Virus record (IMG/VR): IMGVR_UViG_3300021088_000008
Span: 1-64,000 of that record
Length of the DNA: 64,000 nt
From: a virus
Reading direction: 5' to 3' (one strand)
Shown here: piece by piece, positions 1 to 64,000 of the stretch
Layout of the letters: each line of letters starts with the position of its first letter
Numbering within the stretch: position 1 is the stretch's first letter
Notes under the pieces: generated by a model
What the model saw: the letters and a program-made list of their open reading frames with translations, nothing else
The model's database searches: none
Told to the model about the DNA's origin: nothing
Program-made: the position numbers and the translations under genes

Positions 1-558
1 CGCGAATCGAATGAGCATTATTGCGAGCCGTTTTGGTGCAGCCAGAGGTTGTTTGAGGAGGAGAATTTTTCGCCGAGGATCTGGGACCCATGCTGCGGAT
101 TCGGGCGCATCCCGATCGCGGCGGCCCGCGCCGGTCTCGATGTGATCGGGACGGACATCGCTGATCGAGGATTCCACATGCTGGCTTCCAAACAGGATTT
201 CCTGACAACTCAGCGCGTGCTCGCGGGCCATATCGTTTGCAACCCTCCGTTCAATATCGCAAGCCGATTCGCCCTTCATGCGCTGTCCTTGGACCGCGTC
301 GAGAAAGTCGCGATGATCTTCCCCACCGCGCGCTTGAATGCCGCTCACTGGCTGCGCGGAACTCCGCTGATTCGGGTCTGGCTGATGACGCCGCGGCCGA
401 GCATGCCGCCCGGCCATACCATTGCCTGTGGCGCGAAACCCGGAGGCGGCAAGGTCGATTTTTGCTGGCTGGTCTGGGAGCGCGGATACGACGGCGCCGC
501 GCCTGAACTTTGTTGGCTGCGTCGCGATGGCAAAGGAGGAAACGATGGATCCGATTGA
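1..558 (+). CDS. DNA N6-adenine methyltransferase-like protein, 5'-truncated by window edge
   Basis: Frame open from base 1 (RESNEHYCEPFW...); motif I-like WDPCCGFG and catalytic VCNPPF. Confidence 0.75.
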   Translation, partial: RESNEHYCEPFWCSQRLFEEENFSPRIWDPCCGFGRIPIAAARAGLDVIGTDIADRGFHMLASKQDFLTTQRVLAGHIVCNPPFNIASRFALHALSLDRVEKVAMIFPTARLNAAHWLRGTPLIRVWLMTPRPSMPPGHTIACGAKPGGGKVDFCWLVWERGYDGAAPELCWLRRDGKGGNDGSD

Positions 559-742
559 AGTGGTTACCCTGGCGCGGTTCAATCTGCGCGTCTGCCAAGA
601 TTCGCTGGCGATCGCCCGCGGTGCGGCGCCGAACTGCTGGGGTATCCGGCAGGCATTCTCGCCGTACGATATCCGAGCGTACGAAGACCGCGTCGTGCGC
701 GCCATCGACCTGCTTTGGGAAGCGCAGCAGAATGCCGCGTGA
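545..742 (+). CDS. hypothetical phage protein
   Basis: AAGGAGG RBS before ATG 545; overlaps neighbours in operon fashion. Confidence 0.55.
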   Translation: MDPIEVVTLARFNLRVCQDSLAIARGAAPNCWGIRQAFSPYDIRAYEDRVVRAIDLLWEAQQNAA

Positions 743-932
743 TCTCCGCAAGAAAGAGGTCGACCGCCGCGCCAAGGCCCGCCGGCAGTACGCGATCGAG
801 CGGAACGAGCTCCGCGAGGCAACGGTACCGCGCCGGGCCGCAGCGGGCGCCACGTCGTTTGCGGTCAAGGTGTCCGACCCGGAGGACCGGGCCGCGATTG
901 ATGCGTTCCTGGAGGCTCGGAAGGGCTCCTGA
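732..932 (+). CDS. small basic hypothetical protein
   Basis: MPRDLRKKEVDRR..., coupled to upstream ORF. Confidence 0.5.
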   Translation: MPRDLRKKEVDRRAKARRQYAIERNELREATVPRRAAAGATSFAVKVSDPEDRAAIDAFLEARKGS

Positions 933-960
933 GAGCGGCAGTGGATACCGGGGATAGCCG

Positions 961-990
961 TTGACTCCAAAACCGATTCGACCCTACAAA
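961..990 (+). promoter_or_regulatory. putative sigma70 promoter upstream of structured leader and replication genes
   Basis: TTGACT-N18-TACAAA in an intergenic region. Confidence 0.35.
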
Positions 991-1409
991 ACGCAAGCGA
1001 CCCGCCGGGGGCTTTGGCGGGCCGTTGTAGCGTTACCGATGGATATCCTTGCCGGGAACATCGGATGGCACAAGATGTATGGCTTCTGCTGCCCTGCGTC
1101 AACCTTCCATCCAAAAACCCCAGCAATTTTCCCCATCGTCACAAGTCTGCCATCTTGGCCGGAGGTTCCGGCTGACCTAGCAACGGTGGATGCGCGCGGG
1201 TGTGAGGGCTTGCCCTTTCTCGGGTGTGCGGCTGGGGAAAATGTCGAGATAGGCTCGCTGTCCCATTCCGGCTCGGTCGGTCAGACGCGGCGAATATCCC
1301 TGCCTTCTCAGACTTCACGGTCTGAGGGGTAAGGGGTGTTCGGCCCTACGAACCCTTCCTCTCAATCGGTCAAACGACACAAAGTAAGCAAGAAAGGGGA
1401 ATCTGGATC

Positions 1410-1934
1410 ATGACTCGAAAGCCGCACAAGACGATGACGCCCGACGAATACGCAGCGCTCCAGATCGAGGGTTGGCATGAGGTCTGCCGGAATGTGGACG
1501 GCTTCGGTGGTGTCGGGGTTCGATTCGTGACGGCGGCGAAGAAATCTGGCGAGATCGACGACGATTGGCCCGAGGATTACCTCGAACAATTCTGGAAGCA
1601 ATTTCCGCCCTTCCGGCGCCAAGCCAGGGCGAAGGTTGGCCAGAAGCTCGCCAAAATCCGCGCCGCCGGCGCCGTGACCTGGCAGGTTCTATTTGCTGGG
1701 GTTTTGAAATTCGCGGCGACGAATCCCGGCGAGTACGCGCCGGCGCCGATGGTGTGGTTGAACGACGGTCGATGGGACCGGGAATATGGAAAAGGATTCT
1801 CCAATGGAAAAACTCAAGGCGCCTCCGGTGACAAGATCGGGTTCTCCGGCCTCGCCGCCAGGATCCGCTATGGTGATCTCGACGGGGAGTCCCGCCCGGC
1901 TCCCGAAGATCTCGAACCTGTTAACCGACGTTGA
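1410..1934 (+). CDS. phage replication initiator/replisome organiser-like protein (C-terminal-type domain)
   Basis: EQFWKQFP...APMVWLNDGRWD matches the FWxxYP...PxxWLNxxRWxD motif of phage replication proteins; AAGGGG RBS. Confidence 0.65.
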   Translation: MTRKPHKTMTPDEYAALQIEGWHEVCRNVDGFGGVGVRFVTAAKKSGEIDDDWPEDYLEQFWKQFPPFRRQARAKVGQKLAKIRAAGAVTWQVLFAGVLKFAATNPGEYAPAPMVWLNDGRWDREYGKGFSNGKTQGASGDKIGFSGLAARIRYGDLDGESRPAPEDLEPVNRR

Positions 1935-2385
1935 AATTCCGCGGTCGGCCTGGGCGGCTTGGATCCCGTCAGAGGGATCGCGCCAGTTGCGGCGGACTCT
2001 GACCGAAGTCGAGAGGAGCGCGCTGGTCGCGCGCCGAGATGAGTTGGCGCCGGCGGTTCTCGGATTCGCTGATTTCGAGCGGAACAAGGTCGCGCTTGCG
2101 CTCGCGGATATGTTCGGGTCGTTTCCATCGATGCGGCAGAGCGGTAGCGAAGTCATGGCGCGGCTCGACGCAGCTCAACGGGTGCTTGAGCCTTACCCGC
2201 TGTGGGCGATCCGACGGGCTTGTCTGTCGATCCAGTCGAATGGCGTTTGGCGCGAGGAAAAATTCGATCGGCAATGGCCGCCGAGCGACGCCGAGATTGT
2301 GGCCAGTGTCCGCGCCGAGATGCGCCTCTACGCCAACCAATATCATTCTGCGGTCGCGCTGCTGGCCGCTACGGTCGAGGAGTAG
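1786..2385 (+). CDS. putative helicase loader-like replication protein
   Basis: Follows initiator; YPLWAIRRAC...WPPSDAEI motif typical of alphaproteobacterial phage loaders; start uncertain. Confidence 0.5.
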   Translation: MEKDSPMEKLKAPPVTRSGSPASPPGSAMVISTGSPARLPKISNLLTDVEIPRSAWAAWIPSEGSRQLRRTLTEVERSALVARRDELAPAVLGFADFERNKVALALADMFGSFPSMRQSGSEVMARLDAAQRVLEPYPLWAIRRACLSIQSNGVWREEKFDRQWPPSDAEIVASVRAEMRLYANQYHSAVALLAATVEE

Positions 2386-2387
2386 CG

Positions 2388-2750
2388 ATGAGATCCTTCA
2401 ACGAGCCATGGGAACCCGAGGACATCTTCGACCGCCACGAGGCCGCAGAGCGCCGCGCGTATCTGGACCGGATCAAGGAGCGGAATGCAGCGACCGCCGC
2501 ACAGGAGGCCGCCGCTGAGGCGGCACGGCATGAATCCGCACGGCAGTTCACTCTTGAGACCACGAAGCGGGCGATCCGGCGCGATTACGAACAGGCCGGA
2601 GTCGAACCGCTGCAGGTTGGTGGGGATGGAACACCGACGGTATCCCTCCCGCTGCTGCTGTCGATGGGGTGGACTGTGGCCGATTTCAACGGCGAGCGGC
2701 AGCTCGTGCGGCCAAATCATGAGAGACCATCACACAGAGGAGACGAATGA
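2388..2750 (+). CDS. hypothetical protein
   Basis: GAGGAG RBS, ATG 2388, plausible composition. Confidence 0.55.
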   Translation: MRSFNEPWEPEDIFDRHEAAERRAYLDRIKERNAATAAQEAAAEAARHESARQFTLETTKRAIRRDYEQAGVEPLQVGGDGTPTVSLPLLLSMGWTVADFNGERQLVRPNHERPSHRGDE

Positions 2751-2751
2751 A

Positions 2752-3309
2752 ATGGCCATGTTCAAGGAAATCAAGGTGATCACGTTATGGCAGCCATGGG
2801 CAAGCCTGATCATGATCGGCGCGAAGCCGTGGGAATTTCGCAGTTGGAACTACGCTACATGCGGCATCGGTGTTCGTATCGGCGACACGATCGGAATTCA
2901 TGCCGGCGCGCGACCAACCAAGCCGGCGGAAGTTCGAGACCTCCTGGCTCGCCTGGATGACGAGGATGGATCAACCGGATTGATCCCGGATCTGGCGCGG
3001 CCGCTTCTTGAGCGCCTGATGTCAGCGCACAAGTGCATGGGCATAATCGAGCACTCCGCGCTGCTCGGAACGGCGACAATCGGAAAGCCAATTCTGAGTT
3101 GTGATCTCAAACCTGAATGGGCAGCCCTGATCAACGATAGCGATCGGCTGGAGCATTGCAATTGGGCGTGGCCAATGTCGGATATCAGCCGATTCGATGA
3201 GCCGATCAAAATCAATGGCCATCAGGGATTTTGGAATTTCTCGATGCCAACCGAGCTTTGGGAACATCAAGCTGGAATTGATCACGTGCATCGCCGCGCG
3301 ATAGCTTGA
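2752..3309 (+). CDS. ASCH domain protein
   Basis: ITLWQPWASLI..GAKPWEFRSW...IGIHAG...GHQGFWN ASCH signature. Confidence 0.85.
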   Translation: MAMFKEIKVITLWQPWASLIMIGAKPWEFRSWNYATCGIGVRIGDTIGIHAGARPTKPAEVRDLLARLDDEDGSTGLIPDLARPLLERLMSAHKCMGIIEHSALLGTATIGKPILSCDLKPEWAALINDSDRLEHCNWAWPMSDISRFDEPIKINGHQGFWNFSMPTELWEHQAGIDHVHRRAIA

Positions 3310-3619
3310 GATGCTTCAAAACCTCAAGCGGATGCTGCTGGTCGAGGATGCCGGCACGGATCAGCGCGTCGGCGTAGTCGCCCAGGACCATGCCGAGCAT
3401 GGCCCGGCCGCGCTCGGTGAGCACCGTCGTCCTGGGTCTCACAGCTCCGGTGGGCGAGCCGCGGAGGTAGCCTTGGCCGATGAGCGCGTTCCGAGACTGG
3501 ACCTTGTGGGGGTCGCAGATGGTGACGTCGACCTCTCCATCGATATGTCCGATCAGCATGTTCCGTTGGCAAACGGTGAGTTTCCGGAGTTCGGTTTCGC
3601 TGATCGGGGCCATCGTCAT
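3212..3619 (-). CDS. hypothetical protein, possibly winged-helix
   Basis: GGAGA RBS; LTxxQRxML...LTERGRAML pattern; lone antisense gene. Confidence 0.5.
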   Translation of the reverse strand: MTMAPISETELRKLTVCQRNMLIGHIDGEVDVTICDPHKVQSRNALIGQGYLRGSPTGAVRPRTTVLTERGRAMLGMVLGDYADALIRAGILDQQHPLEVLKHLKLSRGDARDQFQLDVPKARLASRNSKIPDGH

Positions 3620-3912
3620 GGGCGGATCTCCTGGGTTCCATGCAGATTTATCTACCGATTTGCGCATTTGTCCATAGCCAGAGGTGATAATTGTCGCTAA
3701 AACTGATTCCGAAACGGAGGCGTGGCCATGAAGCTAGATCGCAACATCAACGGCACCGGTCGTGGCAAGTACGGGTTGGTAAACAATCGCAGCGTATTGA
3801 TCTCCAGCGCGAGAACCGACGCCTCCGGCAGGAGATCGCCGCGCTTGAGGCATTCGAAGATCCAATGCCGTGGCCGCCACGCCGACAATACCAATTTTCG
3901 GAGGATCAACTG

Positions 3913-4098
3913 ATGTCTGAATGCATCATTGATGGTTGCCAGAAAAATCTTCTCCTCGCTGAGATGGACGAGCGTGTAAAAGCTGAACGCGAGCGCTGCA
4001 TTGCCATCGTGCAGGCTGCTCGCCGAGGCGATATCGATGGTGACCTCAGGTGCCTTATCAGCCGCATGAAAGATCCTAACGACAGGGGCGAATCCTGA
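3913..4098 (+). CDS. hypothetical protein
   Basis: GGAGG RBS; AERERCIAIV motif common in phage early proteins. Confidence 0.5.
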   Translation: MSECIIDGCQKNLLLAEMDERVKAERERCIAIVQAARRGDIDGDLRCLISRMKDPNDRGES

Positions 4099-4448
4099 TG
4101 GCACAGCGAACGCCTGGACCGTGGAATTACGTGCGAGCTCCGCAGCCAACAGATGGTGAGTTTGATTGCGCCATCAGCGCCTTTATCGATGGCAAACGGC
4201 AGGTGATCGCCGAATGCTTCGGCCGCGTCGCTCATAACGTAAGGCCAGATTCGCAGGCGAACGCCGCTGCGATCGTCAAATGGGAGAACTCGTTCGACGA
4301 ACTCGTGAGAGTGCTGGAGGATCTGCTGAGATGCGGAAGCGCCATCATCGGAGCTTCGACCGATGATCCCCAAGCAGAAGAGGCATTCAAGATGTACGAC
4401 ACGGCGAGAAAGCTAGCGCGCGCCGCCCTCGCCAAGGCCAAGTCATGA
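4098..4448 (+). CDS. hypothetical phage protein (TPGPW family)
   Basis: TPGPW...ANAAAI...ARAALAKA pattern. Confidence 0.65.
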   Translation: MAQRTPGPWNYVRAPQPTDGEFDCAISAFIDGKRQVIAECFGRVAHNVRPDSQANAAAIVKWENSFDELVRVLEDLLRCGSAIIGASTDDPQAEEAFKMYDTARKLARAALAKAKS

Positions 4449-4601
4449 CTGATCCATCCATGCACGACGCGCTGACACCGCCGCGCCAGCGCCCCGGCTA
4501 TAACTGGGAGCGCCATGAAGGCTGCTCCTGCCGTTCGTGCCCGTGGAAGGGAAACTGCAGGGGCGAGGATACTGAGCACTGGATTCGGATTGGAGAAGAG
4601 C

Positions 4602-4799
4602 ATGAGACTTGAAGCCATCATCAAATCCGTCATCGAGGACGGCGAAGAGCTAAGCATCTCTATCAGAGGATGGGCTGATTCCGATCCAGTCGGGACAATG
4701 AACCGCCCGCTCGGCACAATCAAAATTCCTTCAAGCCCCCGCAACTGTCGCGCCTATCATGTCGGGCGCCGCTTGTTTATCGACGTGAAACCAGCCTAA
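4602..4799 (+). CDS. hypothetical protein
   Basis: GGAG RBS, ATG 4602. Confidence 0.45.
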   Translation: MRLEAIIKSVIEDGEELSISIRGWADSDPVGTMNRPLGTIKIPSSPRNCRAYHVGRRLFIDVKPA

Positions 4800-4862
4800 T
4801 ACCCCTCTTGCCTCCGGGGACAATCCACCCCTAAAGTAGGATTTGAAACGAAAGGAATCGAA

Positions 4863-5051
4863 ATGCGCGTATCCGAAATGCAAGCGAAGATCGCTGTGGC
4901 GAAAGCGAAGATTGCGGCTGAGCTTCCCATGTCCGGCGTCGAAGAAAAGAAGGTCGCGGAATTTATCGCTATCGGGCTCGACCTCCTCGGAGAGGTCTTC
5001 GTCGATCTGAAGCGGATCGCCGACGCCGTTGAAGCGCTCAACAAAGGCTAG
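4863..5051 (+). CDS. hypothetical protein
   Basis: AAGGA RBS; amphipathic helical sequence. Confidence 0.55.
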   Translation: MRVSEMQAKIAVAKAKIAAELPMSGVEEKKVAEFIAIGLDLLGEVFVDLKRIADAVEALNKG

Positions 5052-5192
5052 AATAGGATCTGCACCACGGCGACGCCGAGCGCCCAAGAGCAAGCGGTGG
5101 TGCAGGCGATCACGAGAATAAGGCGTTGAGCGAACATTGGTTTTCTCCTTCTGTCGAGGCGACAGTAGGCGGCAAAGATTGAGGAGAGGTTA

Positions 5193-5420
5193 ATGAAAGC
5201 TATTGGTGTCATCGTCACGACCCTTATCGAGCATGTCGATGTTGATCTTCCTGACGATCTTCCTGAGAGCGAAGTGGGAGAATTATTCATGAGGATCGCA
5301 ATGACCCTGTCATCGAAAACTCTGCTTTCAAAACAGGTTCAATTTTGTCCTCTCGCCCGCGGACTTCCCGACCCGCCGACCGAAAATAAACAGCCGACAA
5401 ATATCGACCCAACAGATTGA
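5193..5420 (+). CDS. hypothetical protein
   Basis: GAGGAGAGG RBS. Confidence 0.5.
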   Translation: MKAIGVIVTTLIEHVDVDLPDDLPESEVGELFMRIAMTLSSKTLLSKQVQFCPLARGLPDPPTENKQPTNIDPTD

Positions 5421-5782
5421 CATCATTTACCGATCGGCACCTCGCAATGTCACGCCCCAAAGGCTCAAAGAATCGACCCAAACGCCACGTCAATCCCTTG
5501 ACAAAACGAGAGGCCGTAGTCGCTCAATCCGGTGTCACCCCACTGGAATACATGCTCCGGATCATGCGGGACCCCCGCGCCTCCAAGGAGCGCCGCGACG
5601 ACATGGCCAAGGCCGCGGCCAGGTTCGTTCACCCGATTCTAGGCGCAATAGCCAGCATCCAGGCCCCGCAGGTCATGCCGGACCAGCAGAAGACGATCCA
5701 GCATGAGGGTAATGTGGTGCAGATCGACGACCCGGTGGCGGCGGCCCGGCTGTATACGCGGATGATCAAGCAGGTCAGGTAG
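5417..5782 (+). CDS. terS: terminase small subunit (putative)
   Basis: RPKGSKN...GVTPLEYMLRIMRD...RRDDMAKAAARFVHP, typical TerS motifs. Confidence 0.7.
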   Translation: MTSFTDRHLAMSRPKGSKNRPKRHVNPLTKREAVVAQSGVTPLEYMLRIMRDPRASKERRDDMAKAAARFVHPILGAIASIQAPQVMPDQQKTIQHEGNVVQIDDPVAAARLYTRMIKQVR

Positions 5783-5784
5783 TC

Positions 5785-5823
5785 GTTACCGCTTGACGTA
5801 ACGGCGCGTTACTTTAAGGTAAC
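5785..5823 (+). promoter_or_regulatory. promoter overlapped by four GTTAC/GTAAC half-sites (putative operator)
   Basis: TTGACG-N16-TAAGGT; GTTAC 5785, GTAAC 5798, GTTAC 5808, GTAAC 5819. Confidence 0.5.
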
Positions 5824-5828
5824 TCCCC

Positions 5829-6017
5829 ATGAGCGAGGTCACAGAGGCTATTGGGCGGATCCGGCGCGCGATGCCTCGCAATGCCGATGCCATGCTGATC
5901 TGCGATGAGCTTGACCGTCGGCTTAGATCAAGCCCGACCGAGACGCCGAAATTAACCCGAGCCGAGATCCAGCGGAACTACCGGATCCGACAGAAGGCCA
6001 AGAAGGAACAATCCTGA
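5829..6017 (+). CDS. small putative DNA-binding protein
   Basis: LTRAEIQRNYRIRQK basic helix; no SD, likely leaderless. Confidence 0.55.
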   Translation: MSEVTEAIGRIRRAMPRNADAMLICDELDRRLRSSPTETPKLTRAEIQRNYRIRQKAKKEQS

Positions 6018-6077
6018 TGCCCGTTCGAATCGCCCGCCGCCGAGCCGGCCCGCACCGCACGCCGAGATCTGCTCACG

Positions 6078-6332
6078 ATGTTCGGGTTCGCGGTGCCGGC
6101 TGCGATCATCAATTTACCGGTCCCGGTCAAAGCCGAGGATCGCACGCAGCCAGCCATCACGCCGCGAGATGTCTTTGAGATCTCTCTTGAGACCGCGATC
6201 AATGCATTGCCGATGCAATATCGGGATGCCGCGATGAATCCGAGCGGAGTTATGCATTCTCTCCTCGTGGCGAATGCCATGGCGGCGGCGCATGTTTTCT
6301 CCTTCCAGCAGCATTTTCTCAGGAGCGTCTGA
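6078..6332 (+). CDS. hypothetical protein (possibly frameshifted at the 5' end)
   Basis: ORF; the same frame upstream reads PFESPAAEPARTARRDLL. Confidence 0.4.
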   Translation: MFGFAVPAAIINLPVPVKAEDRTQPAITPRDVFEISLETAINALPMQYRDAAMNPSGVMHSLLVANAMAAAHVFSFQQHFLRSV

Positions 6333-6781
6333 TGCCGTTCGAAGAGCTTGAGACGATCACCCGGGCGAATGCGCCGCCGATGGCGACGATCTCTTACAGC
6401 TTGGCCTACAAGGGATCGAAACGGCCAGATAGAGGCGACAGAAAACCGCGCCTCCTCATCACGATCCCGACGACGTTATGCGGGGCCTCAAAATCCGAAA
6501 CGTTTCGGCTGTTGATCGGAACTGGACCCGATGCCGGAAAGCTCATGATCAAAGGTGATAACGTTTCCCGTGATGGCGGTGTCGCGCCAGCTCAATTGGC
6601 GCATTTCTTTCGCTGGAACTTCGGTTTTGTCCCGCGGCTCGGCGATGATCTTTTCGAGGGCGAAAAGCGGCCCGTAAAGAAAATCTCGGATGAGGTATTC
6701 GAAATCTCGGTTCCGGTGAGTTGGTTCGAGGGGGCGATCGAGGAAATCCCGTCGATCCTGAAAAAGACCAAGGTGGCGTAA
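6332..6781 (+). CDS. hypothetical protein
   Basis: AGGAG RBS, stop/start overlap. Confidence 0.6.
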   Translation: MPFEELETITRANAPPMATISYSLAYKGSKRPDRGDRKPRLLITIPTTLCGASKSETFRLLIGTGPDAGKLMIKGDNVSRDGGVAPAQLAHFFRWNFGFVPRLGDDLFEGEKRPVKKISDEVFEISVPVSWFEGAIEEIPSILKKTKVA

Positions 6782-7452
6782 TGGACCTGAACCCCTACGA
6801 CGAGCTCGGCGTGGCGCGCGATGCGACCGAGGCGGAAGTCCGCAAGGCCTATCGCAAGAAGGCCAAGTCGACGCATCCGGATAGCGGGGGAGATCCCGCG
6901 GAATGGTCGCGCGTCTGCACATCGCTCGTAGTCCTGACCGATCCAAAGAAGCGCAAGACCTTCGACGACACCGGCCGCATTGAGGAGAATCGCCCGGACA
7001 ACGATCGCGCGGCCGCGCTGCAGATCATCGAAATGCACATGGGCACGATCTGCAACGAGTTCATCCAGAGCGGCTTCCTGCCCGATCGCGACCCGCGCCG
7101 CATTGACGTCATCAAGGTGATTCGCCACAAGGTGACATCTGAGATCGCTGAGGCCAAGGTCGGCATCAAGGGCGGCGAGAAGGTCATTGCGTTCATGCGC
7201 GACATGGCGAAGCGATTCACCCAGGCCAAGACGGCTACGGCAGGCGAGCCCGATCCGATCGGTCGCGGCCTCGAGCTACAGATCAGAAACGCCGAGGAGC
7301 AGATCGCCGGCATCCGGGCCAATGTGCGCCAGCGCGAGTTGGTCCTGACGATCCTGGATGGCTACCGGTTTGAGATGGATCGGCGCGGCCCCGAAAATCC
7401 GATGCGGGAATACAACGAGTATAGCCTCAAGTTCGGGATTTTTCCGTCGTGA
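6781..7452 (+). CDS. DnaJ (J-domain) protein
   Basis: NPYDELGV...VRKAYRKKAKSTHPDSGG...LTDPKKRKTFD, with HPD motif. Confidence 0.9.
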   Translation: MDLNPYDELGVARDATEAEVRKAYRKKAKSTHPDSGGDPAEWSRVCTSLVVLTDPKKRKTFDDTGRIEENRPDNDRAAALQIIEMHMGTICNEFIQSGFLPDRDPRRIDVIKVIRHKVTSEIAEAKVGIKGGEKVIAFMRDMAKRFTQAKTATAGEPDPIGRGLELQIRNAEEQIAGIRANVRQRELVLTILDGYRFEMDRRGPENPMREYNEYSLKFGIFPS

Positions 7453-7739
7453 AGAAGCCGCGCGCCGACATGCTGACCAAGCCGAGGCGCCAAAGCTATT
7501 GCGATGACTGGAGTTGCCCAGCCGCGCGATCCTGCGCGAATCACTTCGGGAGATCGTTAGCATATGCTCGAATGAGCTTTCATCATCCTAAGACCGAACA
7601 TGGCTCCGGTACGCCATACGATCGGCACGCGAGCGAGGACCGGCAATCATGTTCCGCCTACCGGTTCGATCGACAGAAGGAATGGCTCAAGATCGAGCCG
7701 TGGCAGACCTCGCATCGCGAGCCTGGGCTCCCCCAATGA
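7449..7739 (+). CDS. Cys-rich hypothetical protein
   Basis: GTGA overlap; CxxxxCPxxxxC. Confidence 0.5.
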   Translation: MKKPRADMLTKPRRQSYCDDWSCPAARSCANHFGRSLAYARMSFHHPKTEHGSGTPYDRHASEDRQSCSAYRFDRQKEWLKIEPWQTSHREPGLPQ

Positions 7740-7993
7740 AGAAGCCAGCCGATCGCCCCGAGATGCCAACCCCAAAGCAGCGGCGCCCTTCTCCGCAGCA
7801 CGCCGGCAATATCCCGAAGCTCTGCTCGAACTGCCAGCACTTCCTGCCGAGCAAGTCCAGCCGATACCGCGGTGACTGCCGCAACGGCATCTCGGGGCGC
7901 CTGACCACCGACGCCGGCGAGAAGTGCGAATACGGATTTTACCCGTCGGTTGAGCGGTTCCCGCTGCGCGCCGGGCCCGGGGGCGTCAGGTGA
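7736..7993 (+). CDS. Cys-rich hypothetical protein
   Basis: ATGA overlap; CSNCQHF...GDC...C. Confidence 0.5.
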   Translation: MKKPADRPEMPTPKQRRPSPQHAGNIPKLCSNCQHFLPSKSSRYRGDCRNGISGRLTTDAGEKCEYGFYPSVERFPLRAGPGGVR

Positions 7994-8283
7994 GCGACCG
8001 AATCGGATGCTGCATCCCTTTCTGTCGTCGTACTGTAGATGCCGATCGCTTCAAGGGACAGGAAATCATTTGCGGGAAGCATTGGCGGATGGCGTCTCCA
8101 ACATTCCGCCGGCGACATAGCCGATTATTTCGACGATATCGGCGCCTTTTCGGTGATAATGGATTCTGGCACTTTCCGCCCGGATCTCCAGCCCGACTCG
8201 AAGCTGTCAGATTGCATAGGTTGCTTGAAACATTGTGGGAACGCTGCAAGCGCCAAGCAACCGAGATCGCTGCGGGGATCTGA
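7990..8283 (+). CDS. hypothetical phage protein
   Basis: CCIPFCRRT...ICGKHWR motif. Confidence 0.6.
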   Translation: MSDRIGCCIPFCRRTVDADRFKGQEIICGKHWRMASPTFRRRHSRLFRRYRRLFGDNGFWHFPPGSPARLEAVRLHRLLETLWERCKRQATEIAAGI

Positions 8284-8612
8284 TGACGAAGCCGTTTGTC
8301 AGGTCCCGCCGGCAGAACGGCAAGCTCTGCACATATTGCGCGCGGCCGATGAGCACCGACGTTCCGCTGCTCTACCCCACACGGGATCACGTCGAGCCGA
8401 GGTCCAAGGGCGGCCGCATCCTGGTTTGGGCATGCGCCACGTGCAACCACGTCAAGCGGGACATGACCGAAGAGCAATGGGCGGTGTACCGATTTGAGCA
8501 TGATTATTGGTGGAGACCGGGCCGGCGCCGAGTGCCTACGAACTGGAGGCCGCATCATCATCGCGAAAATGCCGGCTGCCCAAAGTCTTTCGCCGCCGAG
8601 GAATCCAAGTGA
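8283..8612 (+). CDS. HNH endonuclease adjacent to TerL
   Basis: CTYC...TRDHVEPRSKGG...ACATCNHVK. Confidence 0.85.
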   Translation: MTKPFVRSRRQNGKLCTYCARPMSTDVPLLYPTRDHVEPRSKGGRILVWACATCNHVKRDMTEEQWAVYRFEHDYWWRPGRRRVPTNWRPHHHRENAGCPKSFAAEESK

Positions 8613-10294
8613 ACATCCCCAAGATTGAGTACCAGACCGAGAGCCTCCCGGTTCTGGCGATGAACTGGAAACAGCCGGAATATGCGGCGATCTTCCGGGC
8701 GCGGCTCGAGAACCTCGAAAAGCTCCGCGAGCATCCGGAGCGATTGCCCGAGCTCAAGATCTATTACGCGGCGCACCCGGCCGACTTCATCAACGACTGG
8801 GGTGTAACGCACGACCCCCGCAACGCCGACGTCGGTCTGCCGACGCTGATCCCGTTCATTCTGTTTCCGCGGCAGCGCGAGTGGATTGACTGGGTAATCG
8901 ATCGCTGGAAGAACCGGCGACCCGGCCTGTGCGAGAAATCGCGCGACATGGGGGTGTCGTGGCTGGCGCTGTCGCTGTCCTGCACGCTGTGCCTGTTCAA
9001 CGATGGCGTGGCGATCGGGTTCGGCTCGCGCAAGACGGAATACGTCGACAAGATAGGAACCTACAAACCGCTCTTACCGAAGGGGCGCATGTTCATGGAG
9101 CATCTGCCCGAAGAGTTCCGCGGCGGGTTCGTCCCCTGGCGCGATGCGCCGTACATGCGCATCACGTTCCCAGAGACCGGCTCCATCATCGCTGGCGAAG
9201 GCGGTGATGACATCGGCCGCGGCGATCGAACCACGCTGTATTTTTTCGATGAGGAGGCCCACCACCCGCGCCAGGAGCTCGTAGCAGCTGCTCTATCGCA
9301 GACGACCAATTGCCAGATCGGGATGAGCTCGGTCCGCGGCATGAACAACCTGTTCGCGCAGAAGCGCTGGGGCGGAAAAATCGACGTCTTCATTTTCGAT
9401 TGGCGTGAGGACCCACGCAAAGATGAGGCCTGGTACGAACGCCAGTGCGAAGACTTGGACCCAGTCATCGTCGCCCAGGAGATCGACCGGGACTATTCGG
9501 CCTCGATCCATGGTGTGGTCATCCCGGGCCTGTGGGTGCGCGCGGCGATCGACGCCAAGAAAAAGCTCGGCATCGCGCCATCGGGCAAGAAGGGCGTTGC
9601 GTTCGACGTCGCCGACGAGGGGGACGACAAGAACGCGATCGCGCGCTGCGAGGGGACCGAGGTCGTCGAGACCGACGAATGGAGCGGCAAAGGCGGCGAT
9701 ATCTTCTCGTCGACGGAATACGTCTTCGATGTCTGCGATGAGAACGGATACCCCGAGTTCCGATACGATGCCGACGGCATGGGCGCCGATGTCCGCGGTG
9801 ACGCCCGGGTGATCAACGAGCGCCGCGTCAAGAACAAGGCGCGGGTGATTCGGGCGATCGGCTACCGTGGCTCGGAGAGCGTCTATGACCCTGAAGGGAT
9901 CGTCGAGGGCACCATTGGCTCAGAGGGCGACGCCGGCCGCACCAACCAAGACTATTTCGGGAATCACAAGGCGCAATCGTGGTGGTCGCTACGGAAGCGG
10001 TTCCAGCGGACTTATCGCTGGGTCGAGACCGGCGTGACGTGCGCGCCGGACGATATCATCTCGCTGAATTCCGAGAATCCGAACCTGATGAAGCTCGTCG
10101 CAGAGTTGAGCCAAGCCACGTACAAGCAAAACGAGGTCGGTAAGATCATCATTGAAAAGAAGCCGAATGGCCGGAAGAGCCCGAACCAGGCCGACGCTGT
10201 TGTGATCCATTACGCGCCGATGGAGCAGCCACCGGTCGAGATCACGATGGACATGCTGAGGCAGATCGCGCAGGCAGGCGCACGGAGAAGATAG
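8609..10294 (+). CDS. terL: terminase large subunit
   Basis: LFPRQ adenine-binding motif, EKSRDMGVSW Walker A variant, YFFDEE Walker B, FDVADEG and SPNQADA nuclease motifs; GTG start with GAGG RBS. Confidence 0.92.
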   Translation: MNIPKIEYQTESLPVLAMNWKQPEYAAIFRARLENLEKLREHPERLPELKIYYAAHPADFINDWGVTHDPRNADVGLPTLIPFILFPRQREWIDWVIDRWKNRRPGLCEKSRDMGVSWLALSLSCTLCLFNDGVAIGFGSRKTEYVDKIGTYKPLLPKGRMFMEHLPEEFRGGFVPWRDAPYMRITFPETGSIIAGEGGDDIGRGDRTTLYFFDEEAHHPRQELVAAALSQTTNCQIGMSSVRGMNNLFAQKRWGGKIDVFIFDWREDPRKDEAWYERQCEDLDPVIVAQEIDRDYSASIHGVVIPGLWVRAAIDAKKKLGIAPSGKKGVAFDVADEGDDKNAIARCEGTEVVETDEWSGKGGDIFSSTEYVFDVCDENGYPEFRYDADGMGADVRGDARVINERRVKNKARVIRAIGYRGSESVYDPEGIVEGTIGSEGDAGRTNQDYFGNHKAQSWWSLRKRFQRTYRWVETGVTCAPDDIISLNSENPNLMKLVAELSQATYKQNEVGKIIIEKKPNGRKSPNQADAVVIHYAPMEQPPVEITMDMLRQIAQAGARRR

Positions 10295-10358
10295 ACATCG
10301 AGGATAAATTTCCCCATAATTGTTCGGATCGTCCCTCTATAAAGAATGGTGACCCCAC

Positions 10359-10658
10359 ATGTCGATTGCTGAAAAAACCTCGGATGCCTGCATGGAACGA
10401 GAGTTGAACCTCTTGGAAGACGGAAAGCTTCCGCCCGACATCTGGATTTCTGATGAAAAATGGTTTCCTTATGCTGTGCCTGGGGCTGTGCATCACATCG
10501 AAGTCGCCAACGCTCGACATTGCACGATAAATATGATCACGCCAAGTAGGTCTGATCCATTGAAGAAATACTCTCAATTCTATCTCTCGATGGTTCAGAT
10601 GGCGAAGAACTTGAAAGACGTCGGACGGCTGAAGTTTCACGGAAGTGCCGAAGGTTGA
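10359..10658 (+). CDS. hypothetical low-GC accessory protein
   Basis: 99-aa ORF in an AT-richer segment after terL. Confidence 0.5.
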   Translation: MSIAEKTSDACMERELNLLEDGKLPPDIWISDEKWFPYAVPGAVHHIEVANARHCTINMITPSRSDPLKKYSQFYLSMVQMAKNLKDVGRLKFHGSAEG

Positions 10659-10747
10659 TCACCGATTCGGAATGGCTGGCGATGCTCGATATCTATCGCG
10701 CCGACGAGAAGCCGGCGCGGAAATCTGGGAATAGGCCGCGCGCGGCG

Positions 10748-10776
10748 CTGGACACGGGGGACAAATCTCCCTATAT
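10748..10776 (+). promoter_or_regulatory. rhizobial-type sigma70 promoter
   Basis: CTGGAC-N17-CTATAT, one mismatch from CTTGAC-N17-CTATAT. Confidence 0.6.
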
Positions 10777-10782
10777 CGTTTG

Positions 10783-10997
10783 ACGGCCCAGACGGTAGCC
10801 GACGCACCAAGGCCATTTAGCGGGTAAGTTCGGTGGGACTATCGAGTGCAGCCCCGGCCAGACGAAGGCGACACCGCATTCGATCTCACGCGGTAGAAGA
10901 CCGCGGACCTCCATGCTGGCGGTGGGCCCTCCAAGTCGCCGCTGGCATGGATCAACGAAGGCGGCCGAGAAAGCGCCCCCAGCTCGGCCGCCTTTTT
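10783..10997 (+). ncRNA. putative structured small RNA (~215 nt)
   Basis: Lies between promoter and terminator; stems ATCGAGTGC/GCATTCGAT, CGCGGT/ACCGCG, TCCATGC/GCATGGA; no convincing ORF. Confidence 0.5.
10957..10997 (+). terminator. rho-independent terminator
   Basis: GGCGGCCGAG-loop-CTCGGCCGCC followed by TTTTT. Confidence 0.75.
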
Positions 10998-11365
10998 GTT
11001 CCATGTTTCCTCCGTCTAGGAGCTTACGCGCGGAAGGCAAAAGACGGTGCGACACCTGCATAGTGGTGTGGCTTAGGGAAGGACTGGCGGCCTTCGGGTG
11101 CGGCCCAGCGGTGGAGAGAACCGGTCCCTGCTATTCATTTCGGAGCTTGTTCGTCATGAAACGGACCCGGAAGTACGTGATCAGACAGAAGCCTAGGCGG
11201 CATGTGTCGGTTTCGGTTGCTGCGGCGAAGAAGGGCTGGCGCACTCGGCGTAAGCTCGCGCGGGCGGCGCCGCCTATTCTGCTCCGCCTGCTGGACGAGG
11301 TTCAAGCCGAAAGACGACGGGGACGCGGCCTGACCCGCCGGCTTGAATCCATCCGACTTTGCAGA

Positions 11366-11407
11366 TAGAAAAAGAAAGCCCGGCTCGAGTTTGCGACTCG
11401 GCCGGGC
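11366..11407 (-). terminator. rho-independent terminator, minus strand
   Basis: GCCCGGC..CGAG/CTCG..GCCGGGC hairpin followed by TTTCTTTTTCT on the minus strand. Confidence 0.55.
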
Positions 11408-11493
11408 AAATCCGCAGGCATCCTTGGCAGGGTTTGCGGAAGTTGGTCAGATCTTTGAATAGACGCAAGCATGCTCTTTTTCAAGATCAAAAT

Positions 11494-12029
11494 GTTCAAA
11501 AATGTTCAAAAAGTTCAAAGATGCCTGCCAGCCCGGCTATCGCCGATTGAGCCTCGGATCATCCTTCATCGCAAAGCGAGCCTCGCCGTAGAACGGAGCG
11601 AGGGAGTAACGGCGAGCGGGAACTTCACCTTCCGACCGCGATCGATTGCCGCCAAGGGGATCGATCGGAAACTGAGGCAAGTACGGCATTTTTGTTTCCT
11701 GTTTGCGGGAGAGTGATTCGCAAGCCCGGGCGGCTGGCCCCCGATATCACGGGCACCTCAGCTCTACTCGCTGCCACCCTCGGGGTGGAATGCTTGGTAC
11801 CTCAACCGCATGGCATAGATGCCGGGTCTTGCGGAAGGACGGCTATGCCTTTAACAGTTCAAAGAATGTTCAAATGTTCAAAGCCGGGGTGATTCGATGG
11901 CGCGCGGCGGATTTCGGAAAAACAGCGGACCGAAGCTTGATGCAGATGGAAAGGCATTGAAGCCGTACAAGCGTCGCGATGGGGAAAGTTCAGAGAGTTC
12001 AAACGGGGAAAGTTCAAACGTTGTTCAAA
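11494..12029. repeat. three clusters of GTTCAAA heptamers
   Basis: Perfect copies at 11494, 11504, 11513, 11857, 11868, 11876, 11997, 12012, 12023; variant GTTCAGA at 11988. Confidence 0.8.
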
Positions 12030-15000
12030 TGCGTGCGGCCAAGGCTGTGCCGGCCGAGCCAAAGGCCGAAGATGACCCTGCGATCAATCCCCGCGCCTGG
12101 GCGATGATGCTCCCTGAGATCGAGGAGATCAGCCGGCGGTATTCGGCGAAGAAAGAGCGGACGTCGGCCGACAACCCGTTCCAACTGCCAGCGTTCCCCA
12201 AGGCCGCGGTTCCATCCGATCCCAAGCTGCTGATGGCGCAGGACAGCGCCCTAACGGCAAATCTGGGGTTCGCCTCGAATCAGTGGCTCGCCGGCGGCGA
12301 TGGCGGGTTCGCCGGCGAAGGGTTCATGTTCTTGGGCTACACCTACCTGTCGGAGCTCGCGCTGCGCCCCGAGTACCGCGTCATGGCCGAGACGATCGCG
12401 GATGATGCGACCCGGAAATGGATTGATTTCGACGTCGTTGGCGATGAGAAGACGCAGCAGGAGGACCGCGAGAAGGACCCGGCCGGCTACGACGAGCGCA
12501 TGGCCGATCCAGACGAGCGCAAGAAGCGCGTCAACGGCGCCGGCAAGACGGACAAGGTCAAGGCGCTGCAGGACGACCAGCTGCGCCTGGCGGTCCGCGA
12601 CCGCTATTACGAGCAGGCGCGCAACGGCGGATTCTTCGGCCGCAGCCATCTCTTCCACGACATCCGAACCAACGATTCGGACGACATCAACGTCGAGGAG
12701 CTCAAGAACCCGATCGGGAATGGCCGCGACGCGCTCAGCAAGACCAAGGTTCCGATAGGATCGTTCAAGGCGCTGAAGACGATCGAGCCCATGTGGGCCT
12801 ACCCGCTGATGTACAACGCCGCATATCCGTGGCGCCAGGACTGGTACAATCCGCAAGTCTGGTACGTGAACGGCCAGGAGTTTCACGGCTCGCGGTTGCT
12901 GACATTCATTCCGCATCCGGTGCCGGACATGCTCAAGCCGGCCTACGCGTTCGGCGGGCTCAGCCTAACCCAGATGGCGAAGCCGTATGTCGACCGCTGG
13001 GTCACCACCGTCTCGAGCGTGAACGCGCTGATCCACTCGTTCTCGGTCATGGTTCTCGCGACCGATCTGTCGACGCTGATGCAGCCAGGCAACATGGCCG
13101 CACTGATGGCGCGCCTCGCGATGTTTAATATGTTGCGCGATAATCAGGGCGTTTTTGCCATCAACAACAAGACTGAGGACTTCAAGAACGTCTCGGCCTC
13201 GCTGGCCGGCTTGCACGAGCTCCAAGCGCAAAGTCAGGAGCATATGTGTGTTCAGGCCGGAACCCTAATCGAGACGGACCGCGGTCCAGTCCCGATTGAG
13301 GGCATGACCACAAATGATCAGGTGTTGACCCGTAATGGCTTTGCTTCTATCAACTGGATAGGAGTTACCGGGCACGTCGACACTTTGATCAGAATCGAGG
13401 CTGGCGACTCCATTATCTCGGTCACGAAAGAGCACCCGATATGGTCGGAGACAGCCGACGATTTTGTCGCTGCGAAGAATGTGAATCCTTCCCACCGCCT
13501 CTTCGTGCTCGAAACCGTAAGCCCGGGAAATATGGGTCGTCCATCGCTTGGCGAGGTCGATGGTGGTGGCATACGAAAGAGGGCTATTACCGCGGTCCTA
13601 TCCCGGACGGCTATGAAATCCATCATGGCGATGAGGATGGCACCAACAACGAATGGGGCAATCTTGAGTTGCTCACCTATTCAGAACATCAGGCTCGCCA
13701 CATTCGGATTGGATTCAACGTCTACGATCGAACATACGCGAAAAAATGCGTGGTTTGCGGCGATGGTTTCACGAGCGTTTTCGTGGGTGAGAGATCTCGG
13801 TATTGCTCTCAATCCTGCAAATCAAAAGCCCTCAAAATTCGACGTGGCTGGAAACCTAGGCGGGATCCGAAGCGGTGCGAATGTTGCGGAGATATGTTCA
13901 CGCCAATACGTAAAAGCACCACTAGATTTTGTTCTGACAGATGCTATCAGCGCGACGGATACCGGAAACGCCGTGGCTCACTCGACAAGAGATGCCTCCA
14001 TTGCGGCGGGAAATTCACCCCAAAGCGAATCGATTGCAGATGCTGTTCTCCTGCGTGCAACCGCTCGCTCATTAACCAAAATCGGCGCGTTCAACGTGCC
14101 GCGACAGCCCGTCTATAACATCTCAGTTGCGAACGGATTTTTGCCAGAATTCTTCGCCAACGGAATCCTTGTTCATAATTGCTCCGTCAATCGGATCCCG
14201 CTCGTCAAGTTCACTGGAATCCAGCCTGCTGGGCTGAATGCATCGTCGGAAGGCGAGCTTGAGTGTTATGACACTACCATTGAGGGCTATCAGGCGCGCG
14301 TCCTCGACGGCAACCTGAGAACCACCATTAACCTCGAGCAACTCTCGTTGTGGGGCGAAATAGATCCGGAAATTACGCACCGATGGGAAAAGTTGCGACC
14401 GATTACGGAAGCCGAGCGCGGCCAGAAGCAAAAGGACGACGCGGACACCCGTGAGAAGTACGTCGACATGGGTTCGTTCTCGCCGCAGGAGATCCGCAAG
14501 ATCGCGATCGAGGATCCGGAGTTGCCGTTTGGGGGGTTGGATCCGGATGACGTTCCGAAGCCGCCGGCGGAGGAGGGCCTGCTCGGGCCTGGCGCGGGCG
14601 CCGCGGCGACCGAGTTCGAGAAAGAGGCCAGCGGCCAGGGCGGCGACAAGCCCGACAAGGGAGGCGGGGCTAGCGATGCCGTCCTCCCTTTCCTCGCGGG
14701 CGACGCTGAGTTCGTGGAATCGGACCACCCGCGCGCGCCAGACGGCAAGTTCGGAAGTGGCGGGGGAGCATCAGCGCCGGCCGAGCATCCCCATGGGAGC
14801 ACGCCGAAATTCCACGCAATGGTCACCAAGCACAAGATTCCAGAGGCGGCCAGTGAAGTCGCTAAGTCGGCGCGCGCGCTCAAACAGAAGCAAAGCACCG
14901 TTGCCAAATACGCGAAGTACATCACTTCCCTCAACGAGAAGGTGGACGAGATTACGAATTCATCCTCTTCGCCGGATCAGCTCATCTCGTTGCGCGACTT

Positions 15001-15772
15001 GGCTGAGGCTCCGACACCCGACGAAATTAACGATTTCGCGCGCGGTCTGGTCCGTGAGGGCAAGGTCAAGGACGTCCTTGGATTCGAGGACGATAAGGAT
15101 GGATTCAAGGACTTGATGGAGGAGCTCAGCCCGCAGGAGAAGCAAGACCTGATGATGCTCAAGGGGCGGCTGGAGGCGCTTTACCCGAAGGCATTCGAAG
15201 CGGCAAAGGAGACCCGTAAGATCGCGCTCGAGACCGAGAAGGCGATGAAGGTCATGCGGAAGCGGATCGACAAGTCGCCATCGTATGACGATTTCGATGA
15301 CCCCGACGATATCGAGCATCTCTATGCTGACCAGATGGCTACGCTCTTTGATCAGGACCCGGAAGACCTCGATGATCTGATCGGCGTCACGAGCTATCTC
15401 GCTGATGAGCCAATATCGGCCGAATATGCCGAAATCCTCCACGGTCAGAAGGAGGACATCGACGAATCGGCCGCCGAGCGGCGACGGTTCGACGCGCTCT
15501 CAGAAGAGGAGCAGGCGGAGGAATTGGCGGAAAAGGCCGAGAAAGAGCGACTAGATAAGGCGATGGAGGACAAGCACCGAGAGTTGACCATCGAAATCGC
15601 CATGCGAGACGGCTGGAAACCGGAATTCAATGACATCGGCAGCGTGACGAATCGGCCTGAGAGCGTGAAACAGGTCGCGTCATCGCCGACCAGCATCGGG
15701 AAGATGTACCGATTCCTGAAGGCATCCGGCGTTGAGATCCCAGAGGCCGGGAAGCGATTCCTGGATTGGTGA
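11897..15772 (+). CDS. portal protein (DUF1073-type) with intein and long C-terminal extension
   Basis: FLGYTYLSELALRPEYR, ATRKWI, VPDMLKPAYAFGGLSL, IPLVKFTGIQPAGLNASSEGE portal motifs; position after terL. Confidence 0.9.
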   Translation: MARGGFRKNSGPKLDADGKALKPYKRRDGESSESSNGESSNVVQMRAAKAVPAEPKAEDDPAINPRAWAMMLPEIEEISRRYSAKKERTSADNPFQLPAFPKAAVPSDPKLLMAQDSALTANLGFASNQWLAGGDGGFAGEGFMFLGYTYLSELALRPEYRVMAETIADDATRKWIDFDVVGDEKTQQEDREKDPAGYDERMADPDERKKRVNGAGKTDKVKALQDDQLRLAVRDRYYEQARNGGFFGRSHLFHDIRTNDSDDINVEELKNPIGNGRDALSKTKVPIGSFKALKTIEPMWAYPLMYNAAYPWRQDWYNPQVWYVNGQEFHGSRLLTFIPHPVPDMLKPAYAFGGLSLTQMAKPYVDRWVTTVSSVNALIHSFSVMVLATDLSTLMQPGNMAALMARLAMFNMLRDNQGVFAINNKTEDFKNVSASLAGLHELQAQSQEHMCVQAGTLIETDRGPVPIEGMTTNDQVLTRNGFASINWIGVTGHVDTLIRIEAGDSIISVTKEHPIWSETADDFVAAKNVNPSHRLFVLETVSPGNMGRPSLGEVDGGGIRKRAITAVLSRTAMKSIMAMRMAPTTNGAILSCSPIQNIRLATFGLDSTSTIEHTRKNAWFAAMVSRAFSWVRDLGIALNPANQKPSKFDVAGNLGGIRSGANVAEICSRQYVKAPLDFVLTDAISATDTGNAVAHSTRDASIAAGNSPQSESIADAVLLRATARSLTKIGAFNVPRQPVYNISVANGFLPEFFANGILVHNCSVNRIPLVKFTGIQPAGLNASSEGELECYDTTIEGYQARVLDGNLRTTINLEQLSLWGEIDPEITHRWEKLRPITEAERGQKQKDDADTREKYVDMGSFSPQEIRKIAIEDPELPFGGLDPDDVPKPPAEEGLLGPGAGAAATEFEKEASGQGGDKPDKGGGASDAVLPFLAGDAEFVESDHPRAPDGKFGSGGGASAPAEHPHGSTPKFHAMVTKHKIPEAASEVAKSARALKQKQSTVAKYAKYITSLNEKVDEITNSSSSPDQLISLRDLAEAPTPDEINDFARGLVREGKVKDVLGFEDDKDGFKDLMEELSPQEKQDLMMLKGRLEALYPKAFEAAKETRKIALETEKAMKVMRKRIDKSPSYDDFDDPDDIEHLYADQMATLFDQDPEDLDDLIGVTSYLADEPISAEYAEILHGQKEDIDESAAERRRFDALSEEEQAEELAEKAEKERLDKAMEDKHRELTIEIAMRDGWKPEFNDIGSVTNRPESVKQVASSPTSIGKMYRFLKASGVEIPEAGKRFLDW
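13247..14179 (+). mobile_element. class 1 intein (311 aa) in portal
   Basis: Block A CVQAGTLIETDRG, block B TKEHPIW, block F PVYNISV, block G FFANGILVHN/C; removal restores QSQEHM-CSVNRIPLVK. Confidence 0.92.
13441..14118 (+). CDS. HNH homing endonuclease with Zn-ribbon repeats, overprinted in the -1 frame inside the intein
   Basis: GPIPDGYEIHHGDEDGTNNEWGNLELLTYSEHQARH HNH core plus three CxxCGxxF...CSxxC repeats; true start uncertain. Confidence 0.85.
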   Translation: MVGDSRRFCRCEECESFPPPLRARNRKPGKYGSSIAWRGRWWWHTKEGYYRGPIPDGYEIHHGDEDGTNNEWGNLELLTYSEHQARHIRIGFNVYDRTYAKKCVVCGDGFTSVFVGERSRYCSQSCKSKALKIRRGWKPRRDPKRCECCGDMFTPIRKSTTRFCSDRCYQRDGYRKRRGSLDKRCLHCGGKFTPKRIDCRCCSPACNRSLINQNRRVQRAATARL

Positions 15773-15775
15773 GGA

Positions 15776-16417
15776 TCAGCGAGGCTTGATTGAGGTCATT
15801 GCAGCGCGGCCGATATACTCGGCATAAGCCGGTGGGATCGCCTGGGTGATCTCGCGCCAGTTCATCCAATCGATGCCCATGGCATCGCGAGCTTCGCCGA
15901 TCGATCGTGCCCTCGGGATTCTGTAACCGTCCCCGAAGTGACCTTGCGGATGCTCGCCATATACTCCCACGAGCCGCTTGCCGCGGCACGAGCATTTCTT
16001 CCATATGCAGCAACCGAAGCTAGTTTCGAAGAGCCGATGGCGGCGAACGCCAAGGCCGAAGTGGGTACCGCATAGCGTCATCGCGTTGCGCAGAGGCGCC
16101 CCGATCACGTTCTCGATCACGGTCATCGGGCATGCGGCCAGCAATTTCCGCACATCGGCAATCAGCGAAACATGGGAATTATCGTTCCACGAAGCGTTGA
16201 ATCCGACATGCGCCTGACATGGAGGGCTCGCCCATACCAAATCGAAACGCTGTAAATCGAATGGCAGCCGAAGCGCGTCGGCCTGCACGAATCGGAACGG
16301 ATAAGCAGGCTGCGGTTTACTGTCGACGCCGATCAAGTCGAATCCGGCCCGATGCAATCCCATGGATGCACCACCGGCGCCGCAGAACAGATCAAGAGCA
16401 ATAGGCCTGTGGTTCAC
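15776..16417 (-). CDS. DNA cytosine-C5 methyltransferase (short form)
   Basis: LDLFCGAGG motif I, ASPPCQ motif IV, IENV motif VI, RHRLFE. Confidence 0.9.
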   Translation of the reverse strand: MNHRPIALDLFCGAGGASMGLHRAGFDLIGVDSKPQPAYPFRFVQADALRLPFDLQRFDLVWASPPCQAHVGFNASWNDNSHVSLIADVRKLLAACPMTVIENVIGAPLRNAMTLCGTHFGLGVRRHRLFETSFGCCIWKKCSCRGKRLVGVYGEHPQGHFGDGYRIPRARSIGEARDAMGIDWMNWREITQAIPPAYAEYIGRAAMTSIKPR

Positions 16418-16608
16418 AGCAGGTCCTCTTTCCTGAGCTTCCCGGCGATCAGCAGCTCAATCACCTTCGCAACGAGCTTCGGGACTGGACCATCGCCGGC
16501 TGCGATTCGCTGCGCCTGCCGGCGGCCGATCCCGAAATACAGGGCGGCGCCGACGATCGTGATGCCGAGGCTTTTCAGGGCGGCGCGGTATTTGGCGGGG
16601 GTCATCAA
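16414..16608 (-). CDS. small HTH DNA-binding protein
   Basis: MTPAKYRAALKSLG...GIGRRQAQR...PVPKLVA. Confidence 0.7.
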   Translation of the reverse strand: MMTPAKYRAALKSLGITIVGAALYFGIGRRQAQRIAAGDGPVPKLVAKVIELLIAGKLRKEDLL

Positions 16609-16913
16609 CTCAGGATCTCGGTGAGGACCGAGGCCAGCGGGACGGGCGGCAAGCGATTGTCATACAGAAGCTTGCTGGTATCCAAGAAGCCCGTGAATGC
16701 GTCGAACTTGTTGCTGAGTGGCTGATCCCAGACGCGGCCGTTATAGGAGATGTGCCCGATGGTCTCGGTGGTGCCAGCGATATAGACGTTGACTGGGCGG
16801 AAGGTGGAGCATCCCTCGCCGCTCTCGTCTCGGATCTCGCAGTAGCATTCCGATAGCCACTTCAGATCGCCTTGGTGCATTTCACCGCGGATATTGGCGT
16901 AGAATTTGGTCAT
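16605..16913 (-). CDS. hypothetical protein
   Basis: AAGGA RBS; GHISYNGRVWD motif. Confidence 0.6.
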   Translation of the reverse strand: MTKFYANIRGEMHQGDLKWLSECYCEIRDESGEGCSTFRPVNVYIAGTTETIGHISYNGRVWDQPLSNKFDAFTGFLDTSKLLYDNRLPPVPLASVLTEILS

Positions 16914-16995
16914 GGTGTGATCCTTCAGTTCGCTGTTACCAGCATGAAGATGGCGTAGAGCATTGCGACGGTGACGGAGGCGGCGAGGAGGTCCA

Positions 16996-17178
16996 TCACT
17001 TGGCCTCTTCGAGATTTATTGCCGCTCGCAGTTCCTGTTGGAACTTGTACAGTTCAAAAAGGGCATGGCCTTCTCGGCTTTCATAGCCGTAATTGCCAGG
17101 AGCGCCGAACGCTGCATGGATCTGCAGGATTTGCAAATCCGCCTTTCTGGCTGCTTCAAGTAGGGTCATCGGTGCCAT
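16996..17178 (-). CDS. hypothetical protein
   Basis: GGGAG RBS; AFGAPGNYGYESREG. Confidence 0.55.
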   Translation of the reverse strand: MAPMTLLEAARKADLQILQIHAAFGAPGNYGYESREGHALFELYKFQQELRAAINLEEAK

Positions 17179-17203
17179 AATGCGCTCCCGTTTCGATGAC
17201 CAA

Positions 17204-17231
17204 ACCATACGCCCTCCCGAGAATACGTCAA
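17204..17231 (-). promoter_or_regulatory. promoter of the leftward methylase cassette
   Basis: TTGACG-N16-TATGGT on the minus strand in a divergent gap. Confidence 0.5.
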
Positions 17232-17315
17232 TAGGTCGCATCAATAAATCGTAGATATTTATCCCCGATTGTGCAATATGGGCGGAACGGCGATAATGAC
17301 CGAATGGAGGTTCCA

Positions 17316-18557
17316 ATGACCGACCCAGCAATCCACGATGAGGCCTCGCGCCAGGCGAGCGGGCCGGCCGACGCCATCCGAGACGCGCACGACAATCTCA
17401 AGGCGGGGATTGAGATCATGGGATGCGTTCATGACATCCCGCCCCAGATCCACAAAGCCATGCACGCGCTGAGCTATGCGGTGAAGGCGGCCGCCGCTCT
17501 GCCGACAGCTCCAGAACCCGGTTGGTTGCAGCCGGCGTTGGATTCTGCGGCTAAACGGGCCAATGCAATGCCGGATTGGATGGTTAGGCGAGATGCTGCT
17601 CCTCCCGCGGTGAAGATGTCGGCTGATGCGCCAACATTCCAGCGTCGCGCTCAGGATTGGATGATGGCTACGTTCTCCATGGAAGTCTGTCGCGACACCA
17701 TCGAGCGCAATCACCGCTTTCTTGAAGAGGCGCTTGAGCTCGTACAAGCTCTTGGATGCACCGCCAGTGAGGCACATCAGCTTGTCGATTACGTCTATGG
17801 CCGTGACCAGGGAGAGGTCAACCAGGAGATCGGCGGCGTCATGGTGACATTGGCCGCGCTGTGCTTGGCGAACGATCTTGATATGCATCAGGGGGGCGAA
17901 ACCGAATTGGCGCGCGTCTGGACCAAGATTGATCAGATCCGGGCGAAGCAGGCATCGAAACCAAAACATTCTCCGTTGCCTCAGACAGCCGACGCCAAGG
18001 CAGAGCCGCTGCGGAGCAATAACGTTTTGATGCGTGATATAGCGGACACATTCGAAAAGGTCCGTATCGTACTTCGTTGGACAGTGAAAAATGCGCGCAA
18101 GGTCGGCCCCATGTATAGTCACGCCAATACTGCGATGTGGGCGCTAACCGAAACCGAAAAGAAACTGATTTCCATTCTCGCCGCCCCTCCCGCCGTGGAC
18201 AGAGCCGCGCTCGCTCAGGCAATTCGCAAAGCACTCATTGAAAACTGGCGAGAAGACCTAGGGGCCAAGTGGGACGAGGATGTGCTGCTCACTGGCTGCC
18301 GAAAGGTTGGCGGCGGGCGCGGCTATCAAAACGCCGAGGAAGCAGCCCAAAATCTGGCATTGGATGCCGCTGATGCTGTCATCAAACTCCTGCCAACAGA
18401 CGTGGACAGAGTGGCGGTGATCGAGGCGGGAAAACAAGCGAAATTCAGAGGTAGCGAAGGAGGATGGTTCGGGGTTACACCAGACCATAATAATCCGGAT
18501 TCGTTCGAATATCGCACCATCTACGCCCTCGCCGATGCCAAGGGGGATGGGAAGTGA
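17316..18557 (+). CDS. mosaic protein with MazG-like nucleotide pyrophosphohydrolase domain
   Basis: GGAGG RBS; RFLEEALELVQ...QEIGGVMVTLAALC. Confidence 0.6.
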   Translation: MTDPAIHDEASRQASGPADAIRDAHDNLKAGIEIMGCVHDIPPQIHKAMHALSYAVKAAAALPTAPEPGWLQPALDSAAKRANAMPDWMVRRDAAPPAVKMSADAPTFQRRAQDWMMATFSMEVCRDTIERNHRFLEEALELVQALGCTASEAHQLVDYVYGRDQGEVNQEIGGVMVTLAALCLANDLDMHQGGETELARVWTKIDQIRAKQASKPKHSPLPQTADAKAEPLRSNNVLMRDIADTFEKVRIVLRWTVKNARKVGPMYSHANTAMWALTETEKKLISILAAPPAVDRAALAQAIRKALIENWREDLGAKWDEDVLLTGCRKVGGGRGYQNAEEAAQNLALDAADAVIKLLPTDVDRVAVIEAGKQAKFRGSEGGWFGVTPDHNNPDSFEYRTIYALADAKGDGK

Positions 18558-18754
18558 GCGAAGAACAGAAAGATGCAATCTACGCGGCATATCTCGGAAT
18601 ATGCGTTCTAAAAACCATGTTTCGCAGGGTCGGACTAACGTTAGGTCAGCAACGCTCTGCAGATTTGCTGACTGAACTGAGCGACACCTTCCCATGGCTC
18701 GCTGAGCGAGTGGCGCTTTCCGCACTTCGCTCTGCCGATGGAGACAAAAAGTGA
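18554..18754 (+). CDS. hypothetical protein
   Basis: GTGA overlap with upstream gene. Confidence 0.5.
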   Translation: MSEEQKDAIYAAYLGICVLKTMFRRVGLTLGQQRSADLLTELSDTFPWLAERVALSALRSADGDKK

Positions 18755-18830
18755 GACACTGGCCGCCAGAGCCGGCGGCGCTGGCTATCTGTTACGGGAG
18801 GGCATGGTGAAAATTGCAGGAGATTGGCCG

Positions 18831-19172
18831 ATGATCCTTCCCCGCCGCCAGTTTCTCGCTGGCTTGGCTACTACTCTGGCGGCTCCTGCGATCGTGCGGG
18901 CTGATTCGTTGATGAAGCTGCCAAGGCCTTCATTGATACGGATGGGCCAAATATCGGCCACCATCCGCACGAAGATGATCCCACCTCAAATGACCGCCAA
19001 AGAAGCTCACGAATGGCTTCACAATGCCCTTCAGCATGCGCTTTTTGAGGCCATGCAGACCAAGGGGCCGATTCGTCACTCCAATTCCGGGTGGGATATT
19101 CTTCAGGCCGCGGCAGAATCTGCAATGAGCGGCCTGCCTCCAACCTACAATGTAGAGGTCACCGTCAGGTGA
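18831..19172 (+). CDS. hypothetical protein with twin-arginine-like N-terminus
   Basis: AGGAG RBS; RRQFLAGLATTLAAPAIVRADSLM. Confidence 0.55.
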   Translation: MILPRRQFLAGLATTLAAPAIVRADSLMKLPRPSLIRMGQISATIRTKMIPPQMTAKEAHEWLHNALQHALFEAMQTKGPIRHSNSGWDILQAAAESAMSGLPPTYNVEVTVR

Positions 19173-20218
19173 GGGCAGCCAAGGGAAAAATACTGCGGCC
19201 CGTACATCCCAATGTCGGCGTGTCGGTTGAGTACCGCCGCCGCCTCGACGACCTGATTGCAGATATGCAGGCATCCTACGAATTCTGGCTGACCGCGGCC
19301 TACCGCGCGAATCAGCCCGAGATCGCCCAGGACAAGGCGCCCGACACCGGCGCGCCGGCGCGCGTGACCGCGGTACAGGCCGAGATCGGCTCGCGGAATG
19401 TGGTGTGGCTGGCCTACGTCGACGGGCGGCCGCTAATGGACCGCCGCGGCGCGCTGCGGACGTTCCGGAGCCGGGATGCGGCTGAGACCGGAGGGTTGCG
19501 CAGCAGCGGCCTGAACATGGTCCTGACCAAGCCGGTGCCGCTCGGTGGGCGCCTTGATCCGGTGTCGCTGGCGAACCTGCCGGTCGAGTTTACCCCCGCC
19601 CAGAACCTGCAGGAGACCATCGACAAGCTCGGCGCGCGATGGGAGGCGCGATTCGACGAGGCTGCGCCGAAGCTCGCCCGGTGGTTCGCGCAGACCGCCG
19701 GCAAGCGGTCCGATGACGGGCTCAAGAAGGTGCTGCGGGACGGCGGAATGTCGGTGCGGTTTGACATGACCCCGGTCATGCGGGATGTCATGCACGCGAC
19801 GGTCGCCGAAAATGTTTCTCTGATCAAGTCGATCGGATCGCAGTACCACTCAGAAATCACCGGGATGGTCATGCGCTCGGTCTCAACCGGACGCGATGTC
19901 GGCGGTCTGACCCGCGAACTCGAGCAGCGGTTTGGCGTCACGCGCCGGCGGGCCGCCTTGATTGCGCACCACCAAAACAACCTAGCAACGAGCAGCTTCG
20001 TTCGGGTCAGGCAGATTCAAGCGGGGCTGCAGGCTGTATGGCTGCATTCGCATGGTGGGAAGGAGCCCCGCCCTACGCATCTTGCCAACTCCGGCAAGAC
20101 CTATGACCCGGCCAAGGGCTGGTTCGATAGCGACCCCAAAGTTCGGAGGTTCATCTGGCCTGGCCAACTCATTAACTGCCGATGCGTGAGCCGCACGGTT
20201 GTTCCCCGTTTCTCATAG
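19169..20218 (+). CDS. MuF/SPP1 gp7-like minor head protein
   Basis: ENVSLIKSI, RRAALIA, WLHSHGGKEPRPTH, PGQLINCRC. Confidence 0.88.
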   Translation: MRAAKGKILRPVHPNVGVSVEYRRRLDDLIADMQASYEFWLTAAYRANQPEIAQDKAPDTGAPARVTAVQAEIGSRNVVWLAYVDGRPLMDRRGALRTFRSRDAAETGGLRSSGLNMVLTKPVPLGGRLDPVSLANLPVEFTPAQNLQETIDKLGARWEARFDEAAPKLARWFAQTAGKRSDDGLKKVLRDGGMSVRFDMTPVMRDVMHATVAENVSLIKSIGSQYHSEITGMVMRSVSTGRDVGGLTRELEQRFGVTRRRAALIAHHQNNLATSSFVRVRQIQAGLQAVWLHSHGGKEPRPTHLANSGKTYDPAKGWFDSDPKVRRFIWPGQLINCRCVSRTVVPRFS

Positions 20219-20229
20219 GAGGCTTTTCA

Positions 20230-20616
20230 ATGTTCAAGATGGCAGTAGCAGTTGCGGCGACCATGTGGGTGTGCCTGTCTATCTTCCTCGTAGAGGCGTA
20301 TGTTCATCGCGCTCAGGCCCGCGATGACGGCCGCTACGCCGGATCACCGCTTAAGCCATGGTTCGACCACCTCTCAAGCGGCAAGGGGCTCTGCTGCAGC
20401 GATGCAGACGGTACCGCGCTTTCCGATGTCGACTGGGATTCCAGGGACGGGAAATATCGCGTACGCATTGATGGCGATTGGTACGACGTTCCGCCCGATG
20501 CGGTAATCACCGAGCCCAACCGCGCCGGTCGGACGATGGTGTGGCCATTTCCGATGTGGGATGGCACCAAGCACGGGTATGGAATCAGATGCTTCATGCC
20601 AGGGAGCATGACATGA
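20230..20616 (+). CDS. putative exported Cys-containing protein
   Basis: Hydrophobic N-terminus; CCSDAD...IRCFMPG; AGGAGG RBS. Confidence 0.65.
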   Translation: MFKMAVAVAATMWVCLSIFLVEAYVHRAQARDDGRYAGSPLKPWFDHLSSGKGLCCSDADGTALSDVDWDSRDGKYRVRIDGDWYDVPPDAVITEPNRAGRTMVWPFPMWDGTKHGYGIRCFMPGSMT

Positions 20617-20849
20617 GCGACGACCGATATCCCAAAGCCCGAGAAGAACTCGAGGTCGAGAACCGCGAACTCCGCGCGGCCGTGGCGCGCCTTCAGGCCT
20701 CGGTCGGATCGCTGCAGGCGACGATCATCGCCAGAGAGACTGAGATCGGCAACCTGCGGCATCCGAAGCCGGCCCCGCGCGTGCTGGACAAGAACGCGAA
20801 GGACAGGTTCGATCGGCCGGCGTATTCGGCACGGAGGTACCCGCTATGA
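20613..20849 (+). CDS. coiled-coil hypothetical protein
   Basis: ATGA overlap; heptad pattern. Confidence 0.5.
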   Translation: MSDDRYPKAREELEVENRELRAAVARLQASVGSLQATIIARETEIGNLRHPKPAPRVLDKNAKDRFDRPAYSARRYPL

Positions 20850-21166
20850 GCGACGCGAAGGTGCGATTTGAGACGCTGGAATACGAGGCCGCCACGGTTG
20901 GCCAGGAGCAGACTTTCGGATTCAACTGTCCGATCCACGACCGGCGCTGCGAGGGGCTCGTGATCGCCGGAAAGACAACGCTTCCGCGCGATCCGCAGGG
21001 CCAGAACGGAGGTATCGCGCAATGGGATTGGGATGGCCAGCGCGAGCACCCAACGTTCACTCCGTCCGTCAATTGCGGCAAATGCTGGCACGGCTACATC
21101 CGCGCCGGGCGCACGGTCGATTGCCAGGGCCACGATGAGCCAGATATTCCGAGGACCAGCACATGA
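20846..21166 (+). CDS. hypothetical protein (DUF6527-like)
   Basis: WDWDGQREHPTFTPSVNC..CWHGYIRAG. Confidence 0.6.
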   Translation: MSDAKVRFETLEYEAATVGQEQTFGFNCPIHDRRCEGLVIAGKTTLPRDPQGQNGGIAQWDWDGQREHPTFTPSVNCGKCWHGYIRAGRTVDCQGHDEPDIPRTST

Positions 21167-21405
21167 CCGCCCCGGCTAGATGCGCTATCCAGGTTTCCAA
21201 GATGGATGTCGGATTCTTCTGGTGTCGCGTCGCGACGATCCCGGGTGTCAGCGAGGCCGAAGCTGAAGCTTTCCAATCTCGGACCCTGGTCGGAGAGCGG
21301 CTGCTCGAGGTCGAGCGCTTGGTGATCGAGGCGCGCGAGGCCCTGTTTCAGGCCACGGTCCCAGGCGCTCAGGACTGGATGCCGACGAAGCGATCGATGA
21401 ACTGA
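21163..21405 (+). CDS. hypothetical protein
   Basis: GAGGA RBS, ATGA overlap. Confidence 0.45.
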   Translation: MTAPARCAIQVSKMDVGFFWCRVATIPGVSEAEAEAFQSRTLVGERLLEVERLVIEAREALFQATVPGAQDWMPTKRSMN

Positions 21406-21458
21406 CGGGAACTTTTGTTCCTGCGGCGAATTGGCTCAGTTCACCGGAGGACTACGCT

Positions 21459-21710
21459 ATGTCCTGCTTTTCTCTCGATTTTATGGAGCGTGTGTGCATC
21501 CTGGTCGTCATCTGCATGGGCTTGTGGGCGATCATCAAGCTGTTCCTGCCTTTCCTGATGGCGCACTTGCCGCCACTCGTCGTTCAGATCATCAACATCG
21601 TCATTTGGGTCGTGATCGCGATCATCTGCATCGTCATCATCTTCGCGCTGCTGTCATGCCTCGTCGGCGCCATGGGAGGGCTGGGCGGATTGAGCCATCC
21701 CTTTCGCTGA
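21459..21710 (+). CDS. small membrane protein (2 TM)
   Basis: GGAGG RBS; two long hydrophobic segments. Confidence 0.7.
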   Translation: MSCFSLDFMERVCILVVICMGLWAIIKLFLPFLMAHLPPLVVQIINIVIWVVIAIICIVIIFALLSCLVGAMGGLGGLSHPFR

Positions 21711-21863
21711 GAACGGCCAGGAGTGCATCGATACCCAAAGCGACGCGCCAGATTGCATTCCGCCGATCCCGAAGGGACCGAGGTCGATTTGTCGTGGATG
21801 TTGATTGCGGTATACCGCCGAAGGCGTAGGCTGCGCTCGGTGATTGGACTGCCAGAGCTCCTT

Positions 21864-21892
21864 GGCCCCGGTTTTGAACCCGGGGCCTTTTT
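21864..21892 (+). terminator. rho-independent terminator
   Basis: GGCCCCGG-TTTTGAAC-CCGGGGCC-TTTTT. Confidence 0.75.
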
Positions 21893-21913
21893 CTTGCGTG
21901 GAACCTCGCCGCC

Positions 21914-23185
21914 GTGATAGAGGCGATGATGCTCTCACTCGCCCCGAACGCTGCCATCCCCGCCGGCCTCCGCCGCAAGACCGCCTTTGATGCATCGGGG
22001 ATCACCAAACATGCAGCTGGGGTGCTGTTTGTTGCGCCGGATGGCGATATCCTGCTGCTGCGCCGCACCGGGACGCCAGGCCAGGACAACTTCGTCGGGC
22101 ATTGGTCCCTGCCGGGCGGCGGCGTCGAGGAGGGCGAGACACCCGAGATCGGCGCAGCGCGCGAGGCCAAGGAAGAGATGGGCGTCGACACCGACCCCAA
22201 GAGCTTCAAGGTCCTCGACCAGAAGGTCACCCCAACCGGGATGGCGTTCCACACTTTCGCCCAGCCGGTCGAGAAGAAATTCTGGCCGCAACTGAACGAC
22301 GAGCACAACGGCGCCGGCTGGTTTCCGCTGAGCGAGTTGCCGAGGCCGATCCACCCCGCGGTCGAGGCGATGCTCAAGAGCAAGCTCGGCGATGACCTGG
22401 GCGGCGCGCGCGACGGGCTGGTTGCATGGTCGAAACTTGCCGATGAAGAGGCCGAACGCGGCCGTGCGGCAGACGCTTGCCCGACCTGCGGCGGGACTGG
22501 TGAGCTCGCAGGCCCTGGCTGCAAGTGCGAGGACTGCGGCGGGACCGGAAAGAAACTCGGAGCGACTGATTCGGTCTTCCTGATCGCCATGGACCGGGAC
22601 AGCGTCCGATCCTTCGACCGTGATGGCCGCATGCGGGTTGCCATTGCCAATCTGAGCAAAGAGCAGATCAGGCCCTATGTCGGTCGAGAAATTCCCGGCT
22701 GGGATGACGCAACCCAGACCCACAAGTTGGGATTGGATCCGGACAAAATCTACAATCTCTATTGTCCTGGTGAGGAATTGGAAAAAGCGGCAGAAACCTT
22801 CAATGGGATTCAGCTTCTCAAGAAGCACACGCCGGTGAATGCAGAGGATCATAAAAAAAACGACATCATTGGGACGACCGGAACGAATGCGAAATTCAAT
22901 TCTCCGTTCTTGCAAAATAGCTTGGTTGTTTGGACGCAAGAAGGAATCGACCTCATCGAATCCGAGGAGATGAAGGAATTGAGTTGCGGGTATTTTTATG
23001 TACCGTTGATGAACCCTGGTGTTTTCAAGGGAGAGCCTTTCGACGGAATCATGACGCAACTATCCGGCAACCATTTAACGATTGTCGGCGATGGTCGAGC
23101 TGGATCGGAATGTCAGGTAGAGGATTCTGCCGTAGAATTGCAGTGGGCCGCGATCGAGCGGGCAATGATGGACATGACGACATGA
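21914..23185 (+). CDS. NUDIX hydrolase + Zn finger + DUF2213 head maturation protease-like fusion
   Basis: Nudix box GGGVEEGETPEIGAAREAKEEMG; CPTCGGTG/CEDCGGTG; DUF2213 motifs PYVGREIP, ELSCGY, GNHLTIVGDGRAG. Confidence 0.85.
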   Translation: MIEAMMLSLAPNAAIPAGLRRKTAFDASGITKHAAGVLFVAPDGDILLLRRTGTPGQDNFVGHWSLPGGGVEEGETPEIGAAREAKEEMGVDTDPKSFKVLDQKVTPTGMAFHTFAQPVEKKFWPQLNDEHNGAGWFPLSELPRPIHPAVEAMLKSKLGDDLGGARDGLVAWSKLADEEAERGRAADACPTCGGTGELAGPGCKCEDCGGTGKKLGATDSVFLIAMDRDSVRSFDRDGRMRVAIANLSKEQIRPYVGREIPGWDDATQTHKLGLDPDKIYNLYCPGEELEKAAETFNGIQLLKKHTPVNAEDHKKNDIIGTTGTNAKFNSPFLQNSLVVWTQEGIDLIESEEMKELSCGYFYVPLMNPGVFKGEPFDGIMTQLSGNHLTIVGDGRAGSECQVEDSAVELQWAAIERAMMDMTT

Positions 23186-23376
23186 TCGACGCCCGCGCCA
23201 TCCGAATTTCCCTCAATCTGACACAAGAACAATTCGCAAAGCGCTTCAGCCTGAATTTGGCTACGATACGCGAATGGGAGCAGCATCGTCGCGAGCCCAC
23301 GATGCATGCAAGAGTCCTTCTCGCCATCATCGCGTACGCTCCCGAAGTCGTCGATCAGGCGCTTCGAGGCGGCTAA
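23182..23376 (+). CDS. XRE HTH protein, HigA-like antitoxin family
   Basis: IRISLNLTQEQFAKRFSLNLATIREWEQHRREP...ARVLL. Confidence 0.8.
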   Translation: MIDARAIRISLNLTQEQFAKRFSLNLATIREWEQHRREPTMHARVLLAIIAYAPEVVDQALRGG

Positions 23377-23455
23377 TAATCTGACGCACTATCAGATTTT
23401 CCCAAAATAAGCGAAAGATTGCGGCATCAATCCCCGAATCCTCCGAGGGAGATGA

Positions 23456-24520
23456 GTGGGTAAGCTCGGTGACGAACTCCGGAAAAAGTACAAAACGCCC
23501 CGGGAAGCCCTGCGGGCGCTTGGCCTTGATGAAGCCCTACTCGACATCTCCCGCCTCGCTTATGATGGAGCAAATCCGATGAAGGCAACCAGGTTCGGCG
23601 CGGTCGCGCTCTCGATGACCGCGGCGCACGTCGCGCCGCTTCTGGCGATGGACCAGAAGGTGGTCCTGCCGAAGGATCTGTTCGCTCCCCTGACGACCAA
23701 GAACTTCAAGGCCGGCCGCGACAAGCTTCTGGCCGGCGTCCGTCTGGCGCTGGACGGCAAGCTGCGGAAAGGCCTCGCCCTCGACGGCAGCATGCAGAAC
23801 TTCGCCAAGGCGATCGACGCCTTCAACGAGAACATGAGCGGCGCCGGCGTCGACGAGGAGGCCCCGAAGCCCGAGGAGATGGAGAACGCGGCCACGGTCG
23901 GCCCGCTCGACGTCACGGAGCCCCGCAAGGAGCCCGGCGAGAAGGGCTTCGATGCCGAGCCGTTCAAGAACTTCCTCCGCGAAAAGGGCATGGGTGAGGA
24001 CGACATCATGAAGGCGTGCGACATGATGCCGAAGTCCGACATCACCGGCGACGCCGAGGAGACCCCGGAAGAAAAGGCCGCCCGGGAGAAGAAGGAAAAG
24101 GATGCCGCCGCAGCAAAGGACGCCGAGATGAAGGACATGGTCAGCAAGCCGGCGATGGATGCCGCCCTCAAGGCTCAGGCCAGCGAATTCCAGAAAGAGT
24201 TGACCAAGGTGCGCGACAACGAACGCGGCGTCCGCGCGGCAATCGCCGAGGTCCATCCCTGGGTCGGCGAGCTTCCGGCGACCATGGCGTTCGATACCGC
24301 CGCCGACGTCCACCGCCACGCGCTCGTGATGCGCGGCGTCGATGGCGCCAAGACGCTGCACGCCGATGCGCTGTTGCCGATCCTGAAGACGTTGCCGAAG
24401 AACGGCGCCCGGGCTCCCGAAAACAACGGCGGTGGCGAGCATATTGCCATGGATTCATCCGACCGCGCTGCGGTTGTCGCTCTGGCTCCCGATTTCGCCA
24501 ACATCTCGACCACGCTCTGA
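23456..24520 (+). CDS. capsid scaffold-like protein
   Basis: Charged and helical, between protease and decoration/capsid genes; AMD repeats; EVHPWVGEL. Confidence 0.7.
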   Translation: MGKLGDELRKKYKTPREALRALGLDEALLDISRLAYDGANPMKATRFGAVALSMTAAHVAPLLAMDQKVVLPKDLFAPLTTKNFKAGRDKLLAGVRLALDGKLRKGLALDGSMQNFAKAIDAFNENMSGAGVDEEAPKPEEMENAATVGPLDVTEPRKEPGEKGFDAEPFKNFLREKGMGEDDIMKACDMMPKSDITGDAEETPEEKAAREKKEKDAAAAKDAEMKDMVSKPAMDAALKAQASEFQKELTKVRDNERGVRAAIAEVHPWVGELPATMAFDTAADVHRHALVMRGVDGAKTLHADALLPILKTLPKNGARAPENNGGGEHIAMDSSDRAAVVALAPDFANISTTL

Positions 24521-24585
24521 CCGCGTAGCGAAACGGACTTTTTATTAATTCCGGGGTTCGCCCCCATCGACGAAGGAGTCAAATC

Positions 24586-25551
24586 ATGAGCGGAACGGGC
24601 GGCTGGCAGGTCCAAGTGGCCGTGCAACCTGCGGCATTTATTCCAGGCAATCGAACGAGTGTGAATCCGCTCTTCAGTTTCGATGCCGGCCCTGGCGGGC
24701 TGGTATCTGGAGCGTCGCTCTTCGTCGGCCGTTTCGCGTGGGTGACCCCGCCGCTGGATCCGAACGGTGGCCCGACCATCGCGAACAGCTTCGGCAACGG
24801 GCCTCCGAATGGCTTCCTGCTTGGCGTGCAGCAGGCACTGAACACGACGTTCCTCTCAAATGCCGGCTTGCAAGTCCAACCAGGCGCTCAGACGGCGCTG
24901 CAGATCGCCGGCGACTTCGCAGTTCAGAACGACGGTACTACCGAGGCTGAGTACGGCCAGAAAGCATTCGCATTCGTTGCTACCGGCAAGGTGGCGTTCG
25001 CACCGACCGGGACAGCCTTCGGTGGCGCCTCGGCGACGACCAGCACCATCGCTCCGGCCACGTTCTCGGTGACCGGTTCGATCTCCGGCAATATCATGAC
25101 GGTCACGAACGTCGGTTCTGGCACCGTCACACCTGGAGCTGCAATTTCCGGCACTTCGATACCGACCGCACCGGCTCCGCTGATCGTGGCCCAATTGACT
25201 GGAACTCCCGGAGGAGTGGGAACATATTCCCTTAACGTGGGTGAGATCACGGCCGCATCAGAGACGATTTCAGGCACCTATGGAATCCTGACCATCGGTA
25301 CCGCGACCGGAACATTCGCGGTGGGGGATGTGCTTACTGGCCCGACTGTCGTGGCTGGCACCACGATCACCGCCAATATCACGGGCACGGGCGGCACGGG
25401 CGGAACGATGGCCGTGAATCCGACCCAAACCGTCACATCGAATACGATTGTAGCCAGCCTCGCGGTCGAAACCGCCTTCTACGCGCGCTCGACTGGCCTG
25501 CCGCTCGAGCCCGTGAAGATCAGTTCGTTCAAGGACGCCGGCGGTAACTGA
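24586..25551 (+). CDS. head decoration/cement structural protein
   Basis: WQVQVAVQPA..PGN..S.NP, AGPGGLV..VGRFAW; directly before MCP. Confidence 0.7.
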   Translation: MSGTGGWQVQVAVQPAAFIPGNRTSVNPLFSFDAGPGGLVSGASLFVGRFAWVTPPLDPNGGPTIANSFGNGPPNGFLLGVQQALNTTFLSNAGLQVQPGAQTALQIAGDFAVQNDGTTEAEYGQKAFAFVATGKVAFAPTGTAFGGASATTSTIAPATFSVTGSISGNIMTVTNVGSGTVTPGAAISGTSIPTAPAPLIVAQLTGTPGGVGTYSLNVGEITAASETISGTYGILTIGTATGTFAVGDVLTGPTVVAGTTITANITGTGGTGGTMAVNPTQTVTSNTIVASLAVETAFYARSTGLPLEPVKISSFKDAGGN

Positions 25552-25616
25552 TAGGGTTGTCACTTTTTGACGTCTCGTTTGAGGCGGATTGAAACGGGAA
25601 AGCAGGAGCTTCATCG

Positions 25617-26729
25617 ATGGACCGGAACCAAGCAATCGCCGAGTTTAACAAGGTGAGGCACGTCCTTAACCACGAGGGCGGGGTTATTTTCGATGGCGCC
25701 CGAATGTTCATTCCCGATGAGTGGAAGAACACGGGGGACAAGTCGCTCAGACAAATGGCGTTCGATGCCGCCGGCACCTTGGGCACCGATCCGAATGCGG
25801 CGCTCCCCGCGATGCTCACCACCGGCATCAGCCCGGATGTGATCCGGTTCGTATTTGCCCCGCTGCAGATCGCCAAGATCCTCGGTGGTGAGCGCAAGGT
25901 CGGCGACTGGCTGATGGAAACCTACATCTTCCCGGTCATCGAGGAGAACGGCGAAGTTTCCAGCTACGACGATTATTCGAACAACGGCCGCACCGGCATC
26001 AACTTCAATTACCCGCAACTCCAGTCCTATCTGTTCCAGACCTTCGTCAACTACGGCGAGCGGGAGACCGAGCGCGCCGGCTTGATGCGGATCAACTACG
26101 TCGGCGAACTCACCAGCGCTGCGGCCGGATTGCTCAATCGATTCGGAAACCTCGGATATGCCTTCGGCCTGGCTGGCCTGCAGAACTACGGCTTGATCAA
26201 CAACCCGTACCTCTCGGCGTTTTTGACGCCCGCCATCAAGGCGTGGGGCGGGACATCATGGTTCAACGCCGGCTCGCCGGCCGCAACTGCCAACGAGGTC
26301 TACAACGACATCCTGGCGGTGGTCGAGCAGATCATCAATCAGACCAACAGTGCGGTTGAGATGGACTCGCCGATGACGCTGGCGCTATCGCCGCAGTCGC
26401 AACTTGCCCTGGAATTCGCGAACTCGTTCGGCGTCTTCGTCAAGGATCTCCTGAAGCGCGGCTTCCCGAACATGAAAATTGTCCCCGCGCCGCAGTACGG
26501 GCAGAAAACCACCAACAACACCCAGGGCGATTCCGCCATCGGGAACGTGTTTCAGATCATCGTCGATAACATCGATGGCGGCAAAGTCGCCTATCCAGCC
26601 TACAACGAGAAGCTCCGCGCACACAAACTGATCCCGCAGGCCTCAAGTTGGCTGCAGAAATACACGAGCGGGATCTTCGGAACGGTTTGCCGCATGCCAG
26701 TTGGCATCGCCGGCATGCTCGGAGTTTAG
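25617..26729 (+). CDS. major capsid protein (DUF2184-type)
   Basis: KVGDW, GEVSSYDDYSNNG, QSYLFQT..YGERE, GLQNYGLINNP, EKLRAH. Confidence 0.88.
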   Translation: MDRNQAIAEFNKVRHVLNHEGGVIFDGARMFIPDEWKNTGDKSLRQMAFDAAGTLGTDPNAALPAMLTTGISPDVIRFVFAPLQIAKILGGERKVGDWLMETYIFPVIEENGEVSSYDDYSNNGRTGINFNYPQLQSYLFQTFVNYGERETERAGLMRINYVGELTSAAAGLLNRFGNLGYAFGLAGLQNYGLINNPYLSAFLTPAIKAWGGTSWFNAGSPAATANEVYNDILAVVEQIINQTNSAVEMDSPMTLALSPQSQLALEFANSFGVFVKDLLKRGFPNMKIVPAPQYGQKTTNNTQGDSAIGNVFQIIVDNIDGGKVAYPAYNEKLRAHKLIPQASSWLQKYTSGIFGTVCRMPVGIAGMLGV

Positions 26730-26731
26730 CG

Positions 26732-26760
26732 TTGCAATAATGATTGGGGTGATGTAAGAC
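26732..26760 (+). promoter_or_regulatory. putative promoter of the free-standing HNH gene
   Basis: TTGCAA-N17-TAAGAC, ending 6 nt before ATG 26767 (leaderless). Confidence 0.4.
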
Positions 26761-26766
26761 ACCCGA

Positions 26767-27723
26767 ATGAACGCAAAAACCGGTACCGACAAAACGTGCC
26801 CCGCTTGCGGGGCATTGTTTTATGTGCAGGCCCATCGCGCCACGGGGGCCAAATTCTGTTCAATGAAATGCCTTTGGGCCGGGCGCCGCCCGCGCCCTGG
26901 GCCAGAGCTTCCCGTTACTCTGGTCTGCGCCAATTGTGGGAAGGAATTTCCTGTTCGACCTTATCGCAAGGATATTGCCAAGTTCTGCTCTCCGCGATGT
27001 GGTGCGCTTTTCAGTGGCGACAAACTAAAAAAGGCGAGAGCAGCAAAGCGAAGGCCAGGCGTAAAAACTTGTTCAAAGTGTAAAATCGAGAAACCGCACT
27101 CCGATTTCTGGAAACACTCCACGAGTTCTGACAGGATGCGCGGCGTCTGTATTCCGTGCCGTCAATCCGTTCACGATCAATGGATGGCTGCAAACCCTGG
27201 AAAGAAATTGGAGGCGGATCGTCGCTATTATGCAGAACATGCCGTTCAATTGAACGAATCCTCTCGGGCCAAATATGCTGCGAATCCAGAGCCTTTCTCC
27301 GAGCGTAACCGGGCGTGGCGCGCAGCTAACCCAGAAAAGGTAACGGCATCTAATATTCGAAAGCGGGAAAAGCACGGCGATAAGTTGCGCGCTGGAAAGC
27401 GTGCGCATTACCGGAAAAACAGCGCCATTTATAAAGCCCGAGCCGTTGCAAGGATGAAGCACATTAAGATCGCGACGCCGCCGTGGGCCGACATGGCGAA
27501 GATCTTCGCGATCTACGCCGAGTGCGAGCGCCTGACGAAAGAAACCGGTATTCCGCATCATGTCGACCACATTTACCCGTTGCGGGGAAGAACGATGTGC
27601 GGACTCCACGTCGAGGGAAATCTGCAGATCCTGCACGCCGTTGTAAATCTGAGGAAATCGAATAGAGTTCACGGAGACGATGGGGTGCCAGATTATTCCC
27701 TTCCAGGTGAAAATTGTGTATGA
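26767..27723 (+). CDS. free-standing HNH endonuclease with Zn-ribbon repeats
   Basis: HHVDHIYPLRGRTMCGLHVEGNLQIL...NLRKSN; CxxC...FCSxxC repeats; lower GC. Confidence 0.9.
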   Translation: MNAKTGTDKTCPACGALFYVQAHRATGAKFCSMKCLWAGRRPRPGPELPVTLVCANCGKEFPVRPYRKDIAKFCSPRCGALFSGDKLKKARAAKRRPGVKTCSKCKIEKPHSDFWKHSTSSDRMRGVCIPCRQSVHDQWMAANPGKKLEADRRYYAEHAVQLNESSRAKYAANPEPFSERNRAWRAANPEKVTASNIRKREKHGDKLRAGKRAHYRKNSAIYKARAVARMKHIKIATPPWADMAKIFAIYAECERLTKETGIPHHVDHIYPLRGRTMCGLHVEGNLQILHAVVNLRKSNRVHGDDGVPDYSLPGENCV

Positions 27724-27758
27724 AGCCTTCGAGGGCTTCATGACAGAGGGAAGAGATC

Positions 27759-28448
27759 ATGTCGACACTGACGGCCAAGCAGAAGCGAGCGGAGCGTGAG
27801 GATCGTCTGCGGGCCGAGGGCGCCGCGCAGGCCCGGGCCGAAATGGCAGGCACCGCTCCACGCGAATCCAATGGCCCGACATCCGAGCAAATCCAGGCGC
27901 TGAATCAGAAGGCGTTCGCTGATCCTGGCGCCGTTGCGGCCGCCTCCGGGGGTGTCGCGCAGCCCCAGCGCGCTGGCGCAAAGGTAATCGTCGCCTGCAA
28001 GATCGGCGTGCCGTACGTCAACCTGCAGCTTTGCGAGATGATCGAGGTCAACGAGGAGACGCAGACTGGATCACGGAAACGGATGCAGGCTCGGCGGACC
28101 GGCTCGGTGGTCCGGCTTCGCGGCACGGCCTATCCTCGAGGCGCGAAGCCATCGGAATTTCCCGACCCTCCGGTCATGGTCGGCGGCGCCGCGCTCAACT
28201 ACGGGATCGACAAGGACTGGTTCGATCAATGGCTTGACCAGAACAAGCGCAGCGCGCTCGTGATGAATGGGTTGATCTTCGCCCACGAAAAAGAGGATAT
28301 GGTGCGCGGGCAGGCAACCGAACAGGCATCCATTTTGAGTGGCCTGGAGCCGATCAATCCGAAGTCGGATCCGCGCATCAGGGCGTTCGCCAAGCCCACC
28401 CGGGAAGAGGTCAGCGATGTTGAAACCAGACCAAGAAAAGGCGTCTAG
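27759..28448 (+). CDS. virion-associated hypothetical protein
   Basis: VIVACKIG...IDKDWFDQWL...NGLIFA..SGLEPINP, typical post-MCP gene. Confidence 0.65.
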   Translation: MSTLTAKQKRAEREDRLRAEGAAQARAEMAGTAPRESNGPTSEQIQALNQKAFADPGAVAAASGGVAQPQRAGAKVIVACKIGVPYVNLQLCEMIEVNEETQTGSRKRMQARRTGSVVRLRGTAYPRGAKPSEFPDPPVMVGGAALNYGIDKDWFDQWLDQNKRSALVMNGLIFAHEKEDMVRGQATEQASILSGLEPINPKSDPRIRAFAKPTREEVSDVETRPRKGV

Positions 28449-28773
28449 CGAGGTGCAGCCGGAACGGAAGATGGTGCGCATCGCCTGCCGCATCCCGAAC
28501 GGTGTCGCAATCCGTCTCTCGAAAGTGGGTTGGGATGACGGCACAGGCGTCAAGCCGACGGTCCATGATGGTCCCGGCATCCGGCTTAACGGCCCTTCCC
28601 CGCTGCACACGGGCGCCGGCAACACCAGCCCGGAAGATCTTGAGCCCGGGATCACGGACGTCGATGCGGAATGGTGGGGCAAATGGCTGGCGCAGAACAA
28701 GCTGAATCCGGCCGTCGAACTCAAGCAGATCTTCCTCCTCGAGGAGGACACGAAGCCAAACCCTACGCTGTGA
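28417..28773 (+). CDS. paralog of the preceding post-MCP protein
   Basis: VRIACRIPNG...ITDVDAEWWGKWLAQNK..IF. Confidence 0.6.
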   Translation: MLKPDQEKASSEVQPERKMVRIACRIPNGVAIRLSKVGWDDGTGVKPTVHDGPGIRLNGPSPLHTGAGNTSPEDLEPGITDVDAEWWGKWLAQNKLNPAVELKQIFLLEEDTKPNPTL

Positions 28774-29126
28774 CCTTCGCGGAGACGCTCGCGAAGAGTC
28801 AGGAACTGGACCGCGTTCTGGCGGCGCCTTTGAAGGATGGACGGATGCCTCAGGAGATCGGTGGGAAGCGGTTGGCGGGGGAGCTCGGCGCGATGTTTTC
28901 CCAGATCCAACAGGTGGTGGACAAGGCCAAGCTCGGCGTGGCGGCGGCCGCGTCGGAGTTGATGGAGGAGGTTCGCGGCGTCGAGGCGATTGAGAAGGCA
29001 GTGCGATCGGAGACCGCCGCAGTGCGCGCGTTCAAGGCACAGATGCTCGGCGACAACGCGCTGGCCGGCGAGAACGAGGACAAGGCCGAGCAGGAACCCA
29101 AAGTCACCGGTCAGGCTGCGGAATGA
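28770..29126 (+). CDS. hypothetical protein
   Basis: GTGA overlap; helical. Confidence 0.5.
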   Translation: MTFAETLAKSQELDRVLAAPLKDGRMPQEIGGKRLAGELGAMFSQIQQVVDKAKLGVAAAASELMEEVRGVEAIEKAVRSETAAVRAFKAQMLGDNALAGENEDKAEQEPKVTGQAAE

Positions 29127-29626
29127 CAACGCCAGCGATCACATTCGTTTTCACGGATTGGACCGCGCAATTCGGCGAGTTCTCGGCTGTGAACCCGGTG
29201 GCGGCGCAGGCGTGGTTCAACCGGGCCACCAATTTCTGCAGCAACGATACCTGCAACCCGGCCTATCAGCAGGATCCGACCGGCGGGATACTGACGGGGC
29301 TGCTCTACCTGCTGACGGCACACATTGCCTGGCTCAACGCGCCGCGGGATGCGTTCGGCAATCCGGCAGCGACCGGCCAGCCGGCCCCGCCGATCGTGGG
29401 GCGAATCAATACGGCATCGGAAGGCTCGGTCTCTGTCGGCGCCGATATGGGCGACGCAAATGAGGGCTCCCCGTCGCAGGCCTGGTACATGCAGACGAAG
29501 TACGGCAGCGAGTTCTGGTACGCCAGCGCAACTTACCGGACCGGGTTCTACGTCGCCCAGCCGACGATCCTGCCTGAGAATAGCCTGTTTTTCCCGTATG
29601 GACCCCGCTGGCGCGGCGGATATTGA
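29123..29626 (+). CDS. head-tail adaptor (DUF4054-like)
   Basis: LLYLLTAHIAWL...VGRINTASEGSVSV...WYMQTKYG. Confidence 0.8.
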   Translation: MTTPAITFVFTDWTAQFGEFSAVNPVAAQAWFNRATNFCSNDTCNPAYQQDPTGGILTGLLYLLTAHIAWLNAPRDAFGNPAATGQPAPPIVGRINTASEGSVSVGADMGDANEGSPSQAWYMQTKYGSEFWYASATYRTGFYVAQPTILPENSLFFPYGPRWRGGY

Positions 29627-29637
29627 AGGAGACTGAA

Positions 29638-29982
29638 ATGAGAATCGATTGGTCAGTTGCGGATGAATCCATCCGATTTATTCGGTTTCAAGCCACCAAC
29701 GTGACCTTATCGTTGCGTGATCTTGACGAGCTTGAAATGTGCACTGCAACCGAAGTTCTAGCCGAAATGCATTTTGGATCTCCAGAGAATCTGTTCTCGG
29801 GACTTGATGGCCAGCATAAGGTCGTGAGATGGGCTTCAATCCACATCCTGTGCAGGAAGCCAAAGGGATACCCTCGACTACAGAGGAATTGGCTGAAATA
29901 CAGCCTTTCCGACAGCGATCAGGTTGTAGATTCCGAGGGAAATCGTGCGCGATGGGATGATGATCAGGTAGCCGCTGCCTAA
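29638..29982 (+). CDS. low-GC accessory hypothetical protein
   Basis: AAGGAG RBS; AT-richer insertion in the neck module. Confidence 0.5.
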   Translation: MRIDWSVADESIRFIRFQATNVTLSLRDLDELEMCTATEVLAEMHFGSPENLFSGLDGQHKVVRWASIHILCRKPKGYPRLQRNWLKYSLSDSDQVVDSEGNRARWDDDQVAAA

Positions 29983-30516
29983 ATGCCCGTCCGCGGCGGG
30001 AACAAATTCCAGGCCCAACTGCAGAAGATGGCAGGCGCCGTGACGTCGGCTCAGACCGTCAAGGTCGGATTCCTTGAGAACGCGACCTATCCGAACGGGA
30101 CCAAAGTCGCGATGGTGGCCAGCATCCAAGAGTTCGGCGCCCCCCGCGCTGGCATTCCCCCGCGGCCGTTCTTCCGAAACATGATCGCGGCCAAGAGCCA
30201 TGAATGGGGCCCGGCCGCTGGCGCGCTGCTGGTCGCCAATGGCTACGATGCCACCGCGACGCTCAACATGGTCGGCGAGGGCATCGCCGGGCAGTTGCGG
30301 CAATCGATCGTGGATACGAATGCACCGCCTCTCAGCCCGGTCACGCTGGTCCTGCGCGAGTTTTTCTGGACGAATCCTTGGGACATTCGTGCTAGAGATG
30401 TCGCAGCGGCTCGCGACTTGGTCGCCCAGGGTCATACGGCTTCGGCCGGCACCTCGACCAAACCTTTGGTCTGGACAGGAATGCTTCTGGGATCGATTGA
30501 CCACGAAGTGACGTGA
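29983..30516 (+). CDS. neck/tail completion protein
   Basis: VKVGFLENATYP..VAMVASIQEFG..IPPRPFFR...KPLVWTG. Confidence 0.8.
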   Translation: MPVRGGNKFQAQLQKMAGAVTSAQTVKVGFLENATYPNGTKVAMVASIQEFGAPRAGIPPRPFFRNMIAAKSHEWGPAAGALLVANGYDATATLNMVGEGIAGQLRQSIVDTNAPPLSPVTLVLREFFWTNPWDIRARDVAAARDLVAQGHTASAGTSTKPLVWTGMLLGSIDHEVT

Positions 30517-30537
30517 ACCCAACCTGAGGAGGGTCCT

Positions 30538-31047
30538 ATGGATCTCGATAGCTTCTATGCCGACTACCGGGCCTTCAAGGCGCGCGTTGCTCCGATGATT
30601 GATGATTGGGAGCGGGTGAATGCGGAACCGGCGATCAGCGCCGAGCTCGCGGCCCAGATCAATGCGCCTCTGCCGCCGAGCAACCCGATGACGCCGCTTG
30701 GTGGCGACCACGTGCTGGCGGCAACGCCAGCCGCGCCGAGCGCCGCGGCTCCGCTGCTGCCCGCCGCACCGACCGTCCGCGGCGAATCAGCGCCCGCGCT
30801 CCAGTCCGGCGGCCCGACCATCCAGCAGTGGGTTGCGGCCGGCTACAAGGCCAGCGCCTATCCGCCGTCGCCATACGCGTCCCAGAGCTCGCCAGAGGAC
30901 GTGGCCGCCGCACAGGCTGCCGAGGTCGAGGCTGCGGCCGCCAAGGCTCCCGCGCCGCCTACCCCGCCGACCGATGAGGCCGCGGCCGCCGCCGCCCTCC
31001 AGGCCGAGATCCACAAGCCGCTTCCGCCGACCTCCGCCGTCGGGTAA
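30538..31047 (+). CDS. Pro/Ala-rich hypothetical protein
   Basis: GAGGAGG RBS; GPTIQQWVAAGYKASAYPP. Confidence 0.6.
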   Translation: MDLDSFYADYRAFKARVAPMIDDWERVNAEPAISAELAAQINAPLPPSNPMTPLGGDHVLAATPAAPSAAAPLLPAAPTVRGESAPALQSGGPTIQQWVAAGYKASAYPPSPYASQSSPEDVAAAQAAEVEAAAAKAPAPPTPPTDEAAAAAALQAEIHKPLPPTSAVG

Positions 31048-31093
31048 TTCTGACTGATGACGCCCAAAATCCGACCTGAAGGAGACTGATCGA

Positions 31094-31702
31094 ATGGCCG
31101 CCGCATCTCTCACGCTTTTCTCGTCTATTGGCGATGTCGCAATCCCAAATTTGAGTTCGAAGGGATTCACGTTCGGATCCGGCGGCTCCCTCATGGGTGG
31201 AGAGGGCAACATCTACCGCGAGATTCTCAATCCCGGACGCAATCCCGGCGGTCTAGCGGCCGACAATGTCATTGCGGCTTACCTGCTGTCGGCAAGTTCA
31301 TTCGACGCCGCCGGCCGAGGCGTCAATCTTCTCGCGCAGGGCAGCGTTGCCAATAATGCCAATTCCAAAGAGATGAAAATCTATTGGGGATGTACGACGG
31401 CGGTGATCGGATCAACCGTTACCGGCGGCACCGTGATTGCCGATAGTGGAGCATACACGACGGCGGCGGCCGTCGGTTGGTCGCTTGAGGCCAATGTGTT
31501 CAAATACGGAAATCCAGGCTCGAATACCCAGTTGGCGCTGCACATGAGCGCTCAGATTGGTTCCACGGTAGGATCCCTGTTGGTTCCAACGCCTCTGACC
31601 ACGCCAGAGAATGCCGGCATTTTGATCGCGGTGACGGGTAATGCTGCTACAGCATTGACCAACATCGTGCAGTCGTTCTTCGAAGTTAATGCGATGAACT
31701 GA
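31094..31702 (+). CDS. putative structural protein
   Basis: AAGGAG RBS; beta-rich; in neck module. Confidence 0.55.
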   Translation: MAAASLTLFSSIGDVAIPNLSSKGFTFGSGGSLMGGEGNIYREILNPGRNPGGLAADNVIAAYLLSASSFDAAGRGVNLLAQGSVANNANSKEMKIYWGCTTAVIGSTVTGGTVIADSGAYTTAAAVGWSLEANVFKYGNPGSNTQLALHMSAQIGSTVGSLLVPTPLTTPENAGILIAVTGNAATALTNIVQSFFEVNAMN

Positions 31703-31727
31703 TTCCTGAGATGATGGGAGGCGGCCG

Positions 31728-32414
31728 GTGAACCTGCATGGTCTGGTCGGTCCCTACGTCGGTTCGGTCAACCCTCTGATCCCTGTCACAGTCCAGATCA
31801 GCACCGGGCCCGGCCCGCAGAACCCAGACGGCAGTCAGGTGCCTTCGTTCGCGACCCCTGGCGCAATCACTGCCTCGGTCTCGGGCGATGTCCTCACCGT
31901 CACCAACGTCGCCAGCGGGGTTCTGCAGCCCGGCCAAACGCTATCCGACGCCGGGGCGCTGCTGCCGACCACCACGATCACGTCTCAGTTGACGGGAACC
32001 GCCGGGGGCCTCGGGACGTACCTCCTCAGCCAGATCCAGCCGGCGCCGATCGCCTCGGAGGCGATGACCACCGCGCTCAATCTGATCGGGCAGGTCCAGC
32101 CGATCTCAACGCCGGATTTGAAGCAGCTCGAGGGGATCAATCTCGGCGGCGTCCATTGGAAAATTTACCTGTCCGGCGAGGTCGATGCTATCGTGCGGCC
32201 GGAGCGGAAGGGCGGGGACCTCGTCACGATCGGATCCGGTCGACATCAGGGAGTCTGGCTTGTGGTTGGAGTCCTGGAGCAGTGGCCGGATTGGTGCGTC
32301 GCAGGAATCGTGCTGCAAAATGACGCTGTTGTTACCGCGCCAGTTGCTCCGTTCTCGCCTTCGCTGGACTTCTCCGACCCGAGAAATTCACAGTTCTTGC
32401 CAGGCATCACATGA
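31728..32414 (+). CDS. head closure/neck protein
   Basis: MNLHGLV...VNP...QVQP...DLKQLEGIN...GGDL...WLVVGVLEQWPDW. Confidence 0.75.
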   Translation: MNLHGLVGPYVGSVNPLIPVTVQISTGPGPQNPDGSQVPSFATPGAITASVSGDVLTVTNVASGVLQPGQTLSDAGALLPTTTITSQLTGTAGGLGTYLLSQIQPAPIASEAMTTALNLIGQVQPISTPDLKQLEGINLGGVHWKIYLSGEVDAIVRPERKGGDLVTIGSGRHQGVWLVVGVLEQWPDWCVAGIVLQNDAVVTAPVAPFSPSLDFSDPRNSQFLPGIT

Positions 32415-33952
32415 AGAACATTCTCGCAAGCCTCGTGCTCCTCATCCTTTCCGCCGTTCCGGTAATGGCGGACTATCTCGCCAAGGATGCCAACGGCAAT
32501 ATCATCACGCTCAAAGCGGGGGTTCTTGGTGGCAATGTGCTTCCGTGGGTGTCTCCCGTGGATGGGACCGGAACAGCCTACGGGACGGTCAGCAATCCGT
32601 TCGCCGTCGCGCCCGGAACCGGCGCGTCATTTCCGGTCACCGGAACATTCTGGCAGGCGACGCAGCCAGTTAGCGCGGCATCGCTTCCGCTACCGGCCGG
32701 TGCGGCGACGTCAGCCCTCCAGAGTTCGACCATCACGGCGCTCGGCTCGCCGTTCCAGGCCGGCGGCAACATTGGTAACACCTCATTCGGGATCTCGGGC
32801 ACGCTCCCCGCATTCGCTGCAACGCCGACGTTCAACTGCGGGAGCGGATGTTTCCAGGCGACGCAGCCGATATCAGGAACGGTCACTGCGGCGCAGGCGA
32901 CCGCAGCCAACCTGAATGCGACCGTGGTGGGGACCGGAACGTTCGCAGTTCAAGCTGCCCAATCAGGAACATGGAACATCGGCAGCATCACGACTCTGCC
33001 GGCATTGGTGGCGGGCTCGGCGATCGTCGGAAAGGTCGGCATCGACCAAACCACGGTCGGCACGACCAACGGCGTATCGCTTGCCCAGATCGGAGCCAAC
33101 ACAATCTCGACTGGCGCGGGTGCAACGGGCACCGGAACGCAGCGGGTAGGCGTCGCGCAGGACACCACCACCGTCGCCGGGTCGGCGCCGGGTACCGCAG
33201 GAACGCCCTCTGCTAACGTCGTAACGGTGCAGGGCGCTGCGTCGATGACACCGGTGGCGGTTAACGGAGCATCCAGCAATGCGTCATCTGGCGTGGCGAC
33301 AAGCTCGACGAACGTCCCGACGGTCGCTTACAACTATGGATTCAATGGATCAACGTGGGACCCGGCCAAGAGCAAAGCCGCGAGCACGCAGGCGGCATTC
33401 ACGGATACAGCGATAGTCGCTGATCCCCGACCTAATAGCGCCGCGACGATTTCCGGCACCACGACGAATCCAACGACAGGCGCCTATACGCTGACGGCGA
33501 CCACGACCGCATACACTGCGGGACAATTGATCGCAAACAACGGCACCGCAGGTTCGGTTACGAACCCGAGTTTTTCCATTGCCAACTCGGGAGGTGGCGC
33601 CGCTATTCCGAGACTGCGATTGATCAGCAACGACACGACATCGACGGCATGGGCTGCGCAGACGGTCCAGGTCGATCTTTGGTCCGCCGCTCCGACATGG
33701 ACAAATGGCGATAGAGGCGCATGGTTGCCGCTGACGGGTAGTGCTTCGCATCTCGGGTCATTCACTTGCGTTTTCCCATCTGCCGAATGGGGTGACGGCA
33801 TCGCGACCGAATGCTCACCCGTAGTGGGGAACTTCTCTCTTTCGGCTCTCGCGTCAGGATCAACAATATACGCGTCGTATAAGGCCGTCACCGGATCTGG
33901 TGTCACCGGAGCGTCCAAGACCTTCACACTGATTGCAGAGGAAATGAACTGA
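32411..33952 (+). CDS. fibre-like beta-rich protein with N-terminal signal peptide
   Basis: MKNILASLVLLILSAVPVMA|DY; QATQPVSAASLPLPAGAATSALQ fibre-type repeats. Confidence 0.65.
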   Translation: MKNILASLVLLILSAVPVMADYLAKDANGNIITLKAGVLGGNVLPWVSPVDGTGTAYGTVSNPFAVAPGTGASFPVTGTFWQATQPVSAASLPLPAGAATSALQSSTITALGSPFQAGGNIGNTSFGISGTLPAFAATPTFNCGSGCFQATQPISGTVTAAQATAANLNATVVGTGTFAVQAAQSGTWNIGSITTLPALVAGSAIVGKVGIDQTTVGTTNGVSLAQIGANTISTGAGATGTGTQRVGVAQDTTTVAGSAPGTAGTPSANVVTVQGAASMTPVAVNGASSNASSGVATSSTNVPTVAYNYGFNGSTWDPAKSKAASTQAAFTDTAIVADPRPNSAATISGTTTNPTTGAYTLTATTTAYTAGQLIANNGTAGSVTNPSFSIANSGGGAAIPRLRLISNDTTSTAWAAQTVQVDLWSAAPTWTNGDRGAWLPLTGSASHLGSFTCVFPSAEWGDGIATECSPVVGNFSLSALASGSTIYASYKAVTGSGVTGASKTFTLIAEEMN

Positions 33953-35010
33953 TGCGACGACGATCTTTCATCGCAGCAGCACTGGCAGCATCCGCGCTGC
34001 TGGCGCTTGGGTGGCTGGGGTCGGCGGATGCGGTCTCTGGAAGCCGGTTGCTTCTGCTTGGGGGACCCCCTGGATGGGTCCAAAAAGGTGCGATCATTGA
34101 TGAGGTTTTTACAACTTCTCAGTATTACCCGCGCCCGATCGCGCAGGAACTAGTCGATACCAGAGCTTCATCCAAATTTCTTACGCCAACGAACGGAGTG
34201 CTTGTTTCTATCGGGAATAACGTGCTGCCACTTAGCAGCGCTGGTTTGTTGGTTGAACCGTCCGCGACAAATGGCGCGCTTCAGTCTCAAAACTTCTCTG
34301 CGACGTGGGCAGGAGCTCACAGCGGGATCGCCACGGCAAATGCCACAACGGCACCGGATGGAACTACGACAGCAAGCAAGATTGCTTATGGGTCGGCGAC
34401 GAACCAAAACTATCTGTTTGCGCAAGCTCAGACTTACGTCACGTCATCGGGGTATATCGTTTATACTTACGCCAAAGCAGCGGACTACAATTTTCTGGCG
34501 CTTGTGACGTTCGACGGAACCGACAATTTCGGTGTCATCTATAATTTGAGCACTGGAGCAGTTGTCGGAAATATCACCAACGCGCCGGTAGGAACGATAA
34601 CGGCAAGCGGCTCGTCCGCATTAGCAAATGGTTGGTATCTTTGCTGGTTCGCATTCACCGCGACAAATACCGGCTCGGCGTCGTTCGGCATCCAGGCAGG
34701 GCCGCAGCAAAGCAACAGCCAGAATATCAATACCCCCGGCGCTGGGGCGACCGGGAGTGGAATCTATGTTTGGGGTTATCAGAGCATGCTCGGATCGCTG
34801 CCATCGTCATACACTCCAACCACAACATCGACCGCTCCGCGCGCTGCCGACTCAATCGTCATTCAAAGAACTGGTATCGGGCGCATCGTTTTCACATTCG
34901 ACAATGGGAGCACGCAGACGATCTCTGGCATCAACCCTGCGGCTCAATACACTATCCCGACAAACCTGAACCGCGCGCTGATCACCCGAATAACGGGATA
35001 TGCATCGTGA
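33952..35010 (+). CDS. spike/fibre protein with carbohydrate-binding-like domain and Tat-like signal
   Basis: MRRRSFIAAALAA...; GLLVEPSATN, APDGTTTA, NGWYLC, SSYTPTT...RAAD. Confidence 0.65.
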   Translation: MRRRSFIAAALAASALLALGWLGSADAVSGSRLLLLGGPPGWVQKGAIIDEVFTTSQYYPRPIAQELVDTRASSKFLTPTNGVLVSIGNNVLPLSSAGLLVEPSATNGALQSQNFSATWAGAHSGIATANATTAPDGTTTASKIAYGSATNQNYLFAQAQTYVTSSGYIVYTYAKAADYNFLALVTFDGTDNFGVIYNLSTGAVVGNITNAPVGTITASGSSALANGWYLCWFAFTATNTGSASFGIQAGPQQSNSQNINTPGAGATGSGIYVWGYQSMLGSLPSSYTPTTTSTAPRAADSIVIQRTGIGRIVFTFDNGSTQTISGINPAAQYTIPTNLNRALITRITGYAS

Positions 35011-36455
35011 AGTGGGGCCTAGCTTTATTTATGCTCGCCTTCGCCCAGGACGCGAGCGCTCAATCGATGTCGCTGACGTTTCCGACATCGCTCACGATGG
35101 CATCAGGCCTACCGCTGCCATTCACGGGCGTCACCATATCCGATCCGAATCCAAATGCGACAACGGACACGGTCACGATTTTAATGAGCGGATCGGCTGG
35201 AGGAACACTGAGCGGTCCTGGCTTGACGGGGTCTAACCCCTATACGCTGATCGACGCGCCGGCCAATATCACGGCGGATCTGCAGGCCCTGACATACACC
35301 CCTGCGGTCGTTGGAAACACAAATGCGATTTTCGATATCTCGGTGTTTAGCACAGCAATCGCCACCTTGCAGCCTTCGGCGGCAGAGGTACAGATTCAAA
35401 ATATCAATCTGACCGATGAGGTACCGTACCCAGCGCCGTCCTGTACGTTTGTCTCGAGAAACTTCAAGGGCGTCAATATTTCCGGGGCGGAAAACACTTA
35501 CCCGGCAACGTCGCAATTCAATTATATCTACCCTGCGAATGTGGAACTGGATTACTTCGCATCGAAGGGATTCGGGCTGATTCGCATGCCGGTCCAAATC
35601 CGCCGCGTGCAAGAGTTTTCCTATGGCGACCTTGATCCCATCGGGCGCACCGACGAACCGGCTGTATCCGGGTCGGTGCCGGGAACGCAAACCAACCTAT
35701 TGGCGATGAAGTCAGTTTTTGATCACGCATGTGCCGACAACCTCTATGTCGTGATTGATTCGCACGATTACGGTTACATTCAGGATACGAACACCAATAC
35801 GTCTAGACCGATCGGATCCGATCCCGAGGCAACAGCGCAGTTCAAGGATTGGTGGATTCGGGTATCGACCAAATTTAGCAATTACCCAAACTTGATCTTT
35901 GGGATTATGAATGAACCATATGCGCAGACGCCCGGACAGTGGCAAGTGGGCGCGGTCGCGGCCATCAACGGCATTGCGCAGGTAACGACTTCGCGGATGG
36001 TGTTCATCCCAGGTACATCGTACACAGGTGGACATTCCTGGGTTTCGAGCGGAAACGCTGCAGCATGGGCTGGCTACGTTCCGCCAGCAGGGATGCAAAT
36101 CGCGTTCGAGATGCACGAATATCTTGATAGCGATTTTTCCGGATCGCATGCGGTTTGCGCTGGCAATGGTTCGGCGCCGATGACAGCAGCAACCGCATGG
36201 GCACAAGCGAATGGGTTTAAGATTTGGATCGGAGAAATCGGCTGGTCGCAAGATCCGAGCTGTCCTCCTGACGCCGCAAATCTGATGGGCTATTTCACGG
36301 CAAACGAACCCACATATCTCGGGTGGGCTTACTGGGTTGGCGGCAGTCAGGCGTTCTACGGCTCGTATATGTACACCGTGCAGCCGACCGGCTATCCAAC
36401 CGGACCGTTTGCGGATAAGCCGCAGATGTCGGTCCTCATTGGAAATCTGAATTGA
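35007..36455 (+). CDS. glycoside hydrolase family 5 endoglucanase with signal peptide
   Basis: GVNISGAE, IRMP, IDSHDYG, FGIMNEP (acid/base), FEMHEYLD, IGEIGW (nucleophile), GWAYW. Confidence 0.88.
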   Translation: MKWGLALFMLAFAQDASAQSMSLTFPTSLTMASGLPLPFTGVTISDPNPNATTDTVTILMSGSAGGTLSGPGLTGSNPYTLIDAPANITADLQALTYTPAVVGNTNAIFDISVFSTAIATLQPSAAEVQIQNINLTDEVPYPAPSCTFVSRNFKGVNISGAENTYPATSQFNYIYPANVELDYFASKGFGLIRMPVQIRRVQEFSYGDLDPIGRTDEPAVSGSVPGTQTNLLAMKSVFDHACADNLYVVIDSHDYGYIQDTNTNTSRPIGSDPEATAQFKDWWIRVSTKFSNYPNLIFGIMNEPYAQTPGQWQVGAVAAINGIAQVTTSRMVFIPGTSYTGGHSWVSSGNAAAWAGYVPPAGMQIAFEMHEYLDSDFSGSHAVCAGNGSAPMTAATAWAQANGFKIWIGEIGWSQDPSCPPDAANLMGYFTANEPTYLGWAYWVGGSQAFYGSYMYTVQPTGYPTGPFADKPQMSVLIGNLN

Positions 36456-36469
36456 TCGGAAATTGAAAC

Positions 36470-36844
36470 ATGACGAAATCAAGTTTGAAAACATGGCTCG
36501 GTATCGCCTACGTCGTGATCGGGCTGATCATGTTTGCCTCAGCAGCTTTTTCTCAGGGCATCACCGATCAGCCCATGGTTCCGCTCGGATATTGCCAACT
36601 TACCGCGCCGGCCGCCGCAACCAAACTATCGACTTGCGCTGGCGGTATTCCAGCCAACGCAAGGATGGTTTACATCTACGTGGAGACTGGCGCGGTTCGA
36701 TATCGCGATGATGGCGTTGCGCCGACAGCCGCGATTGGCATGCCGATAGCTGTTGGTGGGACGCTATTTTACACGGGGACATTGAGCAGCTTTCAGGTTA
36801 TCCAGCAGGCGGCATCAGTGGTAAATATTCTGTTTTATCGATGA
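36470..36844 (+). CDS. small protein with signal peptide, likely virion accessory
   Basis: Hydrophobic N-terminus ending AFS|Q; VRYRDDGVAPTAAIGMP. Confidence 0.6.
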   Translation: MTKSSLKTWLGIAYVVIGLIMFASAAFSQGITDQPMVPLGYCQLTAPAAATKLSTCAGGIPANARMVYIYVETGAVRYRDDGVAPTAAIGMPIAVGGTLFYTGTLSSFQVIQQAASVVNILFYR

Positions 36845-37590
36845 CGCCGTCTCCGACCCAGTCAAACGTCTTCGCGCAACTCCGAAGCTTCCTGCTGGCG
36901 GTGCTACCTTCGGGTGTCGTGGTCGTTCCAGCGCAGCAGAACCGGGTGCCTGAGCCTGCCGGGGTCGACTTCGTCGTAATGACGCAGATCCGACAGGAGC
37001 GGCTTGAGACTAACGTCGATGGCTACGCCGACGGCGTGTTCACAGGTTCGATCGCTGGCCCGACGATGACGATAACCGCGGTGAACCCCAAATTTCCGAA
37101 CGCGCAGATCGGGGTCGGCAGCACGATCTTCGGCGTCGGGATCGCGGCGGGGACCTCGGTGAGCGCGATCCTGACCGGAACCGGCCAGATCGGGACCTAC
37201 ACCGTGACGCCGTCCCAGACCGTTGGGCCTCTGACCATCTCGACCGGCACAAAGCAAATCATGATGCCGACCAAGCATACGATCCAGATCGACTTCCACA
37301 GTGCTGATTTGAGTTCGGCCGGGGATATGGCGGCGACCGTGAGCGCACTATTCCGGGATGAATTCGCCGTGCTCCAATTCCAGGGACAATCGCCCTATTA
37401 CGGCGTCGCGCCGCTTTACGCCGACGATCCACGCCAGATCCCTTGGACCAACGATCAGCAACAGATCGAATGGCGCTGGACCTTGGACGCTTTGCTCCAA
37501 TCGAACATCGTGATACAGGTTCCTCAGCAGTTCACAGATTCCGTGGTTCTCACGCCGGTAAGCGTCGATGCAAAATATCCCCTGCCTTAG
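36841..37590 (+). CDS. tail terminator/neck protein
   Basis: QQNRVPEP...QIDFH...LFRD...PLYADDP..QIEWRW; precedes sheath. Confidence 0.75.
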   Translation: MTPSPTQSNVFAQLRSFLLAVLPSGVVVVPAQQNRVPEPAGVDFVVMTQIRQERLETNVDGYADGVFTGSIAGPTMTITAVNPKFPNAQIGVGSTIFGVGIAAGTSVSAILTGTGQIGTYTVTPSQTVGPLTISTGTKQIMMPTKHTIQIDFHSADLSSAGDMAATVSALFRDEFAVLQFQGQSPYYGVAPLYADDPRQIPWTNDQQQIEWRWTLDALLQSNIVIQVPQQFTDSVVLTPVSVDAKYPLP

Positions 37591-37602
37591 GAGGACACCG
37601 CT

Positions 37603-39600
37603 TTGACGACGATCCCAGCCTCGTTGTTTGTAAACGTCGTCCCGTCCGTCCTCTCGACCGTCGGCCAGGCCGTCAGTCTCAACGGCCTGATCCTGACTGG
37701 CAGCAACCGGGTCCCATTGGGGGCCGTCTATAGCTTCGCGAGCGCCACGGCGGTCGCCGCGTTCTTCGGGTCGTCCTCCCAGGAAGCCCTGATGGCCGGC
37801 GGCGGCAGCGGCAAGGGGGCGGGCTATTTCGGCGGATTCGCCAACTCCAATTCGCTGCCGGGAGCGCTGCTGTTCGCCCAATACAATGCCGCCGCCGTCG
37901 CGGCGTATCTGTGGGGTGGGAATGCCGGTGCGGCGCTGACGCTGGCGCAACTGCAGGCCCTGAACGGGTCCCTCAATATCGTCATGGACGGCTACGCGCA
38001 CGCGATCGCGTCAATCAGCCTTTCCTCGGCAAACAGCTTCTCCGCCGCAGCGGCCGCGATCCAGGCGGCCTTCACCGACCCCACCGAGGCCTCATTTACC
38101 GCGGCGATCGGGGCCACCTTCACCGCGACGCAGGCCGGAACGAACATGACGACGTCGGCCGTCACCGGGCTGATTTCGATCGGCGACACCATTACCGGGA
38201 CCGGTGTCGCGGCGAACACAACGATCATTTCCCAGACCTCCGGGACCACGGGCGGCGCTGGCGTCTACGTCACCAGCGTGAGCGGCACCGCCTCCGGTGC
38301 GGCGTGCATCGGCTCGAGCACTGTCCTCAATGTCACGGTGGAATCGGTTGTCTCCCTGGCGGTCGGTCAGACCGTGGTCGGGGCCGGGGTCACGGGCGCG
38401 CCGACGATCACCGCGCAGATCACCGGGCCCGCCGGTGGCGTGGGGACTTATCGCCTCAGCGGCGCACAACAGCAGGTCGCCAGCGAGGCCATGACGGCGA
38501 TTGCGACGGCTCCCCTGGTCACCTTTGATTCGCAATCCGGCGCGTTTGTGATCACCTCGGGGATCACCGGCGCGGCCTCGACCTCGGCTTTCGCCACCGG
38601 GACGCTGGCGGCCTCGCTGCTGCTGACCTCGGCGACCGGCGCGTTTCTGTCGCAGGGCGCTGCGGCGGTGACGCCAGCGAGCGCCATGAACGCCGTGGTT
38701 GCGATCACCACGAACTGGGCGACCTATACGACCACGGTTGATCCGGATGGCGGCGTCGGCAACACGCTCAAGCAAGCCTTTGCCGCTTGGAAAAACTCGT
38801 TCCCGAATCGCTACATGTACGTGGCTGGCGATACCGATGTGCTGGCCCGGTCGAACCCGCCGCAGGCTGAAACCCTGGGGCAGGTATTGGCCGGGAACGG
38901 GGATTCCGGGACGTTCCCGATCTCCGAATTAACCGATCTCAATCAAGCCGCTTTCGTGATGGGAATCGCGGCATCGATCAATTTCAACCAGAAAAACGGC
39001 CGCACCGATTTTGCCTTCCGCAGCCAGACAGGACTCGTTTCCGATGTCGTCTCCGGACAGACTGCGATCAACATCGGGGGTAATCCGCAGGTGCTCGGCG
39101 ACCGCGGCAACGGGTACAATTATTACGGCGCGGTCGGCTCCGGAAATGCCAATTTCACGTGGCTGCAGCGTGGGATCGTCACCGGACAATTTCTCTATGC
39201 CGACAGTTACGTCAATCAGATCTGGCTCAACAGCAACTTGCAACTCGCGCTGCTGAATCTCCAAAACAACTTGCTATCGATCCCGTTCAACACAATCGGC
39301 GCTGCATTAATCGAGGCCGCGCTAGCGTCTCCGATCCAGGCTGGATTGGATTTCACTGCCTTCGCACCCGGCACCATTTCGCCGGCGCAGATCGCCGCAG
39401 TGAATTCGCAGGCCGGGGCCAACGCCGGCAACCCCAGCCTCAACATCACCGATACGCTGCAGGCCCAGGGCTACTACCTCCAGGTCCTGCAGCAGGCGAC
39501 CAACATTCGGCTGAACCGCGGACCATGGGCGATCACATTCTGGTACCTTGATAGGGGCTCAGCGCAAAGCATCAGCCTGTCCAGCGTCGCCATCCAATGA
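37603..39600 (+). CDS. tail sheath protein (DUF3383-type)
   Basis: IPASLFVNVVPSVL, TTNWAT, GRTDFAFRSQTGL, GYNYYG, DSYVNQIWLN, FWYLDRGS. Confidence 0.9.
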   Translation: MTTIPASLFVNVVPSVLSTVGQAVSLNGLILTGSNRVPLGAVYSFASATAVAAFFGSSSQEALMAGGGSGKGAGYFGGFANSNSLPGALLFAQYNAAAVAAYLWGGNAGAALTLAQLQALNGSLNIVMDGYAHAIASISLSSANSFSAAAAAIQAAFTDPTEASFTAAIGATFTATQAGTNMTTSAVTGLISIGDTITGTGVAANTTIISQTSGTTGGAGVYVTSVSGTASGAACIGSSTVLNVTVESVVSLAVGQTVVGAGVTGAPTITAQITGPAGGVGTYRLSGAQQQVASEAMTAIATAPLVTFDSQSGAFVITSGITGAASTSAFATGTLAASLLLTSATGAFLSQGAAAVTPASAMNAVVAITTNWATYTTTVDPDGGVGNTLKQAFAAWKNSFPNRYMYVAGDTDVLARSNPPQAETLGQVLAGNGDSGTFPISELTDLNQAAFVMGIAASINFNQKNGRTDFAFRSQTGLVSDVVSGQTAINIGGNPQVLGDRGNGYNYYGAVGSGNANFTWLQRGIVTGQFLYADSYVNQIWLNSNLQLALLNLQNNLLSIPFNTIGAALIEAALASPIQAGLDFTAFAPGTISPAQIAAVNSQAGANAGNPSLNITDTLQAQGYYLQVLQQATNIRLNRGPWAITFWYLDRGSAQSISLSSVAIQ

Positions 39601-39612
39601 GGAGGATCTGAA

Positions 39613-40041
39613 ATGGGCGTTATCACCGCATCCGATGTCGTGCTGACGCTGACGCAGGCGCTGCTCTATCCGACGCCACAGCAGCTTCAGGGATTTGCGG
39701 CGGATGACGTCTTCGACATTCCCGCGATCAAGTCGATCGAGTCGACGATGGGCGTCGATGGCGTCCTATCGGCCGGCTTCGTTTTCGTTGAGATTCCTTG
39801 GGATATCGTGCTGCAGGCGGATTCGGCCTCGAACGCGATCTTCGATCGGATCTGGGGTCAGCAGCAGGCGACAAAATCGACCTATCAATTGTTCGGGTCA
39901 GTGAAAATTCCGGGCACGTCGACGAAGATCGCACTGACCGCGGGGTTCTTGAGCTCCTACAAGGCGCCGTCCGCCAAGAAGGTACTCCAGCCCCGGCGCT
40001 ACCAGATGATCTTCCAGAGCATGGCGGTTGCGCCGGCATGA
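39613..40041 (+). CDS. tail tube protein
   Basis: LQGFAADD...MGVDG.LSAGFV...LQADS; follows sheath. Confidence 0.8.
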   Translation: MGVITASDVVLTLTQALLYPTPQQLQGFAADDVFDIPAIKSIESTMGVDGVLSAGFVFVEIPWDIVLQADSASNAIFDRIWGQQQATKSTYQLFGSVKIPGTSTKIALTAGFLSSYKAPSAKKVLQPRRYQMIFQSMAVAPA

Positions 40042-40238
40042 CCGAGGCCTGCCCGCGCTGCGGCGATGCGTGGCATCATCCGCTGATCCAATGTCCATAC
40101 GTCAAGGCGGTCACGTTCGCCGATGATGGGGTTCGGATCGTCCGCGTGGAATTCCTGACGCTGGCGGATATGCCGCAGGTCCGCGGCGCGCCCGGCGCCG
40201 ACCAGCCCGACGATTACCCCAAACTCGGAAGGTCCTGA
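40038..40238 (+). CDS. small Zn-binding hypothetical protein
   Basis: CPRCG..HH...CPYVK. Confidence 0.5.
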   Translation: MTEACPRCGDAWHHPLIQCPYVKAVTFADDGVRIVRVEFLTLADMPQVRGAPGADQPDDYPKLGRS

Positions 40239-40714
40239 TGGCGAGACAGAGCCAATTGGTAACGGTCCCGAGTTTCCCCGGCACCCGCAACCGGGACCTC
40301 GGCAAGCTGTTTCTCATCACCGAGTGGCCAGCCGCGCGCGCCGAGGAATGGGGTCTCCGGATGACCTTGCCCCCCACCACGCCGCCGGGCTCTCTCCCGA
40401 TGGATCTGGCCGGCATCGGGATGGAGGGGATCGCAATCCTCGGGATCAACACCTTCCTGCGCGGCAGCATGGAAGCGGCTGAACTGATCCCGCTGCTGAA
40501 CGAACTGCTAGAATGCGTCCGGATCATCCTGGACAAGAAAAACATGGAGGTTTCGCAGGAGATCACGTCGCCCGACGATATCGAGGAAGTCGCAACCCGC
40601 CTCTGGCTGAGAAGCGAGGTGATAAAACTCCACACAAATTTTTCACCGGCCGACGCCCTGTCGGCCTTGATCTCCTCGATTATGACGACGTCCCCGGTCT
40701 CCGCGAGTACGTGA
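40238..40714 (+). CDS. tail assembly chaperone (G-like)
   Basis: RDLGKLFLITEWPAARAEEW...DIEEVATRLWLR; between tube and TMP. Confidence 0.8.
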   Translation: MARQSQLVTVPSFPGTRNRDLGKLFLITEWPAARAEEWGLRMTLPPTTPPGSLPMDLAGIGMEGIAILGINTFLRGSMEAAELIPLLNELLECVRIILDKKNMEVSQEITSPDDIEEVATRLWLRSEVIKLHTNFSPADALSALISSIMTTSPVSAST

Positions 40715-40881
40715 ACGTTCCGCCGCGGATCGGCATCCTGATTTCCCACGACAAATCGCTGATCGGGCCGCTGACGCAAACGCTCAGCCTTCGTGATATG
40801 TATGACCTGCTCGAGGTGATTCAGATTGATGCCTTCAATGACCGCGCAGTCGAAGCGCACAGGAAGAGGAACGAGCGTTGA
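40636..40881 (+). CDS. tail assembly chaperone -1 frameshift extension (GT-like)
   Basis: In-phase A AAT TTT at 40636-40642 followed by GGCCGAC/GTCGGCC hairpin; -1 frame reads EYVNVPPRIG...DMYDLLEVI. Confidence 0.75.
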   Translation, partial: KFFTGRRPVGLDLLDYDDVPGLREYVNVPPRIGILISHDKSLIGPLTQTLSLRDMYDLLEVIQIDAFNDRAVEAHRKRNER

Positions 40882-42350
40882 GCACCGTGATCGACTCCCT
40901 CGTTGTCGAACTTGGCCTTGACCCCAGGAAATTTACCGAAGGTCAACGCGAAGCCTTGGCTGCATTCAAGAAAACGCAGGAGGGTGCTGAAGAGTTCGGC
41001 AAGGACATTGACGCGCAGGGCCTGAAATTCACCGAGATCTTTGGGGCCATCAAAAAGGGACTCCTCGGTGCGGCCGGCGCGATCGGCGGCTATGAAGGCC
41101 TGGCGATCATCAACCACCTCAACAATATGGACGCCGCGACTGGGCGGTGGGCGAAGACGATCGGCACGAACGTCGAGAATCTGTCGACATGGCAGGGAAT
41201 GATCCGGCAGGTCGGAGGATCTGCCGAAGAGGCGACGGCGACAATGTCGGCGCTGCAGGACCAGATCAACAACGTCCGCATGGGCAGCGGCATGTTCGAT
41301 AACCAGTTCGGCTTCCTGCTCAACAAGATCGGCGGCGCGCAGGGGAAAAACGCCGATCAGATCATGCGGGAACTCCAGGCGTATTTCGCCAACCAGATCT
41401 CATCCGGACAAATGACTCCGGCCGATGCGGCGACTCAATTGCGGTGGGTCCCCGGCATGAACCAGAACATGATCAACGTGATGCTCTCCAACCTTCAGAA
41501 GTTGGAGGCTGCGGCCAAGGCGGCCGGTACCGCGACGAAGGAAAGCGCAGCGGAGGCGATCGCATATCAGGAGAGCCTGAATCAGTTGTCCATCTCGGCG
41601 GAAGGCCTTGAGCGCGTGCTGGTCGTGAAACTGACGCCTTCGCTGGTTCAGTTCCTCGATCGCACGAAGCAGATCATCCAGGAACTCAGTCGGGGCATCT
41701 TCATTTCGCCGGACAGTTGGCTGGGGAAGCTCCTTGGCCGCACGCCAGCGCCAGCTGCCGTACCATCATCAGGGGAAGGGGCATCATTCAACGATCGGTT
41801 CGGAGCGGCGGGCGGCGGCGCGCCGGCGGGCGGCACGACCCGCGGCGACCGCAACAACAACCCGGGGAACATCAAGTTTGGTCCATTCGCCCAGGCGCAC
41901 GGCGCCACCGGCCAGGATGAGCGCGGCTTTGCGATCTTCCCGACGCCATCCCTCGGCGGGGCCGCCCAGGTCGCGCTGGTCACCGGAACGTCCTACAGCG
42001 GCCTGACGCTGGACCAGTTCGCGGCCCGGTACGCCGAGGGCAGCCAAGCATGGGAAGGGACCGTCGGCGGCGCTTTGGGAATCAGGGGCGGCGACATCGT
42101 CAACAATCAGGACCCGAGGCTGATTGATGCGATCCGCCGCGCCGAGGGGACGAGCCAGGGCGCCCGAGGCGCGGCCGCAGCGCGTGGCGGAGGCTCGACC
42201 AGCACTTCAACGTCGACATCCGAGGTCAATATCGGGAACATCCACGTCAACGCGCCAAATGCGACCGATGCCGACGGGATCGCGCGCGAGATCGGCCCGG
42301 CGATGAAGCGGTCGGCGATCACGTCCCCAGCAAATTCAGGGCTGGTGTGA
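40878..42350 (+). CDS. tape measure protein with C-terminal lysozyme-like domain
   Basis: IDSLVVELGLD start; helical; RGDRNNNPGNIKFG...GFAIF. Confidence 0.8.
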   Translation: MSTVIDSLVVELGLDPRKFTEGQREALAAFKKTQEGAEEFGKDIDAQGLKFTEIFGAIKKGLLGAAGAIGGYEGLAIINHLNNMDAATGRWAKTIGTNVENLSTWQGMIRQVGGSAEEATATMSALQDQINNVRMGSGMFDNQFGFLLNKIGGAQGKNADQIMRELQAYFANQISSGQMTPADAATQLRWVPGMNQNMINVMLSNLQKLEAAAKAAGTATKESAAEAIAYQESLNQLSISAEGLERVLVVKLTPSLVQFLDRTKQIIQELSRGIFISPDSWLGKLLGRTPAPAAVPSSGEGASFNDRFGAAGGGAPAGGTTRGDRNNNPGNIKFGPFAQAHGATGQDERGFAIFPTPSLGGAAQVALVTGTSYSGLTLDQFAARYAEGSQAWEGTVGGALGIRGGDIVNNQDPRLIDAIRRAEGTSQGARGAAAARGGGSTSTSTSTSEVNIGNIHVNAPNATDADGIAREIGPAMKRSAITSPANSGLV

Positions 42351-42351
42351 C

Positions 42352-42972
42352 ATGGCAGATGTGCCGCAGCTTCCCGGCGTTCCGGACCTCTCGAGCTACA
42401 GCGCGAGCGATATCGTGCTGCTGGCGGCGGATGTCGCGACGGCGATATTTGGTGGGTCATTTGGGTCGCCATGGGGTATTTTTCTCGATGGGCAGCAGGC
42501 GTTCGAATACAATTCCGTGGTTGATTTCGACTACAAGCAGGATTTCCCCGTTTCAGACTATCAGCTCGAGGACGGCGGGTTTCAGAGCTACGACAAGGTT
42601 CAACTGCCGTTTGACGTTAAGGTCCGCGTGGCCTCCGGAGGTGCGGAATCCGATCGCGAGGCGCTTCTAACCTCGGTGCGCGCGGCCGCGAATATTCTCG
42701 ATTTGTACGAGGTGGTTACCCCAGAGCAAACCTACGAAAGCTGCAACATCACGCATGTGGATTTCAAGCGCACGGCGACGAATGGCGTCGGCCTGATCGT
42801 GATCGACATCTGGTTCGTTGAGATCCGGGTCACATCGACGTCGACCTATTCGAACACGCAACAGCCGGCGGTGGCGGGTCAACAGAACACGGGCAGCGTG
42901 GCGCCGACAACTCCGTCGAGCTCAGTCACCCAGGGCCTGACGGACAGCAGCGGCAACTCATTGGTGCAATGA
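42352..42972 (+). CDS. baseplate/tube initiator protein
   Basis: SDYQLEDGGFQSYDKVQLP...VVTPE; follows TMP. Confidence 0.7.
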   Translation: MADVPQLPGVPDLSSYSASDIVLLAADVATAIFGGSFGSPWGIFLDGQQAFEYNSVVDFDYKQDFPVSDYQLEDGGFQSYDKVQLPFDVKVRVASGGAESDREALLTSVRAAANILDLYEVVTPEQTYESCNITHVDFKRTATNGVGLIVIDIWFVEIRVTSTSTYSNTQQPAVAGQQNTGSVAPTTPSSSVTQGLTDSSGNSLVQ

Positions 42973-43292
42973 TGTCCCAGGTCATCCCCGTCCAGCCGAT
43001 CCCGAACCAAACCTTTCAGGTCCAGGTCGCGAATCAGCCGTGCGTGATTGAGCTCCAGCAACTCGCCTATGGGATGTTTATGACCCTGTTCGTCGGCAAT
43101 TCGTTGGTGGTCGGCGGCGTGATTTGCGAAAATCTCAATCGGATTGTGCGAGACGCCTATTTCGGATTCATCGGGGATTTTTGCTTTCTGGACACCCAAG
43201 GCGGCAGCAATCCATCGGATCCGGTGTTCACCGGCCTCGGAACCCGCTATCAGTTGATCTATCTGGAGACCACCGACCTTCCGGGAGGCTGA
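42969..43292 (+). CDS. small baseplate protein
   Basis: IPVQPIPNQ...YFGFIGDF.FLDTQG..DP..GLGTRYQL. Confidence 0.7.
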   Translation: MMSQVIPVQPIPNQTFQVQVANQPCVIELQQLAYGMFMTLFVGNSLVVGGVICENLNRIVRDAYFGFIGDFCFLDTQGGSNPSDPVFTGLGTRYQLIYLETTDLPGG

Positions 43293-43295
43293 CAC

Positions 43296-44318
43296 ATGGC
43301 GGATGGACCGACACGGGTCATCATCACTGGAGGAACGACCGACACCTCAACGATCGCGCCTCAACCTCCATTCCAGGGTCAGCAGAGCTTCGTCCAGCGC
43401 CTGATCGAATTGACGATCTCGCTCCAGGCAAATCAGCAGACCAACCAACCGAATAAATTCGCCGGGACCGATTCCGATACGATCACGCTGTCGGGGTTTC
43501 GGACGTCGGTTCGAATTGAGAACAGCGGCGGCGTGGATTGTAGCGCCACCGTCTCGATTTATGGACTGGCGCCGAACCTCGTGAATCAATTGTCGACGCT
43601 CGGCATGATTTTCGACATGGTCCAGAAAAATAGCATCACGATATCCGCAGGGGATGCGCAGGCTGGGCTGACGCCTGTGTTCACGGGGACGATCGCCTTC
43701 GCGTTTCCGGACTTCAGCGGGATGCCGCAAGTGGCCATGCATTTCGAGTGCCGGACTGGACTGATCGCTGGGACGGTGCCGATCCCCGCATCGAGCTTCT
43801 CGGGCTCGACCGATGTGGCAACGATCATGGCCGGATTCGCTCGGCAGATCCCGGCCGGATTCGAAAATAACGGTGTCACGATCCAACTGCCCTCGAGCTA
43901 TTTCCCGGGTACCTTGCGGGATCAGATCCGGGAATGCGCCGAGCACGCGCATATCAACGCCGAGATCCTGCCCGGCAGCGGAGGCCAGCAGGTCCTGGCG
44001 ATCTGGCCGATCGGCAGCCAGCGCAACACCAACGGACCAGTCCCGCTGGTGTCGAAGGATACCGGCATGATCGGCGCGCCGAGCTTCGCGCCCAACGGCT
44101 ATGCGGTCGTGAAATCGCTGTTCAACCCGCAAATCGCCTTCGGCGGTGTCATCCACATCACCAGCGTAGCGGTACCGCAGGCTAATCGCGATTGGGTAGT
44201 GCAGAGGCTATCGTTGGCGCTTGATTCGCTGGTCCCCAAGGGGCGCTGGGATGCAACGATGATCTGCTATCCCAAGGGATTCGCGGCGCCGGTCCCGCCG
44301 CAGGGGGGCGGCACGTGA
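43296..44318 (+). CDS. baseplate hub protein
   Basis: IYGL...AGD..VFTGTI...FENNGV...TGMIGAP..LFNP. Confidence 0.7.
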   Translation: MADGPTRVIITGGTTDTSTIAPQPPFQGQQSFVQRLIELTISLQANQQTNQPNKFAGTDSDTITLSGFRTSVRIENSGGVDCSATVSIYGLAPNLVNQLSTLGMIFDMVQKNSITISAGDAQAGLTPVFTGTIAFAFPDFSGMPQVAMHFECRTGLIAGTVPIPASSFSGSTDVATIMAGFARQIPAGFENNGVTIQLPSSYFPGTLRDQIRECAEHAHINAEILPGSGGQQVLAIWPIGSQRNTNGPVPLVSKDTGMIGAPSFAPNGYAVVKSLFNPQIAFGGVIHITSVAVPQANRDWVVQRLSLALDSLVPKGRWDATMICYPKGFAAPVPPQGGGT

Positions 44319-45070
44319 GCGACACCAGCTTCGGTTATGGTCACGAAACGCCGAATGATTCGGGATCCGATTATCGATCAATGCTGTTCGTCGCCCGGCA
44401 GGTTGTGGTTAAGATATCGACCATGGCACCGGTCAAGGTGCTGGCGGTCACCGCAGGCGCGGGAACGCCGCCCGCGGCCGGCACGGTGGACGTCCAACCC
44501 CTGATCAGCCAGATTGACGGCAATGGCTACGGGACGCCCCACGGGACGGTGCATGGTATCCCCTGGTCGCGGGTCCAGGGCGGCAAGAATGCCATCATCT
44601 GCGACCCGGTGGTGGGGGACATCGGGTTTATCGTCGCAGCCAGCCGCGATATGTCCAAGGTCAAGAACACCAAGGCCGCGGCGCTGCCGGGCTCGCGGCG
44701 CCGGTACAACCTCGCGGATAGCGTCTATGTGGGCGCCATCCTCAATCCGGCCCCGACCTGCTACATCCAGTTCACGGCCGACGGTCATTTCAAGTTCGTC
44801 GATGTCGACGGAAATATGGTAGTCAGTTCATCGACAGGATGGTCAATCACCCCAAAGTCGGGCCAGCCGGTGACCATCAACGGAGCGCTCGTGGTGACGA
44901 ACAACCTTCAGCTCGGCGGGACGATCACAAGCGAGGCGGGCGGAACGTATTTCGGCAACATCGTTCTCACCGGTACGGTCACAGCGGCCGACGTCATTGC
45001 CGGTGGCAAGAGCGGCGCAACTCATGAGCACTCCGATCCGCAGGGCGGCACCACGGGGCCGCCGATATGA
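44315..45070 (+). CDS. baseplate spike (gp138/gpV-like)
   Basis: VDVQPL, QGGKNAIICDPVVGDIG, PGSRRR, C-terminal HEH tip. Confidence 0.85.
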   Translation: MSDTSFGYGHETPNDSGSDYRSMLFVARQVVVKISTMAPVKVLAVTAGAGTPPAAGTVDVQPLISQIDGNGYGTPHGTVHGIPWSRVQGGKNAIICDPVVGDIGFIVAASRDMSKVKNTKAAALPGSRRRYNLADSVYVGAILNPAPTCYIQFTADGHFKFVDVDGNMVVSSSTGWSITPKSGQPVTINGALVVTNNLQLGGTITSEAGGTYFGNIVLTGTVTAADVIAGGKSGATHEHSDPQGGTTGPPI

Positions 45071-45450
45071 GCACTACTTTGCTTCTTGACAGAACCCTGT
45101 GGGATTTGACCCTCGATAGTTCGGGGAACATCGCGGTCGCCAGCGAGCCATACTCCCTTGCGCAAGATGCCGCCTCGGCGATCAAGACGTTCATCGGGGA
45201 ATGCTATTTCGATACGACGATCGGCATCGATTATCTGGGCATCATCTTCGGCGGCAACCCTTCGTTGGCGCAGATCAAGGGGTTGTTCGTGGGCGCTGCG
45301 CTGACGGTGCCAGATGTCGGTTCGGCGGTATGCTTCATTTCATCGGTGAGCGGACGATCGATTTCAGGCCAGATCCAGGTCGTGAGCAAATCGACCGGTC
45401 AGACCTCGTTCGCCAGCTTCGCCGTCGTGAACCCGCAAGGAATCGGATGA
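45067..45450 (+). CDS. baseplate wedge protein (gp25-like)
   Basis: [30 protein letters not shown]. Confidence 0.75.
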
Positions 45451-45451
45451 G

Positions 45452-47317
45452 ATGGCCGGAACGTCGGTTCCTCAGATCCAATGGACGTCGGCCGGGTTTC
45501 TGGCGCCATCGGGCCCGTCCGTGCTGGCAGGCGTGCAACTCGACATCAGCGGCGCGTTTGGGAGTGCCCTCAGCTACGGGCTGACGACACCACAGGGTCA
45601 GCTGGCGCAGTCATGGGGCGCGATCGTTGTCAATTCGTATTCCACCGCGGTCTATTACGCTCAACAGTTCGACCCGGCCTATGCGTCCGGCAGGTTTCAG
45701 GATGCGCTGGGGCGGCTGATCCCCGGCTTCGCCCGGCAGCCTTCGGAGCCGACCGCACTCCAGATCATCTGCAACGGCGCGCAGGACGTTCAGATTCCGA
45801 TCGGCGCCTTGGTCCAGGACATCAACCTGAACCTCTATCAGTGCGTCCAGGCCGGCACGATCCCGGTCGGAGGCGCGATTACGCTGTCGTTTGCCGCGGT
45901 GGTGCCGGGCCCGCTGGCGGTCCCTGCCACGGTGACGCTGACGCAACTCATCCCCGGATGGGATTCTGCCACCGTGCTATCGGGCGCGATCGGGCGCAAT
46001 GTCGAGAGTCGCGCGGCATTTGAAACGCGGCGGCAGGACAGCGTCGCTGGCAACAGCTTCGGCCCGGTCGGCGCCATCATCGGCGCCGTCGCCGAGGTGC
46101 CGGGGGTGCTCGATTATTACGGTGTTGCCAATCCCACGAACGGCACCGTGGTCATCAACGGGGTCTCCATCGCCGCCTATTCGACGTACATCTGCGTTGC
46201 CGGCGGCGCGCCGGCGGCCGTGGCGCAGGCGATTTGGTCCAAAAAGAGCCCGGGCTCGCCGATGGTGGGCAACACCACGGTGACGGTTTACGACTCCAAC
46301 CCGCTGTATTCCGCGCCGGTTCCGTACCAGATCACCTATGAGATCCCGCCAGCGCTTCAGGTGCTGTTCAAGGTTGTGGTCGCTAACGGCCCGCTGGTCC
46401 CGTCGACATTCCAGACCCAGATCCAGAGCGCGATCCTCGCGGCGTTCTCGGGCCAATCCCTGCAGGCCAATTTCACCGGGTCGGTGGCGGGTACGACGTT
46501 GACGGTTTCCGCGGTGAATTCTGGAACGCTGTCGATCGGCCAGACGATCGATGACCTCACCGGCAACCTGGTCGCCAATACGACGATCACCGGGTTCGGC
46601 ACCGGGACCGGAGGAATCGGCACCTATTCTGTCAGCGTAGCGCAGACCGTCACCAGCGAGCCGATGACATCGGCGACCACCACCACCGGGACGACGATCC
46701 CGCGAGCACGGATCAATTCTCAGCTCTATGCGATCCAATATGTTCCCGCGGTGGCGGCATTGGGGACATGGGCGCAGGTCGCTGCGATCGGCATCGGATC
46801 AGCCAATGAATCCGATGCGGTGGTGGTTGGGAATATTTCCGGGAACAATCTGACGGTCACCGCGGTGACGTCAGGAACGTTGGTCACAAACGACGCGCTG
46901 TTCGACGTGCTGAATCTCACACTGAATGCCACCTATATCACCGGCCAGACCAGCGGTACCCCGGGTGGAGTCGGCGTCTATACGGTCAATCAACCCCAGA
47001 CGCTATTTGGCGCGACGTTCACGGGCACCGGATCAGGTTTTAACTTGACCGTTACGGCTGTGACCGGCGTGATTGTAAACGGCAATGTTCTGACCGGTAC
47101 CGGCGTTCCGGCCAACACCATCATCGTCAACCAAACCAGCGGCACGCCCGGCGGTGCTGGCGTTTACGTGACGAGCAACACCACGACGTCGAGCGGTGCG
47201 GCGCTCACCACCAACGGAGTCTTCACTGCGGCGTCGGCCGATCAGATCGTGATCCAGGTCAACGCGAATCAGGTGCCGCAACTCACCGCGGCGAACATTT
47301 TGGTTTCGCACACATGA
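45452..47317 (+). CDS. baseplate J-like protein with inserted repeat domains
   Basis: [42 protein letters not shown]. Confidence 0.85.
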
Positions 47318-47991
47318 CGGACACAGGCGCGCCTTATCCGAAGTACGCCCCCGGCTTCACGCCCGGCTCGAATGCTATCGGGACTTTCGCCATAGGCGTG
47401 AGCCCATTGGGGATGATTCCGCCGTTCGATCCGTGGGACACCGTGATGTCCCAATATGCGAACTCACCAATCATCACCGGCCTGATCACATCGTTCAACG
47501 CTGCGATGGACCTGACGCAGTTCTACGAGCAGTTCCTCGAGAACGAAGTGGATATCACCACCGCCGTCGGCTATGGGCTCGATGTGCTAGGTCGGATCGT
47601 CGGTGTCACCCGCGTGCTGAAATTCTCCGGCTTGACGCCGAGCTTTGGGTTCAACGAGGCGAACAGTTGGACCGGATTCAACCAGGGCAGCTTCGCCAGC
47701 GGCTCATCGTCGGTGTCGAACTTCATCCTGCAGGATTCCGACTTCCGGCGGCTCATCCTGGCCAAAGCTGCAGGAAATATCTCCGACGGGTCAATCCAAT
47801 CGACGAACAGCATCCTGCTGCAGCTTTTCCCCGGCCGCGGTACTGCCTACATCGCCGACAACCAGAATATGACGGCCACCTATACGTTCAGCTTTCCCCT
47901 GACACCGGTCGACCTCGCCATCCTGCAGACCCCTGGTGTCTTGCCCGATCCGGCTGGCGTCGGTATTAACATCACAGCCCCGCCGTCCTGA
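47314..47991 (+). CDS. baseplate protein (DUF2612-like)
   Basis: [41 protein letters not shown]. Confidence 0.8.
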
Positions 47992-48008
47992 TGGGAGAAA
48001 ATTACCGC

Positions 48009-49223
48009 ATGAAGAACCGAATCATAGCGGCCCTTGTCGCGGCTCTGGCGCTGTTCACTGCGAGCGGCGCGGGCGCCATCCAACAGGCCAATGTCCCGCC
48101 AAAGTTCGCGCTGACCTGGGGCGCGTTTGCGGCTACCCCGTACATCCGATCGATTCCGCAGCCATCGCAGATCGGCATCACGAATTGTTCGGCGTCGCTC
48201 ACGGACGGGTTTCCGCCGCTAACCTTCGTGCCTGCCGCAGCCGGCGGCTGCGCGCCGTTCGGGCAGGATTTCAACGGTATTCTTCGGCAGATCACGCAAT
48301 GGGATCAGTGGACCTCCGCAGGCGGACCCACCTTCTATGATGCAACGTTCGCGACGGGTGCGGCGAATGGATACCCGAAAGGCGCTATTCTCCAATCCAC
48401 GATCGTTCCGGGCGATTTCTGGTTATCGACCGCCGACAACAACACCTCAAATCCGGACACCGGCGGCGCGAATTGGGTGCCGTTGCCGAGCACATATCAG
48501 ACCGGATCGATCGCATGGACGTGGACGACTGTGCCCTCTGGATGGGTTAACCTGAACGCCTCGACTACGATAGGTAATGCGTCGTCCGGCGCGACAGTGG
48601 CCAACTCGACGACGCAACTTCTGTACGTTCTGCTGTGGAACAATTGTTCCAACACGCAATGCCCGGTCACCGGAGGGCGCGGCGCGAATGCTGCGGCGGA
48701 TTATGCCGCGAACAAGCAAATCTCTGTGTTCTCCATGGCCGGCTCCATGCAGATGGGGAACGACCAGGGCACAGGGGTTCTGAATAGCGTCCCGGTCATT
48801 TTCGGCGGCGGCCCGAACTTCAATCTATCATTGATCGGCGAGGTCTTTCACACCAACACTGTCGGCGAACTCCCGGCGCACACGCACAACATCAACATCA
48901 CGAGCAGCATCGAGAGTGCTGCCCACACACACACCGGATCAGGTACGACAGGAAACGATAGTCCGGATCATTTCCATTCGGTCGAGGGTTTCGGCGGCGG
49001 CGGTGCGAATGTCGCTGGCGGCGGCAGCTTCAACAATTCGAGCGTCAACACGTCAGGCGCCAATACGCGTCATCAGCACGCCTATTCGTTCACGACGAGC
49101 ACCGAGAGCGCCAACCACACGCATGTCGTCAACGGCGCCACCGATGGCGGTAATGGACTTTTCAACACGCCGGCCAATAACACGCCTCGAGCCATGATCG
49201 GCATATGGATTATCAAGCTATGA
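48009..49223 (+). CDS. tail fibre protein carrying an N-terminal signal peptide
   Basis: GFPPLTF..AGG..P.GQDFNGIL, YPKGA anchor motifs; collar-like domain; HTH/HxH repeats; MKNRIIAALVAALALFTASGAGA|IQ. Confidence 0.85.
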   Translation: MKNRIIAALVAALALFTASGAGAIQQANVPPKFALTWGAFAATPYIRSIPQPSQIGITNCSASLTDGFPPLTFVPAAAGGCAPFGQDFNGILRQITQWDQWTSAGGPTFYDATFATGAANGYPKGAILQSTIVPGDFWLSTADNNTSNPDTGGANWVPLPSTYQTGSIAWTWTTVPSGWVNLNASTTIGNASSGATVANSTTQLLYVLLWNNCSNTQCPVTGGRGANAAADYAANKQISVFSMAGSMQMGNDQGTGVLNSVPVIFGGGPNFNLSLIGEVFHTNTVGELPAHTHNINITSSIESAAHTHTGSGTTGNDSPDHFHSVEGFGGGGANVAGGGSFNNSSVNTSGANTRHQHAYSFTTSTESANHTHVVNGATDGGNGLFNTPANNTPRAMIGIWIIKL

Positions 49224-50101
49224 AACTCGCATCCCTGATCTTCGCCACCGTCATCATGTCGATTTTTTCGACTGGATTGGAGGCGGAACCCGCAAAGATT
49301 CTGAAATCCCAAGTGGGCCCGACGTTTCAGGCGGACGTCGCGGCCTATGCCAAGGAAATGATGGATTGGAAGGCTCACATGGCTGCGGTCGCTGCAGACA
49401 AGGCTGCCGGCGTGCCGAAGGAAAAGGCCCATGCGCCCTTCCCGCCGCCAATAGCTCCTGCCGACGTCGCCGCGGCGGTCGACGATACGGGCACACCGAA
49501 CTATGTCATCGTCGACGATGGCCCGACACCGGATCAAGTTCTTGCGGCGAAGAAACAGGCGCTGATCAGCGAGATCCAGGAGGCCGAGGTAGCGCAGATC
49601 GAGAAAGTCATCCCGGCGGCGAAGCTTCGCGCCGCCGAGTTTCGAGCCGCCGACATACAGGTGGCGGATGCCGCGGCAGTTGAGCAATCGCTGCGCGCGG
49701 TTGACAATGAGCGGAACAAGTTGGCCGCTCTCAATAGCCAGCAAGAGAAAATTGAAATGAAGTTGGCGGCCGAGCAGCCGGGACTGATCGGAGCGGCCAT
49801 GCAATCTATGACCGGGCTCGGCGCGGTGATTGCCTCTGATCTGGCGGCAGCAAAAGCGCTTGATCAGCCGATCGCCGATCAGGCCGCGGTGGTGAAGCAG
49901 GCCGAGGCCGCCTACGCCGACCGGCCAGCCCTAATGGCGAAGACCAGATCACCCGCCGATCACGCCTTCATGCTGGCGCGAGAGGCCAACAGGAAGACGG
50001 TCGAATCGATTCACCGATGGGCGGCGCAGGCGATGTCCGATGTTGCCGATCTGACCACGGCGAATGTCGATGCGTGGAAACTGCCACCGTTCCAGAACTG
50101 A
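49220..50101 (+). CDS. tail fibre assembly/chaperone-like protein with signal peptide
   Basis: ATGA overlap after fibre; YVIVDDGPTPDQVLAAKKQALI; MKLASLIFATVIMSIFSTGLEA|EP. Confidence 0.55.
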   Translation: MKLASLIFATVIMSIFSTGLEAEPAKILKSQVGPTFQADVAAYAKEMMDWKAHMAAVAADKAAGVPKEKAHAPFPPPIAPADVAAAVDDTGTPNYVIVDDGPTPDQVLAAKKQALISEIQEAEVAQIEKVIPAAKLRAAEFRAADIQVADAAAVEQSLRAVDNERNKLAALNSQQEKIEMKLAAEQPGLIGAAMQSMTGLGAVIASDLAAAKALDQPIADQAAVVKQAEAAYADRPALMAKTRSPADHAFMLAREANRKTVESIHRWAAQAMSDVADLTTANVDAWKLPPFQN

Positions 50102-50110
50102 GGGGAATCG

Positions 50111-52321
50111 ATGCGCCATTTCAAAGCGGCCCTCTTCGCGTTGCTGGCGCTCCTGCCGAGCGCCGCGCTGGCGCAAAGTCTGCCGCCATGGCCGATCACG
50201 ACATATGGATATGTTGCGAGCCCGGCGCAGTGGGGCGTGCTCGCCACCATGAAGCAAGACTACCTCGGCGCACCTCCGGTCTTGACGTCCGGCGGAATCA
50301 TGACCGGCGAGTTGACCACGGCGCCCGCGACTGCATCGAGGTCGGGATTCAATTGTCCTCCTGGCGTGGCGCCGACGTCACCTGTCAACGGTGATATTTG
50401 GTGTACCAATGCCGGTGTGTTCTCTCAAGTTAACGGATCGACGATCGGTCCGCTGATAGGTGGCGGATCATCAACATTCACGGGAACGTCTCCCATTGTT
50501 CCGACGTTTCCAGGCGGAGGCGTCGTTAATTACGCATTCAATTTCTCGGTTTCAAATACGTTCCTGGCGAATCAAACCGGGCAGGGCGCGACCACGACTC
50601 AGCCAGGATGGTATGCACAGATCTCCGGAGACACATTCGCTCGTGCGCGCATCGGTCCCAATTCGGCTGATGTTGCGGCAGTAAGCTTCGGACCGGGCAA
50701 TGCCGCGCGAGACACCCACATTGAGAGAGCGGCGCCAGCTACGTTGCGCCTTGGATCCACCGATGCAGCGGCTCCGATCGCCCAAACGCTTATCGTGCAG
50801 AACGTCATCGCTGGAACGTCAAATACGGCTGGAACAAATCTAACGATTAATGGGTCACAGGGGACTGGAACCGGTGGCGGCGGCTCCATTATCTTTCAGG
50901 TTGCCCCGTCCGGAAGCACTGGGACCGCACAGAATGCACTGTCTCCGGCCCTGACTCTGAACAGTTCTAAGTTGGCAACATTCGGTGGTCACGTCTCAAT
51001 TGAAGGAGTTACGTCCGCCGGGGCCACCGGCACCGGAAATTTGGTGTTTGGATCGTTACCGACGATATCAACGCCGACTATCGCAGGCGGCGCGCTATCT
51101 GGCACATTCTCAGGAACGCCAACATTCTCTGGCGCGAATTTCCTAACCCTGTCAAATCTTGCGCAATCGTCGGCCGGCGCCCAATTCCTCGGTGTTTCCG
51201 GAGCATCTACCGCTAACTATGCGCCATTCACGCTGGCTAGCCTCGCCAATTTGGCTTCTCCTAGCCCGACGCTTGATCTGATCCCGATCACCGACCATAC
51301 GACCGGAACCATAAAAAACGTGACGCCAGCCGCGATCGCAGGATCGGTGGTTTCCGGTGTCGCGACCCTGAACAGCCAGACCGGGAACCTCGTCGGATGG
51401 ACGCCGCCGCAGGGGCGCCTCAGTCTCAGCACCGCAGCAGTCATGACCGCGAGCGTTGCCGGCGCTACGGCTATCAACTATGTGGCTTACACCGGCCACA
51501 ACGTTCCGATCTACAACGGAACTGCCGTCGTGCAGGCCCAGATCTGCGCAGCGAATACTATCGGGAATTGCTTGCTATCCGTGACGCTCGGGAGCAACTG
51601 GCTAGCCAGCACGTTCTATGATTGGCTGATCGCATGGAACAGTGGAACGCCAACACTGTGCAGCGTCGCATGGACCAATTCGACGACGCGGGCGACGGCG
51701 CTCACCCCGATAGATGGCCTGAACACCAATGCGTCGTCATTCACATGCGCCACCGGCAACAGCACAAGCATCACCGTTCCAGCAAACCAGGGAACTTACG
51801 TCGGGACGTGCGAAACTGGATTGGCCGGACAGTTTAATCACATCTATGGCGGCACGGCTGCCGGCGGCACGGCGGCCTTCATAGGGTGCTGGAATGCCTT
51901 CAACCGGATCCAGCAGCGAACAATCGTCAGCGATACAACGGCATCATGGACCTATGCCGTCGCACTCACGTGGCGCGCCGCAAACGCCGGGCTGCCGGCC
52001 CACGTACAGGGAACATTCGTGAGAGGCCTCGCAGAGGATAGCCTTGTGGGAACCTACTATGGGTTCTCGCAGCCGGGCGCCGGATCGGCATCTGCCGTCG
52101 GCGTTGGATTGGATTCCACAACGACGCCATGCGGGATAACGATGCCGGCCACACAAGCTGCCGTCAATCAGGCCGTAACAGCGAACTGCGCTTCGATTCC
52201 AGGGATTGGCGCTCATGTCATGGCCGCCCTCGAATGGAACTTCAATACGACTGCTGGTACGTTCTACGGACTTCCGAATGCTGGCGGTCAAACCGGACTT
52301 GAAATGGTCTTCTCATACTGA
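50111..52321 (+). CDS. long tail fibre/spike protein with signal peptide
   Basis: Thr/Gly/Ser-rich; PPQGRLSL, TYVGT, WNAFNR fibre motifs; MRHFKAALFALLALLPSAALA|QS. Confidence 0.75.
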   Translation: MRHFKAALFALLALLPSAALAQSLPPWPITTYGYVASPAQWGVLATMKQDYLGAPPVLTSGGIMTGELTTAPATASRSGFNCPPGVAPTSPVNGDIWCTNAGVFSQVNGSTIGPLIGGGSSTFTGTSPIVPTFPGGGVVNYAFNFSVSNTFLANQTGQGATTTQPGWYAQISGDTFARARIGPNSADVAAVSFGPGNAARDTHIERAAPATLRLGSTDAAAPIAQTLIVQNVIAGTSNTAGTNLTINGSQGTGTGGGGSIIFQVAPSGSTGTAQNALSPALTLNSSKLATFGGHVSIEGVTSAGATGTGNLVFGSLPTISTPTIAGGALSGTFSGTPTFSGANFLTLSNLAQSSAGAQFLGVSGASTANYAPFTLASLANLASPSPTLDLIPITDHTTGTIKNVTPAAIAGSVVSGVATLNSQTGNLVGWTPPQGRLSLSTAAVMTASVAGATAINYVAYTGHNVPIYNGTAVVQAQICAANTIGNCLLSVTLGSNWLASTFYDWLIAWNSGTPTLCSVAWTNSTTRATALTPIDGLNTNASSFTCATGNSTSITVPANQGTYVGTCETGLAGQFNHIYGGTAAGGTAAFIGCWNAFNRIQQRTIVSDTTASWTYAVALTWRAANAGLPAHVQGTFVRGLAEDSLVGTYYGFSQPGAGSASAVGVGLDSTTTPCGITMPATQAAVNQAVTANCASIPGIGAHVMAALEWNFNTTAGTFYGLPNAGGQTGLEMVFSY

Positions 52322-52332
52322 GGTAAGATTTC

Positions 52333-53268
52333 ATGCTATATGCTCGGATCATCGTTCTTCTATTTCTCGCCTTCATCATCAGCCCGGCACTAGCGCAGCG
52401 CGGTTCATCATCGCCCGATCCTAACCAATTGAATACGAACTTTCCCGTTAGCATCGGATGTACGATCAATCCAAATGTCAATGCCGTAACGCTGCAAGCC
52501 AGCCAGATTCCAAATCCGGCCAACCATTATCTTGTTGCGATCGTCGACGGGCAGTCCAACGGCACCAACATCATCCCCACGACCTACACGCCAACGAACG
52601 CGTCTGCTATCCTGCAGATGAACATCGGTGATGGAGGTGTCTATTCGATTTCGGACCCGGTTCTTGGGACATGCCTCAACGCGGCTGGTTCTGGTTGGAG
52701 TATGCTGCAGCTTTTTGACGCCTTGATCACGGCGGGTAAATTCGACCACGTCCTCGTTGAGCCTATCAACGTCGATGGCACGGCGGTTGCCGACCACGCG
52801 AGCGGATTTCTTCAAGGCAGGTTGGCTACGGCAATCAATCGTCTCGCCGCGAAGGGCTGGGTTGCCGGAACCAACATCACAGTGATCGTGATCTGGATGC
52901 AGGGCGAGAGTGACAATCTAGCGGGAACCACTCAGGCAAATTACACGAGCACATTGAACTCTCTTATCGCGCAGAGCCGAGCCGCCGGGTTTGCTGGGCC
53001 ATGGTTTGTTCCGGAAGAAACTTGGGATAACGGTGCGGCATCGACCGCCGTGCAGCTTGCACAGACGAGTGTATCACCAAGCGGCGTGATCAACACTTCC
53101 GCGAGCGTCTATCCGGGCCCCAACCTTGACGCTCTGGTTGGATCGATATGCACAGGGTCGGCGGCATGTCGACAGGCCGATAATACGCACTTCACGACCG
53201 CAGCACGTGCTAATGTCACGTCGGTATGGCAGACCGCACTTCACGCCGCATTGCCATCCATTTTTTAG
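52333..53268 (+). CDS. SGNH / sialate O-acetylesterase-family esterase with signal peptide
   Basis: DGQSN, WMQGESD, DNTHF; N-terminus ending PALA|Q. Confidence 0.8.
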   Translation: MLYARIIVLLFLAFIISPALAQRGSSSPDPNQLNTNFPVSIGCTINPNVNAVTLQASQIPNPANHYLVAIVDGQSNGTNIIPTTYTPTNASAILQMNIGDGGVYSISDPVLGTCLNAAGSGWSMLQLFDALITAGKFDHVLVEPINVDGTAVADHASGFLQGRLATAINRLAAKGWVAGTNITVIVIWMQGESDNLAGTTQANYTSTLNSLIAQSRAAGFAGPWFVPEETWDNGAASTAVQLAQTSVSPSGVINTSASVYPGPNLDALVGSICTGSAACRQADNTHFTTAARANVTSVWQTALHAALPSIF

Positions 53269-53277
53269 GAGTTTCCG

Positions 53278-54132
53278 ATGCGCCATCCTTTCGAGATCCT
53301 GAAGCCGGAATATTCGCAGTTGCTCTCTGCGATGGTGATCCGGAAGGAATGCCGCGCCGAGGTCGACCACGTCGCGATGAAGTTGGTCGGGTTCAAGCCT
53401 CGGTATCAGTCCGTGAGCGTGGCGACCGGCGTGCCGATCGTCTTCATGGCTACGCTATTCGAGCGCGAGGCCGGTTCTGATTTCACGAGAAACGCAGGTC
53501 AAGGCTGGCCTTTGAATAGCATATCGCGGGACATTCCCAAGAACGGACCCTTCCGGACGTGGGCAGATTCGGCGATTGCTGCGTACCATCTCAATGGACT
53601 CGATCGCGTTGGCGCGCCCAACTGGATCTGGGAATTGATCTGCTTCTATGGAGAACTTTTTAACGGGTTTGGACCGCGCGACGAGCATCATCAGCACACC
53701 AGCTATCTATGGGGAGGAACGAACATTCAGACCCCTGGCAAATACGTGAGAGATCACGTTTACGATCCAACCGTGATGGACGAGCAGTTGGGTATCATCC
53801 CGGTCGCCCGCCGAATGGTCGAGATCGACCCGTCGCTGGCGTTGCCGAGCGCTGCGATCGCACCGCCGATCCATTCCGGCATTGCGGCGCCTGAGACCGG
53901 CGTCGATACGAAGTGGGTTCAGACCGCCCTGAACAAGATCGGCTGGGAGCCTCCGCTGCACGTCGATGGCAGCTATGGCGACAAGACGAAAAAGGCGGTG
54001 GAGCATTTCCAGCGTTCCTACAATCTCACGGTTGACTTCGCCGGGCCTGAGACTGTTGCCGCGCTCAAGGAAGCGCTGGCCGCGCTCGACGCGCCGAAGG
54101 AAGAGCCAGCGGCACCGAAGGTTGCGACGTGA
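53278..54132 (+). CDS. endolysin (lysozyme-like domain + peptidoglycan-binding domain)
   Basis: ERE, ELFNGFG, YLWGGT..GKYVRDH; VQTALN..VDGSYGDKTKKAVEHFQ. Confidence 0.85.
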   Translation: MRHPFEILKPEYSQLLSAMVIRKECRAEVDHVAMKLVGFKPRYQSVSVATGVPIVFMATLFEREAGSDFTRNAGQGWPLNSISRDIPKNGPFRTWADSAIAAYHLNGLDRVGAPNWIWELICFYGELFNGFGPRDEHHQHTSYLWGGTNIQTPGKYVRDHVYDPTVMDEQLGIIPVARRMVEIDPSLALPSAAIAPPIHSGIAAPETGVDTKWVQTALNKIGWEPPLHVDGSYGDKTKKAVEHFQRSYNLTVDFAGPETVAALKEALAALDAPKEEPAAPKVAT

Positions 54133-54332
54133 GCCTGTCCAGGGCGGAGATGCTCCAGGCGGTCAAGGATGGTCTGATCGACGCGACCAAGTCGCGCGCG
54201 GCGAACTGCGCCACCAACGGCATCGGCGAGGGCGTTCCCGCCGCTGCGGCGCAGTTCGAGAACGGCATGAAAGAGCTGAAAGACGCTTACGTCGCGTTCT
54301 GCGCCGTGATAGACAGAATTTTCCCCGAATAG
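54129..54332 (+). CDS. hypothetical protein
   Basis: GTGA overlap. Confidence 0.5.
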   Translation: MSLSRAEMLQAVKDGLIDATKSRAANCATNGIGEGVPAAAAQFENGMKELKDAYVAFCAVIDRIFPE

Positions 54333-54341
54333 GAGATCCTG

Positions 54342-55058
54342 ATGCGCCGACTTCTCATCGTACCGGCCCTGCTGCTGTCCTTGGTTCTGCCGGCGGCCGC
54401 GCAGTTCAACAACATCCATCCCGAAGGCGTTCCAATGCCGACTTCGGCCGATGTGGTCGCGTCCCAGAGGGTGGGTGGTCCGGTCGCGATCGGCCAGGCG
54501 CAGTTGCAGAAGGACGATGGCGGCAAGGTTGCGCTGATCTCGGCGCCGGCACCGCCCTCTGGAGGCCTGATCCAGTTTTCCGCCTTCGGCTGGCTTGAGC
54601 CGTACGTCGACTCGGCCGCCAATGCCTTGATCCTGGCGCTCGTCGGGTACATGGCAACCGTGCTCAAGACGAAATGGAATATCGACCTCGATCAGGGGCA
54701 TCGCAACGCGCTGACGACGTTCCTGCAGAACCGCGCTGCATCGCTGATCTCCGATGGCGCCGTTAGAATGAGCGGTAAGTCCGTGCAGGTCGATAACGCG
54801 ATGCTGGCGCGCGCGGCAAATCAGGCGTCGCTGGCAATACCCGGCGTGCTGAAGCGATTCGGCCTGACCCCGGACGTGGTCGCCGCCAAAATCATCGACG
54901 CCATCCCGCAGACGACCGCGGGAGCTGCCATCATCGCCGACGCGCACAAGGACAGCCCGGAGCCGCCGGTAACGGTCACCGACCGCCCCATTGTGCCCTC
55001 GGCGAACGCCGCACCGAGCTTCCTCGTTCCCCCCACGGCGCCGCTGACGGCTGCATGA
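54342..55058 (+). CDS. membrane protein, holin-like candidate
   Basis: Signal-like N-terminus plus one TM segment; next to endolysin. Confidence 0.5.
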   Translation: MRRLLIVPALLLSLVLPAAAQFNNIHPEGVPMPTSADVVASQRVGGPVAIGQAQLQKDDGGKVALISAPAPPSGGLIQFSAFGWLEPYVDSAANALILALVGYMATVLKTKWNIDLDQGHRNALTTFLQNRAASLISDGAVRMSGKSVQVDNAMLARAANQASLAIPGVLKRFGLTPDVVAAKIIDAIPQTTAGAAIIADAHKDSPEPPVTVTDRPIVPSANAAPSFLVPPTAPLTAA

Positions 55059-55297
55059 ACCGGGTCATTGCGGCGCTGCTGGCCTCGGTGGCGCCTGCGG
55101 CCGCGGCCGAGCACATGGTGATGTTTTCGGTCGCTCCGGATTGCTGCACCACCACCGCTCAGGTCCGCGGCGTGCCATTCTCTCTGGATTCGGGACAGCG
55201 GTTTTGGATCCCGCAATCGTGGTCCAAAGATGCTATCGAGGCCGGCTATCATCCCTGCGGCCGCTATGGCTGCGAGCAGCCCAATGAGCGGCGGTGA
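55055..55297 (+). CDS. small putative exported protein
   Basis: ATGA overlap; hydrophobic N-terminus; four Cys. Confidence 0.4.
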   Translation: MNRVIAALLASVAPAAAAEHMVMFSVAPDCCTTTAQVRGVPFSLDSGQRFWIPQSWSKDAIEAGYHPCGRYGCEQPNERR

Positions 55298-55414
55298 TGC
55301 AGAAATGGCACGGTGGGAGATAATCTGACCCGAATTGCCGCATTTCCTCTTCGACCTGACGTGGTCGGCGCGTACCTTCCCGCGCATTCCGTCACCCCCT
55401 TGAGAGGACACCCC

Positions 55415-56155
55415 ATGAAGAACTTCCTCCGCATTGCGGCGATCGCCGCAGCTTTCCTGGCCGGTCCCGCGCTCGCTGCGGACCTTGCCGTGAAGGCGCC
55501 AGCAGCCCCCGTCTTCACCGGATACCCGTTCGGCACCTCCGGCTTCTACGCCGGCATCTTCACGGAGGCGGGCGGCGGCCCGGTGGTCGCCAGTGTCCCC
55601 GGCGTCAATCCGGCTAGCCTGACCACGACCACAGCAGGTGTTGGCCTGAATGCCGGCTATGCCTGGGGCAGCAAGACCAGCATGTTCGCCTATGCGATCG
55701 AGGGCAAAGTCTCCGCGACCAATTTCAACGGCGCGAATCAGGGTTTCTCGGTCTCAGGTCCAGTTTCGTTCGAGGGTACCGGTCTGATCTGGACGCCCGT
55801 TTCAACCATCCAGAATGCACTCGGGCTGCTGAGCCTGCCGAATCCGTTCAGCAGCGTCGCGCCCTTCCCGCTACTCCCGGTCGGCGTGACCGCCAGCAAT
55901 GTCCAAACCGGGTTCGGCGCCGGCTTCCGCGCCGACGACGTGACGGTGGCATTTCTCGGCGCCGGATCGAACAAGGTCTGGTCGTTCTCGCCCAAGATCG
56001 AGTTCGACCTGATGGAACAGCTCAGCAACGGTTCGGCCGTTCGCGAATATGTCGAGACCGTATTTCAAAATAAGGGCGTCACGTTCGGCGGCCCGGTCGG
56101 AGTAACGTCGACCGTGGGCACGAAGTATCTCGCCGGCGTCGCCGTCGAGTTCTGA
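55415..56155 (+). CDS. outer-membrane beta-barrel protein (rhizobial Omp25/RopB-like)
   Basis: Signal peptide, AADLAVKAP, SGFYAG, GLNAGYAW, C-terminal Phe. Confidence 0.75.
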   Translation: MKNFLRIAAIAAAFLAGPALAADLAVKAPAAPVFTGYPFGTSGFYAGIFTEAGGGPVVASVPGVNPASLTTTTAGVGLNAGYAWGSKTSMFAYAIEGKVSATNFNGANQGFSVSGPVSFEGTGLIWTPVSTIQNALGLLSLPNPFSSVAPFPLLPVGVTASNVQTGFGAGFRADDVTVAFLGAGSNKVWSFSPKIEFDLMEQLSNGSAVREYVETVFQNKGVTFGGPVGVTSTVGTKYLAGVAVEF

Positions 56156-56280
56156 TCGGATCGCGCGCGTCGCGCGAATCATGACAACTGATGCAACCGG
56201 CCTTGATTCCATATATGCAGGAATCAGGGCCGTTTGTTTTTGGTCGCCCAGGACAATTTCGGAGAGTAGGATGCTACCCG

Positions 56281-56577
56281 ATGACCCTGGAGAACTTGGG
56301 CGATTTTCTCGAAAAAGTGTTCGCGTTCATCGCAGCACATGGGATCGCTGGAGCCTTCGCGATCCTGTGGGTGTCCGCGGAGTTCAGGTGGTGGATGGAA
56401 CGGGACGAGCGGAAATCGGCGCAGGCCGAGTTGAAGCAGGTGTCGAGAGACACCACCGAATCAATGAACGACACCGCGAGCGCAATCGACAAGATGGCCG
56501 AAGCGCAGCGATCGACGAACGGAATTTTCGATCGAGTTCTAAACGTGAAGCCGACGAACGGGCGAGGCCGGCGATGA
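56281..56577 (+). CDS. membrane-anchored coiled-coil protein
   Basis: N-terminal TM segment followed by coiled coil. Confidence 0.55.
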   Translation: MTLENLGDFLEKVFAFIAAHGIAGAFAILWVSAEFRWWMERDERKSAQAELKQVSRDTTESMNDTASAIDKMAEAQRSTNGIFDRVLNVKPTNGRGRR

Positions 56578-56759
56578 CCACGTGGGTGAGGCTCTGGGAA
56601 AAGCTGACGGGGCGTCCCCATCGGCTTAACGATTCGGAGCGCGTGCACGTCGCACGACAGCGGCTGAAAGAGCGAACCTCCATCCTGTCGGCCAAACTTG
56701 ACCCTCTCATTGCCATCGCAATCTACTTCACTACCGACGATCAGAAGGAAGATGAATGA
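56574..56759 (+). CDS. hypothetical protein
   Basis: ATGA overlaps on both sides. Confidence 0.4.
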   Translation: MTTWVRLWEKLTGRPHRLNDSERVHVARQRLKERTSILSAKLDPLIAIAIYFTTDDQKEDE

Positions 56760-57199
56760 TGCAGGCCTTGATCGCTCTCAACGAATACGCGAACACAGAG
56801 TCGGCCATCGTCGCTGTGATTATGCTCCTCGTTTTGTTCGTCTACATTTACGAGCTGTTCCGGCTTCTGAGCGGGCATCTCAGCCCGATCAAGTTCGAAC
56901 GATTCGACGAAGATGACATATATCAATGCCTGATTGGCGTCGCTGGGATGCTGTGCTTCGAGGGCGCCGGCGCCGCCATCACGCGGGTCACCGTCTGGTA
57001 TTGGCGCCGGATCGGGATCGGAGGTGGGGGCGGTCCTATGAACTCCACCCAGGTCACGCTGATGATCATCGGGGCGTTCTTCCTGATCATCGGGCGCGTC
57101 GGGGTGACCTATTTCCTGACGCAACGCGCGCTCGGGAATTGGCCGTGGATGCTGTCGGTCGCGGCCGTTGTAGTCTCGACGGCATGGTATTGGGGTTAA
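56756..57199 (+). CDS. multi-TM membrane protein
   Basis: About four hydrophobic segments. Confidence 0.65.
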   Translation: MMQALIALNEYANTESAIVAVIMLLVLFVYIYELFRLLSGHLSPIKFERFDEDDIYQCLIGVAGMLCFEGAGAAITRVTVWYWRRIGIGGGGGPMNSTQVTLMIIGAFFLIIGRVGVTYFLTQRALGNWPWMLSVAAVVVSTAWYWG

Positions 57200-57203
57200 A
57201 TCG

Positions 57204-57776
57204 ATGGCCGCCACCACAGCGACTACGATAATCCGTCCAGATCCAGATCCGACGCTGCTTACGACGGAAAACCTGCGTCGTGAGATTGCCAATCTTAAAG
57301 AACTCAGCGATACGAAATTTGGCGGAGTAAGTAACTCCATAGGATCACTTCATGATCTGTTCACCGCCGAGTTGGATAAGTTGGCAAGCGTTACGGCGGA
57401 ACGATTCACTGCTGTTGGGGCTCAGTTCACGGAACGCGATACGCGAACAGATCAGCGGGCTGGGGATACCAAACTGGCCGTTGATGCCGCATTTGCCGCC
57501 GCCAAAGAAGCAACAGCGGAAATCAAAACAGGATTCACGAAATCCATTGATGCGCTGCAGACTTTGATTACGGCGAATACCAAGGCCGCGGATGACAAGA
57601 TTGATGATCTCAAGGAGCGGCTCACGACGATGGAAGCTAGAACCCAGGGGATAGGATCTGCAAATCAGGATAATCGGGCTCTAGTATTCGCGGTCATCGG
57701 ATCCGTATTCGGCGTGATAGCGCTTTTCATCGCAGCCGGATCTCTGATCACCGCGATAATCTCTCATAGCCATTGA
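57204..57776 (+). CDS. coiled-coil protein with C-terminal TM anchor
   Basis: PDPDPTLLTTE...AVDAAFAAAKEA...IDDLKERLT + TM. Confidence 0.65.
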   Translation: MAATTATTIIRPDPDPTLLTTENLRREIANLKELSDTKFGGVSNSIGSLHDLFTAELDKLASVTAERFTAVGAQFTERDTRTDQRAGDTKLAVDAAFAAAKEATAEIKTGFTKSIDALQTLITANTKAADDKIDDLKERLTTMEARTQGIGSANQDNRALVFAVIGSVFGVIALFIAAGSLITAIISHSH

Positions 57777-57800
57777 AGAGCGACGTCGGGGAATGGGGAA

Positions 57801-57989
57801 ATGGCCTCGGTGCAATGGAAGTGCCTTGCCAACGTCTCAAGGAACGGCGACGAGATGTTCTTGCTGAAGCCGGACCCGCCGGACGGCGGATCGCATCTGA
57901 TGGGCCAGATTTCAAAGGCAATCGTTCAATTCGCGATCGGCGAGACCTGGGAGGTCACATTTCGTAAGGTCGAGCCGGAGGCGCCTTGA
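57801..57989 (+). CDS. hypothetical protein
   Basis: GGGG RBS; last + strand gene before convergence. Confidence 0.45.
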   Translation: MASVQWKCLANVSRNGDEMFLLKPDPPDGGSHLMGQISKAIVQFAIGETWEVTFRKVEPEAP

Positions 57990-58158
57990 GCCAATCGACC
58001 CTTCGAATCCACGATCCGCACCGGTAGCCCCCGCTCCGAACCTCATTGTCGATGCAGCACACTGCTTTCATCACGTCATCCTCTGGAACCGAAATTGATT
58101 TGTTCCACCTGCCGCAGTTCGAGCAGGATCGATGCCCGATCGGATCAAGAGCGCTCAC
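57955..58158 (-). CDS. Cys-rich hypothetical protein
   Basis: CSNC..W...CC...C..W. Confidence 0.45.
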   Translation of the reverse strand: MSALDPIGHRSCSNCGRWNKSISVPEDDVMKAVCCIDNEVRSGGYRCGSWIRRVDWLKAPPARPYEM

Positions 58159-58295
58159 TTGCCCAATTTCCCCAACCTATCGCGCATGACCGGCGGCGGA
58201 TTGCCCATAAGAACCGCCTGCCAAAAAGCAAGCGTGATGCCGATTGGTATCATGATCCATGCGGTGGGGTCGAATATGCTGTTGCGGTTCATTGG

Positions 58296-58838
58296 TTACC
58301 TCTTCAGGCTGTTCGGCGGCAGCCGCTGCAGGATGCTGGAGATATCGTCGAGGTCCATCGGATGGATGGCACGACCCTCAGGCGCAGGGCGCGCTGCGGG
58401 CTGCTCCTCGATCGGGGGCGGCTTGGGAAGAACGCCGCCGGCGGCGGCATCGGCTTGGACCACATAAAGCAGCGCCTGCACGATGACCGAGAAACTTGCC
58501 CGGAGCCCCTGCGCCTGGCCGTGAAAGTCCAGGGCGCGCCGCTTCTCGTCGTCGGCCTCCTCGACCAGGAACGCGACTTTTTCCCGGAGCTCGCGCTCGA
58601 GCGCGTCAACCCGTTCGCTGAGGCGCAGGTTCTCCTGCCGGTCCCGCTCGGCGGCGAGGCGGGCCTCATCGCGTTCCAGCCGCATCTCCTCCCAGCTGGC
58701 GGCGAGGTCCTCGGCGGCGCGGAGGATCGGATTGTCGCGGGTGCGGGGAACCGTGCGGACCGATTCCGGATCTGGCATGGAAAGGACGGCCTCGGCCATC
58801 TGGCGGTCGCGAAGTCGCTCGACAAAGGGTGGTGCCAT
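58296..58838 (-). CDS. coiled-coil hypothetical protein
   Basis: AGGAG RBS; heptad pattern. Confidence 0.6.
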   Translation of the reverse strand: MAPPFVERLRDRQMAEAVLSMPDPESVRTVPRTRDNPILRAAEDLAASWEEMRLERDEARLAAERDRQENLRLSERVDALERELREKVAFLVEEADDEKRRALDFHGQAQGLRASFSVIVQALLYVVQADAAAGGVLPKPPPIEEQPAARPAPEGRAIHPMDLDDISSILQRLPPNSLKR

Positions 58839-58964
58839 GGGGAACTCCTGTTTCAGGGGTGATGCCCCAGCGGAGGCCGCTGGGCGCGGTTGGTGTTGAG
58901 GTAGGCCACCATAGCGGCCGGTTCGGAATGACGCGCATGGGCCAGAATGTGGCCCGACGTCGGT

Positions 58965-59651
58965 CTATTTGGCGGAAACGTCGTCGTCGAGGATGGGGCC
59001 AAGCGCGGAAAGGACCGTTACCGGTATATCGTTCCGGTCCATGTGGAGTTCGCTGGCCTTGATCCGGGCGAGGTCCTGGGTCCCGGGCGCGGGACTGGCA
59101 TTGAGGTCGGCGTACTGGCGCTGGAACTCGTCGTATTCGGGCGTACCGGGCTTGATCTCGGTCACCGGCTTGTCGGGGGTCCGCTCATTCGCCTTGGCGA
59201 GGAGTTCCTTGATGATCGCCTGCCGGGAGGTCTCGACCGATCTCGCGACGCCGTCGAGAATCGCAATGTCGCTAGCGATCCGGAGCCGCAAAGATGCCGA
59301 TCCGAAGTCCCACGGGATCATGACCATGTTGTCGATGCCGCCCTGTTTCACGACGATAATGTGGCCGTCCATGTTCCTCAGCGCCGTGGCCATCGCGGCC
59401 GCTTGGGCAATCGTGATCTTGCCGGCGGTCTCCGCTTTCGCCGCGATCGGGATGAAAATGAGGACCGCGATAAAGATCAGCATCAGGATTGCCGCAGTAA
59501 TCGCCGCCGCATAGCCGACGATCACCGACGCGCGGTGGATCAACGCCGCATCGCTCAGCAATTCCTCATCGACAAACGAGGGCCGCGCGGTTCTAAATGG
59601 CCCTCGGCGGATCGGGTATCGGCTCATATCGACCGTATGCTCGTTCTTCAT
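58965..59651 (-). CDS. membrane-anchored hypothetical protein
   Basis: AAGGA RBS; long TM segment then soluble domain. Confidence 0.6.
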   Translation of the reverse strand: MKNEHTVDMSRYPIRRGPFRTARPSFVDEELLSDAALIHRASVIVGYAAAITAAILMLIFIAVLIFIPIAAKAETAGKITIAQAAAMATALRNMDGHIIVVKQGGIDNMVMIPWDFGSASLRLRIASDIAILDGVARSVETSRQAIIKELLAKANERTPDKPVTEIKPGTPEYDEFQRQYADLNASPAPGTQDLARIKASELHMDRNDIPVTVLSALGPILDDDVSAK

Positions 59652-59754
59652 TGGACGTTCCTTTAGTTGGCTTACTGGATTCTATGGGTTCAGGCCTCAA
59701 TCATCTTTTCGAGATAATCGGCAAGCGACCTCCGTTGTTCGGCAGTCAATTGCA

Positions 59755-60078
59755 TCACCGAGCGACACGAAATCCCTGAGGCTTCGTTAGGAATGAAACG
59801 ACGTCGTTAAAATCTCCTGTCGATGTCTCCGAGTTGTCCATGATCCCAAGCAGATCATTCGTCGTCACGCCGAGATGGGCGGCGACCTCTTTGATGCGTC
59901 CGGAGCCGACTTTGTTCACCCCCATTTCGTACTTCTGAATCTGCTGGAAACTGACCCCGATCTTATCGCCTAGATCGGTCTGGCTGATCTTCTTCGACAA
60001 TCGGTGCAGGCGGATACGAGCGCCGATCTCTTTGTCGGCCGCAGTCGGGGATCGCGCGGCGTGCTGTGATGTCGTCAT
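59755..60078 (-). CDS. XRE-family HTH regulator, probably C-terminally frameshifted
   Basis: DKEIGARIRLHR...SQTDLG..IGVSFQQIQKYEMGVNKVGSGR. Confidence 0.85.
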   Translation of the reverse strand: MTTSQHAARSPTAADKEIGARIRLHRLSKKISQTDLGDKIGVSFQQIQKYEMGVNKVGSGRIKEVAAHLGVTTNDLLGIMDNSETSTGDFNDVVSFLTKPQGFRVAR

Positions 60079-60121
60079 TTCATTCTCCTAGTGATGCTGC
60101 TGAACCCGCAGCGGGTTTGGA

Positions 60122-60781
60122 TTAAGGCCGCTTCCATTTCCGCAATTCGGTTCCTTCTGGGACGCGGTTGCGGCCGCGCGCGAGAGGGTGGATAGGACTT
60201 CCATCGGATGTCGTTCCGATGCAATGCCATGTCGGCGGGATCGGAACGCAGCCATACTCGGTGTCCTGAACCCGCATGCAGACGCCGACCAGGAAGTTAT
60301 CCAGGTCGACCGGGTCGGGGCCGAGACCCCAAGCGGCGACGCAGGTCGTATCCTCGGTGATCAACCCTGAGATGACGCGCTGATTGTGCAGGAAGGCCGA
60401 CCAACTTCCGCGGTCGATGCCGGTTTCCCAGAGTGGCATGCCGAGAGCTTCGTGGGCCTTATGATCGAATGTGCGCCGCCAAGCGTGCAGATCCTTGGGT
60501 TTCGACGCGATGAAAGGGTAGACGTTCGTGACCGTCATCGACCCGTACCCCCACGAATAGCTGAACTGCATCATCCGGAGCGTCGTCGGGTCGTCGCGCT
60601 TTCCATCGGCATCAGACGCGTTGAACAGATTCCAGAGGATGCGGGGCCCGGCACCCCAGGCGCGCGTCATGGACCATCGGTAGGGGCCTTCGATGTCGGC
60701 CGATCGGATGATTGGCTCCGACGGTCGCGGATGTTGCCGGGGCTCGACAGCGCCGGCGAATAGCCCGAGCTGCTCGGTCAT
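60122..60781 (-). CDS. DUF1643 family protein
   Basis: YRWSMTRAW, NASDADGKRDDPT, NVYPF, VAAWG, PIHPL. Confidence 0.8.
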   Translation of the reverse strand: MTEQLGLFAGAVEPRQHPRPSEPIIRSADIEGPYRWSMTRAWGAGPRILWNLFNASDADGKRDDPTTLRMMQFSYSWGYGSMTVTNVYPFIASKPKDLHAWRRTFDHKAHEALGMPLWETGIDRGSWSAFLHNQRVISGLITEDTTCVAAWGLGPDPVDLDNFLVGVCMRVQDTEYGCVPIPPTWHCIGTTSDGSPIHPLARGRNRVPEGTELRKWKRP

Positions 60782-60987
60782 ATCGCCTCCAGCCGCTCGC
60801 GGATGAAAATTTCGGTCTGGTCGAACACCACCGCGAACGCGCGATGCGAATGGTGCAGCCGAACCGTCTTCTCCGTTCGGACGAACGTGCATCCATTGTG
60901 TTGGATCACGAAGCAGATCTCGGGGACCTGGACCTTGCCGACCCGGCGGTCGCGCTCGTCGATCAGGACTGCGGTTCGTGTGGTCAT
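60778..60987 (-). CDS. hypothetical protein
   Basis: GGAG RBS, ATGA overlap. Confidence 0.5.
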   Translation of the reverse strand: MTTRTAVLIDERDRRVGKVQVPEICFVIQHNGCTFVRTEKTVRLHHSHRAFAVVFDQTEIFIRERLEAI

Positions 60988-61310
60988 GGTCTCCACTTTC
61001 CTTCGATGTTGATCTCGCCGCCGCGTGCGGCCGACCACGCAAGGAAATCGACCTGTTGTCCGGTGAACGGGACTGGCATCGTCCAATCTGTGCAGTCGGA
61101 TACCTGTAAGACCTGTCGATAATAGAGATCACGCGTCAGTCGGCAGGCCCTGGAGCCGTCTGGATGTGTGATCCATTCTCCAGCGCGGGCGATCGGAATA
61201 TGCTGATCGGCCATATCGACCGGAATCGGTCTTGGAGAAAAATAAGCGTATCCCGATATGATCACGATAGCTGACAACAAAAGAACTGAAAATTCGACGG
61301 GGGTCTTCAT
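60984..61310 (-). CDS. membrane-anchored hypothetical protein
   Basis: N-terminal TM segment; overlaps neighbours. Confidence 0.55.
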   Translation of the reverse strand: MKTPVEFSVLLLSAIVIISGYAYFSPRPIPVDMADQHIPIARAGEWITHPDGSRACRLTRDLYYRQVLQVSDCTDWTMPVPFTGQQVDFLAWSAARGGEINIEGKWRP

Positions 61311-61735
61311 GACCTTTTCCTTTTCGGGAATGGACGGCTCGGTATCTTCGCCTTGTGCTTCGGGGAGCGCTCTAGCCGGACGGCTTTCCTGAACTCTTTG
61401 CGTTCGGCCCTCATGTCGGCTTGCGCGGCGTATTCCTCGAAATACTTCATTGCAAGCTTGAACGGGTCAATTCCGTGACGTGACCACCACACAAGCTCGT
61501 CGCCGAAATCGTGTTGTGCCATGTGATGCGCATGCTTGAGCGGAAGCGCCCAACAATCCGAAGGTTTTTCGGACATGCCTGTGGGGCGCTTGCCATGCAG
61601 CACAGAGCCCGCGCGCAGATGCGCCGCGTCGGACGGCGCTGGCGATCCGCATCCACAAGCGCACGGCTGTTTGCGAAGCCACGCCAGATAGCCGGGACAG
61701 ACGATGCGTGGCTGCTTTTGGCGCAACTCAGTCAT
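61307..61735 (-). CDS. DUF968-like HNH-fold protein
   Basis: YLAWLRKQPC.CGC..DAAH...KPSDCWALPL..HHMAQH. Confidence 0.75.
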   Translation of the reverse strand: MTELRQKQPRIVCPGYLAWLRKQPCACGCGSPAPSDAAHLRAGSVLHGKRPTGMSEKPSDCWALPLKHAHHMAQHDFGDELVWWSRHGIDPFKLAMKYFEEYAAQADMRAERKEFRKAVRLERSPKHKAKIPSRPFPKRKRS

Positions 61736-61767
61736 TGCTTCGCCCTCTTCCATTTCCAGTTTGAAAT

Positions 61768-61992
61768 CTAGTCTTCATACCAATCGAATGGCGGTTCCTG
61801 CCCGCAATTGTCGCAATACGTTCCATCGCGATGACGGTTAAAATCGTGATCGGGGCAGTGATCCGGGCAATAGGTGCGCCGAAACAGGTAGGCCCAGAGG
61901 CCGCGCGGATCGTAACTGATGACGCCTGCGCTTGATCCGCATACTCGGCATCGCGACATCAACCGATTCGTGATTTGAAGGCGCGGCATCAT
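61768..61992 (-). CDS. Cys-rich hypothetical protein
   Basis: CRVC, CPDHC, CDNC. Confidence 0.45.
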   Translation of the reverse strand: MMPRLQITNRLMSRCRVCGSSAGVISYDPRGLWAYLFRRTYCPDHCPDHDFNRHRDGTYCDNCGQEPPFDWYED

Positions 61993-62073
61993 TTCTTCCT
62001 TCCGCCGGACCTGATTTTCTTCGCCCCTTGCGTCTTAGCAATCTGGGCTCTGAGGTCCGAGGTCGAGGGCTTT

Positions 62074-62325
62074 TTACCCTTCGCCTGCTTCCCCTCGCGC
62101 AGTGCCTTCAATTGAAGTTCCTTCACTCCCGGCGGTGGCGACATCGGTCTTCTCCTGTTTTGGCTTCGGATTGCAGATATCACATCGCTTCGAGCAGTAC
62201 CGGCACCACGGATCATCCTGATCAACGCAGCATCCGTCAATGCAATCATTCACCCGGCCTTCGCCACCGCAATTCCAGCACTCGCTGTCGTCAAGATCGT
62301 CATCGTATTCGTGCGGGTCGCTCAT
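62074..62325 (-). CDS. Cys-rich Zn-finger protein
   Basis: CWNCGGEG...CDIC. Confidence 0.5.
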   Translation of the reverse strand: MSDPHEYDDDLDDSECWNCGGEGRVNDCIDGCCVDQDDPWCRYCSKRCDICNPKPKQEKTDVATAGSEGTSIEGTARGEAGEG

Positions 62326-62912
62326 GCTCCGAGTTCCTGCTTGGCCTCTTGATAGGCAACATTGAGTTCTGCCATGAGGCTGTCGTTACCGCCCGCATCT
62401 GGATGGCGGTTCCTGGCCTTCTCCCGGAAGATTTCCGTGATATCGCCACGCCAATCCGGTTTGACACCGAACACCTCGCGCCAAGGCTTCTTCCAATCTG
62501 GCGGAGCGATGGCGGCAAAGCCGGCGAAGGCGCGCTCCATCATGACGGACCCGCCATGGCGCTCGATTGATCGGATTGATTCAATCGTGAGAACCAAAGA
62601 CCGCATGTTTTCCCATGGAGTCCAATAGCGATCACGGGCCATGGAGAGCGGCCGCTTTTTCAAATTGAAATAGATCGCTACGCCAGGATCGTCATAGCGA
62701 CGCTTGGCTGCGTCGGAATACGGCAGCCCGTCCTGCCGGACTGGGACATTCGATGAGACGATGACGTCCGTGGCGCCGAGCAACCGAAGCTCGCGCTGGA
62801 GTTCCTTGATTTGGTTGTAGGTATTGCCGCCAAACCTTGACTTCCCGCGCTGCGACCATGTTGAGCGCGGCCAGCCGGCGGGCCAGTGAAGCGGATAAGA
62901 TTCCATGGTCAT
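62322..62912 (-). CDS. protein with C-terminal J-domain
   Basis: YPLHWPAGWPR, SSNVP, DPGVAIYF, RHPDAGG...ELNVAYQEA. Confidence 0.8.
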   Translation of the reverse strand: MTMESYPLHWPAGWPRSTWSQRGKSRFGGNTYNQIKELQRELRLLGATDVIVSSNVPVRQDGLPYSDAAKRRYDDPGVAIYFNLKKRPLSMARDRYWTPWENMRSLVLTIESIRSIERHGGSVMMERAFAGFAAIAPPDWKKPWREVFGVKPDWRGDITEIFREKARNRHPDAGGNDSLMAELNVAYQEAKQELGA

Positions 62913-63238
62913 TATGCTGATCCTTCCCCATAAGCCTCAAGCGCTTGACGAATATGATGCCAATTAGCGACCACGACATTCGCGACCGCGACCATCTTGC
63001 CTTCGTCGTACCAGCCATGCGAGGTCTTGGCCGCCTTCATCCGAAACATGACCTTTTCAAGCTCGGTGAGTGCGGCGCTGTTCGGGAGCTTCGACCGCGC
63101 GCGCAGATCCGCGGCAATCGCCGTGAGCGCTTCGAACATCTCCGCATTGCCTGCCGGCTCGCCTCGCCTCCGGTGCGCGATGATGACTTGCTCGATCGCT
63201 TCGATCTGCTGCGCCAGTGTCGATACGTTCAGGCTCAT
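62912..63238 (-). CDS. hypothetical protein
   Basis: Stop/start overlap; helical. Confidence 0.55.
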   Translation of the reverse strand: MSLNVSTLAQQIEAIEQVIIAHRRRGEPAGNAEMFEALTAIAADLRARSKLPNSAALTELEKVMFRMKAAKTSHGWYDEGKMVAVANVVVANWHHIRQALEAYGEGSA

Positions 63239-63245
63239 GATACGC

Positions 63246-63431
63246 TCATCTCAATTTTATTGGTTCGATTGAACGCAATTCAATTTTATGGAAGGCATAA
63301 GGCGGCTTCGGCCCCTCCCACGAAACAAATGAAAAGTCACTATTGAATACGCTGATTACTCGATCCTGCTGCTTCAGTAGAAGATCTACCAGCATGAGGT
63401 CCGTCGTAACTATCTTGATCTCAGTCGGCAT
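63246..63431 (-). CDS. hypothetical protein
   Basis: GAGGAG RBS; low GC. Confidence 0.45.
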   Translation of the reverse strand: MPTEIKIVTTDLMLVDLLLKQQDRVISVFNSDFSFVSWEGPKPPYAFHKIELRSIEPIKLR

Positions 63432-63979
63432 TAGGCACTCCTCCCCGCGTTTTGCTTCAACTCTGCCGGCGTCGTCCTAGCCATTGAGGCAGCTCGAGCC
63501 AGGACAGCATCCTTGCTCGCCTGGAACCTATCTTTATGCATTCTGTTCGGCCCATACATCGCCTGGGATTCCGGCGTGTAGACGATCGCAACCGAGCCGT
63601 TAATCTTCACAATCGTGGCTTTGTCCTGCACCTTCAGCACGTCTCGTAGCACCCTGGCATCGGCGGCCGTGTTGAGTTCGTAACGGGTCTGGGTGCAAAA
63701 CCCCTCCATGCAGAGACACCACGCGCGCAGATGCTCCACCGAATCAAATTCCTGAGCGTATTCTTCGGCCAGGTTGTCGAAGGCCTCGGTGAGCGATGCG
63801 AAATAGTGGTTGTGCGATGCCAGCGAACGATTCTCGACCAGCATGAGAGGATATTCTTCGTTGACGACAAACTGCGAAGCGCAAAGCCGTTCGAACCGCG
63901 GAAGCGGGATCATGTGCTGACCATCCCAAATGCAGATGATTGGTCGGAGCTTCGCGCTACGTGGTTTGCCGGCCGGCAT
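63431..63979 (-). CDS. NinB/DUF1367-like recombination-associated protein
   Basis: RSLASHNHYFA...EHLRAWCL...PESQA...M...FQASKDAVL. Confidence 0.55.
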   Translation of the reverse strand: MPAGKPRSAKLRPIICIWDGQHMIPLPRFERLCASQFVVNEEYPLMLVENRSLASHNHYFASLTEAFDNLAEEYAQEFDSVEHLRAWCLCMEGFCTQTRYELNTAADARVLRDVLKVQDKATIVKINGSVAIVYTPESQAMYGPNRMHKDRFQASKDAVLARAASMARTTPAELKQNAGRSA

Positions 63980-64000
63980 CAGGTCCGTTCCCGCTCTTTC

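Follow-up and report, generated by a model that had tools for sequence, protein, structure and literature searches.

Canonical HNH inteins, reportedly described by Dalgaard et al. in 1997, carry their endonuclease as an in-frame domain, so that the nuclease is part of the intein polypeptide. The HNH_3 enzyme I-HmuI (1U3E) is intron-encoded and takes on NUMOD/helix-turn-helix modules for DNA binding, without Cys4 ribbons. Inteins with out-of-frame EndoVII-like or antisense endonucleases have been reported by Gosselin, Arsenault, and Gogarten (bioRxiv 10.1101/2025.01.02.630785), who propose that they originate from a free-standing endonuclease gene invading an intein. In the accessible part of this preprint, which covers PhagesDB actinobacteriophages only, the Hint domain lies in an open host frame, terL is among the host genes, and the endonuclease ORF occupies the usual insertion region in a different frame. 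The same-strand case is placed “in reading frame 3 relative to the intein,” which we read as the −1 offset that is also found here. An out-of-frame HNH without an intein is described in the available text on ShiLan (2025, PMC11855218). This insert leaves the host frame free of stops, has a stop codon in its last bases, and shows a patchy, homing-like distribution; it has no detectable splicing domain according to that text and is thought to be retained in the methylase. A genome announcement (PMC12613952) also contains, in its accessible part, a methylase with an out-of-frame HNH. In the fractured genes with split inteins, as far as the available text of Dassa et al. (2009, PMC2677866) describes them, a free-standing-type endonuclease gene sits at the insertion point between the N and C parts of the intein and overlaps the C part with its 3′ end. 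There the host gene is split into two ORFs whose products are united by trans-splicing; the endonucleases in these loci are GIY-YIG or Vsr-like. Out-of-frame intein endonucleases have precedent in these sources, and the arrangement described below is not wholly unprecedented; the literature covered, that outside subscription journals, yielded no description of an intein with an out-of-frame HNH within it.

The window, as the 64,000-nt stretch of viral DNA analyzed here is called (positions 1 to 64,000 of IMG/VR record IMGVR_UViG_3300021088_000008), carries an intein in its portal gene. Inside this mini-intein there is probably a free-standing-type HNH homing-endonuclease gene that runs one base out of step with the portal frame and is translated separately. 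The features of the locus are as follows.

11897..15772, plus strand: portal gene with intein, 1291-aa precursor and predicted 980 aa after splicing (Pfam Phage_portal_3, 1.1e-50).
13247..14179, plus strand: class-1 intein in the portal frame, 311 aa, from Cys1 to His-Asn, followed by Cys+1 at 14180-14182.
13247..13516, plus strand: Hint N-lobe, intein residues 1-90, with block B TKEH at 13424-13435 (pLDDT 91-97).
13426..13432, plus strand: weak Shine-Dalgarno-like GAAAGAG, 8 nt before ATG 13441, formed by the K-E codons of block B.
13441..14118, plus strand: nested −1-frame ORF, predicted 225-aa HNH_3 nuclease with three Cys4 zinc ribbons.
13520..14047, plus strand: portal-frame read-through linker, intein residues 92-267, equal to the +1-frame reading of the HNH gene.
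13525..13531, plus strand: heptamer G GGA AAT in the portal frame (formally X_XXY_YYZ), possible −1 slip site.
13588..13692, plus strand: HNH_3 catalytic core, ORF residues 50-84, RGPIPDGYEIHHGDEDGTNNEWGNLELLTYSEH, the Pfam match.
13591..13596, plus strand: junction left by an in-frame deletion of 54 nt (18 codons), which took out the conserved “..LHRxxWExH” segment.
13747..14058, plus strand: three CxxC...CxxxC zinc ribbons (13747-13818, 13876-13944, and 13993-14058), presumed DNA-binding modules.
14057..14179, plus strand: Hint C-lobe, intein residues 271-311, blocks F and G, VYN...FFANGILVHN (pLDDT 92-97).

With its splicing domain in the host frame, its endonuclease ORF in another frame, and an uninterrupted host frame, the window intein has the layout that the accessible text of Gosselin et al. 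gives for their inteins. Unlike that survey, the family described here stems from soil contigs and from Clostridium, Tetrasphaera, Acinetobacter, and Rhodobacteraceae phages, and it uses the portal gene too. In contrast to the ShiLan insert as described, the window HNH lies between the two halves of a complete class-1 Hint domain, and its host gene is essential; the read-through peptide would therefore presumably be spliced out. When the window HNH and the site-b HNH of contig L003 were used in tblastn against a phage collection, no Mycobacterium phage was among the matches listed. The continuous portal frame (11897-15772) distinguishes the window from the fractured genes in the available description by Dassa et al. 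A fractured-like relative does exist in the terL of Vibrio phage 1.245.O (L101), which has the −1-frame HNH but a host frame broken by stops, and whose annotation splits terL into two CDS. A Hint domain and an HNH nuclease at the same insertion point are shared with canonical HNH inteins, but in the window the nuclease is a separate ORF and its place in the intein polypeptide is taken by a nonconserved, apparently unstructured stretch. The HNH_3 core matches I-HmuI by family profile. Free-standing relatives are represented by gp3 of Pseudomonas phage PAE1, which shares the size range of about 200 aa (tblastn 30% identity over 74% of the query) and, unlike the nested HNH, is an ordinary intergenic gene between terL and portal.

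In the portal frame, the complete class-1 intein described in the first-pass annotation is found with every landmark in place. The N-terminal nucleophile is the TGT-encoded Cys at 13247, which is conserved in 13 of 14 aligned relatives and replaced with Ser in L031. The TxxH motif of block B reads TKEH, block F (VYN) is encoded by GTC TAT AAC at 14111-14119, and the C-terminal junction is CAT AAT/TGC (HN/C) at 14174-14182. T60 and H63 of block B, V289 and Y290 of block F, and the terminal H310 and N311 are invariant in the 14 aligned inteins. Both exteins match PHROG portal families. Profile searches of both frames, which the same annotation had proposed, succeeded for HNH_3 (40.7 bits against a cutoff of 24.8) and fell slightly short for Hint_2, which scored 26.1-27.8 bits on the portal ORF against a cutoff of 28.4. 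In the AF2 model, intein residues 1-90 and 271-311 reach pLDDT >90, whereas the linker 92-267 has block means of 30-54 and lies below 50 in the segments 92-169 and 190-267. Foldseek with this model returned 23 matches at E ≤0.001, the best of which (TMt 0.79) is the splicing domain of the Mtu RecA mini-intein; the matches listed are inteins and related Hint-type domains (hedgehog and bacterial intein-like). The host-frame product is thus predicted to be a mini-intein that carries a disordered linker of ~175 aa. Its Cys1, TxxH, and His-Asn/Cys+1 residues, its Hint fold, and the existence of intein-less alleles are those of a class-1 intein, which would be expected to splice. A search for related loci with the portal-frame intein peptide found no relative, which fits a nonconserved center, and an Rfam scan of 12900-14500 detected no intron or other RNA family (the lone match had E = 0.67).

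The −1 frame holds the HNH nuclease with three zinc ribbons that had been claimed for it. Its ATG at 13441 overlaps the portal codons CCG ATA TGG (P-I-W) of block B, and its TAA (14116-14118) is located within the GTC TAT AAC codons of block F, also as first described. Pfam HNH_3 matches the ORF at 1.8e-10 over profile positions 11-45 of 46, a range that is limited because the first segment is deleted in the window’s copy. PHROG families of HNH endonucleases match it too (best at 1.4e-19), and the family profile of the nested HNH matches I-HmuI at E = 0.0033. Among 14 relatives, G57, H62, and N74 are invariant, and H61, N70, H83, and H87 are nearly so; the profile matches and the His/Asn/His residues argue for an I-HmuI-like HNH_3 nuclease. 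The cysteine columns of the ribbons are invariant or nearly invariant among the aligned relatives. In the AF2 model of the HNH (pLDDT 72 overall), a strand at 58-62, a strand at 75-79, and a helix at 80-94 are predicted at pLDDT 74-87, the first two ribbons at 74-94, and the third at 51-62. Foldseek with the whole model gave nothing at E ≤0.001, and what it listed was zinc-finger noise. The wide structural search with VIA-align retrieved HNH nucleases only at Z 3.0-3.8, with I-PpoI, the ZRANB3 HNH, the GVE2 HNH, and I-HmuI at 3.0-3.6, and the zinc ribbons match the YacG zinc ribbon weakly (Z 4.4). Relatives of the nested HNH are free-standing proteins of ~170-300 aa (61,466 matches at E <1e-3), and no Hint domain was found in 22 longer or offset representatives of them.

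The same layout, with Hint halves in the host frame, the HNH at host frame −1, and a stop-free host frame, recurs in each of the 18 inteins examined, namely the window intein, 13 inteins on 12 IMG/VR contigs (in portal and terL genes), and the terL inteins of four published phages (Clostridium phiCDHM19, Tetrasphaera TJE1, Acinetobacter Highwayman, and Rhodobacteraceae LS06-2018-MD07). The host gene of L089 and L090 is terL (Terminase_6N/6C). Highwayman and LS06-2018-MD07 share the layout, and stops were counted in the other 16 inteins; Clostridium phage phiCD119, Vibrio phages 1.238.A/B, and other tblastn matches lie outside the examined set. Across the −1-frame ORF, the host frame contains no stop in 16 of 16 inteins, as expected of a frame that has to be kept open, while the third frame contains 7-36. 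The inteins are mutually related, so that neither these 16 to 18 instances nor the start-codon counts and the codon-usage argument given below represent independent events.

How surprising the two open frames are depends on which one is taken as given. Over 13441..14118, the portal and HNH frames contain 0 stops and the third frame 11, which bears out the earlier observation that the central portal codons are open. When the window sequence was shuffled with preservation of the HNH protein (20,000 shuffles), the portal frame remained stop-free in 6.6-12.8% of cases, with a mean of 1.4-2.2 stops. With preservation of the portal peptide, the HNH frame was stop-free in 0 of 20,000. An open portal frame in one copy is therefore only mildly unlikely; it becomes compelling because it is true of all 16 related inteins tested, for which the per-intein shuffle probability of a stop-free host frame ranges from 0.0004 to 0.35. 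For the 31%-GC Clostridium phage phiCDHM19, the two shuffle probabilities are 0.0004 and 0. The +1 frame of the HNH gene is expected to hold ~1.5-2 stops, compared to ~13-14 in the other alternative frame. The host always reads this +1 frame, the sole alternative frame that is nearly stop-free by composition.

The frames also differ in how they are selected. When 10 portal inteins were aligned by codon, position 3 of the HNH frame was the most divergent in 45 of 45 pairs. Amino acid identity is higher in the HNH frame in all 45 as well (averages of 0.47 in the HNH frame and 0.28 in the portal frame). This codon alignment was guided by the HNH-frame protein, a bias that is addressed by a DNA alignment made independently of frame. 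There, the most variable position is portal-frame position 3 in Hint N, switches near 13500 to portal-frame position 2 (equal to HNH-frame position 3) in the center, and returns near 14010 to portal-frame position 3 in Hint C (from about 14012). The site-b clade shows the same switch in its most variable codon position. Such a switch means that the HNH is under purifying selection and that the central host frame is merely kept stop-free. By the measure set for this analysis, it is the endonuclease frame and not the host frame that is selected as protein in the central region.

A reaction sequence for the element can be proposed on this basis. Translation of the portal frame would yield a precursor composed of the Hint N-lobe, an unstructured linker of ~175 aa, and the Hint C-lobe. 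Class-1 splicing through Cys1, TxxH, His-Asn, and Cys+1 would then excise the intein and release the 980-aa portal. From the same mRNA, internal initiation at ATG 13441 in the −1 frame would produce the separate 225-aa HNH_3/zinc-ribbon nuclease, whose translation would terminate at the TAA inside block F. During co-infection, the nuclease would cut or nick intein-less portal alleles near the junction of ...QEHM and [A/S/C]SV..., and repair would copy the intein together with the nested gene into the cut allele, which completes homing.

Internal initiation is the favored route to the nuclease, as judged from sequence, because a −1-frame start codon is kept ahead of the HNH core in every copy and two strong Shine-Dalgarno sites are present. 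The latter are found in phiCDHM19 (AAAGGAG, 8 nt, then GTG) and LS06-2018-MD07 (GGAGG, 7 nt, then ATG). At site a, the starts are built from A-ending host codons (ATA three times and GTA), and an upstream start is formed by AGA, AAA, or CGA before TGC in seven of the eight copies possessing it. Start-forming codons are rarely used in the exteins (ATA in 6 of 126 Ile, GTA in 4 of 183 Val, and AGA plus CGA in 10 of 186 Arg codons). The GAAAGAG of the window has a duplex energy of −2.1 kcal/mol, which is no better than background (mean −3.0). In the family as a whole, energies of −4.0 or lower are attained by only 9 of 17 candidate starts and by 29% of 536 background positions, which gives no clear signal. 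No internal promoter was found in a sigma-70 pattern scan, a pattern that may not suit the host of the phage. None of the listed sequencing runs that contain the stretch is recorded as RNA.

Other readings of the locus can be weighed against this evidence. An artefact, caused by two compensating indel errors or by two real frameshifts in a decayed in-frame HNH intein, could draw on the open portal frame of a single copy, which, with the HNH coding sequence taken as fixed, arises about one time in ten. However, all 18 inteins, taken from separate assemblies and published genomes, share the offset and the switch points, and purifying selection on the HNH frame extends over deep divergence. The compensating errors that the first-pass annotation had named as its own refutation were looked for in independent data: positions 13100-14300 are matched identically and without indels by a contig assembled separately from a soil-metagenome run, which may be the source sample, and a 227-nt contig of a second study is identical at 13807-14033, again without indels. 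The layout is not an artefact of assembly, and this reading is scarcely credible. Programmed −1 frameshifting by the ribosome within the crossover zone, which would yield an N-extein/Hint-N/HNH fusion ending in block F, fits the X_XXY_YYZ heptamers that 10 of 16 inteins carry in this zone. GGGAAAT is homologously placed in the window (13525), L003a, and L031, that is in three of the four site-a inteins. Against it, 6 of the 16 inteins, phiCDHM19 included, have no heptamer, and the heptamers may be by-products, since they coincide with GK, PK, or KK dicodons in a basic run of HNH-frame residues. Neither the start codon kept in all copies, which frameshifting would not need, nor the strong Shine-Dalgarno sites ahead of it in two phages fit a frameshift, which makes this route distinctly unlikely in comparison to internal initiation. 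The GGGAAAT of the window resembles GGGAAAG, the G/GT slip site of lambda.

The distribution of the intein bears on what the nested gene is for. Among 83 related portals, 73 are intein-less and read ...QEHMA-SVxRIPLVKF... without interruption. Both of the nearest relatives of the window, L004 (95% identity) and L005 (93%), belong to them and form a clade with it (SH-aLRT 100, quick tree search), so the intein is patchily distributed even among close relatives. The nested HNH is always accompanied by the intein and occurs at at least two portal sites and in at least three distinct terL contexts, which is the pattern of a mobile element. A service to the phage, for example as a packaging-associated HNH acting with terminase and portal or as a weapon against competing phages, would account for the fact that all identified host genes are packaging genes (portal, and terL in L089, L090, and the four published phages) and that free-standing relatives are located between terL and portal. 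The existence of HNH packaging factors, HK97 gp74 among them, counts for the same reading. Yet 73 of 83 portals, the nearest relatives included, manage without the nested HNH, it has an HNH_3 domain of the I-HmuI type, as is usual for homing endonucleases, and it follows the intein through several portal sites and terL contexts; a phage-serving role is accordingly very improbable next to a homing one. The state of the window’s own copy is harder to judge. The LHR piece that the first-pass annotation had missed in it is indeed absent: the 18-codon deletion is unique to the window, which alone among 14 copies lacks the LHRxxWExH segment that 13 of 13 aligned relatives keep. With it, 4 of the 29 columns that are invariant in the 9 other portal-intein copies are lost, all 4 inside the deletion. 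As the 18 residues are conserved and lie beside the catalytic core, the window’s nuclease may be weakened or dead; with the ORF still intact, the chances on either side appear about equal. That the ORF is a recent fossil killed by the 54-nt deletion, with the element persisting only as a splicing mini-intein, is conceivable at somewhat below an even chance. Such a reading concerns the window’s copy only and is compatible with the homing explanation for the family. It agrees with the unique loss of LHRxxWExH, with the decay seen in L021 (HNH core deleted, both frames still open), and with lineage-specific changes in the window that lack a third-position excess (9, 5, and 6 by position; 20 singletons). 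It is opposed by the intact catalytic H/N/H residues and ribbon cysteines, by the beta-beta-alpha core that AF2 still predicts at pLDDT 74-87, and by 4 synonymous vs 0 nonsynonymous changes where the three closest relatives agree, counts that are too small for a verdict on relaxed selection.

For the family as a whole, the homing reading places these inteins in a wider scheme. A widespread, cross-phylum family in which an HNH gene is overprinted on a mini-intein and independently translated may represent a long-postulated intermediate, an interpretation that we consider slightly more probable than its opposite. The intermediate would link the state of mini-intein plus free-standing endonuclease to that of canonical bifunctional inteins or fractured genes. 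How inteins came by their endonucleases is a long-standing question. The model of splicing first and endonuclease invasion later predicts unfused free-standing endonuclease genes inside inteins, and the family supplies many, with the upkeep of both readings clearly evident. It also contains a decay series that leads from the intact HNH through the 18-codon deletion of the window and the core deletion of L021 to the broken host frame of Vibrio phage 1.245.O.

Two further points would be new if this is true. A same-strand nested endonuclease gene would have to occupy host frame −1, because only the +1 frame of the nested gene is nearly stop-free, and this rule can be tested across phages. As far as their available descriptions go, the EndoVII-like inteins and the HNH of ShiLan also appear to follow this −1 frame rule. 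At the edges, coding would be truly dual: ~25 codons would specify the last Hint-N strands (EFVxAENV..) and a conserved CxCxxC knuckle of the nuclease at once, and rare codons would place the start codon of the nuclease within block B. For engineering, the Hint domain is predicted to tolerate an arbitrary insert of ~175 aa, and internal initiation could uncouple the dose of the nuclease from that of the host protein. Gene callers give either the host gene or the nuclease and never both, so that nucleases stay unannotated in essential packaging genes of published phages. The family is unannotated even in the published genomes of phiCDHM19, TJE1, Highwayman, and LS06-2018-MD07.

The window belongs to a virus record, and the sequencing runs containing it are soil metagenomes. 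Its head module follows the order putative terL, portal, DNA methyltransferase (minus strand), Mu-F-like head protein, NUDIX-protease and major head protein. The portal gene is interrupted by an intein that harbors a second ORF in the −1 frame (the nested HNH).

8507–10291: terL, putative, in the head module
11897–15772 (+): portal ORF, 1291 aa (Pfam Phage_portal_3, 1.1e-50)
13247–14179 (+): class-1 intein, 311 codons, flanked by ...SQEHM and CSVNRIPLVKF...
13247: intein Cys1, portal frame
13424–13435: intein block B, TKEH, portal frame
14111–14119: intein block F, VYN, portal frame
14174–14182: His-Asn end of the intein, then Cys+1, portal frame
13441–14118 (+): nested HNH ORF, 225 codons, portal frame minus 1

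The insert carries the full set of class-1 intein marks. The nested ORF matches Pfam HNH_3 above the cutoff (1.8e-10) and HNH endonuclease families of PHROG (best 1.4e-19), and contains three Cys4 ribbons. Its ATG overlaps the block B codons CCG ATA TGG, and its TAA lies within the block F codons GTC TAT AAC. The first-pass annotation had described a complete portal intein with these four marks, a −1-frame HNH with three ribbons and a stop codon inside block F; this observation is correct in every detail, and its interpretation as a dual-coding intein is supported. In the portal C-extein (14180–15772, plus strand, 530 aa), portal-family matches cover only about the first 200 residues, and the remainder is an acidic, low-complexity tail.

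A tblastn search over the window and 100 related loci, followed by inspection of the translations for HNH/intein architecture, showed 13 more inteins, spread over 12 distinct IMG/VR contigs, to be built in this way. In four portals (the window and the related loci L003, L031 and L085) the intein lies at the window's insertion site or one residue away (site a), and seven (L003, L007, L008, L009, L021, L022 and L088) have it 20 codons downstream (site b). L003 is occupied at both sites: its two inteins (2807–3643 and 3704–4666), 20 codons apart in one portal gene, contain one −1-frame HNH ORF apiece (197 and 242 aa), and neither interrupts the portal frame. Three inteins, those of L052, L089 and L090, reside in other genes; in L089 and L090 this is terL, with Terminase_6N split at profile position 101/102. 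The layout is also found in terL of four published genomes (Clostridium phage phiCDHM19, Tetrasphaera phage TJE1, Acinetobacter phage Highwayman and Rhodobacteraceae phage LS06-2018-MD07). The recurrence that the first-pass annotation had proposed to look for is complete: in 18 of 18 inteins the HNH is offset by −1 from the frame of the intein-bearing gene (host frame), which itself has no interruption. The third frame has 7–36 stops over the same span in the 16 inteins quantified.

Compensating indel errors, which could feign the offset, are excluded by this shared layout and by an independent assembly of a run containing the window that is identical over 13100–14300; a second study yielded a contig that matches 13807–14033 exactly. 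When the window copy is shuffled so that the portal-frame peptide is kept, the HNH frame is open in 0 of 20,000 trials, and when the HNH protein is kept, the portal frame is open in 6.6–12.8% of trials. This asymmetry marks the HNH frame as the one shaped as a coding frame. Taken alone, the openness of the window's portal frame could be moderate luck; for phiCDHM19 (31% GC), the fraction of shuffles with an open host frame is 0.0004 and 0. Whether chance or error produced the layout is settled by the comparative data.

Selection was resolved by frame in a codon alignment of the central region from 10 portal inteins, with L021 (HNH core deleted) and the five non-portal inteins left out. In all 45 pairs, differences peak at HNH-frame position 3, equivalent to portal-frame position 2, and amino acid identity is higher in the HNH frame than in the portal frame (means 0.47 versus 0.28). 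As this alignment was guided by the HNH protein, the test was repeated on DNA alignments made frame-blind. There, portal-frame position 3 varies most from 13247 to ~13500, HNH-frame position 3 from ~13500 to ~14010, and portal-frame position 3 again from ~14010 to 14179. The double switch also appears in six site-b inteins. The −1 frame is conserved among homologs, as the reading of the first-pass annotation would lead one to expect. Between 13427 and 13516, where the HNH start lies over the last strands of Hint N (the N-terminal half of the splicing domain), change is lowered at all three codon positions, which suggests constraint on both frames. The −1 frame at 13465–13482 and its equivalents contains a conserved C-x-C-x-x-C over the bases of a Hint-N strand (EFVxAENV-like). 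Its cysteines C11 and C14 are nearly invariant across 14 copies, and L089 and L090 keep the CxxC despite differing host-frame sequence; the motif could form a genuine zinc knuckle or simply result from the overlapping frames.

The portal-frame product was modeled with AlphaFold from a 14-row alignment. Confidence is high (pLDDT >90) at residues 1–90 and 271–311 and low for residues 92–267 (block means 30–54), and the confident part matches mini-inteins such as the Mtu RecA splicing domain (TMt 0.79). Both results point to a mini-intein with a long linker. The linker is non-conserved and predicted to be unstructured, and selection on it is stop avoidance.

In each copy, a −1-frame start codon follows the upstream stop and precedes the HNH core. 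In the four site-a inteins an ATG spans the [Ile/Val]-Trp codons of block B, the first of which is ATA (three copies) or GTA. The site-b inteins and L031 have a start 21 nt further upstream, across [Arg/Lys]-Cys, built from AGA, AAA or CGA in seven of eight copies; the site-b copy of L003 (L003b) has AGG, giving GTG. The exteins seldom use such A-ending codons (ATA 6/126 Ile, GTA 4/183 Val, AGA+CGA 10/186 Arg), which are less rare in the AT-richer Hint parts; because the copies are related, this rarity is suggestive rather than a formal test. Shine-Dalgarno complementarity is unremarkable overall, with −4.0 kcal/mol or better at 9 of 17 candidate starts versus 29% of background positions. The GAAAGAG of the window is weak (−2.1 kcal/mol), and textbook motifs precede the starts of phiCDHM19 (AAAGGAG, 8 nt, GTG) and LS06-2018-MD07 (GGAGG, 7 nt, ATG). 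A small hairpin, GTCGG-AGACAG-CCGAC (13444–13459, plus strand), begins 3 nt past the nested ATG and could affect initiation.

The nuclease might alternatively be made by −1 frameshifting from the portal frame: GGGAAAT occurs in the window (13525) and at the equivalent position in two more of the four site-a inteins. A slippery heptamer is absent, however, from 6 of 16 inteins, and frameshifting would render the conserved start codons superfluous. Translation from its own −1-frame start codon is the probable route to the nested nuclease.

A profile of the nested HNH proteins matched 61,466 proteins at E <1e-3, most top matches being 170–300 aa long. Among 22 of 150 listed representatives, picked for extra length or an offset match, HNH_3 is present in all and a Hint domain in none. 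In Pseudomonas phages PAE1 and FBPa53 and Sphaerotilus phage SN1, free-standing relatives are encoded between the terL and portal genes; by sequence, the sole relative of solved structure is I-HmuI, a homing endonuclease (E = 0.0033). These relationships fit a mini-intein invaded by a free-standing endonuclease gene. Given the HNH coding sequence, ~1.4–2.2 stops are expected in its +1 frame and ~13–14 in its +2 frame; a simple explanation of the constant offset is that only a +1-frame reading is likely to spare the essential host gene.

Intein endonucleases are normally in-frame domains, and inteins with antisense LAGLIDADG genes have long been known. The nested-HNH intein belongs with the recently described out-of-frame-endonuclease inteins and differs from them in type. 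A 2025 preprint surveying actinobacteriophages (10.1101/2025.01.02.630785) describes inteins whose endonuclease is EndoVII-like and out of frame, or antisense, and proposes exactly the invasion model put forward here. The ShiLan domain from the same laboratory (PMC11855218) consists of an HNH with zinc fingers, out of frame in a methylase and lacking a splicing domain. Both the ShiLan domain and the nested HNH are hidden out of frame, but for the nested HNH the setting is a complete intein in essential packaging genes. Literature searches turned up no intein with an out-of-frame HNH; the supplements of the preprint could hold one. What this analysis adds is evidence of selection resolved by frame, occurrence in a broad range of phage groups and in published genomes, the rule on reading-frame offset, and a start codon embedded in block B. 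In the fractured genes described by Dassa et al. 2009 (PMC2677866), a free-standing endonuclease gene lies between split-intein halves, and the nested-HNH family includes one fractured-like relative. This is the terL intein of Vibrio phage 1.245.O (L101, NC_055736, ~1700–3450), a fractured-gene-like or decayed state of the family: the −1-frame HNH is present, and stops lie in the center of the host frame. Its terL is annotated as two CDS; RefSeq lists terL alongside a distinct "hedgehog/hint domain protein," with no annotation for the HNH.

Intein-less portals make up 73 of 83 related ones and read ...QEHMA-SVxRIPLVKFTGIQPxGLNA-SSEGE.... In a portal tree from a quick rather than careful search, the window groups with two intein-less loci, L004 and L005 (N-exteins 95% and 93% identical, SH-aLRT 100), and L013, the sister of L003, is likewise without inteins. 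This scattered presence requires repeated gain or loss, as in homing elements. L021 has lost the HNH core; its shorter intein (5072–5803, 244 aa) still has CxCxxC near its N terminus in the −1 frame and the final zinc ribbon, with both frames open, and looks like a decay intermediate. The first-pass annotation had cautioned that the window's HNH lacks the LHR segment, and a 54-nt in-frame deletion removing "..LHRxxWExH" is indeed found in the window's copy alone. It accounts for all 4 of 29 invariant columns lost. The window's copy retains its catalytic residues and every ribbon cysteine, and its HNH core is still predicted to fold.

Several other genes of the window were assigned.

6721–7449 (+): DnaJ-domain protein (2.3e-13)
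15779–16417 (−): DNA methyltransferase (PHROG 1.6e-29), on the opposite strand and abutting the portal stop codon
21914–23182 (+): 423-aa ORF, NUDIX hydrolase domain fused to a DUF2213/head-maturation-protease domain
26767–27720 (+): 318-aa ORF immediately downstream of the gene for the major head protein (25617–26726), PHROG endonuclease VII (1.9e-16)
34632–36452 (+): 607-aa ORF in the structural region, glycosyl hydrolase family 5 (cellulase) domain (3.1e-37)

The 318-aa ORF has zinc-ribbon repeats with a weak resemblance to the ribbons of the nested nuclease (tblastn 1e-3 at 26797–27042); it probably encodes another homing-type endonuclease of this phage, a free-standing one. The glycosyl hydrolase may be a virion-associated depolymerase.

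Follow-up and report, generated by a model that had tools for sequence, protein, structure and literature searches.

The tail fibre module and its predicted leaders

The window analysed here is a 64-kb stretch out of the complete 73-kb genome of an uncultured myovirus (completeness 100%). Four consecutive genes at 48009-53268, reported in the initial annotation to carry AxA leaders, were confirmed with all four ORFs and leaders as described (Table 1). Each leader is a canonical n-h-c leader ending in AxA. The fibre 1 leader, MKNRIIAALVAALALFTASGAGA, is followed by IQQ, with the predicted cleavage site after AGA; the other predicted sites lie between MKLASLIFATVIMSIFSTGLEA and EP in the fibre-associated protein (p49220), between MRHFKAALFALLALLPSAALA and QS in fibre 2, and between MLYARIIVLLFLAFIISPALA and QR in the esterase. 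In the same order, the n-regions contain K/R (MKNR, MK, MRHFK and MLYAR) and precede uncharged h-regions of 12, 14, 10 and 11 residues, and small residues occupy -3 and -1 in all four leaders.

Table 1. Positions of the features in the window
Feature	Position	Strand	Evidence or remark
Second leader-bearing cluster, between neck and sheath genes	32411..36844	+	four genes
Leader-bearing gene	32411-33952	+	
33952 protein, MRRRSFI.., Tat-like by eye	33952-35010	+	phrog_5939 tail protein
GH5 cellulase, leader-bearing	35007-36455	+	PF00150 E 2.1e-37
36470 protein, signal or membrane anchor	36470-36844	+	
DUF2612 baseplate protein, leaderless	47314..47991	+	PF11041 E 8.4e-48; phrog_587
Tail fibre 1, 404 aa	48009..49223	+	phrog_12796 tail fiber E 2.1e-28
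Predicted fibre 1 leader MKNRIIAALVAALALFTASGAGA	48009..48077	+	Ala at -3/-1 in homologs; no alternative start
Cys60 + Cys81 of fibre 1 (codons 48186-48188, 48249-48251)	48186..48251	+	flank ASLTDGFPP...AGG
Second fibre 1 Cys pair, Cys213/Cys218, N-C-x-N-x-x-C-P	48645..48662	+	alignment
Fibre-associated helical protein p49220, 293 aa	49220..50101 (leader 49220-49285)	+	
Tail fibre/spike 2, 736 aa	50111..52321 (leader 50111-50173)	+	
Putative SASA/SGNH-type carbohydrate O-acetylesterase, 311 aa, 4 Cys	52333..53268 (leader 52333-52395)	+	
Endolysin, PG_binding_1, leaderless	53278..54132	+	PF01471 E 4e-12; endolysin PHROGs
Three more leader-bearing genes 3' of endolysin	54342..56155	+	ORFs, leader heuristic
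Leader-bearing gene	54342-55058	+	
Leader-bearing gene, 62-aa mature part, 4 Cys	55055-55297	+	
Leader-bearing gene, outer-membrane-protein-like	55415-56155	+	

Leaders were called with a crude heuristic of our own together with inspection by eye; the heuristic missed one locus (L003), and in one check 2 of 9 calls were false by eye. Its background was 29/547 (about 5%) among structural genes 5' of the fibre in related loci, compared with 4/4 here, so the observation of four leaders is far beyond chance. That background is what an explanation by chance hydrophobic N-termini or wrong start codons could draw on. We consider this explanation close to negligible and rejected it on the homolog counts, the conservation at -3/-1 and the absence of an alternative fibre start; leaders in 4/4 adjacent genes and a fixed register in more than 100 divergent homologs also stand against it.

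Fibre 1 consists of a 23-aa predicted leader, a conserved baseplate-docking N-domain and C-terminal H-x-H repeats. It adjoins the DUF2612 gene on the 3' side, the same place as in leaderless phages, and the stop of the DUF2612 gene, whose homologs were found at 147 related loci, overlaps an upstream ATG (47991) of the fibre 1 ORF. In the phrog_12796 alignment, profile position 3 corresponds to residue 32 of the 410-aa form of fibre 1. Fibre 1 has 823 homologs, and the 134 matching records from cultured phages all align only from residue 24 onward, their N-domain being 40-50% identical across about 130-160 aa. As the initial annotation had it, the domain begins at the initiator Met in relatives, judging from the 3 of 134 records covered by a start check (Bcep1 gp33, vB_E177 and phiAO1), in which the annotated CDS begins 0 or 3 codons before the match to residues 24-26. 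After 48009, no in-frame ATG, GTG or TTG occurs before 48228, which itself lies inside the conserved domain, and the fibre 1 leader must therefore be translated. No second, leaderless copy of fibre 1 was found in the 73-kb genome. The fibre 1 profile gave one weak match among PDB sequences, to the tailspike depolymerase 24qi_A (E 2e-4), outside the Cys region.

For p49220 no Pfam or PHROG match was obtained. An AF2 model (pLDDT 87.2, about 51 for the leader) consists of long helices; fold searches against BFVD and PDB gave no hit at E<=0.001 and otherwise only generic long-helix proteins, and the best scores in the ESM Atlas (0.77 and 0.75) were below the meaningful level. In the alignment, a 22-aa leader insertion is present in 5 of 12 sequences, and the leader state of p49220 equals that of fibre 1 in 12/12 loci. 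Despite a possible TTG start of p49220 at 49277, homologs at 40-44% identity retain a signal-like extension. Gene position and this co-variation suggest that p49220 is probably a partner or chaperone of fibre 1.

Fibre 2 combines a conserved N-domain (..YG.VPTPAQW..), common to 62 related loci, with a variable C-terminus, and contains 10 Cys. The protein of the window itself matched no Pfam or PHROG family, while its residues 432-645 show 33% identity to the Pam5 tail spike (E 4e-12). Among 10 homologs scanned, the C-terminus carried Peptidase_S74 in two, Collar in one and Gp53-like_C in one. Fibre 1, by its gene position and single copy, and fibre 2, by the fibre C-terminal domains of its relatives, appear to be virion-type proteins. 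An apparent fibre 1-fibre 2 fusion ORF in one related locus (L092) was rejected as an open out-of-frame stretch. The esterase scored 23.3 bits against PF03629 (E 5.5e-05), under the cut-off of 24.8; the same family was precomputed in 30 of the 41 homologs listed, the protein of the window included, and three homologs were named sialate O-acetylesterase by their source. Its motifs are G-Q-S-N at residue 73 and Q-G-E-S-D. The close Cys pairs that the initial annotation quoted for fibre 2 and the esterase are present.

The portal, major capsid, sheath, tube, tape measure, hub and wedge proteins have no leader at their starts, as had been claimed for the core proteins. The leaders are indeed present in the fibre module but are not confined to it, since four more genes at 32411-36844 and three at 54342-56155 also carry them. 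In the former cluster, R-R-R-S-F-I of the 33952 protein was noted by eye, as it was in a 732-aa protein of a relative (G304); a Pfam scan at E<=0.01 returned no family for the 33952 protein. The GH5 protein was not found in 5 complete relatives searched. The endolysin is leaderless and would need a holin for lysis. The scanned proteins showed no integrase.

Leader conservation and cysteine content in homologs

All four families contain both leader-bearing and leaderless members, and in all four the leader is added exactly at the conserved mature N-terminus. The leaderless forms begin M-x-x-S-x-I-P-x-K-F (fibre 1), M-T-H-K-I (p49220), M-G-x-S-P-G-W (fibre 2) and S-x-P-D-P (esterase). The leader sequence is free to diverge, with the n-h-c/AxA shape retained. 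The 119 leader-bearing fibre 1 homologs have Ala at -3 in 105 and at -1 in 106, with Pro frequent at -4 and -6. In 77 unique fibre 2 leaders, Ala was found at -3 in 67 and at -1 in 73, and Gln at +1 in 75, with a choice of the A-x-A|Q site that favoured A and Q. The best 10-residue Kyte-Doolittle window scored 1.57-3.48 in leader-bearing homologs (at least 2.1 in all but the N-terminally truncated P0005 and P0007) versus at most 1.39 in leaderless ones. Judged by this conservation, the predicted leaders are conserved functional signals. The segments might instead be uncleaved signal anchors, or SAR-like, tethering the proteins to the inner membrane for release or pick-up at lysis, and a hydrophobic stretch of 19 residues in the 36470 protein could cross a membrane. 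We regard such tethering as improbable: the h-regions of the four leaders (10-14 residues) are too short for a stable span, the mature end coincides with the N-terminus of the leaderless forms, and Ala is kept at -3/-1 in 88-95% of homologs together with Pro just upstream, which suggests that cleavage by signal peptidase I has been selected for.

The Cys codons at 48186 and 48249 given in the initial annotation were verified and encode Cys60 and Cys81 of fibre 1 (404 aa), and leaderless homologs have Gly and Val/Ile/Thr at these positions. An association of leader gain with Cys-pair gain had been proposed for a check, and in raw counts it is strong: 241 unique fibre 1 N-domains, in counts that include related sequences, comprised 112 with leader and Cys pair, 7 with leader only, 119 with neither, 2 with a Cys pair but no leader and 1 with a single Cys and no leader. 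The two pairs without leader are probably miscalled starts, and the 7 leader-bearing fibres without a Cys pair indicate that a disulfide is not required. In the region of the second pair, C-x(3-5)-C was found in 79/118 leader forms versus 2/122 leaderless ones. With related sequences again included, mature fibre 1 averages 4.58 Cys with 92% even counts when a leader is present (n=118), versus 1.82 Cys and 49% even without one (n=122). In the fibre 2 family, leader forms have 7.63 Cys, 89% even (n=38), and leaderless forms 2.0 (n=12). Cys pairs occupy at least 3 different positions in leader-bearing fibre 2 N-domains and none in leaderless ones. The Cys number is even in 10 of the 11 leader proteins encoded here and odd in 12 of 19 Cys-containing leaderless structural proteins. 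An even-Cys bias is typical for exported disulfide proteins, and both fibre families show it. Read from these counts, the cysteine content is shaped by the predicted exported state.

The proposed association did not hold at significance on trees. A tree of 119 proteins required at least 9 leader changes and at least 6 Cys-pair changes, and the independent pairs on supported branches numbered 5, of which 3 changed the same way, none the opposite way and 2 showed no change (phylogenetic sign test, p 0.25). The association on trees thus rests on few independent events and is thin. The cysteine counts also bear on whether the leaders might be weak or bypassed, so that most fibre would fold in the cytoplasm and be built into virions whether or not the leader is still attached, a second-start isoform being made in some relatives. 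Met at the predicted +1 in 41 of the 119 leader-bearing fibre 1 homologs could give a leaderless internal start, and p49220 has a possible downstream TTG start at 49277, equivalent to the leaderless start. However, residue +1 is Ile in the fibre of the window, whose first alternative in-frame start is at 48228, and cytoplasmic folding would hardly account for the selection of even Cys numbers or for the Cys pairs gained by leader forms. Such a bypass is, in our judgement, rather improbable.

The leader states of the two fibres are nested. Among 59 fibre 1-fibre 2 pairs, which include related sequences, both proteins carried a leader in 21, only fibre 2 in 25 and neither in 13, while a leader on fibre 1 with a leaderless fibre 2 was found in 0/59. 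This genome and two relatives, G305 (leader and Cys pair) and G306 (leader without Cys pair), both with direct terminal repeats, are all 100% complete, and the phages therefore look functional.

Predicted export and proposed attachment at lysis

Export of these proteins is well supported as a prediction from the comparison of homologs. The earlier interpretation, namely export, disulfide folding and attachment at or after lysis, appears partly supported; actual export and cleavage, with joining of the particles at lysis, are what we infer. We lean towards real Sec export and oxidative folding of peripheral host-contact proteins, which would join cytoplasmic particles at lysis. Fibre 1, its probable partner, fibre/spike 2 and the O-acetylesterase would be synthesised as pre-proteins whose Sec leaders are removed by signal peptidase I, as would probably the products of the GH5 glycanase cluster at 32411-36844. 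The pre-proteins would pass the inner membrane unfolded, lose the leader at A-x-A and fold in the periplasm, an oxidising compartment in which they would form structural disulfides and the fibres would also trimerise. They would not meet the fibreless, cytoplasm-built particles until the holin breaches the inner membrane. The mature fibre N-terminus, matching that of leaderless relatives, would then dock on the DUF2612 protein/baseplate. Against this, attachment in a fast-diluting lysate could be inefficient.

The presence of a leader on fibre 2 in 25/59 pairs with a leaderless fibre 1 suggests that fibre 2 may act apart from the virion, and fibre 2 and the esterase may act on the host surface. 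Carried further, the leader-bearing proteins would be exported without being virion parts, as secreted receptor-masking or receptor-destroying proteins on the envelope of the producing or lysogenic cell. The putative esterase and the GH5 protein are surface-glycan enzymes, an outer-membrane-protein-like leader-bearing gene lies nearby, and the same 25 pairs make fibre 2 export independent of fibre 1 export. An exported cellular protein of tailspike fold is also known: according to PMC7949094, Pantoea stewartii WceF is trimeric, its substrate is surface polysaccharide and its site of action lies outside the cytoplasm. WceF is encoded in a cellular EPS cluster, with a Tat signal as its export signal and no virion-docking domain. 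Unlike WceF, the genes of the window are part of an entire structural module of a phage, with docking domains retained. Fibre 1 retains its docking N-domain and its place 3' of the DUF2612 gene. No leaderless second copy was found in the 73-kb genome, and a virion that took up none of the exported proteins would lack any recognisable receptor-binding protein. Moreover, the conserved N-domain and swapped C-termini of fibre 2 relatives, including Peptidase_S74, are the pattern of virion fibres, and the probable partner changes its predicted compartment together with fibre 1 (12/12). A purely non-virion role, which would give superinfection exclusion, protection of progeny from debris or loosening of capsule/EPS before release, is hence unlikely in our view.

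Returning to export followed by attachment at lysis, a broader proposal falls a little short of even odds in our estimate: a two-compartment assembly line in soil-type myoviruses of about 72 kb, with the order of the switch recorded in the nested distribution. Heads, tails and baseplates would be made in the cytoplasm, and every part that touches the host surface (both fibres, the partner, the O-acetylesterase and the GH5 glycanase cluster, one of them perhaps via Tat) would be exported through Sec, folded with disulfides in the periplasm and added only when the holin fires. The leader would have been acquired by fibre 2 alone, then by fibre 1 and its partner, and the Cys pairs would have come only after the leader.

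Relation to known systems

The fibres of the Bcep1/Bcep781, phiE131/vB_E177, OP2 and phiAO1 type (phrog_12796) share the homologous N-domain, the position after DUF2612 and a variable C-terminus with fibre 1. They start at the Met of the domain and have Gly and Val/Ile/Thr at the Cys sites, whereas the fibre of the window has a 23-aa predicted leader and two Cys pairs. The g3p of Ff filamentous phages is a virion receptor-binding protein with a Sec signal peptide and periplasmic disulfide folding, and inoviruses assemble at the membrane and are then extruded. There is no sequence relation between g3p and the fibres of the window, and the phage of the window is tailed, with head and tail assembled in the cytoplasm. 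Lambda Lom/Bor, T5 Llp and Cor, accessory proteins encoded beside tail genes, and exported/SAR endolysins are phage proteins that use host Sec before lysis; they are not known to be structural receptor-binding virion proteins, unlike the fibres of the window. Agrobacterium phage Milano, a phage of Alphaproteobacteria, reportedly has a disulfide-stabilised virion with Cys cross-links in tail proteins. The Milano tail proteins are not known to have signal peptides, and their bonds reportedly form after release. In a full-text search of the open-access literature, no article describing signal peptides on the fibres of tailed phages was found. Passages of PMC10820202, PMC3556154, PMC5026251 and PMC5723332 deal with endolysins, spanins, methods or counts only, the first of them mentioning a SAR endolysin with a predicted signal.

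If true, export of the fibres would break the working rule that all tailed-phage structural proteins fold and assemble in the cytoplasm. Morphogenesis would gain a new final step, in which lysis gates the attachment of fibres, and receptor-binding proteins would fold oxidatively. Fibres stabilised by disulfides may be suited to soil, and once exported they could, late in infection, mask receptors as well. The leaderless, leader-only and leader-plus-Cys forms would make up a natural series that tracks a protein and its partner through a change of compartment. Annotation pipelines in which a signal peptide counts against a virion role would give such fibres the wrong label, and to produce these phages or their fibres cell-free or heterologously, export or an oxidising host would be required.

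The leader form was found in only 2 of 61 species-representative loci with the fibre 1 domain. In 301 sampled genomes of the Bradyrhizobium oropedii family, the fibre N-domain was present only in the Bradyrhizobium oropedii genome itself, and as to host inference the outer-membrane-protein-like gene matched 1 of 3 genomes, weakly (E 4.7e-4). Bradyrhizobium oropedii Pear76 (locus L002) has a prophage region with a leader-plus-Cys fibre and a leader-bearing fibre 2, which makes the idea testable from a cultured entry point.

Genome context and leader-bearing genes

The IMG/VR record of the window comprises 73,218 bases, of which bases 1–64000 are covered here, and is rated 100% complete by CheckV. 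Related records of 70–74 kb are frequent in IMG/VR; among five looked up, three carried direct terminal repeats and all five had a 100% completeness rating. PHROG and Pfam scans placed a complete set of myovirus structural genes on the + strand, and the proteins scanned included no integrase. DUF2612 is followed by fibre 1 (48009), p49220 (49220), fibre 2 (50111) and a probable esterase (52333), all four with leaders, and then by an endolysin without one (53278).

Structural and additional leader-bearing genes in the window
Feature	Position	Strand	Basis or remark
Terminase	8507	+	PHROG/Pfam scans
Portal	11897–15772	+	PHROG/Pfam scans
Protease	21914–23185	+	PHROG/Pfam scans
Major head protein	25617	+	PHROG/Pfam scans
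Neck	29983	+	PHROG/Pfam scans
Leader gene	32411	+	between neck and sheath; 513-aa protein, no family
Leader gene	33952	+	352-aa "tail protein" (phrog_5939); start MRRRSFI, Tat-like by eye only
Leader gene	35007	+	GH5 cellulase, PF00150, E 2.1e-37
Leader gene	36470 (cluster end 36844)	+	124-aa protein, signal or membrane anchor
Sheath	37603	+	PHROG/Pfam scans
Tube	39613	+	PHROG/Pfam scans
Tape measure	40878	+	PHROG/Pfam scans
Dit-like	42352	+	PHROG/Pfam scans
Pam3-gp18-like plug	42969	+	PHROG/Pfam scans
E217-gp41-like hub	43296	+	PHROG/Pfam scans
Wedge	45067	+	PHROG/Pfam scans
Baseplate-J-like	45452	+	PHROG/Pfam scans
DUF2612	47314	+	PHROG/Pfam scans
Leader gene	54342	+	after endolysin
Leader gene	55055–55297	+	after endolysin; 80 aa
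Leader gene	55415–56155	+	after endolysin; outer-membrane-protein-like

The portal gene is very long (1291 aa); portal PHROGs cover residues 108–455, and the remainder is similar to minor head or DNA pilot proteins. The head maturation protease (protease residues 224–408) carries an N-terminal MutT/NUDIX domain (residues 20–157), and an endonuclease VII/HNH/Lar-like protein (26767–27723) lies within the structural module, directly after the major head gene.

The four leaders of the fibre module described in the initial annotation were borne out as written, as were its Cys positions. In each, a basic n-region precedes an uncharged h-region 10–14 residues long, and the inferred cut has small residues at its -3 and -1 positions; in two of the four, Pro lies 4–6 residues ahead of the cut. 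The fibre 1 ORF has no in-frame start from 48009 until 48228, a position already within the conserved domain, so the leader is necessarily part of the product. A crude rule of our own (the heuristic), applied to 547 structural genes that lie upstream of the fibre in related loci, flagged 29 of them, indicating that four consecutive leaders are not due to chance. Leaders are present on all four module genes but extend beyond them, to the genes at 32411–36470 and 54342–55415, giving about eleven in the genome. Table 3 of PMC5723332 gives 0–2 predicted signal peptides for each of five rumen phage genomes.

At the position of the 33952 protein, the related genome G304 encodes a protein of 732 aa that likewise starts with RRRSFI, and no GH5 counterpart turned up in five complete relatives. 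The 80-aa protein has four Cys in its 62-aa mature part (D-C-C and C-G-R-Y-G-C) and, among the related loci compared, was found only in L073. The protein encoded at 55415–56155, with leader MKNFLRIAAIAAAFLAGPALA|ADL, matched no Pfam family and has homologs at the same place in eight related loci; its gene is reminiscent of phage morons of the lom/bor type.

Leader and cysteines of fibre 1

The initial annotation had relatives of fibre 1 starting at the Met of the anchoring domain, and the annotated CDS of Bcep1, vB_E177 and phiAO1 indeed begins where the match to fibre 1 starts, or three codons earlier, indicating that the leader is a true extension. The match to the phrog_12796 (tail fiber) profile starts with residue 32 of the 410-aa form at profile position 3, and tblastn matched 134 cultured-phage records, with all matches listed beginning at query residue 24 or later. 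A large protein collection held 823 homologs, and most of the best 120 of these carry a leader. A one-genome-per-species search returned 72 loci, of which 61 showed the domain pattern; only two of those 61 have the leader form, one from Bradyrhizobium oropedii and one on a Terracidiphilus MAG contig.

At the inferred cut of 119 leader-bearing fibre 1 proteins, Ala occupies -3 in 105 and -1 in 106, and +1 is Leu, Met or Ile (Ile in the window). The Met found there in 41 of the 119 probably goes back to the ancestral start codon and could permit a leaderless second isoform in those 41 phages.

Proteins and loci were pooled to 241 unique N-domains and compared for the leader and the pair Cys60 and Cys81. 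Both were present in 112 and both absent in 119; seven had the leader without the pair, two the pair without the leader, and one a single Cys without the leader. The two pair-only proteins, P0102 and P0110, are probably truncated gene calls, because both begin at a Met equal to the +1 residue of many leader forms. Leaderless forms have Gly and Val/Ile/Thr at the two Cys positions, as would be expected of touching residues. The seven leader-only forms (loci L085, L096, L106, L109, L112 and L145, and protein P0118) look like an intermediate state that could serve as natural controls; the genome of L096 is complete and has direct terminal repeats.

A bias towards even numbers of cysteines is the mark of exported disulfide-bonded proteins in the bacterial disulfide-formation literature. 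Mature fibre 1 with a leader (n = 118) averages 4.58 Cys, with an even count in 92% and exactly four in 77; forms without a leader (n = 122) average 1.82, and 49% of their counts are even. A further pair of the form C-x(3-5)-C, Cys213 and Cys218 in the window, was found in 79 of 118 forms with a leader versus 2 of 122 without. The proposed comparison of leader gain with gain of the Cys pair was clearly positive in the raw counts, but on the tree few independent changes underlie the association. In a tree of 119 full-length homologs, leader state changed on at least nine occasions and the Cys pair on at least six; supported branches gave five independent pairs, in which the Cys pair followed the leader in three, opposed it in none and was unchanged in two (sign test, p 0.25). 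A FastTree tree of all 241 rows gave a similar outcome. The raw counts thus overstate the number of independent events.

Leader states of the neighbouring proteins

p49220 matched no Pfam or PHROG family. A profile search gave 519 cluster representatives at E ≤ 0.001; the heuristic flagged nine of the best 150, seven of which looked genuine by eye, so the family is mostly leaderless. Its leader state equalled that of the neighbouring fibre 1 in 12 of 12 loci compared, with a leader in five (the window, L073, L074, L075, L076) and without in seven (L084, L083, L004, L003, L091, L111, L089). Since L073 and L074 hardly differ from the window, the five represent about three leader lineages. The AF2 model (pLDDT 87.2) consists of long helices and has low confidence in the leader part, and no match in fold searches reached E 0.001. 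We read p49220 as a predicted fibre partner or chaperone, which would be obliged to share the compartment of the fibre.

The N-domain of fibre 2 is present in 62 related loci. The heuristic found a signal in 39 of 50 database matches, and the other 11 match other parts of the query. Leaderless forms start with M-G-x-S-P-G-W, exactly at the cut point of leader forms, which reads A-x-A|Q in 77 unique leaders. In 4 of 10 scanned relatives sharing this N-domain, the C-terminus is a Peptidase_S74, Collar or Gp53-like_C domain, and residues 432–645 resemble the Pam5 tail spike; on sequence grounds the family is taken as a genuine fibre or spike. Leader forms (n = 38) average 7.63 Cys, 89% even, and those called leaderless (n = 12) 2.0, although the latter include L003, which has a leader by eye. 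Cys pairs occupy three different N-domain positions among leader forms and none in leaderless ones.

The 52333 family is probably SASA, with PF03629 in most homologs, and 24 of 41 listed proteins, including that of the window, were flagged as signal-bearing. Leaderless homologs start at a conserved S-x-P-D-P and include Mesorhizobium proteins named sialate O-acetylesterase.

Counted regardless of kinship, 59 fibre 1/fibre 2 pairs comprised 21 with both leaders, 25 with that of fibre 2 only, 13 with neither and none with that of fibre 1 only (Fisher p 0.002). Within the genome, Cys counts are even in the mature part of 10 of 11 leader proteins, the exception being the Tat-like 33952 protein, and odd in 12 of 19 leaderless structural proteins containing Cys.

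Proposed export and joining at lysis

The leaders have the features of cleavable Sec signals kept by selection, and the cysteine content looks shaped by an oxidising compartment. Export itself of the leader proteins is judged very likely. The genome has no second copy of the baseplate fibre besides fibre 1, and all candidate receptor-binding proteins carry leaders, so particle infectivity would need exported parts. The main alternative is that some or all leader proteins act on the surface of the cell itself, outside the virion; such a role agrees less well with fibre 1 than with fibre 2 and the enzymes. By the simplest route, the exported parts would join fibreless particles once the holin has opened the inner membrane; the leaderless endolysin fits holin-dependent lysis. 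Towards export and post-lysis joining taken together, we lean only slightly.

Among the papers listed by full-text literature searches, none described signal peptides on the tail fibres of a tailed phage, and the joining step, if shown, would be a new mode of assembly. The nearest known cases are the leaderless fibre 1 homologs of cultured phages, exported phage accessory proteins and endolysins, and g3p of Ff. Another is WceF, described in PMC7949094 as an exported cellular protein with a tailspike fold. A possible experimental system is the cultured strain Bradyrhizobium oropedii Pear76 (contig 49, locus L002), which carries a fibre 1 with leader and Cys pair and a leader-bearing fibre 2.
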